From: Nostoc punctiforme PCC 73102
GTDB lineage: Bacteria > Cyanobacteriota > Cyanobacteriia > Cyanobacteriales > Nostocaceae
Assembly (NCBI RefSeq): GCF_000020025.1
Contig: NC_010628.1
Coordinates: forward strand, 2,610,001-2,642,000
Length of the DNA: 32,000 nucleotides
Direction of reading: 5' to 3'
Position 1 is the stretch's first letter. Every line of letters starts with the position of its first letter. Below the pieces are notes generated by a model that was not told where the DNA came from, ran no database searches, and saw only the letters and a list, made by a program, of their open reading frames with translations. Positions 1-32,000 of this stretch are shown here, piece after piece. The translations under genes were made by a program, and so were the position numbers.

Positions 1-1249
1 GCAGCCAGAAATAGATAGCGATTCCCTAGCATTTTTGCAATACACATCAGGTTCTACGGGTACACCCAAGGGAGTAATGGTTAGTCATGGAAATTTACTC
101 CACAATCAAAAGATGATTCAGGCAGGTTTTCAAAATACAGAGAAAACCATTATTGTTGGCTGGTTGCCCTTATATCATGATATGGGTTTAATTGGTAATG
201 TACTGCAACCTTTGTACTTGGGTGTTCGCTGTATTCTCATGTCTCCAGTTGCTTTTCTGCAACGTCCAATTCGCTGGCTAGAAGCAATTTCCCGCTACCA
301 GGGTACTACCAGTGGTGGCCCTAATTTTGCTTTTGACTTGTGTATGCGAAAAGTGACTCCTCAACAACTATCTGCTCTCGATTTAAGCAGTTGGAATGTA
401 GCTTTTAATGGAGCAGAACCTGTACGTGTAGAAACGATTGAAAAGTTTTCATCCACCTTTGCATCCTGTGGTTTCCGAAAAGAAGCTTTTTATCCTTGTT
501 ATGGGATGGCAGAAACAACTTTATTTGTTTCTGGTGGAATAAAAACAGATGCACCCGTTTACATCACAGTTCGAGAAGATGAATTAGCGCAAAACCGCAT
601 CGTTTTAGCACAAGGAACCGAAGGAACTCGAACTTTGGTCGGTTGTGGGCAGACTTACATTAATCAAGAAATTGCGATCGCAAATCCTGAAACTTTAATT
701 CGCTGTGCTGCTGATGAAGTTGGCGAAATCTGGGTTGCGGGTTCGAGTATTACTCAAGGTTACTGGAATCGTCTCGAACTAACCGAGCAAGTATTTCGGG
801 CTAATCTTGCTGACTCGAAAAAACAGTTTTTCCGCACGGGAGACTTGGGGTTCCTGCATAATGGTGAATTATTTATTACTGGTCGTCTAAAGGATTTAAT
901 TATTATTCACGGTCGCAACCATTATCCTCAAGACATTGAGATGACTGTAGCCGATAGTCACGAGGCATTAATACTCGGAGCCGGGGCAGCTTTTACAATT
1001 GATAGCAAAGGGGAAGAAAGATTAGCGATTGTACAAGAAATAGACCGTCATTACAGAAACTTAGATAATGATGCTGTTACCGAAGTGATTAGGACTGCGA
1101 TCGCACAGCAGCATGAATTACAAGTCCATGCGATCGCACTGATAAAAATGGGTAGTATTTGCAAAACGTCGAGTGGCAAAATTCAGCGTCATGCCTGCCG
1201 AAATGCTTTTATTAACGGAACCCTAGAGTTATGGGGTAAAAATAAATAA
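1..1249 (+). CDS. Fatty acyl-AMP ligase (FAAL) / AMP-dependent synthetase, C-terminal ~415 aa; the 5' end lies outside the window (frame opens at nt 2)
   Basis: The ORF is open to the window edge (QPEIDSDSLAFLQ precedes the listed TTG). The AMP-binding core motif YTSGSTGTPKG lies at about nt 41-73. Later motifs are GYWN, FFRTGDLGF, GRLKDLIIIHGRNHYPQDIE and KTSSGKIQR. An ACP gene follows immediately, as is typical for FAAL loading modules. Confidence 0.85.
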   Translation, partial: QPEIDSDSLAFLQYTSGSTGTPKGVMVSHGNLLHNQKMIQAGFQNTEKTIIVGWLPLYHDMGLIGNVLQPLYLGVRCILMSPVAFLQRPIRWLEAISRYQGTTSGGPNFAFDLCMRKVTPQQLSALDLSSWNVAFNGAEPVRVETIEKFSSTFASCGFRKEAFYPCYGMAETTLFVSGGIKTDAPVYITVREDELAQNRIVLAQGTEGTRTLVGCGQTYINQEIAIANPETLIRCAADEVGEIWVAGSSITQGYWNRLELTEQVFRANLADSKKQFFRTGDLGFLHNGELFITGRLKDLIIIHGRNHYPQDIEMTVADSHEALILGAGAAFTIDSKGEERLAIVQEIDRHYRNLDNDAVTEVIRTAIAQQHELQVHAIALIKMGSICKTSSGKIQRHACRNAFINGTLELWGKNK

Positions 1250-1307
1250 TTTTGAGCGGTTTTACGTAGATAGACAAAAAACAAATTCAATACATTCTTG
1301 TAGAACA

Positions 1308-1568
1308 ATGAAAAACAAAAATTTAGAAGCAATTCAAGCTTGGTTCATTTCTTACATTGCTGATTTATTAGAAATAGAACCCGCACAGATAGACATCCAT
1401 AAATCCTTTGATAGCTATGGCTTAGATTCAGTTAGTGCTATTACTGTTGTAGGGGATTTAGAAGATTGGTTGGGGTTTAGTATTCCTTCTGAAATAGTTT
1501 ACAAATATCCCAGCATTGAGGCTTTGAGTCAACATTTAGCTCAAAATAACGGTTCTACCGATCCCTGA
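1308..1568 (+). CDS. Acyl carrier protein (phosphopantetheine-binding)
   Basis: An 86-aa acidic protein with the Ser attachment motif in YGLDSVSAI. It lies 58 nt downstream of the FAAL gene on the same strand. Confidence 0.85.
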   Translation: MKNKNLEAIQAWFISYIADLLEIEPAQIDIHKSFDSYGLDSVSAITVVGDLEDWLGFSIPSEIVYKYPSIEALSQHLAQNNGSTDP

Positions 1569-2369
1569 CTCGCTCTGCGTGACGCGGTAAACTGTCTATA
1601 CTTAACAGTAATTTCTGGATAGGTTTATACGGACAAAATTGGATAACTGCTTTTCATGAGTGTCAAATATGGGTTGAGGAACTCATGGGTTCTATTCGCA
1701 ATAAGCAGAGGTTTTATCGCCAGGGTTTGAAAGCTATGTCACTTATACAGCAAGCTCTTTAGCTCCTCTGTCGCCCCCTGAAAGCAGGAGCAGCAATTGG
1801 ACCGGGCGATCAAGGACTATGGTCGCCAATTGTGCCACCACGCCCAAGTATTGATGAAGTAGAACAACGCCAAAGACCTCAAGAAGAAGCAGGCAAACTA
1901 GAATTGCAGAAAACGGTGAAATATGAAATTACTTATGGTGTAGGTGAGTAACAGAAAATGCTACCTACTAACTATGATGTTTATCGACAGGTAGTGAATG
2001 CTTACCCATCCAGGACTCCTTTGCAACTGACACTAGGATTGAATGATGACTCGGTAGAAAAGGCTGAACCAGTTAGCAAATAGTCGTCTAACAAACTAGC
2101 CCAGAAGCGATCGACCTCTAGCACTTAGTCACGGAATTGACATTACTATTTCCAGGTGCAAAATCTGAGATACTCCTTACCCACTAGGGGTAGAAGTTCT
2201 CATCGACGAGATTGCCCAGAAAATGAAACATCTCAATGGCGAGAAGCTGGGAGACCCATCGAAAGTAGGGTATGCACTGGAAATGGGACACACCAGATAT
2301 AGCCGAGACATTGATATCAAATGCGATCGCCCCTCAAGTTTCCCCAAAGTGCGATCGCACTCATTTGAC

Positions 2370-3097
2370 TTAAGCGATCGCCAAATTCGTCAAACTACCG
2401 CTAAACCCGGTAATCTCAATCACCGCATTGCTGGTATCTTGGAAACCCGCCGTGCCATTATTCAGCGCCAGGAAGGTACGGCTACCATAGCTAAAGGTGG
2501 CTGCACGGTTGGCAACAAAGCTACCGTTAGTCAACACCGCGCTGATTGAGCCTTGGGTTAAAGCACTTACCGCCCCCAGTTCGGCTAGGTTAGCGGCACT
2601 AACAGCAGTGGGGCCATTGATGATATCTGTGCCAATTTTCAGGTCGGTGATGCGGTCAAAATTACTCAGCAGCGAATCACTCAAGGCGAAGCGGAAAGTA
2701 TCAGCCCCATTACCGCCCGTGAGATTATCAGCACCAGCACCGCCAACTAACAGGTCATCACCGTTACCACCGCCCAGGAGAATATCGTTGCCCAATCCGC
2801 CGATGAGGGTATCATTGCCATTGCCGCCATCGAGGTAGTCGGGGCCGTTATTGCCAAATTGGAGGTAGTGGCATCTTCGGTGACGCCCATTGGTTTATCA
2901 AACAATCGCTCGTAAGCAGCTACTCGCCCTTGCTCATTGCAACCGATGAAAAACACCCGATTAGTTTGATAAGTAGTGAAAGCCAGGCTAATAAACTGCG
3001 TTTGCAACCAGGGTATGAAGTGCGGCGAACAGTTAATTTCTAGTTTGGGCGCACTCGATGAAGGCATGGCGTGACTGCGCGGCAGAAAACTTTCCAT
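2370..3097 (-). pseudogene. Frame-broken chimera: N-terminal ~70 aa of a TIGR03032-like protein joined to the C-terminal part of an RTX (GGxGxD) calcium-binding repeat protein
   Basis: ORF 2747..3097(-) starts with APKLEINCSPHFIPWLQTQFISLAFTTYQTNRVFFIGC...FDKPMGV, which resembles a TIGR03032 N-terminus as I recall it. It then runs out of frame across nonapeptide repeats. A different frame, opened by a TAA at about 2893-2895 and with no ATG, reads [57 protein letters not shown] plus a ~95-aa tail and ends at 2370. The junction is at about 2870-2885. Confidence 0.5.
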
Positions 3098-3780
3098 ACA
3101 ACACTTTATTAATTGCTGATTATTTTTTTTGACAAAGCAAAATTATTTCCATTACCCCTAAAAGAAAAGGTATGGAAACAGCACCCAATTATTTAGTAAT
3201 TTTTATTGACGATAATTCGTCAATAGTATACTACGGCTAAATATTATGTATTGAAGCTAATTTCATCAAAAATTAATGGAAACTAAGAAATTTTTGAGCG
3301 AAAAATTTCTCAGTTTTCATTAATCTGCCAAGGCCATTACCAGTAATAAAATGCCCAGCTGTCGCTTTCGCCTTGAGGGCAAAAGCGCCTAGATATCTCG
3401 GTTGTGCCAAAAATATTATTGATACGGTTGGGCATTTTATTTCTTGGATCTCCCCAAGCACTCGTAATCCTTAACTTCTAATATCAATTCTCTAGAATCT
3501 GCCAACTTTTATACCAATGGGAACTGATAAATATGCACAATTAAGTTGGTGGGTGTGAATATTTATTATTGGGATAAAACAGAACGCAACTATGCTAAAG
3601 GCACAATTAGATAGGCTTTTGACCTATTTTATTTTTATTTATATAGTTTGGTTTTTTGAAACCGTTATACTGATACACAACAACGATCGCACTTTGAAGA
3701 AACTTGAAGTGCAATCGCTTAATTTTTACTTACACTTTCACAAACCAGCGTTGGCAATACATCACAACACCAACAGCCCA

Positions 3781-4041
3781 TCACAATAACACGGTGACTA
3801 TTCCAAAAAATAGGGAACCATTCAGCGCCCCTGCCCAAGATGCGAAAAAATTCTGGTAAATCCAATTGTAGGTACTAGGAGCATTTTCTCCCATACCAAT
3901 AGTGGTTTTGACTAAGATTTTAATCAATAAAACAGACACAACAAAAAGAGCGATCACATTTAAACCCATAATTTCAAAAGGCTTACCCCAGCGACGTATT
4001 AACCTTACTTCAATGAGTTCATAACAAGCTGCTAGCAACAA
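3781..4041 (-). pseudogene. Possible remnant of an integral membrane protein gene
   Basis: A hydrophobic 86-aa ORF with only a TTG start and a stop immediately upstream. A further TM-like segment (LIKGFVRRAVQPAIACLFLIFLITLFV) lies upstream in another frame at about 4085-4165. No family was recognised. Confidence 0.25.
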
Positions 4042-4171
4042 TAATGCCCAACCTGTTTAGAAGTTACGCATTGACAACTTAGACAAACAATGTAATCAGG
4101 AAAATTAGGAATAAACAGGCGATCGCAGGTTGTACCGCTCTACGCACAAAACCTTTGATGAGTAGGCCCAG

Positions 4172-7100
4172 TTATTGGTTCTCTGTGGGTACTGATTGCC
4201 AAGCAAGGCGATCTTTCCAGTGCGATATGAAATTAAGTTGAACTGTTAGCTTAAAGTCCTCCAAAGCTGCTGAAAAAGCTTTCTCTTTTAGCTTGGCTGC
4301 ACCTTGGTTGTGCAACTGTTTAGGGAATTGTGGATTCCATACATATTTTTGACAAGTTTGGTGAGCAATTTCTAGATCGCTACCATTTTCAGGATTTTGA
4401 AAGACGGGATGATAATGTAACCTGTTGCAGCAAACTTGCAACCATTCTTGCCACCCACAGTGCCACAAGCGGACTGTTCCATCAAGACTACCACTGGCAA
4501 TCCACTGACCATCAGGGCTAAAAGCTGCGGAATTTACCCAATACTCATGTCCGCGCCAAGGTTGACCAATGGGGTTGCCATTGCTATCCCACAAGCGGAT
4601 TGTCGAATCATTGCTGGCACTGATAATCCACTGACCATCAGGGCTAAAGGCGACAGAATTAACTTCTTTTTCATGTCCCTGCCAAGGTTGACCAATGGGG
4701 TTGCCATTGCTATCCCACAAGCGGATTGTCGAATCATTGCTGGCACTGATAATCCACTGACCATCAGGGCTAAAGGCGACAGAATTAACTTCTTTTTCAT
4801 GTCCCTGCCAAGGTTGACCAGTGGGGTTGCCATTGCTATCCCACAAGCGCACTGTCGAATCATTACTGGCACTGACAATCCACTGACCATCAGGGCTAAA
4901 GGCGACAGAATTAACTTCTTTTTCATGTCCCTGCCAAGGTTGACCAATGGGGTTGCCATTGCTATCCCACAAGCGGATTGTCGAATCATTACTGGCACTG
5001 ACAATCCACTGACCATCAGGGCTAAAGGCGACAGAATTAACTTCTTTTTCATGTCCCTGCCAAGGTTGACCAATGGGGTTGCCATTGCTATCCCACAAGC
5101 GGATTGTCGAATCATTACTGGCACTGACAATCCACTGACCATCAGGGCTAAAGGCGACAGAATTAACTTCTTTTTCATGTCCCTGCCAAGGTTGACCAGT
5201 GGGGTTGCCATTGCTATCCCACAAGCGGATTGTCGAATCATTGCTGGCACTGACAATCCACTGACCATCAGGGCTAAAGGCTACAGAATTGACCCAATTC
5301 TCATATTTGCGCTGCGATCGCCCGATGACCCGATCTTGTAGTATTTGATGTAGCTCCCACAAACGCACAGTGCGATCGCCACCACTGATAATCAGCTTGC
5401 CATCGGGGCTAAAGGCTAGGGAATTAACCTCTCCTTCATGTCCGCGCCAAGTTTGAGTGATAGAGTTGCCATTGATATTCCACAAGCGTATTGTCCGATC
5501 GCAGCTACCACTAATAATAAACTTGCCATCAGGGCTAAACGCTACAGAATTTACATGTCCTTCATGCCCGTGCCAAGGTTGACCGATGGGATTACCTTGT
5601 ATGTCCCACAACCGCACTGTAGAATCACTACCACCACTGACAATAAACTTGCGATCGGGGCTAAAGGTGGCGCAAATAATTTTTGCCTCATGTTTGTGCC
5701 AGGGTTGAGTGATGGTGTTACCTTCTAAATCCCACAAACATACCGTTCCGTCAAAACCAACACTGATAATGCAATCGCCATTTGGGCTAAAGGCGACGGA
5801 AATAACTCCTTCCTTGTGTCCGCGCCAAGGTTGAGTAATGGCGTTACCTTGTAAATCCCACAAACACACCGTTCCGTCAAAACCAACACTGACAATGCTT
5901 ACCCCAGAGGGGTTGGCGCAGCCATCGCTATTTGGGCTAAAGGCGACGGAAATAACTCCTTCCTCATGTCCCTGCCACGGTTGAGTAATGAGATTACCTT
6001 GTAGATCCCATAAACACAAAATTCCGTCAATACTGCCACTAGCAATAAACTTGCCATCAGGACTAAAGGCTATACAATTAACCTCTTGCTCGTGTCCACA
6101 CAAAAATTGAGCAGTAGGATTGCCAATGATATTCCACAAGCACAGCGTAGAATCGCTACTCCCACTAGCAATAAACTTGCCATCAGGACTAAAGGCTACA
6201 CAATTCACTTCTTGCTCGTGTCCACGCAAGCTATTTGCCTCTGTGGGTGTGTTCATTGCTTCCTTTAAGCTTCCCAAAACAGGAGCTAGAAGCTGGTTTG
6301 GGTATTTCTCTAGATTCTCACCCATTGTTTGAATTGCCAGCACCAAACCCTCTAGTGGTTGGACAGGAAGTAAATTCAAAACCCTGGCGGATTGCTCGCG
6401 CAGTTTTAATTCAGTCAGTGCAAGGTTTAACTTTTGAATCTCTTGTTCCTGGCGATCGCGCCATCCAACACTAGCATTAATAAATTGATTAGCTTGTTCG
6501 CTTAAATAACCAAACGTTTGCTCTTTTAGTTCTTTATAAGTCTTTGTCTTCAGAACCCGGTTTGCAATATTTTCCTTTTCCCACAATAAATTCAGGGTGT
6601 ATGCCAGAAGTGGTAAATAATCATTTTGTTGGTGAAAATCATGAATAATTTGCTCAACTAATCCTTGTTCAAAGGTAACGCCATTTCTAGCAGCAGGTTC
6701 AGCGATCGCTAACTTTAATTCTCCATCGCTCATTCTAGTGACTATACGACTATAGCGATCGTGGATCTTCGCAAGTTGGGGATACTCACTAAATCTATCC
6801 AAAAAATCAGACTGCATTGTTAAAACAATTTTGACAGAGCTATCCTGCTGCTGGAACAGTTGAAAGAGACTAGCAACAAATTTATCGCGTTCCGGTTTTT
6901 GAGTTTTTGTAAACAGTTCTTCAAATTGGTCAATAAAAATCAGAACGTGCTGATAATCTTGTTTGAGGAATGTGACAATTTTAATTAGGGTATTTGCTCT
7001 TATTTCTCGAGCAATATCCGCTATTGGCGATTTTTTACCAAAAGTAGAAGCAAGACACTGATAAATAGATTTAAAAGGACTTTCATCTGGGTGAAAACTT

Positions 7101-7426
7101 ATATTAATTAATGATTTTTTATGAGATCCTAAATAAGGAATTAAACCTGCCCGAATCAATGATGATTTGCCAGTGTCTGATGCTCCTAAAAGCAAGAGTA
7201 CATTATCTTTTTTTAAGCGATCGCCCAGATTAGCAATCCACTTCTCCCGACCAAAAAAGTTGTCTTTATCTTTAAGTTCAAAAGTTTTTAGTCCTAAGTA
7301 GGGAGAGTCTGTTTTAAGTGGACGACAATGAATGTCCTCAAAATTACTGTCAGAAAAAAAGTCGTATTCAGAAATACCTTGGACATTATACCCAATATTT
7401 ATATCGCCTTTAGAACTGTTAACCAT
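4172..7426 (-). CDS. STAND (NACHT/nSTAND-type) P-loop NTPase fused to 14 WD40 repeats
   Basis: ATG at 7426 preceded by GGAG. The N-terminus has SPYLGLKTFELKDKDNFFGRE followed by Walker A LLLGASDTGKSSL (about nt 7165-7200) and Walker B-like VLIFIDQFEELF. I count 14 repeats of the type GHExxVNSVAFSPDGxxIxSxSxDxTxRLWD, enough for two 7-bladed propellers. A C-terminal W/C-rich tail follows. Confidence 0.9.
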   Translation of the reverse strand: MVNSSKGDINIGYNVQGISEYDFFSDSNFEDIHCRPLKTDSPYLGLKTFELKDKDNFFGREKWIANLGDRLKKDNVLLLLGASDTGKSSLIRAGLIPYLGSHKKSLINISFHPDESPFKSIYQCLASTFGKKSPIADIAREIRANTLIKIVTFLKQDYQHVLIFIDQFEELFTKTQKPERDKFVASLFQLFQQQDSSVKIVLTMQSDFLDRFSEYPQLAKIHDRYSRIVTRMSDGELKLAIAEPAARNGVTFEQGLVEQIIHDFHQQNDYLPLLAYTLNLLWEKENIANRVLKTKTYKELKEQTFGYLSEQANQFINASVGWRDRQEQEIQKLNLALTELKLREQSARVLNLLPVQPLEGLVLAIQTMGENLEKYPNQLLAPVLGSLKEAMNTPTEANSLRGHEQEVNCVAFSPDGKFIASGSSDSTLCLWNIIGNPTAQFLCGHEQEVNCIAFSPDGKFIASGSIDGILCLWDLQGNLITQPWQGHEEGVISVAFSPNSDGCANPSGVSIVSVGFDGTVCLWDLQGNAITQPWRGHKEGVISVAFSPNGDCIISVGFDGTVCLWDLEGNTITQPWHKHEAKIICATFSPDRKFIVSGGSDSTVRLWDIQGNPIGQPWHGHEGHVNSVAFSPDGKFIISGSCDRTIRLWNINGNSITQTWRGHEGEVNSLAFSPDGKLIISGGDRTVRLWELHQILQDRVIGRSQRKYENWVNSVAFSPDGQWIVSASNDSTIRLWDSNGNPTGQPWQGHEKEVNSVAFSPDGQWIVSASNDSTIRLWDSNGNPIGQPWQGHEKEVNSVAFSPDGQWIVSASNDSTIRLWDSNGNPIGQPWQGHEKEVNSVAFSPDGQWIVSASNDSTVRLWDSNGNPTGQPWQGHEKEVNSVAFSPDGQWIISASNDSTIRLWDSNGNPIGQPWQGHEKEVNSVAFSPDGQWIISASNDSTIRLWDSNGNPIGQPWRGHEYWVNSAAFSPDGQWIASGSLDGTVRLWHCGWQEWLQVCCNRLHYHPVFQNPENGSDLEIAHQTCQKYVWNPQFPKQLHNQGAAKLKEKAFSAALEDFKLTVQLNFISHWKDRLAWQSVPTENQ
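4560..5300. repeat. Tandem array of about six 126-bp (42-codon) near-identical WD40 repeat units inside the STAND-WD40 gene
   Basis: The unit start GGTTGACCA(A/G)TGGGG recurs at 4560, 4686, 4812, 4938, 5064 and 5190, an exact 126-nt period. Units 4560/4686 are identical to each other, as are units 4938/5064. The others differ by a few substitutions. Confidence 0.95.
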
Positions 7427-7542
7427 CTTATCTCCTTACCTTTGGACATCTCTGGCTAAATCTTTACCTCAGTTATAGTTCCTCGGCTAATCTTTGTAAG
7501 TAACTCAACAAAATTAATTACCGAAGAAAGGCAGTGGTTCGA

Positions 7543-7602
7543 CTTCTCTGCGAGACGCTACGCGAACGCTCACCAACCAAGCAGGAGGCAGAAGGAAGAA
7601 AA
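7543..7602. repeat. Short dispersed repeat core (CTTCTCTGCGAGACGCTACGCGAACG) followed by a short CAGGAGG/CAGAAGG heptamer run
   Basis: The 26-nt core at 7543-7568 recurs with 24/26 identity at 14859-14884. The heptamers at 7582-7602 resemble the STRR arrays at 16830-17039. Confidence 0.7.
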
Positions 7603-7629
7603 TACAATTCTTGCTCTCTATCAATTTGG

Positions 7630-7752
7630 GCGAATATAATTCGCAGGTACACAGGCGAAGTCCACCTCCGTGGACTAATGAAAAAGTAAGAATCTTAACC
7701 CGCGCAGGCGGGTTTTGTCTGTATAGCCGCGACTTCTAGTCGCCAAGACTAG
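7630..7752. repeat. Cluster of consecutive short hairpin-forming palindromes (cyanobacterial MITE/SDR-like intergenic repeat)
   Basis: GCGAAT-ATA-ATTCGC (7630-7644), AGTCCAC-CTCC-GTGGACT (7659-7676), AACCCGC-GCAG-GCGGGTT (7697-7714), GCGAC-TTCTA-GTCGC (7729-7743) and the overlapping CTAGTC-GCCAA-GACTAG (7736-7752). Confidence 0.6.
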
Positions 7753-7830
7753 TTTTAAATACCTTTATTCAGCAAAATTACTTAAGTAACTTTCAAAAAT
7801 ATGTAGTAACTTTATCCTAAAACGCCAAAA

Positions 7831-9714
7831 ATGACAAACGGGATGGAACTTTTTGATAACCTACACCTTGCTATGTTTAGCGGCAAAGGTGGAGTCGGAA
7901 AAACGACAATCTCCTGCACCTTTGCATGTCGTTGGGCGCAGAAATTTGCTAATGAGCAAATTCTTTTAATCTCAACCGATCCGGCTCACTCTCTTGGAGA
8001 TGTCTTACAAGTTAGCGTTGATGACATTCCTCGTCCCATAGCGGAACTACCCAATCTACTAGTAAGGGCTTTGGATGCAAAGCGTCTGCTACAAGACTTT
8101 AAAGAACGTTATGGTCAGGTTTTAGAACTGTTAGTGGAGCGCGGTAGTTTTGTTGAAGGAGAAGACTTGTCTCCAGTTTGGGATTTAAATTGGCCTGGAC
8201 TGGACGAATTGATGGGTTTGTTAGAGATCCAACGCCTTTTAAACGAGCAGCAGGTAGATAGAGTAGTAGTTGATATGGCTCCTAGCGGTCATACTCTCAA
8301 CTTGTTTGGATTGATGGATTTTTTAGACACTTTCCTCCACTCTCTTGAACTGTTTCAAGAAAAGCATCGGATTATTAGCAAGACCTTTGCTGGAAGTTAC
8401 ACACCCGATCGCGCTGACGATTTTTTGCAAACCCTGAAAGCTGAACTGTCACAAGGTCGTCGTCTGCTTCAAGATCCCACCCATACAGCTTGTTTGTTAG
8501 TTGCGATCGCCGAACCAATGAGTTGGTTGGAGTCAAAACGATTCCTAGAAGCCTTACAAACCATGCAGATTCCTTGCGGAGGGTTGTTTGTTAACCAAGT
8601 CCTTGCCAGTGCGACTGACCCAGATCGTTACCAAGAACAACAACCACTTATCGGCCAGTATACGGCTCTTGCTAACGAAAAGCCGATGTTTATTGTGCCA
8701 CAGCAAGATGAGGAGCCTTTAGGGATTCTAGCCCTCAGCCATCTGATCGACCAAATCCATGTTCCTCAGCTTGAACCGCTATCTTTTATCGATCTACTCC
8801 CAGTTCAATGGCCGGAAACAATTCCTCCTAGCTTTGGAGATTTTCTCACCAAAGGTCGTCGCCTGTTACTAATTGGCGGTAAGGGTGGAGTAGGCAAAAC
8901 CACAGTAGCAGCTGCCATTGGTTGGGCTATGGCTCAACAACATCCCGATCGCAAAATTCGTATGGTTTCCATCGATCCAGCCCACTCCTTGGGCGATGCC
9001 TTTGGTCTGAGTTTAGGACACGAACCATATCAAATAACTGCTAATCTTCGAGGTCAGGAAGTAGATGGCGATCGCATTCTCGATCAATTCAGAGCCGATT
9101 ACCTGTGGGAACTGGCCCAAATGATGAGTGGCGAAACCCAAACAAGCGAAACTATTGAAATGGCCTATGCTCCTGTTGCTTGGCGTAAAATTGTCGATCA
9201 AGCTTTACCAGGAATTGATGAAATGCTTTCTCTGTTAACAGTAATGGAATTGCTAGAGCAACAAGAAGAAGACTTGATTATTTTAGACACTGCTCCTACA
9301 GGTCATCTTCTGCGTTTTCTCGAAATGCCAACTGCACTAGCAGACTGGCTAGCTTGGATTTTCAAACTCTGGATCAAGTATCAGAATGTCCTTGGTCGTA
9401 CAGAATTTATGGGGCGTTTAAGAACTTTGCGACAGCGCGTGGTTAAAGCCCAAAAAGTCTTAAAAGACCCACAACAAACAGAGTTCATTGGGGTTACACT
9501 TAACCAGGCTAGTGTACTTGCCGAACAACAACGCCTGTTCAAATCTATGCAAGAAATAGGTGTGAGCCAGAATTACGTTGTTCTCAACCGCTTTACTTCT
9601 ACAGCAACCATTAATTGCGATTTTCCAGGTTTGACAATGGTTCGCTTACCAATGCTTCCTCGCTCAGTTCAGCCTTTAGAACGCATCCAAGCAGCAGCCG
9701 GCTGTTTATTTTAA
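7831..9714 (+). CDS. Tandem (pseudo-dimeric) ArsA/GET3/TRC40-family ATPase
   Basis: There are two homologous halves. Half 1 has FSGKGGVGKTT, STDPAHSLGD and VVDMAPSGHTL. Half 2 has IGGKGGVGKTT, SIDPAHSLGD and ILDTAPTGHLLRFL. Confidence 0.9.
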   Translation: MTNGMELFDNLHLAMFSGKGGVGKTTISCTFACRWAQKFANEQILLISTDPAHSLGDVLQVSVDDIPRPIAELPNLLVRALDAKRLLQDFKERYGQVLELLVERGSFVEGEDLSPVWDLNWPGLDELMGLLEIQRLLNEQQVDRVVVDMAPSGHTLNLFGLMDFLDTFLHSLELFQEKHRIISKTFAGSYTPDRADDFLQTLKAELSQGRRLLQDPTHTACLLVAIAEPMSWLESKRFLEALQTMQIPCGGLFVNQVLASATDPDRYQEQQPLIGQYTALANEKPMFIVPQQDEEPLGILALSHLIDQIHVPQLEPLSFIDLLPVQWPETIPPSFGDFLTKGRRLLLIGGKGGVGKTTVAAAIGWAMAQQHPDRKIRMVSIDPAHSLGDAFGLSLGHEPYQITANLRGQEVDGDRILDQFRADYLWELAQMMSGETQTSETIEMAYAPVAWRKIVDQALPGIDEMLSLLTVMELLEQQEEDLIILDTAPTGHLLRFLEMPTALADWLAWIFKLWIKYQNVLGRTEFMGRLRTLRQRVVKAQKVLKDPQQTEFIGVTLNQASVLAEQQRLFKSMQEIGVSQNYVVLNRFTSTATINCDFPGLTMVRLPMLPRSVQPLERIQAAAGCLF

Positions 9715-9759
9715 CGGCTAATTAGACTAAATACTTCCATACCCAAAGAGAAATTTATT

Positions 9760-10044
9760 ATGCATCGCACTCCAAACCGCAGACAAATTCAAGCCAAACT
9801 TAGCACCATGCCTCCTCAACGTTCTCAAGCAACAGTTTACTTAAATGCTTACAAAATGATGTTAGAGAAGGAGCGTTTAGAGGAGGAACTAGAGAAACTC
9901 GAAGCACGCCGACATCAGATTCAGCAGCGTCTTGCTATTTTAAATAGTCAAACAATTCCTGAAGAGAACATGACCCATCAGCAAGCAAATACTGACTTAG
10001 AAAACAATACACCAAAATTCAACACCCTAACATTGGAATACTAA
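9760..10044 (+). CDS. Small coiled-coil protein, possibly GvpV-like gas vesicle accessory protein
   Basis: A 94-aa ORF 45 nt after the ArsA-like gene. It has a basic N-terminus and then a heptad-rich segment YLNAYKMMLEKERLEEELEKLEARRHQIQQRLAILN. The resemblance to cyanobacterial GvpV is from memory only. Confidence 0.45.
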   Translation: MHRTPNRRQIQAKLSTMPPQRSQATVYLNAYKMMLEKERLEEELEKLEARRHQIQQRLAILNSQTIPEENMTHQQANTDLENNTPKFNTLTLEY

Positions 10045-10120
10045 GTACTAAGATTTCAGCTTGTCTATATCATTCTCATTCCCTTTGCTCTCTATTTTAG
10101 GAAATAAAACCCTGTACATA

Positions 10121-10564
10121 CTAGTGTGAAGTATGCAAACTACGATCTGGCATAGTTGTTTTGAAAAATCTAACGTCAGTAAAATTTGCTTTATCTGTAA
10201 TAGCATCAGTAAAGTTCGCAAGGCTAAAATCTGTTTTTATAGGTTCTACTATATTCCCCATAGTTTTTTCGTAAGGGCTAAAATCAGCACTGCTTAAATT
10301 AGCCTCAGTAAAATACGTTGATAATAATTTAGCTCCTTTGAATTTAGCCCTCACTAAATTAGCTTTATCAAAATTAGCTCCTGTTAAATTGCATTTATTA
10401 AAGTTAACATTAGCTAAATTAGCACCTGTAAAATTTCTATAAGAAAAATCTTGTCCAGAAAGGTCAGCATCGCTAAGATCGGCTTTAAAGTTTGGATCTA
10501 AGTCCACTTTATTGTTCCACTCCTCTCCATTTTGCAGTAAGCTCAAGTGTATTCTGTTAGCCAT
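10121..10564 (-). CDS. Pentapeptide-repeat protein
   Basis: Runs of A(D/N)Lxx pentapeptides (ADLSDADLSGQDFSYRNFTGANLANVNFNKCNLTGANFDKANLVRAKFKGAKL...). I prefer the ATG at 10564, preceded by GAGG, over the listed GTG at 10627. Confidence 0.85.
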   Translation of the reverse strand: MANRIHLSLLQNGEEWNNKVDLDPNFKADLSDADLSGQDFSYRNFTGANLANVNFNKCNLTGANFDKANLVRAKFKGAKLLSTYFTEANLSSADFSPYEKTMGNIVEPIKTDFSLANFTDAITDKANFTDVRFFKTTMPDRSLHTSH

Positions 10565-10675
10565 TTTTTTTACCTCAAAAAATAAGTATAAATGTACTAT
10601 ATCACAATTCAGCTTTGCGCTAGGCACGAAAATTTGTTGCTTAGTTATTTCTTACTTCTACTCAATTGCCTAAAA

Positions 10676-11077
10676 TTAGCCAGATAGCTTCACAAGGAAT
10701 GAAGAATCGACATCTAAAAGCCAATTCTCATCAATAAATTCTAGATTTTCATCATAAACAAGAACCAATTCACCAAGTTTTTGAGCATTGCTACTTGCAG
10801 TTTTCGTATTATCAACAGCATCAGCTATGAGCAAAAACTTTAGTTGTAAAAAACGTTCTTTGTAAGTAACGCCTATTGAACTGCTAACTAATTCGGCTTT
10901 TAGGGTACGAGGTAACGTAATTTTCTCATAATACTCATCTTGTTCATCCCAATAGCCACACACTTTATAATCACACTGATCAAGATGTTCTTGAACAAGA
11001 AGATTAGCATCTAAACTTTGTAATATTTCAGTTAAATCTTGCCAAAGTTGATGATTTTTTAATTCGAGTCTTGTCAT
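10676..11077 (-). CDS. Hypothetical acidic protein (133 aa), no family recognised
   Basis: A clean ATG ORF 12 nt downstream of the 102-aa ORF on the same strand. It is D/E-rich, AT-rich and contains no HIP1 site. Confidence 0.55.
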   Translation of the reverse strand: MTRLELKNHQLWQDLTEILQSLDANLLVQEHLDQCDYKVCGYWDEQDEYYEKITLPRTLKAELVSSSIGVTYKERFLQLKFLLIADAVDNTKTASSNAQKLGELVLVYDENLEFIDENWLLDVDSSFLVKLSG

Positions 11078-11089
11078 ACTTATGTGGGT

Positions 11090-11398
11090 TTAATGTTCTG
11101 TTACCAAACCAGGGAAGTGCAATATACCATCAATGAATTTTGCATGAAATCGGCGGTCGCCACCTTTACCTAAGACTTTAGATTTCAAATCGTAACCAGA
11201 TTCTTGGGAAGGCACCAACCCAACATTACCGCGAGGAGTTACAAGCCCTTTCTCAATGGCTTTTAAATGTTTCCCCTTCCGATCATATTTTAATCCCAGC
11301 TTTATTTGTTCACTGCCAAATAAAACTAGCAGACCACTGATTGAAAGATATACAGTATCTGGTTGAATATCTGCCCAATTATCGGGTAAAGCTTCCAT
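11090..11398 (-). CDS. Hypothetical basic protein (102 aa), no family recognised
   Basis: An ATG ORF that comes first in an apparent three-gene minus-strand unit with 10676..11077 and the pentapeptide gene. Confidence 0.55.
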   Translation of the reverse strand: MEALPDNWADIQPDTVYLSISGLLVLFGSEQIKLGLKYDRKGKHLKAIEKGLVTPRGNVGLVPSQESGYDLKSKVLGKGGDRRFHAKFIDGILHFPGLVTEH

Positions 11399-11467
11399 TA
11401 AATTAATACTTGTACAGTAGAAGCATAATTTATTTAAGTATAATAGCTAACAAAATTTTTAAAATTA

Positions 11468-11494
11468 ACGTGAGTCTCCAACGGAGGCGCACGT
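11468..11494 (-). terminator. Candidate intrinsic terminator downstream of gvpG
   Basis: ACGTGAGTCTCC-AAC-GGAGGCGCACGT forms about 11 pairs (one mismatch, one G-U). On the minus strand it is followed by TAATTTTAAAAATTTTG. It lies 39 nt after the gvpG stop. Confidence 0.4.
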
Positions 11495-11532
11495 TAGTTA
11501 AAGCAATAAATCACACAAGCTAGGAAAGAATT

Positions 11533-11787
11533 TCAATACTCTTGTGTTTGATCGCGTTCCTCCTGTTCTGCTTCCAGAATCGCTAATAAAAGAGCTTCTT
11601 CCTGAATTTCAAACTCTTCTTCAGGAATTTCCCCCATATCAAAAGCAAGTTGGAGTGCAAGAAGCTGCTTGCTCAGATTTTCTTTATCATCAATTTCAGT
11701 ACTCGCCTGTTCTAAAATTTTTTCCCCAAGCCACGTTACCCCCATTAATGGGCCAGTAATCGGTAATAGTAAGAAGCGCAGAACCAT
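11533..11787 (-). CDS. gvpG: Gas vesicle protein GvpG
   Basis: An 84-aa protein with a hydrophobic N-terminus LLLPITGPLMGVTWLGEKI followed by an acidic helix LLALQLAFDMGEIPEEEFEIQEEALLLAILEAE, which is the typical GvpG pattern. It is divergent from gvpN. Confidence 0.85.
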   Translation of the reverse strand: MVLRFLLLPITGPLMGVTWLGEKILEQASTEIDDKENLSKQLLALQLAFDMGEIPEEEFEIQEEALLLAILEAEQEERDQTQEY

Positions 11788-12001
11788 ATTGCTTTACACC
11801 TGTGTGGATTTATTAAAGGTATCCTTTCAAGACCGTAATCATGCTGATGACATAAATATTAAACATTACTAGTCTTGTGTTGATACCAAAATCCGTTGGA
11901 TTTGAGTCCAGTTAAGGCTGATTGACATCTGTATTTTATATTTGCAGTGTAACAAAAAATACTTTTGTATGACACATTACTATTGAGGAGGTACTTAGAG
12001 T

Positions 12002-13174
12002 TTGACAACAGTATTAAATGCATCTCCCCAACGATTTGTCAATACACCTGCGGTTCAACGCATCGCTCAACGTGCTTTGCGCTATCTACAGTCAGGTTTT
12101 TCAATACACTTACGTGGTGCAGCCGGAGTCGGAAAAACTACTCTGGCAATGCATCTAGCTGATTTGCTCAATCAGCCGATCATCCTCTTATTTGGAGATG
12201 ATGAGTTTAAAACCTCAGACTTGATTGGTAATCAATTAGGTTATACCCGTAAAAAGGTTGTTGATAACTTCATCCACAGCGTTATCAAAGTTGAGGATGA
12301 AGTCCGACAACATTGGGTTGATGCACGATTAACCTTAGCTTGTAAAGAAGGATTTACGCTGGTTTACGACGAATTCAATCGATCGCACCCGGAGGTAAAT
12401 AACGTTTTACTCTCCGTACTTGAGGAGAGGTTGTTAGTATTACCAACAAACCAACATCGAGCCGAGTATATCCGGGTTCATCCTCAGTTTCGGGCAATCT
12501 TAACATCAAATCCTCAAGAGTATTGTGGAGTTCATGCAACTCAGGATGCTTTGATGGATCGTGTTATTACCATCGATATGCCTACACCTGATGAACTGAG
12601 TCAGCAGGAAATTGTAGTTCATAAAACAGGTATAGATTCTGAGAAAGCAGAAGTAATTGTCCGCATAGTACGGACGTTTTGGAGTCGATCTGGCTCTGGA
12701 CAGGGCGGTGGATTGCGTTCCTGTCTGATGATTGCCAAAATCTGCCACGAACATGAAATTTCCGTAAACCCTGGAGATCCTAGCTTCCAAGATATTTGTG
12801 CCGATATCCTGCTTTCTCGCACGAATCAACCTCTCATAGAAGCAACTCGACTACTGGAAGAGGTTTTAAGTGAATTCTATCATCGTATAAATACTCAATC
12901 TCAGCCGTCAGAGATAATACCAAACAACCAAAATCAGATTGTATTGGAACAACGAGTACCTTACGAGCATGAAGTCTACAACTACCTATGTAATTCTCCA
13001 GGAAGGCGTTTCTCTGAATTGGCAGTAGAGTTAGGGATCGATCGCAGTCAAATTGTCGCTGCACTCAAGTCTCTCAGGGAGCAGGGAGTATTAGTCCAAA
13101 TGCAGGGCAATGCCGAGTCGCCGAGCATATCACAAACAGTTGCTTTTGATTCTGGCCATTTAATAAACAAATGA
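12002..13174 (+). CDS. gvpN: Gas vesicle AAA+ ATPase GvpN with a ~100-aa C-terminal extension carrying a winged-helix-like segment
   Basis: TTG start 10 nt after GAGGAGG. Walker A is [17 protein letters not shown] and Walker B is [15 protein letters not shown], with [10 protein letters not shown] further on. The stop overlaps the gvpJ start (ATGA at 13171-13174). Confidence 0.9.
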
Positions 13175-13521
13175 GTACTAATACTAACCGGGGAGCTATC
13201 ACCACATCAACTCAAGGTTCTACCTTGGCAGATATTCTAGAACGGGTTCTGGATAAAGGCATTGTTATCGCAGGAGATATTTCTATTTCCGTAGGCTCCA
13301 CAGAATTGCTCAACATCCGGATTCGTTTGTTGATTTCTTCTGTTGATAAAGCCAAAGAGATTGGAATTAACTGGTGGGAGAGCGACCCCTATCTTAATAG
13401 TCAAACTCGCACCTTATTAGCAACTAATCAACAACTTCAAGAGCGTCTTGCCAGTCTAGAAACAGAACTGCAATCGCTCAAAGCACTCAATCCTATTAAT
13501 CATCAGAATGCAGGCGATTAG
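13171..13521 (+). CDS. gvpJ: Gas vesicle protein GvpJ (GvpA/J family)
   Basis: [51 protein letters not shown] is a GvpA/J-type core. It is translationally coupled to gvpN. Confidence 0.85.
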
Positions 13522-13942
13522 CAAATCAAAAGGTTCCGATTCCGGTTTAGCGCCGTTGTTACTGACGGTTGTTGAACTGATACGCCAACTCATGGAAGCT
13601 CAGGTGATTCGGCGCATGGATGCTGGCACTCTCAACGACTCTGAGCTAGATCGGGCTGCCGAAAGCCTGCAAAAGCTTGAACAGCAGGTTGTTCAGCTTT
13701 GCGAGATATTTGATATTGACCCAGCCGATCTAAATATTAACTTGGGTGAAATGGGAAATTTACTTCCCCAATCTGGAGGATACTACCCCGGTGAAACCTC
13801 TAGTCAACCCTCTATTCTAGAACTCCTCGATCGCCTATTAAATACTGGTGTTGTGGTTGAAGGCGACTTGGACTTAGGACTGGCTCAGTTAAGCTTAGTT
13901 CATGCCAAGTTAAGATTAGTACTCACCTCTAAACCCCTGTAA
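13508..13942 (+). CDS. gvpK: Gas vesicle protein GvpK
   Basis: GLAPLLLTVVELIRQLMEAQVIRRM...DPADLNINLG...LELLDRLLNTGVVVEGDLDLGLAQLSLVHAKLRLVLTSKP matches cyanobacterial GvpK closely. It overlaps gvpJ by 14 nt. Confidence 0.9.
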   Translation: MQAISKSKGSDSGLAPLLLTVVELIRQLMEAQVIRRMDAGTLNDSELDRAAESLQKLEQQVVQLCEIFDIDPADLNINLGEMGNLLPQSGGYYPGETSSQPSILELLDRLLNTGVVVEGDLDLGLAQLSLVHAKLRLVLTSKPL

Positions 13943-13978
13943 CTTTTTTATCTACATTCTTCTTGGTAAGACATTTAT

Positions 13979-14722
13979 ATGAGTTTTTACATTTATGGAA
14001 TTTTGACCTTGCCTGCTCCACAAAATTTAAATTTAGAGGGCTTAGATCGGCAACCTGTACAAATTAAAATTTTGGATGATTTTGCAGTCATCTACTCGGA
14101 AGCACAGCAAGAGCGTTATTTGGCCAGCCGTCGTAACCTGCTAAGTCATGAGAAAGTCCTTGAGGAAATCATGCAAGCAGGCGATCGCTATTTACTGCCC
14201 GTGCAATTTGGACTTTTGGTTTCAAGCTGGGAAACGGTTTCGCAGCAATTAATTCGTCCTCATCAAGAAGAATTGACGCAATTGCTTGCGAAGTTATCGG
14301 GTTGCCGAGAAGTTAGTGTCAAAGTTTTTTGGGATACCGAGGCAGAAATTCAGGGACTATTAGCAGAACACCCAAATCTCAAAACCGAAAGGGATAAGCT
14401 AGTGGGTCAACCCCTGAGTATGGAGCGGGTAATCCAAATAGGGCAAGTCATCGAACAGGGAATGAGCGATCGCAAGCAAGGCATCATAGATGTATTTAAA
14501 GGCACGCTCAACTCCATTGCGATCGAGGTGGTGGAAAATACTCCCCAAGTGGACACAATGATCTACAATTCAGCCTACCTAATTCCTTGGGAAGCAGAAT
14601 CACAATTTAGCGAACACGTTGAATCACTCGATCGTCAATTTGAAAACCGTTTGCGAATTCGTTACAACAATTTCACTGCCCCGTATAACTTTGCTCGTCT
14701 TCGATTAACCACTTCCAACTGA
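13979..14722 (+). CDS. gvpF: Gas vesicle protein GvpF (GvpF/L family)
   Basis: Motifs are YIYGIL at the N-terminus, ERYLASRRNLLSHEKVLEEIM, LPVQFGL and the C-terminal RIRYNNFTAPYNFA. Confidence 0.85.
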   Translation: MSFYIYGILTLPAPQNLNLEGLDRQPVQIKILDDFAVIYSEAQQERYLASRRNLLSHEKVLEEIMQAGDRYLLPVQFGLLVSSWETVSQQLIRPHQEELTQLLAKLSGCREVSVKVFWDTEAEIQGLLAEHPNLKTERDKLVGQPLSMERVIQIGQVIEQGMSDRKQGIIDVFKGTLNSIAIEVVENTPQVDTMIYNSAYLIPWEAESQFSEHVESLDRQFENRLRIRYNNFTAPYNFARLRLTTSN

Positions 14723-14796
14723 TTAATTCCTCTCTCTGTTCAACAGCAATAAAAATTGAGAATCAAAAATTATTGAAACTTTTAATTTTTCGTAAC

Positions 14797-14960
14797 AGGC
14801 CTTACGCAATAACTCTCTAAAACTCTTATTTATCTGCGTCCTACCCTGCGGGAAGCCACTTCTCTACGAGACGCTCCGCGAACGTGTCTATGCGTCCTTC
14901 TCCCAAGGGGAGACGCTAACGCGAAGGCGGTTCGTTTTTTCATTATTTTGCGTAAGTCCT
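14797..14960. mobile_element. MITE-like 164-bp element with imperfect terminal inverted repeats
   Basis: AGGCCTTACGCAA (14797-14809) matches the reverse complement of TTGCGTAAGTCCT (14948-14960) at 12/13 positions. The interior carries the dispersed core CTTCTCTACGAGACGCTCCGCGAACG (14859-14884), which is also present at 7543-7568. There is no coding capacity. Confidence 0.45.
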
Positions 14961-15003
14961 ATGAAAATAAAATTTTTCTTTGCCTTTTATTTAAGTAAAA
15001 TCA

Positions 15004-16827
15004 ATGGACGACATATTTAAAGGATTTGAACACCTATTAGAAATTGCCAAAGCTTTAGAAGAAAAAGTAGAGAAAGGCGAGTTAAAAACTTCTATTCAAA
15101 TTCGCTCTCATAATCTCAGTAGTATTCCCCGGCAAGGCAATATTCCGAGAACAAGTAATTCTAGCCGAGTCCGATCCAATTCCACCGTTGGCACTACACC
15201 AATGGATGATACTGATGTTACCCCCCCATCAGCTCGGACGAACTCAAAAGCTGCTTGGCAAGGTATCGGCGGCTTGGCTGATGTTCTCCAAGAAATCAGA
15301 GAGTTAGTTGAAATTCCACTTAAACGTCCAGATTTATTGGTGAAATTAGGGTTAGAGCCTCCGCGTGGGGTTTTGCTCGTTGGCCCGCCTGGTACGGGAA
15401 AAACTTTAACAGCCCGTGTTTTGGCAGAAGAGTTAGAGTTAAACTACATTGCCATCAATGGCCCAGAGGTGATGAGCAAGTATTACGGGGAAGCAGAAGC
15501 TCGTTTGCGAAGTATTTTTGAGAAAGCAACTCGTTCTGCTCCCTGCCTGATATTTATTGACGAAATTGACAGCCTTGCCCCAGATCGCAGCCAAGTGGAA
15601 GGTGAAGTTGAAAAAAGACTAGTGGCGCAGTTGCTTGGGTTAATGGATGGGTTTGCCAAAACCGAGGGCGTACTTGTATTAGCGGCAACAAATCGTCCCG
15701 ATTATCTCGATCCGGCGCTGCGTCGTCCGGGACGCTTCGATCGCGAAGTTCAGTTTCGGGTTCCCGATCGCGATGGACGATTGGAAATTCTCACGATTTT
15801 AACAAGTGCCATGCCCTTGGAGACTTCGGTTAATTTAGGAGCGATCGCTGATTTGGCTGTCGGTTTTGTTGGTGCCGATATCAAAGCTCTTTGCCAAAAA
15901 GCAGCTTACATTGCCCTTCGTCGTCAAGTCCCCTCACTCAACAGCCCCGTTCCTGAGAACATGACTATCGTACAGCAGGATTTTCTCGAAGCAATTAAGG
16001 AGATAAAACCCTCAGTTCTCAGGGATGTAGCAATTGAAGTACCGAGCGTCAGTTGGGATGACATTGGTGGTTTGGATGATGTGAAACAAAAACTTCAAGA
16101 ATCTGTAGAGGGCGCACTCCTCTATCCCGAACTATACGAGCAAACAAAAGCCAAGCCTCCCCGTGGGATTCTGTTGTGGGGGTCGCCTGGAACGGGAAAA
16201 ACCTTACTTGCAAAAGCGATCGCTTCTCAGGCTAGAGCCAACTTTATTGCTGTGAATGGCCCGGAATTACTCAGCCGATGGGTAGGTGCAGCAGAACAGG
16301 CAGTCAGAGAACTTTTTCGCAAAGCTCGGCAAGCAGCTCCTTGCGTTGTGTTTATAGATGAAATTGATACCCTGGCACCAGCACGGGGACGATTCACTGG
16401 TGATTCTGGAGTTAGCGATCGCGTTGTTGGTCAACTGCTCACCGAACTGGATGGGTTGCATGAATGCCCGAAAGTACTGTTAGTAGGAGCAACCAATCGT
16501 CCAGAAGCGCTCGATCCTGCCTTGCTCAGAGCAGGAAGATTGGACTTACAAATAAAAATCGATCTACCAGATCGAGCCAGCCGATTAGCGATTTTACGAG
16601 TTCACAATCTAGATCGTCCCCTGGTTGATGTCGATTTAGAAACCTGGGCGACAGTTACCGAGGGTTGGAATGGAGCAGACTTGGCTTTGTTGAGCAATCA
16701 AGCTGCTTTAAGCGCCATTCGTCGATACCGCGCCCAAGGATTGACTGACTCCAGCTTGATTCAGATTACAAATGATGATTTCCAAGTTACATACCAAATG
16801 CTTGCTAATCAGCATCAATCTCAATAG
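15004..16827 (+). CDS. Cdc48/p97-like ATPase with two AAA+ domains and no recognisable Cdc48 N-domain
   Basis: D1 has GPPGTGKT and LIFIDEIDSLAP. D2 has GSPGTGKT and VVFIDEIDTLAP. Both are followed by ATNRP...LDPALRRPGRFD / LDPALLRAGRLD. The first ~90 aa are a short helix plus an S/T/N/R-rich linker. Confidence 0.9.
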   Translation: MDDIFKGFEHLLEIAKALEEKVEKGELKTSIQIRSHNLSSIPRQGNIPRTSNSSRVRSNSTVGTTPMDDTDVTPPSARTNSKAAWQGIGGLADVLQEIRELVEIPLKRPDLLVKLGLEPPRGVLLVGPPGTGKTLTARVLAEELELNYIAINGPEVMSKYYGEAEARLRSIFEKATRSAPCLIFIDEIDSLAPDRSQVEGEVEKRLVAQLLGLMDGFAKTEGVLVLAATNRPDYLDPALRRPGRFDREVQFRVPDRDGRLEILTILTSAMPLETSVNLGAIADLAVGFVGADIKALCQKAAYIALRRQVPSLNSPVPENMTIVQQDFLEAIKEIKPSVLRDVAIEVPSVSWDDIGGLDDVKQKLQESVEGALLYPELYEQTKAKPPRGILLWGSPGTGKTLLAKAIASQARANFIAVNGPELLSRWVGAAEQAVRELFRKARQAAPCVVFIDEIDTLAPARGRFTGDSGVSDRVVGQLLTELDGLHECPKVLLVGATNRPEALDPALLRAGRLDLQIKIDLPDRASRLAILRVHNLDRPLVDVDLETWATVTEGWNGADLALLSNQAALSAIRRYRAQGLTDSSLIQITNDDFQVTYQMLANQHQSQ

Positions 16828-16829
16828 AG

Positions 16830-16871
16830 GACAGAAGACAGAAGGCAGAAGACAGAAGGCAGAAGGAAGAA
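16830..16871. repeat. STRR-type heptanucleotide tandem array (GACAGAA/GGCAGAA, six units)
   Basis: It reads gacagaa gacagaa ggcagaa gacagaa ggcagaa ggaagaa, starting 3 nt after the AAA+ stop codon. Confidence 0.9.
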
Positions 16872-16983
16872 TTTTCATGCTTGATTGTGCGAAAACTAGG
16901 CATGAATAGCTTACTTGAAAAAACGCAGAAGTTCAGAGCGGAAGCTACTTAAGTTATGTTACTAAAGTAAATTTAACTTAAAC

Positions 16984-17039
16984 CCTCTTCCCTCCTGCCT
17001 CCTGCCATCTGCCTCCTGCCTCCTTCCTGTCTCTTGCCT
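16984..17039. repeat. STRR-type heptanucleotide tandem array (CCTCCTG and variants, about eight units), inverted relative to 16830-16871
   Basis: It reads cctcttc cctcctg cctcctg ccatctg cctcctg cctcctt cctgtct cttgcct. The reverse complement CAGGAGG differs by one base from the rotated left-array unit CAGAAGG. Confidence 0.9.
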
Positions 17040-17073
17040 CATCCCAACTGCAAATATTTACGCCGTTTTACTT

Positions 17074-17763
17074 ATGTCAATATACGCTTATGCTCTTCTA
17101 GTCCCCACCGCATCACCGCTTGTTCTACCTTTAGGGATGGAAAGAAATACCGAACTAGTTTACTCTTCTGGTTTAGCTGCTCTCGTAGAGCCGGAAATCT
17201 CACTGGAGGCAATACAGGCAACGGATGAGCGTTTACTTCAAGCTGTATTAAACCACGATCACGTAATTCGAGAACTTTTTCAACAAACTCCCCTTCTTCC
17301 CCTACGCTTTGGGAGGGGTTTTACCTCTGTAGAAAAACTGCTGAATCATCTAGAAAACCACCAAGAGCAATATCTAGAAACCCTAACTCAGCTAGCAGAC
17401 AAAGTTGAGTACAGTGTAAAAGTGACAGCCTGTTCTTTACTTGACGATTCTGACACTATTGATGCCAGGGGAAAAGCCTATTTATTAGCTAAAAAACAAC
17501 GCTACCAAACACAGCAAGCATTTCAAGCACAACAATGCGAACAGTGGGAACTCTTGAACGAGTTAATTCTCAAAACATATACAAATGTTATCTGTGAAAC
17601 TCGACAGTCAGATGTGCGGCAAATCCACTTTTTGGCACAACGCAACGATTCAACGCTCAGTACGCAACTGTTTTCCCTCTGGCAGGTACAATGCTCGCAC
17701 TGGCAATTGGCACTGAGCGAACCTCTACCACCGTATCATTTTTTAAAAAATACTCTCATATAA
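17074..17763 (+). CDS. Second GvpF/GvpL-family gas vesicle protein (cyanobacterial GvpW/GvpL-like)
   Basis: N-terminus IYAYALL, then AALVEPEISLEAIQATDERLLQAVLNHDHVIRELFQQTPLLPLRFG, the characteristic GvpF/L N-domain pattern. Confidence 0.8.
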   Translation: MSIYAYALLVPTASPLVLPLGMERNTELVYSSGLAALVEPEISLEAIQATDERLLQAVLNHDHVIRELFQQTPLLPLRFGRGFTSVEKLLNHLENHQEQYLETLTQLADKVEYSVKVTACSLLDDSDTIDARGKAYLLAKKQRYQTQQAFQAQQCEQWELLNELILKTYTNVICETRQSDVRQIHFLAQRNDSTLSTQLFSLWQVQCSHWQLALSEPLPPYHFLKNTLI

Positions 17764-17896
17764 ATTCATAAAAAATCATATTTAAAACTTTCCCAGAAAA
17801 TATAAAGATGAGATAATTTTTTCTTTAATTTTTGTCTAAAAAAATATTGTGAACTTTTTAGTATTTTTTTATTTTGTTATATTTATCTCATTTTTT

Positions 17897-17905
17897 GGGA
17901 ATACT
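17897..17905 (+). promoter_or_regulatory. Candidate SigJ-type 'J-box' (-10 region) promoter element for gvpA
   Basis: A perfect GGGAATACT lies in an otherwise very AT-rich 238-nt spacer, 97 nt upstream of the gvpA ATG. As I recall it, this matches the J-box consensus GGGaAtacT described for SigJ-dependent hormogonium promoters of Nostoc punctiforme. Confidence 0.45.
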
Positions 17906-18001
17906 AAACCCAGGAAGAATAAAACACATTGTGTAAGTTTTACCTACTGCTCAATCAGAGCAAGATGAAATAAATAATTAGAGTTGTGAGAGAAAAAGAA
18001 A

Positions 18002-18223
18002 ATGGCTGTTGAAAAAGTTAACTCATCTTCAAGTCTGGCTGAAGTTATTGACCGCATCTTGGACAAAGGAATTGTAATTGATGCTTGGGTACGTGTTTCT
18101 TTAGTTGGTATTGAACTGCTATCAATAGAAGCTCGGATTGTTATTGCTTCAGTTGAAACTTACTTAAGATATGCTGAGGCGGTTGGTTTAACATCTCAGG
18201 CTGCTGTTCCATCTGCTGCTTAA
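18002..18223 (+). CDS. gvpA: Major gas vesicle structural protein GvpA
   Basis: [63 protein letters not shown] is almost invariant cyanobacterial GvpA. Confidence 0.97.
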
Positions 18224-18239
18224 TAGCACATTATAAAAA

Positions 18240-18258
18240 GGGAGTCTTCATGGCTCCC
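18240..18258 (+). terminator. Stem-loop between gvpA and the GvpC-like gene (candidate attenuator / partial terminator)
   Basis: GGGAGTC-TTCAT-GGCTCCC gives a 7-bp stem including one G-U pair. It is followed by ATTTAATGTTTC and lies 17 nt after the gvpA stop. Confidence 0.35.
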
Positions 18259-18298
18259 ATTTAATGTTTCTAGTTAACAAAATAGGAGATTTCAGCTG

Positions 18299-19006
18299 AT
18301 GGCTCTCAAGAATTTATGGGAACAAGAGCGATCGCAGCGATTACAAATAACTGCTGAACGCCGTCAACAAGTTAACCAGTGGAAACAGCTAACTCAACAA
18401 GAATTGCAGTTGCAAGCAGATATGCTTCATCAAGAATTGAGCAGTTTTGTTACCAGCCTTCACAACGATAGGAACTTACAACAGCAGCAATTTCAGCAAG
18501 AGATTGTAGAGCGGCAATTGGAAATATTGCAAATAAAAACTGATGTCTGGCAACGTCAGCAAGAATACCGCCAACAGCGGGCAGTAAAGGCTCAGGCATT
18601 ATTCCAAAACTTGCAAAATTTCCGGGCAATCTTACATAACAGTGTTTTGGGCGATCGCAGTCAAGAACAAGCAGTTTCCCCACCTCCTGCTAAAGAAGAG
18701 AAATTAGTTGCAACAGTTCCAAAATGGTCAATCTCCCGTTCTGCAATTAAAGCCACTGGTTTCCGTGCTTCCGTCAATACCATGACTAAGAAAGTGCCTG
18801 CCTTGAATGCAGATACTGCTAAATCTAAAGTGCAGCAATACATTCAGCAAGCTGAAGGAGCTACTCTGATAGAAATTGAAGAGGTTATAGGCTTAAGCCG
18901 GGTGCAAACGATAGATATCCTGCGCTCCTTGATCAAGCAAGGGATACTGGAACAACGCGATCGCCAATACTTTATTCGGCAACAAACAATTTCTGGACAA
19001 ACTTAA
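18299..19006 (+). CDS. GvpC-like Q-rich helical protein fused to a C-terminal winged-helix-like domain
   Basis: It occupies the gvpC position immediately after gvpA. The N-terminal ~118 aa are Gln/Arg/Glu-rich with GvpC-like segments (LWEQERSQR..., HQELSSFVTSL, RAVKAQALFQNLQNFRAILHNSVLG). The C-terminus reads ATLIEIEEVIGLSRVQTIDILRSLIKQGILEQ. GGAG lies upstream of the ATG. Confidence 0.55.
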   Translation: MALKNLWEQERSQRLQITAERRQQVNQWKQLTQQELQLQADMLHQELSSFVTSLHNDRNLQQQQFQQEIVERQLEILQIKTDVWQRQQEYRQQRAVKAQALFQNLQNFRAILHNSVLGDRSQEQAVSPPPAKEEKLVATVPKWSISRSAIKATGFRASVNTMTKKVPALNADTAKSKVQQYIQQAEGATLIEIEEVIGLSRVQTIDILRSLIKQGILEQRDRQYFIRQQTISGQT

Positions 19007-19209
19007 TTCAAGCTCATTTTTTGTATTGGCAGACTAGCAGAATGCGATCGCTTATGTCTATCACCTTAAGCAGTATAGTACAAAATCGATAAGCTTTTAA
19101 GCTGGTCTATGTCTTGTAGTGTTCAACATTTCCATCTTTTTCAGGTCTGTATTGCATTGCAACTACATCTATACAAGCAATTTGCTCAGTAGATGTAACA
19201 TGACAACAA

Positions 19210-19247
19210 GTTAACCTATTAATAATTAGTTAACCTATTAATAATTA
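19210..19247. repeat. Perfect tandem duplication of a 19-bp unit (GTTAACCTATTAATAATTA x2)
   Basis: Units at 19210-19228 and 19229-19247 are identical. They lie about 200 nt upstream of the PatA-type regulator gene. Confidence 0.9.
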
Positions 19248-19454
19248 GAAAAAGAGCTTAAATCTTTGTTCAAGCTTCTGGCTTTGAACTTTAAAAATAT
19301 CCATATTAGAAAGGGATATAACAAGCTGGAATAGCTCAATCAAGGTTTTGAACTGTGCTATTGGCAATCGCGCAATAAAGTTAGTAAGCTGGATTGTTTG
19401 AGCAATTTTAATGTAAATGCAAAACTTAGTATATATAAGGAGGTGCGATCCATT

Positions 19455-20786
19455 GTGAATCAATTGATTGAGCAACTTCAAACTAAATTATTCACAGGTA
19501 GGCTGAATCTTGAAGCAAGGGATGGGCCGACTTGGACGCTATATTTTCGCTTAGGACGATTAATTTGGCAGGCTGGTGGTTCTAATGCCGATGAGCGATG
19601 GCGACGACATTTGTTGCGCTACTGTTCTAATGTGGATGTGACACAGTTGGAGCAGCTTGTCTCTCCCCAGGAAAATTATCGCGAGTATTCCATTCTTGCT
19701 AAGTTGCGAGAACAAAAATTAATCGAACAACAACAACTTGTTAGTCTGATTGCAAGCTCAATAGCTGAAGTCCTGTTTGATATCATGCAGTACATTGAAG
19801 CCAAAAGAAATGGCGACAATCCAGCAGGGCAGTTGTCACATACTACCGTTGTTGGTGAAGTTCCTGGGGTTCTCCTAGCTGTAATACCAACTGAGGAAGT
19901 CTTGAAACGGGCTACACAAGCCTGGCAAGAATGGCGAGATGCAGGACTGGCAACCTACTCGCCCAATTTATTTCCGATCATTCAACAAATTGAGTTACTC
20001 CAAGGACAAGCATCCTCTAAACAGATTATTGCTCTAGTTGATGGAACAAAAACTTTACGAGGTCTAGGGCAAAAAAGCGGTCGGGATGTCTTAGCTTTGA
20101 CTCGGTTATTGATGACATTGGTAAAAACAGGGGCGATCGCTTTTTCACCTATCCCAAAGCTCAGGCAGGTTGTGATTAGTAAAGAAACTGGCAACCCGTC
20201 CAGTGCAGTTAATAATTCCAATTCTTCACTCAAGACAGAAGAGGACACTGTTTTACAATTTGCACCCAATTTCAATAAAGTTGTTCCCCCAGCGACTAGT
20301 AAAGAAATTGTCAGTCCGTCTAGTGCAGTTAATAATTTCAATTCTTCACTGAAGAAAGAAGAGAACACTGTTATACAAGTTGCCCCCCCAGCAGCTAGCA
20401 AAGCAATTATTGATCTCTCAAGACCTTTAGTAGCATGTGTGGATGATAGTCCAACGATCTGTCGCAGTTTAGAGGAAATTATGACCCATCAAGGTTATCG
20501 CTTTGTTGGCATTCAAGATTCCTTGACGGCAGTTTTAAACCTAATTAAAAGTAAGCCAGACTTCATTTTTTTGGATCTATTGATGCCAAAAGTAAATGGC
20601 TATGAAATTTGTTCTCAAATCCGTAAAACTCCAAGTCTCAAAAATGTGCCGGTTGTCATCTTAACGGGGAAAGATGGAATAGTAGATCGGATGCGAGCAA
20701 AATTAGTAGGAGCAACTGACTTTTTGGGTAAACCTGTAGAAGCAGACAAAGTACTCAATATGCTTCACAAGTATTTAACCGTTTAG
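19455..20786 (+). CDS. PatA-type response regulator (N-terminal PATAN domain, low-complexity linker, C-terminal receiver); PixG/PtxA/HmpA-like
   Basis: The PATAN-like N-terminus is FTGRLNLEARDGPTWTLYFRLGRLIWQAGG. The C-terminal REC reads LVACVDDSPT...FIFLDLLMPKVNGYE...FLGKP. I prefer the GTG at 19455, 11 nt after AAGGAGG. The listed TTG at 19398 is an alternative start. Confidence 0.85.
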   Translation: MNQLIEQLQTKLFTGRLNLEARDGPTWTLYFRLGRLIWQAGGSNADERWRRHLLRYCSNVDVTQLEQLVSPQENYREYSILAKLREQKLIEQQQLVSLIASSIAEVLFDIMQYIEAKRNGDNPAGQLSHTTVVGEVPGVLLAVIPTEEVLKRATQAWQEWRDAGLATYSPNLFPIIQQIELLQGQASSKQIIALVDGTKTLRGLGQKSGRDVLALTRLLMTLVKTGAIAFSPIPKLRQVVISKETGNPSSAVNNSNSSLKTEEDTVLQFAPNFNKVVPPATSKEIVSPSSAVNNFNSSLKKEENTVIQVAPPAASKAIIDLSRPLVACVDDSPTICRSLEEIMTHQGYRFVGIQDSLTAVLNLIKSKPDFIFLDLLMPKVNGYEICSQIRKTPSLKNVPVVILTGKDGIVDRMRAKLVGATDFLGKPVEADKVLNMLHKYLTV

Positions 20787-20932
20787 GTTAAAGCGACAGT
20801 CATACCAGTGGCTCCTCTACATCCATTTTCAAAACCGATTGTGGATGGAAAATTGCTTCCTAAATCTAGCTTGGTGTTAATTTATTTGTCGCCATTATTT
20901 TTCAAATTCTGAATTAAATAGTTAGGAAAAAA

Positions 20933-21295
20933 ATGAAAAAAGTTCTTTTAGTTGAAGATAGCCTCACAGAATCCGAAAAGATGACACGTTACCTAGAGCA
21001 AGGAGGATATTCAGTTTATGAAGTTCGTAGTGGTGAAGAGGCTCAACTGCGGTTGAAACAACAAAAACCTGACTTGATCTTACTGGATTTGATTTTGCCA
21101 GGCCAAAGTGGATTTGAGTTCTGCCGCAAGTTGAAAGCCGATCCGACAACAAAAGGAATTCCGGTAGTGATTTGCTCAACTAAAAACACAGATGTTGATA
21201 GAACTTGGGGCAATATGAGTGGCGCTGATGGCTATTTAGTCAAACCTGTAGACGAAAATACCTTGCTCCAAACTGTTAGTAAATTTATTCGCTAA
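20933..21295 (+). CDS. Single-domain CheY-like response regulator (PixH/PilH-like)
   Basis: A 120-aa protein with VLLVEDS, LILLDLILPGQSG and YLVKP receiver motifs. Confidence 0.9.
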   Translation: MKKVLLVEDSLTESEKMTRYLEQGGYSVYEVRSGEEAQLRLKQQKPDLILLDLILPGQSGFEFCRKLKADPTTKGIPVVICSTKNTDVDRTWGNMSGADGYLVKPVDENTLLQTVSKFIR

Positions 21296-21309
21296 AGGAA
21301 ACTGGGGCA

Positions 21310-21843
21310 ATGGTACAGAGCAACGATCGCTTTTCTTCGCTACCCATTAATAGCCAATTTCGACTTGAAAACTCTACCCAAGGAAACAACCAGAGATTTT
21401 TAAGATTTCCGTTGAATGGAAAGGTAAATGGGTTACTCCCATTAGCTGATTTGCGGGGAGTAATTCAGGTTGCACTGACCGAGATTTTACCAGTACCGCA
21501 GGTAGCAGAATTCCTGTTAGGCATAATGAATTGGCGGGGAGAAGCGATCTGGATTCTTGATTTAGCAGGTTTGTTGGGGGCAACACACTGGTGTCGGCGG
21601 GAAAGTGTGCGTAACTCTGGCATGGCGATGCTTGTTCAAGTCCAGAATCAAACCGTCGGGCTGTTGGTAGAGCAAGTCAATACCATTGAAGTTCACGATC
21701 CCCAAGAGCGGTTAGAGATTTCGACATCGATGTTACCTGGCCGACTAGGCTCATTCTTACAGGGTTACTTTGTGGATTCTCAAGGTAGCCCTTTGATGTT
21801 ACTTGACACCCAGGTTGTGATTCAAGCCCTTCAGCCTCTTTAA
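21310..21843 (+). CDS. CheW-like coupling protein (PixI/PilI-like)
   Basis: A 177-aa protein with FLRFPL...LLPLADLRGV...ILPVPQVAEFLLGIMNWRGEAIWILDL, a typical CheW fold pattern. Confidence 0.9.
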   Translation: MVQSNDRFSSLPINSQFRLENSTQGNNQRFLRFPLNGKVNGLLPLADLRGVIQVALTEILPVPQVAEFLLGIMNWRGEAIWILDLAGLLGATHWCRRESVRNSGMAMLVQVQNQTVGLLVEQVNTIEVHDPQERLEISTSMLPGRLGSFLQGYFVDSQGSPLMLLDTQVVIQALQPL

Positions 21844-21975
21844 AGTTCAGAGCTTCCTATACAACGCCAAGGGCGGATGCACAAAGGCTTCTGGACGCTG
21901 AAGCCGTTCTAAAAAAATTAGCCCCCTGAAGCATTCTACTTATTAACTCCGACAACCTTCATAGCAAGAAAGATC

Positions 21976-24900
21976 ATGGTAATGCATACACCCAGCCAAC
22001 CTCGCTCAAATTCCAGCAACGGTTATAAGGAAACCGATAACGGGCATACCGTTGATGTACCAGCAAAACAGCAAATCACCTCCGCTCTAGAAGAATTGCG
22101 AAATGAACTGGATCAAGCTGATTGGGTGGAAACAGGGCCGTTGCGAGAGAGAATCCGCAAGTTAAAAGAACTGCTAAGTGCGTTGCCATATCAAGAGGGA
22201 GGAGATGGATTAGAGGTAGAGCAAGTACAGGCGATCGCTAGCAAAATCCGCCAATTTTCCGATCTAGATACTTTGCTCGCCACTGTTGTCATAGAGGTAC
22301 AAAGCGCACTGCAAGCCGATCGCGTGGTGCTGTATGAATTTACGAATCCGACGCTGGGGATAGTTGTTGCGGAAGGGATGAGGGACGGCTTTACCCCAAT
22401 GCTGAAGGAAAAACTGCCCGCCGTCACTTTTGGGTTGGGTTCTGCCAAGCTTTATCAACAAGAAAAATTAGCTGCGATCGCAGATACCTACACTGCAAGC
22501 TTGTCCCCTTACCAAAAGCAGCTCGTGGATCGGTTTCAAATAAGAGCTTGTGTGAGTTTGCCGATTTTAGCAAAAGATGGGGTTTGGGGTTTGTTGGTAG
22601 TGCAGCAATGCACTGCTGCTCGCCAGTGGCAAAATGCTGAAATTCAGTTACTAAAATTAATCGAGCAGGAATTAGAAGCGCAACTGCAAGTTGCTGCGAT
22701 TCAAGCTACATTGCAACAAGAAGTGGAAAAAGACCAAATTCTGGTCGGTGTAGCGAATAAAATTCTCCAGTCCAAAGATGCGGATACCATCTTTCGCGTT
22801 GCCACCCAAGAAGTGCGACAGTCGCTAAAATGCGATCGCGTCGCAATCTATCGTTTCCAGCCAGATTGGAGTGGGGAATTTGTAGCTGAATCTGTTGGAT
22901 CTGAGTGGGTTTCTCTATTAGAAGAACAGCGAAACAACCCAGCAATTGTCAATAACGTTAACTATTGCAGTGTTAGGAACCTTGCAGACGAAGGCGGATT
23001 GGCTGGGACAACAGGGCGATCGCACAGTGCAGATAGCTACATTCAGCATACCCAAGGCAAAAATTTCCATCGCGGACAGATTTATCGAGTCACTAATGAT
23101 ATCTATAGTGCTGGTTTTTCTGACTGCTATATCAAAATTTTAGAAGCTTATCAAGCCAAAGCATACATTATTGTTGCCATCTTCCAGGGAGAAAAGTTGT
23201 GGGGCTTGCTCGCTGCCTATCAAAATTCTCAGCCTCGTCAGTGGAAAGATAGTGAAGTTCGCCTAATGGTACAGGTTGCAACTCTGTCTAGTATTACTAT
23301 TCAACAGGTGCAATATCAGCAACAACTTTATCACCGCTCTGAGGAGTCAGCCAAACTTGTTGAACGAGAACGTACTGTTTTCGGCATTATTGAAAAGATT
23401 GGGCAAGCAACGGATCTTCGCACCCTTTTCCGCACTGCAACCCAAGAGTTGCGGCGATTTTTAAAATGCGATCGCGTTGTCGTTTATCAATTTCATCCAG
23501 ACTGGAGTGGAGAAGTTATCGCTGAATCTGTGGGTGCTGGTTGGTCGTCACTGGTGGAGATGCAGGAACAAGACGGCATTTTAAAAACAGGTCTGATATC
23601 TTCAGAACGTTGCAATATTAAGGATTATGGCTCCCCTGTTAAAGCTGATGCCGATACCTATCTGAAGGAAACGCAGGGTGGAATGTACGCCAAAGGAACG
23701 CGCTTCCGTAAAGTCAACGATATTTCTGCTGCTGGTTTTTCATCTTGCTATTTAGAATCATTAGAGAAGTTCCAAGCCAAAGCATACATCATTGTTCCCG
23801 TCTTCCGCGCTGGTAATCTTTGGGGTTTGTTAGCAGCCTATCAGAATTCTGAGGTTCGGCAATGGACTGAAGAAGAGGCAGGTGCTTTGTTGCAGATCGC
23901 CGAACCGTTAAGCATTGCCCTCCAGCAAGCTGAATATATCGAACAGCTACGGTTAAAAAATCTAGAAATGACCCAAGTAGCTGAAGTAGAAAACGCGATC
24001 GCACGCATGGCAGATCGAATGCGTAATTCCCAACAGCTAGAAACGATTTACCGCACTACCTTGGCAGAATTGCGGCAGTTGTTCAAATGCGATCGCCTTG
24101 CAATATATCGCTTCAACTCTGACTGGAGTGGTGAATTTATTGCTGAATCTGTAGGAAGTGACTGGGTGCCTCTGGTTGGTCCCGATATCAAGACCGTATG
24201 GGAAGACGAACACCTACAGCAAACCCAGGGCGGACGCTATCGCAACAATGAAACCTTAGCCGTCAATGACATCTATACTGTTGGTTATGCCCAGTGCCAC
24301 ATTGACCTGTTAGAGCAATTCCAGGTTAAAGCCTACACCATCGCCCCCATTTTTGCTGGCAACAAACTTTGGGGTTTGTTAGGAGCTTACCAAAACAGCG
24401 GCCCGCGCCAGTGGAATTCCGAGGAAGTGCGATTGCTGACCAAATTGGGCATTCAGTTGGGGTTAAGCGTGCAGCAAGTTGAGTACATCGAACAGCTGAA
24501 GATGAAGAATGCAGAGTTGGCGCGGACAGCAGAAGAAGAACAAGTGCTGACAGCGATGGTGGAAAAAATCCGTCAAGCACAGGATATGGACACAATTTTC
24601 CTGAATGTACTGCCAAGTTTACGCAAACAACTACAGTGCGATCGCCTAGCAGTATTTCGCTTTCATCCCGACTGGAGTGTGGAGTTTGTTGCCGAATCCG
24701 TAAAAGATAAATGGTTGTCTTTAGCTGATTCCGACATCAAAACGATTTGGATGGACGAACATTTACAAGAAACTCAGGGCGGACGCTATCGCAATCATGA
24801 AACCTTTGTTGTCAATGATATCTACACTGTCGGTCACGTTCAATGCTACCTAGAGATATTAGAAAAAATCCAGGCTAAGGCTTACGCGATCGCTCCGATC

Positions 24901-27213
24901 TTTATTGGAAACAAACTCTGGGGCTTTATCGGAGCATACCAAAATACTGGCCCTCGCGAGTGGAAATCCAAGGATGTGCAACTGTTGCGAAAAGTAGCTG
25001 TGCAAATGGGTATAGGCTTGCAACAGGTTAAGTATATCGAACAGCTCAAGAATAAGAATGCAGAGTTAGCCAGAACCGCAGAAGGGGAACGAGCATTAAC
25101 ACGGCTGTCAGAAAAAATTCGCCAAGTTCAAGAGCTAGATACAATTTTCCGCAATGCCCTACCAGAATTGCGATCGCATTTGGAATGCGATCGCCTAGCC
25201 GTATATCGCTTCAATCCAGATTGGGGTGGGGAGTTTATTGCCGAATCCGTAAGTCGTGAATGGGTGGCTTTGGTTGGTCCCGAGATCAGGACTATATGGG
25301 AAGACGAACACCTACAACAAACCCAAGGTGGACGCTATCGCAACAACGAGACGTTTGTGATTAATGACGTTTACACTGCTGGCCATGCCCAGTGCCACTT
25401 GAAAATTCTCGAGCAATTTCAGATTAGAGCCTATATCATCACCCCGATTATTGCCGGAAACAAGCTCTGGGGTTTGTTAGGAGCATATCAGAATAGCGGG
25501 TCGCGGCAATGGCAAGAGAATGAAGTCAACTTGGTAGCGAAAATCGGCACGCAGTTTGGGGTTGCCGTCCAACAATCGCAATACTTACAACAAACCTTAA
25601 GCAAGAATGAGGAACTGATCAAACTGGCAGAACGGGAAGTAGCAAACGCCCGATTTTCCTATCGCCTGCCAAGTCGGTTAACAGAGATGGCCCAAAGTCA
25701 TGGTAATGTTCTGGAATTTATCCAGTTTGCCACCCACGAACTTCGTCAACTGCTGAAAGTAGATCGAGTTGGAGTTTACCGGTTTGAGCCTGATTGGTCT
25801 GGAGAATTTGTCGTTGAGTCTGTGACTGGGGATTGGCCTAAGCTGGTGGGAACTAGCCTTGCCAAAGTTAGAGATACCTATCTCCAGTACAACCAAGGAG
25901 GGCGTTATGTCCGCAAAGAAAGTTTGCGGGTTGACAATATATATAGTGTCGGCCATGACGAATGTCACATCCAATTGTTAGAGATGTGGGGAACTAAAGC
26001 CTACATGATTTCTCCGATTTTTCAAGAAAATCGGCTATGGGGGCTGATGGGAGTTTATCAAAATAGCGCATCGCGCCAGTGGGAGCAATCCGAGGAGGAT
26101 GTTCTCAACCAAGCCAGCGTCCAGATTGGTATTGCCCTCAATCTTGCAGACTACCTAACACAGGTGCGTACTCAAGAGCAGCAACTAGCAGAAGCAGCAG
26201 AGCGCGAACGCACCGCCCGCGAAAAACTCCAACAAGGAGCTATACGCGTTCTCATGGCTTTGGAACCATCCTTCAGAGGCGATCTGACCGTTCGAGCGCC
26301 CCTATCTGAAGATGAAATTGGGACGATCGCCGATGGTTACAACACTACGATCCAAAGTTTGCGAGATTTAGTGCGACAAGTGCAGATTGCTGCTGGCAGG
26401 GTGAGTGAAACTTCTAGCGATAACACGATCTCAGTAGTGAAACTATCTGACCAAGCTCAACAGCAGGCAGAACGGCTCGAACACGCTCTAGAACAATTAC
26501 AAATGATGGTAACTTCCACCCAGATAGTCGCTGCTGATGCCCAAAAAGTAGGACAGGCGGTGCAAAGAGCTAATAACACCGTCCAAGCTGGCGATTCCCT
26601 GATGGAAAGAACCGTAGATGGCATTTTGGAGATTCGGGAAACCGTGTCGGAAACAGCGAAGAAGATTAAACGCCTCGGTGAAGCTTCTCAGAAAATCTCG
26701 AAAGTAGTCAGTCTGATTGAAAACTTTGCCACTCAAACTAATTTGCTGGCACTCAATGCTGCGATCGAGGCTACCCGTGCCGGAGAGTATGGCAAAGGCT
26801 TTGCGGTGGTTGCAGATGAAGTTCGTTCCCTGGCTTATCAGTCGGCTAGTGCCACCACAGAAATTGAGCGACTCGTGCAAGAAATTCAAGCTGGTACCAA
26901 CGAAGTTACCGAAGCAATGGAAATAGGGATTAGCCAAGTTGTCCAAGGCTCGAACTTGATCGATGAAACTCGTCATTCCCTGAGTGCGATCGTGGTAGCT
27001 ACCAACGAAATTGGTGGACTGGTACAAGGAATTACCCAAGCAGTTTCCCATCAAAGTCAGCAATCTCAGATGTTGACAGAGGCGATGATGGATGTTTCGG
27101 CGATCGCCCGCAAGACTTCAGAAAGTGCCATCCACATTTCCGAGTCTTTTGAGGAACTACGGATGACTTCACAACAACTGGAAACCAGCGTTAGCCAGTT
27201 CAAAGTTGATTAA
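21976..27213 (+). CDS. Methyl-accepting chemotaxis protein with seven GAF domains (six cyanobacteriochrome-type), a HAMP-like segment and an MCP signalling domain; PixJ/PtxD-like photoreceptor
   Basis: There are six modules of the type [22 protein letters not shown] ... C(H/Y)xxxLExFQxKAY, with the bilin-Cys codons at nt 23125, 23746, 24295, 24844, 25393 and 25963. The first GAF (about aa 97-236) lacks that Cys. The MCP hairpin tip [32 protein letters not shown] is at about nt 26741. I see no hydrophobic TM segment. Confidence 0.92.
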
Positions 27214-27228
27214 TCTCGCAAAACTGTT

Positions 27229-30200
27229 ATGAACCCCGATCCCAGTAATCAAGAGCAGGCTTTTCTTGCTGAAGCGGCAGAGTTGTTGCAAACCATTGAG
27301 CAGAATCTGATCGGTTTGCTTGATGAAAAAACAATAGAAAAAGTTCATGCCTTGATGCGAAGCGCCCATACTATCAAAGGGAGTGCTGCCAGTGTTGGGC
27401 AAGAAACTATTCAGACAATTGCCCATCATTTGGAAGATGTATTCCAAGCGTTATACGCTCCAGAACTGGAAATCGATCCAGAATTGGGTGCTTTGCTTCT
27501 AGATGCTTATGAGTGCCTGCGAACTCCATTGAGTGCAGCCTTGATGGGCTTATCCTGCAATGAGGCAGAAATACTCGATCGCACTGCTTCCATCTTCGCC
27601 CAACTTCAACATAAACTAGGCGACTTTTTTGGTCGTGAGGCTCCGCTTCCCAGTTCGGAAGAACTTGGCTTCGATGTCGTAGAGTCAATCTTTTCCGGGA
27701 GTGTACCCCAGGATTTGCAACAACTGGAAACTGACATCCAAAGCCAAGATCCGCAACAAATTCAAACAACACTCAACTCCCAAGCAGAATTTTTTGTTGA
27801 ACTAGCAGCATCTTATGGCTTATCTGGATTAGAAGAAATTGCCCAGGCGACCCTAAACGCGCTCAAAGCACATCCAGACAAAGTATTGCAAATCGCTCAG
27901 GCGGCTTTAGAAAATTTTAAAGCAGCTCAAACAGCAGTACTTGCAGGCGATCGCACTCAAGGGGGTGAGATATCTCCACAATTGCGAGAATGGGCAGGGC
28001 TAATTACTCCTGTCCCAGAACCGCAACAGCCAGTTGCGATCGCAGCCCCACCAACACCAACGACTACAACTGAGAATCAGCCATCCCCCCTCCTCAGTGC
28101 CAGCGAAGCAGAATCAATTTGGTCGTTTTTCCCGAAGCGGACTGATAACTCCGTACCAAAAACACCGGAGGTACTGGCACCTATTTCTCAGGATTCGGTA
28201 GTAGCCCCCTCTGCCATAGATCGGATTTTACAGTCAATCTGGATCGGAGATCCACAGACATCCTGCCGATACTCAGACTCAGATCGGCCAGCCTCTCCAC
28301 CACCAGCGCCAAGCCTCCAGGCTCAGTCATCGGCATCACTTCCCAGTATCCGAGTCGCGATAGAACAACTCGATCGCCTCAGCCATACAATTGGGGAATT
28401 GCTAATCAGCGAAAACCAACAAAACCTGCAATCTAACCACATCCACAAAGCAGCCCAAGACACTCTACTACAGTTTTTGTACTGTCAACAACAACTTAGT
28501 AAAGTTTTTACTTGGTCGGATCGACATCTGTTGCTTCCCGAACGCAAGCAGCGACATATACATGGATCTCCACGAGTTATCTCTGCTACCGAGGCACAAT
28601 CCAATTTTGATGCCTTAGAAATGGATAACTATAGCGAGTTGCACATTCTCCTGCAAAATCTTACAGAAGACATGGTGCAATTAGGAGAACATATTGAGGC
28701 TGTTAATGGCTTAGTTCAGCAATCTCGCTTCAGTCTCGGAAAGCGCAAGCAACTGCTTTCAGGAGCGCAGGAAGATTTGCTGCAAGCCAGAATGGTTCCA
28801 CTGGGAACAGTGTTGAATCGATTACCCCGCCTCTTGCAACAGATGGTAGCAACTTATCATAAGCCTGTTGAACTCAAGCTTGGCGGAACGAAGGTACTGG
28901 TGGATAAAGCCATTTCTGAGCAGCTATACGATCCCTTGCTGCACATGATTCGCAATGCTTTCGATCACGGCATTGAACCGGTAGAAACCCGCCGCGAGAA
29001 GGGTAAACCAGAAACCGGAACAATTACAATTAAAGCTTATCATCAAGGCAACCGCACTACTATTGAGGTACGGGATGATGGTCGAGGCTTTAACTGGGAA
29101 TCCATTCGTCAGCGAGCTATAGAAAAACACCTGCTGACTCCCGAACAAGCCGCCTACGCCTCAGAAGACCAACTAGCAGAGTTATTATTTGAACCAGGCT
29201 TTTCTACCGCCAAGCAGGTTGGTGAGTTATCTGGTCGTGGTATCGGCTTAGATGTGGTTCGCACTCAATTGCAAGCTTTACAAGGTTCGATTGTGGTGCG
29301 ATCGCTTTCAGGGCAGGGAACCACCTTCATGCTGCAATTGCCCCTGAGCTTGACAACAGCACGCTTGCTCGTTTGTCAATCTCAAGGTATTACTTATGGC
29401 TTGCTGTCTGAAGGAGTTAGCCAGGTTTTATTACCGCAGCCAGAGCAGATTCAAGTCCAGCAATCTTTACACGGGCAAGGCAGCCAAAAATTCTGGCAGT
29501 GGGGAGAAGGGCAAAATCAGCAACTAGTTCCCATCCGCTCGCTTGCCAATTTGCTGGATTACAAATATCCTTTATTCACCCAAGACCACAATTTAAACCT
29601 AAGTCCTTTTCCAGTCAAACAACGAAACACCATCGAACCTCTGCTGCTGTTGCAAACAGAGTATCAATACCTGTGTTTGCAAGTCGATCAGATTTTAGTC
29701 GAGCAGGAATTAGTAATTAAATCCCTCGGCAGAGTCTTGACTTTACCTAGTTACATCCAAGGCTACAGCGTGTTGGGCAATGGTAGTCTGACCCTAATCG
29801 TTGACCCGTTGGAGTTAGTTCGGCAAACTTGGGAGACAGATATGATGCCGACTTCCCCGGCATCAAGTCTTGCAATATTGCCCGCGCCTGAGCCTGTTCT
29901 TGCTCTAGAGGCGCAGCAATCCGCAACTATAACGCAACCGCAACAACAGCCGATGGAAGTCAATACAGCCGTTGCTCAACCTAACCGACTGACAGTGTTA
30001 GTCGTGGAAGATTCGGTTGTACAAAGGCAAAGTTTGGTGCAGACGCTCCAAAAAGCCGACTATCAAGTGTTGCAAGCAGGCGATGGTCGAGAGGCGGTCG
30101 CTCAATTGGTGCAACACAGTGATGTCGATTTAGTGATTTGTGACATTGAAATGCCGCGTATGAATGGATTTGAGTTTTTAGAACACCATCGCCAAGACGA

Positions 30201-30357
30201 GCGTTTGTCCGGGATTCCTGTGGTGATGCTGACTACTCGTAGCGGACAGAAGCACCGCCAATTAGCTTTAGCTCTAGGGGCGAAAGCTTACATGACCAAA
30301 CCCTATTCAGAACAGAGCTTCCTGGCCGCGATCGCTGAACTGGTTCATAGCCCTTAG
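27229..30357 (+). CDS. Hybrid CheA-type histidine kinase with C-terminal receiver (PixL/PtxE-like)
   Basis: Hpt is HTIKGSAASVG, the N-box is HMIRNAFDHGIE, G1 is DDGRGF and G2 is GRGIGLD. A CheW-like P5 region and a P/Q-rich linker follow, then REC (VLVVEDS...LVICDIEMPRMNG...YMTKP). Confidence 0.92.
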   Translation: MNPDPSNQEQAFLAEAAELLQTIEQNLIGLLDEKTIEKVHALMRSAHTIKGSAASVGQETIQTIAHHLEDVFQALYAPELEIDPELGALLLDAYECLRTPLSAALMGLSCNEAEILDRTASIFAQLQHKLGDFFGREAPLPSSEELGFDVVESIFSGSVPQDLQQLETDIQSQDPQQIQTTLNSQAEFFVELAASYGLSGLEEIAQATLNALKAHPDKVLQIAQAALENFKAAQTAVLAGDRTQGGEISPQLREWAGLITPVPEPQQPVAIAAPPTPTTTTENQPSPLLSASEAESIWSFFPKRTDNSVPKTPEVLAPISQDSVVAPSAIDRILQSIWIGDPQTSCRYSDSDRPASPPPAPSLQAQSSASLPSIRVAIEQLDRLSHTIGELLISENQQNLQSNHIHKAAQDTLLQFLYCQQQLSKVFTWSDRHLLLPERKQRHIHGSPRVISATEAQSNFDALEMDNYSELHILLQNLTEDMVQLGEHIEAVNGLVQQSRFSLGKRKQLLSGAQEDLLQARMVPLGTVLNRLPRLLQQMVATYHKPVELKLGGTKVLVDKAISEQLYDPLLHMIRNAFDHGIEPVETRREKGKPETGTITIKAYHQGNRTTIEVRDDGRGFNWESIRQRAIEKHLLTPEQAAYASEDQLAELLFEPGFSTAKQVGELSGRGIGLDVVRTQLQALQGSIVVRSLSGQGTTFMLQLPLSLTTARLLVCQSQGITYGLLSEGVSQVLLPQPEQIQVQQSLHGQGSQKFWQWGEGQNQQLVPIRSLANLLDYKYPLFTQDHNLNLSPFPVKQRNTIEPLLLLQTEYQYLCLQVDQILVEQELVIKSLGRVLTLPSYIQGYSVLGNGSLTLIVDPLELVRQTWETDMMPTSPASSLAILPAPEPVLALEAQQSATITQPQQQPMEVNTAVAQPNRLTVLVVEDSVVQRQSLVQTLQKADYQVLQAGDGREAVAQLVQHSDVDLVICDIEMPRMNGFEFLEHHRQDERLSGIPVVMLTTRSGQKHRQLALALGAKAYMTKPYSEQSFLAAIAELVHSP

Positions 30358-30377
30358 CCCTCATCTTGTAAATTGCT

Positions 30378-31403
30378 ATGCTTAACACTCCCTTTCCGTT
30401 TAAGCGATTATCTGGCGCTGTGAGCGAACGTGACTCATTACGAGTCGTTGTTTTTGCGATCGCAGACTATTTATTTGCCCTGCCAGTTGGTGCAGTTCTC
30501 AAGGTGATGGCTTGTCCCCCTATTAGTAGTACGGTTGAAAGTGGTATCGGGATGGTTGACTTGGGAGCGCAAACGATCGCAATTGTGGACTTGCGCCAGA
30601 AGTTCATTCAGCAAGTACAAGGCCAACAGGCGCATCAAGTTCCCTCTGCGGTTGACACTTCAGGGCGCTTCCTACTTCTGACTCAAACGCGGACTGGGGA
30701 AATTTGTGGCATTCCTGTGGACAAGCCCCCTGCATTAATCGATATTCCTTTAGAAGCAGTGCGTCCGGTGCCGTGGTCTTATCGGCAAGTAGCGGAGTTA
30801 AGCTGTGTTAGCCACATGGCTGTTTTGCCTGTAGCACCAAACGAGGAATCACTCAAAGTACTTCTTTTTGGTATGAGCCAGATATTGGCTGATAAGTTGG
30901 GGTTGCCCGGAACAACCCCAACCTTGCCTCCTGGGCAGACATCAGGCGAACAACGGCAAAGATTTCTGCGTTTTTCCTTGGGGAATCAAGGAAGTGGATT
31001 GCTACCATTTGACTTAATACAGGATATTATTCATCTCGCTAGCCAAGAAATTTCCCCAGCCCCGGCCTTACCAAGTTGGATTTTAGGTTTCTATAATTGG
31101 CAAGGACAGATGCTGCGGCTGGTTGACTTGGAACATTTGCTTGGTTATGCGCCGCTTTTGAAGCGGCAGTCACGACCAGAAAAGCCAATGGTTCTGGTTA
31201 TCGAACTGCAAAATCAGGTAATCGGGTTTTTGGTGGCTCATGTCTACGATGTAGAGTGGCAGGATTTACAGCAAGCACAATCGGCACCAACCGACTTTTC
31301 CCCAAACAAACTGCTAAATTTTGTTCGAGGTATTCTGCCAGGCGATCGCTGGATTTTAGACACCAGAGCGATCGCCCAGACATTGCAATGGCAAACCCAC
31401 TGA
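30378..31403 (+). CDS. Protein with two tandem CheW-like domains
   Basis: The two halves (about aa 20-170 and 190-335) each show a CheW pattern (LRVVVFAIADYLFALPVGAVLKV...; FLRFSLGNQGSGLLPFDLIQDII...ILGFYNWQGQMLRLVDL). Confidence 0.85.
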   Translation: MLNTPFPFKRLSGAVSERDSLRVVVFAIADYLFALPVGAVLKVMACPPISSTVESGIGMVDLGAQTIAIVDLRQKFIQQVQGQQAHQVPSAVDTSGRFLLLTQTRTGEICGIPVDKPPALIDIPLEAVRPVPWSYRQVAELSCVSHMAVLPVAPNEESLKVLLFGMSQILADKLGLPGTTPTLPPGQTSGEQRQRFLRFSLGNQGSGLLPFDLIQDIIHLASQEISPAPALPSWILGFYNWQGQMLRLVDLEHLLGYAPLLKRQSRPEKPMVLVIELQNQVIGFLVAHVYDVEWQDLQQAQSAPTDFSPNKLLNFVRGILPGDRWILDTRAIAQTLQWQTH

Positions 31404-31432
31404 TTTAACTTGATGCTGCCAAGGAGTTTTCT

Positions 31433-32000
31433 GTGACGATCGCAACTTTAGACCCTAATTCTGAAACCCAGCCTGTTGAAAATGAAATCCAGATAGAAGA
31501 AATTTTGGCTAATGTGGCTCTAATCAAAGCAGTCTTTCAATCTGCTAAGGGACCAAAGGTCGCTCAATTGCAGCAGAAGGTAAGTCAAATCGAAGCTTTT
31601 ATCCAAGCTTTGGCTAAGGATTCGCCCAGTGACAATGATGAAAATGTTCGAGGGGCTTTTCAGCTCCAGCGAGAACAACTTGCGGCGATCGATCGGCAAA
31701 TGCAACAGGCAAAAGGTCAAACTGCACTTTTGGAGGTTACAGTCACCGCCTTGCGAGATGTTCTCAACGCCGATCGCGTCCTAATTTATCGTTTTGAGGA
31801 AGATAATCGCAGTCGAGCGATCGCCGAGGCTATACAAACGGGTTGGACATCCCTGCTCAACCAATCCCTACCGATAAATTTGTTTGTTAATAAACCCGAT
31901 GTTGGCGACGGACAAAACTCGCAGGGCAACCTAACTGAAGTATTGGAATTAACTCCCCGCCAACAGCAATTTTGGCAACGGTTTCAGGTGCAAGCTAGCC
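31433..32000 (+). CDS. Second GAF-containing receptor (probable MCP), N-terminal 189 codons; the 3' end lies outside the window
   Basis: It is absent from the ORF track because it has no stop in the window. The GTG at 31433 lies 6 nt after AAGGAG and the frame is open to nt 32000. It has a coiled-coil N-terminus and then a GAF start LRDVLNADRVLIYRFEEDNRSRAIAEAIQTGW. The antisense ORF 31520..31720 is a shadow. Confidence 0.7.
   Translation, partial: MTIATLDPNSETQPVENEIQIEEILANVALIKAVFQSAKGPKVAQLQQKVSQIEAFIQALAKDSPSDNDENVRGAFQLQREQLAAIDRQMQQAKGQTALLEVTVTALRDVLNADRVLIYRFEEDNRSRAIAEAIQTGWTSLLNQSLPINLFVNKPDVGDGQNSQGNLTEVLELTPRQQQFWQRFQVQAS

Follow-up and report, generated by a model that had tools for sequence, protein, structure and literature searches.

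Two conserved ATPase genes beside the gas-vesicle genes of the Nostoc punctiforme hormogonium locus

A gas-vesicle locus lies within the 32,000-nt window of the Nostoc punctiforme PCC 73102 genome analysed here (NC_010628.1, positions 2,610,001 to 2,642,000), and it raises the question of why an ArsA-like and a Cdc48-like ATPase gene are found among gvp genes in a permuted order. The original prediction described a rearranged, plausibly hormogonium-type cluster that had recruited three non-canonical NTPases, with repeats marking the junctions.

Gene content and transcription of the locus

The interval spans Npun_F2147 to F2160 and is the published hormogonium gas-vesicle locus of this strain. 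Pfam and TIGR profile searches upheld every gene call and the predicted order; UniProt and NCBI names were taken from exact-match N. punctiforme records (7 proteins). The features are as follows.

7831-9714, + strand: tandem ArsA/Get3-type ATPase, Npun_F2147, 627 aa (PF02374 twice; TIGR00345, 358 bits, cutoff 135)
9760-10044, + strand: gvpV, 94-aa coiled-coil protein (UniProt name of the identical N. punctiforme protein)
10121-11398, - strand: variable insert, a pentapeptide-repeat gene and two ORFs without a family (Pfam)
11533-11787, - strand: gvpG, divergent from gvpN (PF05120, E 1.6e-23)
12002-13174, + strand: gvpN, AAA+ ATPase (TIGR02640, 383 bits, cutoff 267)
13171-13521, + strand: gvpJ (PF00741; NF046090 GvpJ)
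13508-13942, + strand: gvpK (PF05121 at residues 7-86 and PF00741 at residues 102-140)
13979-14722, + strand: gvpF (PF06386, E 2e-64)
15004-16827, + strand: tandem-AAA Cdc48/VAT-like ATPase, Npun_F2157, 607 aa (two PF00004 and two lid domains)
17074-17763, + strand: gvpW, second GvpL/GvpF-family gene (PF06386, E 2e-32; UniProt name GvpW)
18002-18223, + strand: gvpA, Npun_F2159, single copy (PF00741, E 3e-17)
18240-18258, + strand: predicted terminator-like hairpin directly 3' of gvpA (consensus scan only)
18299-19006, + strand: gvpC, 235 aa, Q-rich coiled coil (GvpC by NCBI and UniProt names)

The order reads ArsA-V … G(-) | N-J-K-F-Cdc48-W-A-C. As described earlier, one copy of gvpA is present in the interval and placed distally, gvpN and gvpJ overlap by 4 nt (ATGA), and gvpJ and gvpK overlap by 14 nt. 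The interval has two non-canonical NTPases rather than three, because GvpN belongs to the canonical set and the nSTAND1-WD40 NTPase gene at 4172-7426 is outside the interval. Three unrelated minus-strand genes (10121-11398) break the cluster between gvpV and gvpG and are outside the gvp system. The insert varies by genome: its ORFs are present in some Nostoc loci and absent in others, and a GNAT and a TacA antitoxin gene occupy the position in locus L001.

In planktonic-type clusters, homologues of gvpV (34-55% identity) take the gvpV position, flanked by gvpG and gvpW; in other clusters, gvpC homologues (24-35% identical) have gvpA on one side and gvpN on the other. GvpK has a fused C-terminal GvpA-like domain, which had been overlooked; the fusion is also found in loci L001, L002, L085 and L160. 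The C-terminus of GvpN is a winged-helix-like extension (TrmB/MarR-type HTH matches at residues 321-370) that is also kept in Oscillatoria FACHB-1407, and the C-terminus of GvpC gives a weak winged-helix-like signal, with HTH matches below threshold.

The known clusters of Anabaena/Dolichospermum flos-aquae, Microcystis and Anabaena PCC 7120 are arranged as gvpA(n)-C-N-J-(X)-K-F-G-V-W. Their gene set (A, C, N, J, K, F, G, V and W) is that of N. punctiforme, the GvpA-like tail on GvpK is shared, and many of these taxa also have both ATPase genes alongside; N. punctiforme GvpA is ~90% identical to GvpA of other cyanobacteria. However, the N. punctiforme order is permuted, with a single gvpA placed last and unrelated genes between gvpV and gvpG, and its gvpA is joined in transcription to the ptx operon and has a SigJ J-Box promoter. 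The transcriptional features are as follows.

7737-7816, + strand: published Npun_F2147 promoter window (-60 to +20), TSS ~7797
11841-11920, + strand: Npun_F2153 (gvpN) promoter window, TSS ~11901 (exact 80/80 match to the published string)
17897-17905, + strand: J-Box (GGGAATACT), SigJ -10 element of the gvpA promoter
19398-31403, + strand: ptx phototaxis chemotaxis-like locus (Pfam and L001 gene calls)

The prediction of a hormogonium-type system was borne out by matches to three published 80-nt promoter strings and by published RNA-seq. The sequence at 7737-7816 is an exact 80/80 match to a string in Data Set S2A of Gonzalez et al. (2019), in which the Npun_F2147 promoter is hormogonium-upregulated and belongs to the sigC regulon (cluster 19). 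The Npun_F2153 promoter is listed likewise as hormogonium-upregulated and in the sigC regulon (cluster 20). Positions 17860-17939, matched by reading, are the published promoter string of Npun_F2159 in the sigJ regulon; Npun_F2159 is gvpA (Klicki et al. 2022) and is reported to share a transcript with the ptx phototaxis genes that follow it (Gonzalez et al. 2019). The published TSS data thereby define at least three hormogonium-induced transcripts, which start at the ArsA-like gene and gvpN (both sigC) and at gvpA (sigJ, J-Box, continuing into ptx). In published RNA-seq, Npun_F2147-F2164 are among the hormogonium-specific genes and behave as a single block. The ptx locus encodes a PatA-type regulator, CheY, CheW, a GAF-rich MCP, a 1042-aa ORF, which is CheA by position only, and CheW.

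Conservation of the ATPase genes next to gvp genes

We compared 57 gvpN-centred loci of the Nostoc type, drawn from about 55 species genomes and 4 metagenome contigs. The gene order of N. punctiforme was found throughout this set, and the Cdc48-like gene lay between gvpF and gvpW in 56/57 loci. The permuted order is therefore the standard for the Nostoc clade and not a local, repeat-driven rearrangement. Two repeat features flank the Cdc48-like gene.

14797-14960, no strand: MITE-like element, 164 nt, terminal inverted repeats GGCCTTACGCAA / TTGCGTAAGTCC (sequence read)
16826-17040, no strand: two inverted STRR heptamer arrays around a 111-nt core (TRF)

These elements are real, with the heptamer arrays at 16826-16871 and 16983-17028 (TRF), but their interpretation as insertion or rearrangement junctions was not supported, as the 57 loci share one order although some have spacers of only 76 and 23 bp. 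Only some Nostoc loci have the MITE-like element, whole or in part, in the corresponding spacer, and the STRR arrays are common to a subset of close relatives and absent at 23-63 bp spacers. In Nostoc-type loci, the spacers on either side of the Cdc48-like gene measure 23 to 454 bp, indicating that the repeats are secondary fillers. In Nostoc sp. C117, the gvp cluster is kept without the Cdc48-like gene and both MITE-like ends are left in the gap, so the repeats may promote local deletions.

Planktonic clusters had been assumed to have GvpN as their only ATPase. However, in Planktothrix, Aphanizomenon/Dolichospermum flos-aquae and Cylindrospermopsis, the order A…N-J-K-F-G-V-W is followed directly by the ArsA-like and Cdc48-like genes, and the pair is directly 3' of gvpW in Chrysosporum, Aetokthonos and Brasilonema. 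The pair is divergent and upstream of gvpA in Leptolyngbya-type genomes, and it adjoins gvpA in Oscillatoria FACHB-1407, Oculatella, Crinalium, Allocoleopsis and Okeania. In Chlorogloeopsis-type loci, the Cdc48-like gene is retained but ArsA is missing. The Cdc48-like gene was linked to gvp genes (a gvp gene within 10 kb) in 29/40 evaluable loci and in 21/31 clusters after dereplication; the predicted gvp association was confirmed for both ATPases. ArsA was next to the Cdc48-like gene in 42/62, with a median gap of 105 bp. Both ATPase genes are thus conserved gvp neighbours across cyanobacterial orders, in at least four arrangements, and are usually adjacent to each other. Because they lie beside gvp genes across cyanobacteria, including classic bloom-formers, they are not a local oddity, and their presence after gvpW in planktonic-type clusters indicates that the Nostoc-type variant did not specially recruit them.

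We consider it very improbable that the cluster is Nostoc-specific, with recently acquired ATPases and repeats as the scars. The repeats flanking the Cdc48-like gene in N. punctiforme and the C117 gap are what this explanation offers; against it stand the constant order with short spacers, the same ATPases beside gvp genes in planktonic and Leptolyngbya-type cyanobacteria, and the ATPase tree, whose Nostoc, planktonic-type and Leptolyngbya-type sets match the gvp gene-order sets with no sign of recent transfer.

Identity of the two ATPases

Judged by its sequence, the ArsA-like protein is of the Get3/ARSA1 type and is without arsenite-binding cysteines. Npun_F2147 has GKGGVGKT P-loops and DPAHS motifs, two of each; residues 34-220 and 250-595 are free of Cys, and its best PDB match is Chlamydomonas ARSA1 (5zme, E 6e-50). 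It shares the deviant Walker A P-loop and switch motifs with Get3/TRC40 and ARSA1, and the tandem pseudo-dimer with ARSA1. Unlike these tail-anchored protein targeting factors, it has no known Get1/2-type receptor, and its proposed target is a gas-facing protein shell, not a lipid bilayer. The link between ArsA and gvp genes is not new: Castillo & Saier (2010) published it and proposed that ArsA energises one step of gas-vesicle biogenesis. Their 'cluster 4' likewise comprises tandem ArsA proteins of ~630 aa in gvp clusters, without metalloid cysteines; their survey covered a handful of genomes and the adjacent Cdc48-like gene went unnoticed, whereas the present survey finds the pairing across many genera. 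Our literature search found no paper on a link between the Cdc48-like gene and gvp genes.

Npun_F2157 appears to be a VAT-like unfoldase without the Cdc48 N-domain, with a conserved 45-residue N-terminus in its place. It scored 679 against TIGR01243, below the cutoff of 802, and among PDB entries it matches N-domain-deleted VAT best (5vc7, E 3e-175), the alignment starting at residue 81. Archaeal VAT and eukaryotic Cdc48/p97 have the same D1-D2 tandem of classical AAA rings, and VAT has aromatic pore loops in both rings, as does Npun_F2157 (SKYYGEAE and SRWVGAAE), in which Walker A/B are also present in both rings; identity to VAT is ~60% over the D1-D2 alignment (by eye). In contrast to VAT, Cdc48 and p97, Npun_F2157 has neither the double-psi-barrel N-domain nor a C-terminal HbYX motif, and the 45-residue module is accompanied by a disordered Ser/Thr/Pro-rich linker. 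A 20S proteasome partner is not known from cyanobacteria.

It is extremely improbable that the two proteins belong to unrelated systems, the first as an efflux ATPase for arsenite and the second as an IetA-type AAA ATPase of anti-phage defence. The generic ArsA annotation and PADLOC IetA models matching each AAA ring suggest such origins, but the TIGR04291 score was 212 against a cutoff of 650. An arsenite efflux ATPase was rejected, as the metalloid-site positions lack cysteines and no arsB, acr3, arsD or arsR gene is found nearby. IetA was rejected because the similarity is generic to AAA proteins and because Npun_F2157 has two rings, with no IetS-like protease gene beside it.

Proposed function of the ATPase pair

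The best explanation, which we hold with moderate confidence, is a hormogonium locus in which the two ATPases serve hydrophobic Gvp proteins as a dedicated pair of chaperone and unfoldase. It is consistent with the hormogonium upregulation of Npun_F2147 and Npun_F2153 within the sigC regulon, with intact catalytic motifs and aromatic pore loops, and with the absence of metalloid-binding cysteines.

A possible but rather unlikely alternative is that the pair is a general cyanobacterial biogenesis or quality-control machine for tail-anchored or membrane proteins, near gvp genes by history or co-expression and without a specific gas-vesicle role. ARSA1, the closest solved relative, targets tail-anchored proteins to chloroplast membranes, and the pair or the Cdc48-like gene alone was without a gvp gene within 10 kb in 10/31 dereplicated clusters, 5 of these 10 also being without ArsA. 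The filament-integrity genes fraC/D/E are neighbours in several loci. In addition, the Anabaena 7120 gvp gene cluster, with a gene list from gvpA to gvpW, is reported to make E. coli buoyant (Cai et al. 2020), suggesting that the ATPases are probably not essential for vesicle assembly. However, gvp linkage persists through four gene orders and across orders of cyanobacteria, and the ArsA-like gene, which shares the sigC regulon with gvpN, is induced in hormogonia, unlike a housekeeping gene. For every checkable unlinked case, gvp genes exist in the same genome (FACHB-671, FACHB-321) or in the genus (Kovacikia). Among the best 120 matches, no Nostocales orthologues fall between the Nostoc clade and the tier at ~79% identity, a gap that is not the continuum expected for a universal housekeeping gene.

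It is improbable that the Cdc48-like ATPase is a regulator similar to haloarchaeal GvpD, unfolding or removing a Gvp regulator or GvpC and so tuning vesicle number or strength while leaving the GvpA wall untouched. GvpD binds NTP, and the activator GvpE is degraded when GvpD is present (Pfeifer 2022 review); the winged-helix-like C-termini of GvpN and, weakly, GvpC hint at regulatory contacts. However, there was no GvpD Pfam match and no homology, GvpE is absent from cyanobacteria, and tight pairing with a Get3-type chaperone better suits hydrophobic clients.

The clients of a dedicated pair, and whether it acts in assembly or in disassembly, are purely inferred here. The two ATPases would form a proteostasis pair for the very hydrophobic GvpA-family proteins, accessory rather than essential. 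The Get3/ARSA1-type ATPase may shield hydrophobic Gvp segments and pass them to the growing vesicle wall, with GvpA, GvpJ, the GvpA-like tail of GvpK and the N-terminal hydrophobic helix of GvpG as candidate clients. The VAT-like double-ring unfoldase, with its own conserved 45-residue N-terminus for substrate recognition instead of a Cdc48 N-domain, may extract subunits from misassembled, aggregated or collapsed vesicles. Such extraction would allow vesicles to be cleared or recycled, for example when hormogonia revert to vegetative filaments.

Gene content and hormogonium expression of the gas-vesicle locus

We inventoried the genes of the window by ORF listing together with Pfam and NCBIfam scans, and every gene that the original prediction had named was borne out. 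The locus also carries the two kinds of repeat that it had described, namely two inverted heptamer arrays (STRR) and a 164-nt element.

Genes and repeats of the gas-vesicle locus (window positions)
7831-9714, + strand: tandem ArsA/Get3-type ATPase (ORF listing and Pfam/NCBIfam), the 627-aa ArsA-like protein Npun_F2147
9760-10044, + strand: GvpV, a 94-aa coiled-coil protein (UniProt name)
10121-11398, - strand: three unrelated genes
11533-11787, - strand: gvpG (PF05120), divergent from gvpN
12002-13174, + strand: gvpN (TIGR02640, above cutoff)
13171-13521, + strand: gvpJ (PF00741), overlapping gvpN by 4 nt (ATGA)
13508-13942, + strand: gvpK (PF05121), overlapping gvpJ by 14 nt
13979-14722, + strand: gvpF (PF06386)
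14797-14960: 164-nt element with terminal inverted repeats (MITE-like)
15004-16827, + strand: tandem AAA ATPase (Cdc48-like, 607 aa)
16826-16871 and 16983-17028: two inverted heptamer arrays
17074-17763, + strand: GvpW, the second GvpL/F-family gene, 229 aa (PF06386; UniProt name)
18002-18223, + strand: gvpA, single copy (PF00741, E 3e-17)
18299-19006, + strand: GvpC, 235 aa (UniProt name)

GvpA shares 89-100% identity with GvpA in 100+ loci, and the core accessory set of N, F/L (PF06386 twice), G, J and K is complete in the window. However, the interval holds only two non-canonical NTPases rather than the three that had been claimed. UniProt names them merely "ArsA family ATPase" and "AAA ATPase", and from the gene numbering we infer that the Cdc48-like gene is Npun_F2157. 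Of ten proteins looked up, seven proved identical to N. punctiforme PCC 73102 entries on the 8.23-Mb chromosome, of which the window spans about 2.610-2.642 Mb. An Rfam search of the whole window at the gathering threshold gave no match.

Two domain features were absent from the earlier account. GvpK (13508-13942) has a GvpA-like domain (PF00741) fused on at its C-terminus; the same fusion was found in Desmonostoc, Oscillatoria FACHB-1407, Planktothrix and one Leptolyngbya-type genome, and it therefore looks like the cyanobacterial norm. The fusion puts a wall-type domain at the extreme C-terminus of GvpK. GvpN carries a conserved, winged-helix-like C-terminal extension at residues 321-370 (12962-13111; TrmB E 8e-6, MarR_2 E 5e-5). 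A sub-threshold winged-helix signal also lies at the C-terminus of GvpC (residues ~181-225, 18839-18973), and BLASTP showed no similarity between the GvpN C-terminus and GvpC (E 12). GvpC has positional homologues in other clusters at 24-35% identity; it matched nothing in Pfam or NCBIfam and nothing significant in a PDB search. Between gvpA and gvpC, a G+C-rich hairpin followed by a T-rich tail (18240-18258, a consensus match only) is a candidate read-through attenuator that could give a high gvpA:gvpC ratio. Internal repeats were also observed farther along the window: the linker of a PatA-type response regulator (20174-20387) contains a 94-nt direct repeat, 86% identical and 120 nt from start to start, and a 1745-aa MCP (22583-26082) contains about six GAF-domain repeats spaced by 549-636 nt, its homologue in the Desmonostoc locus being called as GAF domains plus MCPsignal.

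The locus was said to be plausibly of the hormogonium type, and the published expression data uphold this. According to the literature, Nostoc hormogonia form gas vesicles and induce gvpA. Klicki et al. 2022 (PMC9127174) describe Npun_F2147 to F2164 as a single block of gas-vesicle and chemotaxis genes that is specific to hormogonia. Among the hormogonium-upregulated first genes, Npun_F2147 (ArsA-like) and Npun_F2153 (gvpN) belong to the sigC regulon and Npun_F2159 to the sigJ regulon (Gonzalez et al. 2019, PMC6495340). The 80-nt promoter strings published in that study matched the window exactly for Npun_F2147 (Data Set S2A; 7737-7816), Npun_F2153 (11841-11920) and Npun_F2159 (17860-17939). 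gvpA lies upstream of, and is cotranscribed with, the ptx phototaxis locus from a SigJ-dependent promoter with a J-Box, the SigJ -10 element (Gonzalez et al. 2019, PMC6495340); we located the exact J-Box GGGAATACT at 17897-17905, 97 bp 5' of gvpA. The loose form GGGNANNNT was not enriched in the scan (60 matches vs 55 expected), and the exact GGGAATACT upstream of gvpA is the only meaningful match. A second exact GGGAATACT at 15121-15129 (- strand) runs antisense within the 5' end of the Cdc48-like gene; it is probably a chance by-product of coding, because the plus strand there encodes the conserved SSIP (Ser-Ile-Pro) motif of the AAA protein.

Gene order and repeats in the Nostoc clade

The gene order had been taken as rearranged, with the repeats marking the junctions of an insertion or rearrangement. 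We mapped the window proteins onto 80 loci from a gvpN-centred scan with one genome per species. The order STAND(-) ArsA V [variable insert] G(-) / N J K F Cdc48 W A C, with ptx next, is common to about 55 species of the Nostoc clade, among them members of Desmonostoc, Mojavia, Dendronalium, Amazonocrinis and Aulosira, which makes it the standard of the clade and not a local event. In 57 Nostoc-type loci (4 of them metagenome contigs), 76 to 454 bp separate gvpF from the Cdc48-like gene, and 23 to 425 bp separate the latter from gvpW, indicating that the MITE-like element and the STRR block are present in some strains only. These repeats fill variable spacers and are not scars left by gene acquisition.

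Only one case, a loss, supports change driven by the repeats. Nostoc sp. C117 (L021 12745-13128) is the only Nostoc-type locus without the Cdc48-like gene; its gvpF-gvpW gap of 383 bp retains both ends of the MITE-like element, and the 10 kb upstream likewise lack ArsA, gvpV and the STAND gene. In six Nostoc loci whose flanks are complete, both ArsA and gvpV are missing within 10 kb. In the Chlorogloeopsis-like PCC 7702 lineage (L051, L089) only ArsA is missing: the Nostoc-type order is kept with the Cdc48-like gene and gvpV, and no ArsA-like gene lies between the STAND gene and gvpV. The two ATPases are therefore separable.

Two further observations concern the left part of the locus. The gvpV-gvpG gap is an insertion hotspot (window 10121-11398; L001 5137-5936), holding a pentapeptide-repeat gene and two ORFs without family in the window, a GNAT acetyltransferase and a TacA-type antitoxin in Desmonostoc (L001), and different subsets in other Nostoc genomes. 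The STAND gene (4172-7426, - strand) encodes an nSTAND1 NTPase that is joined to 14 WD40 repeats, and it is kept as the left neighbour in the whole Nostoc clade. Of its 126-nt repeat units, six to seven share 93-98% identity in DNA, which suggests recent repeat homogenisation.

Sequence features of the two ATPases

The ArsA-like protein passed the Get3/TRC40/ArsA superfamily model TIGR00345 (358 bits vs a cutoff of 135), and its P-loop GKGGVGKT and switch motifs DPAHS and DxAPTGH are intact in both halves. An arsenic-resistance function was contradicted by three features: the protein failed the ArsA equivalog model TIGR04291 (212 bits vs a cutoff of 650), it has no Cys in residues 34-220 or 250-595 and none at the positions with which E. 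coli ArsA binds metalloid, and the window contains no ars genes. In a PDB search the closest solved relative was Chlamydomonas ARSA1, a tandem Get3-type targeting factor, a kinship that is only a lead to a putative hydrophobic groove for client binding and to client hand-off. Two-domain ArsA homologues without the arsenite cysteines were reported in gvp clusters of cyanobacteria and other phyla, and the gvp-associated ArsA was proposed to energise a step of vesicle biogenesis (Castillo & Saier 2010, PMC2963123). As the gvp locus of this model organism is known and already studied and the ArsA-gvp link has been in print since 2010, the original prediction as written is not new.

The Cdc48-like protein has two classical AAA rings, D1 and D2, with Walker A/B motifs, lid domains and the aromatic pore loops SKYYGEAE (D1) and SRWVGAAE (D2), as in a processive unfoldase. 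Its alignment to the D1-D2 body of archaeal VAT starts at residue 81 (E 3e-175, PDB search). The protein scored 679 against the Cdc48 family model TIGR01243, below the cutoff of 802 because the N-domain is missing, and covered only model positions 172-676: no Cdc48-type double-psi-barrel/beta-clam domain was found, and residues 1-80 have no Pfam family. Roughly the first 45 residues are strongly conserved, even in copies unlinked to gvp, and match no known family; the N-terminal motif reads M[SDT][DE][LI]FKGF…LEEK.EKG. Pfam searches at permissive E-values gave nothing credible for this N-terminus, for GvpV, for the 87-aa partner found in Leptolyngbya-type lineages or for the two family-less ORFs of the gvpV-gvpG gap. 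PADLOC returned only generic AAA similarity (IetA, TRIP13), with IetA models matching each ring, so an anti-phage role was rejected; the two rings in place of one and the lack of a neighbouring IetS protease further speak against IetAS.

Linkage of the ATPase pair to gvp genes and a possible function

The two ATPases had been regarded as recruited extras of a variant system, in contrast to planktonic clusters with GvpN as the only ATPase. Both parts of this view failed. Several Leptolyngbya-type genomes, as well as Oscillatoria FACHB-1407, Oculatella, Crinalium and Allocoleopsis, have a divergent ArsA(-)/Cdc48-like(+) pair directly upstream of a canonical gvpA-C-N-J-K-F-G run, and in Okeania the pair is near gvp genes in a different order. 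In Planktothrix mougeotii, ArsA and the tandem AAA gene come immediately after the canonical A-C-N-J-K-F-G-V-W. We also scanned metagenomes for orthologues, using the conserved N-terminal motif of the AAA protein as the seed, and about 25 of the resulting 74 loci showed the order …N-J-(X)-K-F-G-V(-)-W-ArsA-Cdc48. Cluster look-ups assigned these to Aphanizomenon/Dolichospermum flos-aquae, Cylindrospermopsis/Raphidiopsis, Chrysosporum, Aetokthonos and Brasilonema/Tolypothrix; therefore, the reference taxon of the original prediction itself has both ATPase genes.

Association with gvp, by contrast, held up when counted. At least two gvp core genes were present in the stretch around 29 of 62 full-length Cdc48-like orthologues. 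Of the 40 evaluable loci, 29 were gvp-linked, and 21 of 31 evaluable clusters remained so after dereplication at 95% identity. ArsA was adjacent in 42 of the 62, with a median gap of 105 bp. Context types were interspersed in the ATPase tree.

The main rival explanation sees in the pair a general system for the quality control of membrane proteins, only loosely syntenic with gvp, and loci with unlinked ATPases favour it. Several loci have the pair with no gvp gene within 10 kb; Kovacikia minuta has the Cdc48-like gene alone; and in Pantanalinema the ArsA-like gene is beside fraC/D/E and the gvp cluster is on a different contig. However, in the unlinked cases that could be checked the ATPase and gvp genes still co-occur in the genome: Leptolyngbya FACHB-671 and FACHB-321 encode both GvpN and the Cdc48-like protein, on separate contigs, and GvpN is present in a Kovacikia MAG. 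This co-occurrence, the repeated re-linkage of the pair to gvp and the hormogonium-specific regulation all argue against a general role.

Other neighbours of the pair were also observed. A conserved ORF of 86-87 aa lies 3' of the Cdc48-like gene in Leptolyngbya-type lineages (22 loci), and often overlaps the stop codon of that gene; this ORF belongs to no family and does not occur in the window. In Pantanalinema (L064, L070) it is just upstream of gvpA though the ATPase is elsewhere. Where gvp is not adjacent, the filament-integrity genes fraC and fraD recur beside the ArsA-like or Cdc48-like gene (also in L092, L096, L098, L137 and L139), accompanied by a possible fraE, which encodes a membrane protein of the ABC2 type. 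This recurrence suggests an older arrangement fraEDC-ArsA / Cdc48-s87-gvpA….

Neighbours of the ATPase genes in comparison loci (locus positions)
L002 (Oscillatoria FACHB-1407) 11968-12231: 86-87-aa ORF
L003 11854-12114: 86-87-aa ORF
L160 (a Leptolyngbya-type genome) 11878-12141: 86-87-aa ORF
L084 11959-14473: fraC/fraD
L160 6852-9704: fraC/fraD

The pair is co-located with gvp in many arrangements, its two genes are usually mutually adjacent, and the ArsA-like gene is induced with gvpN in hormogonia. On this basis we tentatively propose, as a serious possibility that falls a little short of probable, an overlooked conserved module of two ATPases in cyanobacterial gas-vesicle clusters, those of the classic bloom-formers among them: a Get3-like holdase/insertase and an N-domain-less VAT-like unfoldase (with the 87-aa partner added in the Leptolyngbya type), that loads and extracts GvpA-family wall subunits, as a bacterial analogue that applies the logic of GET and Cdc48/Msp1 to a protein shell instead of a lipid membrane. 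The Get3-like ATPase would hold hydrophobic Gvp segments soluble and hand them to the growing wall, and the VAT-like ATPase would pull subunits out of vesicles that are faulty, aggregated or collapsed, a step that would be of importance as the short-lived hormogonia revert. The two would have an accessory role, since E. coli is reported to become buoyant upon expression of the Anabaena 7120 cluster, whose genes are listed as gvpA to gvpW (Cai et al.).

In gas-vesicle reviews, as in the Anabaena 7120 study, GvpN is still the sole ATPase listed. We found no paper on the Cdc48-like gene in a gas-vesicle context; searches for gas vesicle with CDC48/AAA gave haloarchaeal or unrelated papers only. 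The conserved pairing of Get3-like and VAT-like ATPases beside cyanobacterial gvp clusters thus appears not to have been described before, and the present analysis adds that the two travel with gvp genes across cyanobacteria. If the pair chaperones or recycles GvpA-family proteins, it bears on two questions, the delivery of an extremely hydrophobic subunit that is prone to aggregate to a gas-filled shell as it grows, and the disposal by the cell of vesicles that are very stable or have collapsed, and it could aid the heterologous production of cyanobacterial vesicles as acoustic reporters.
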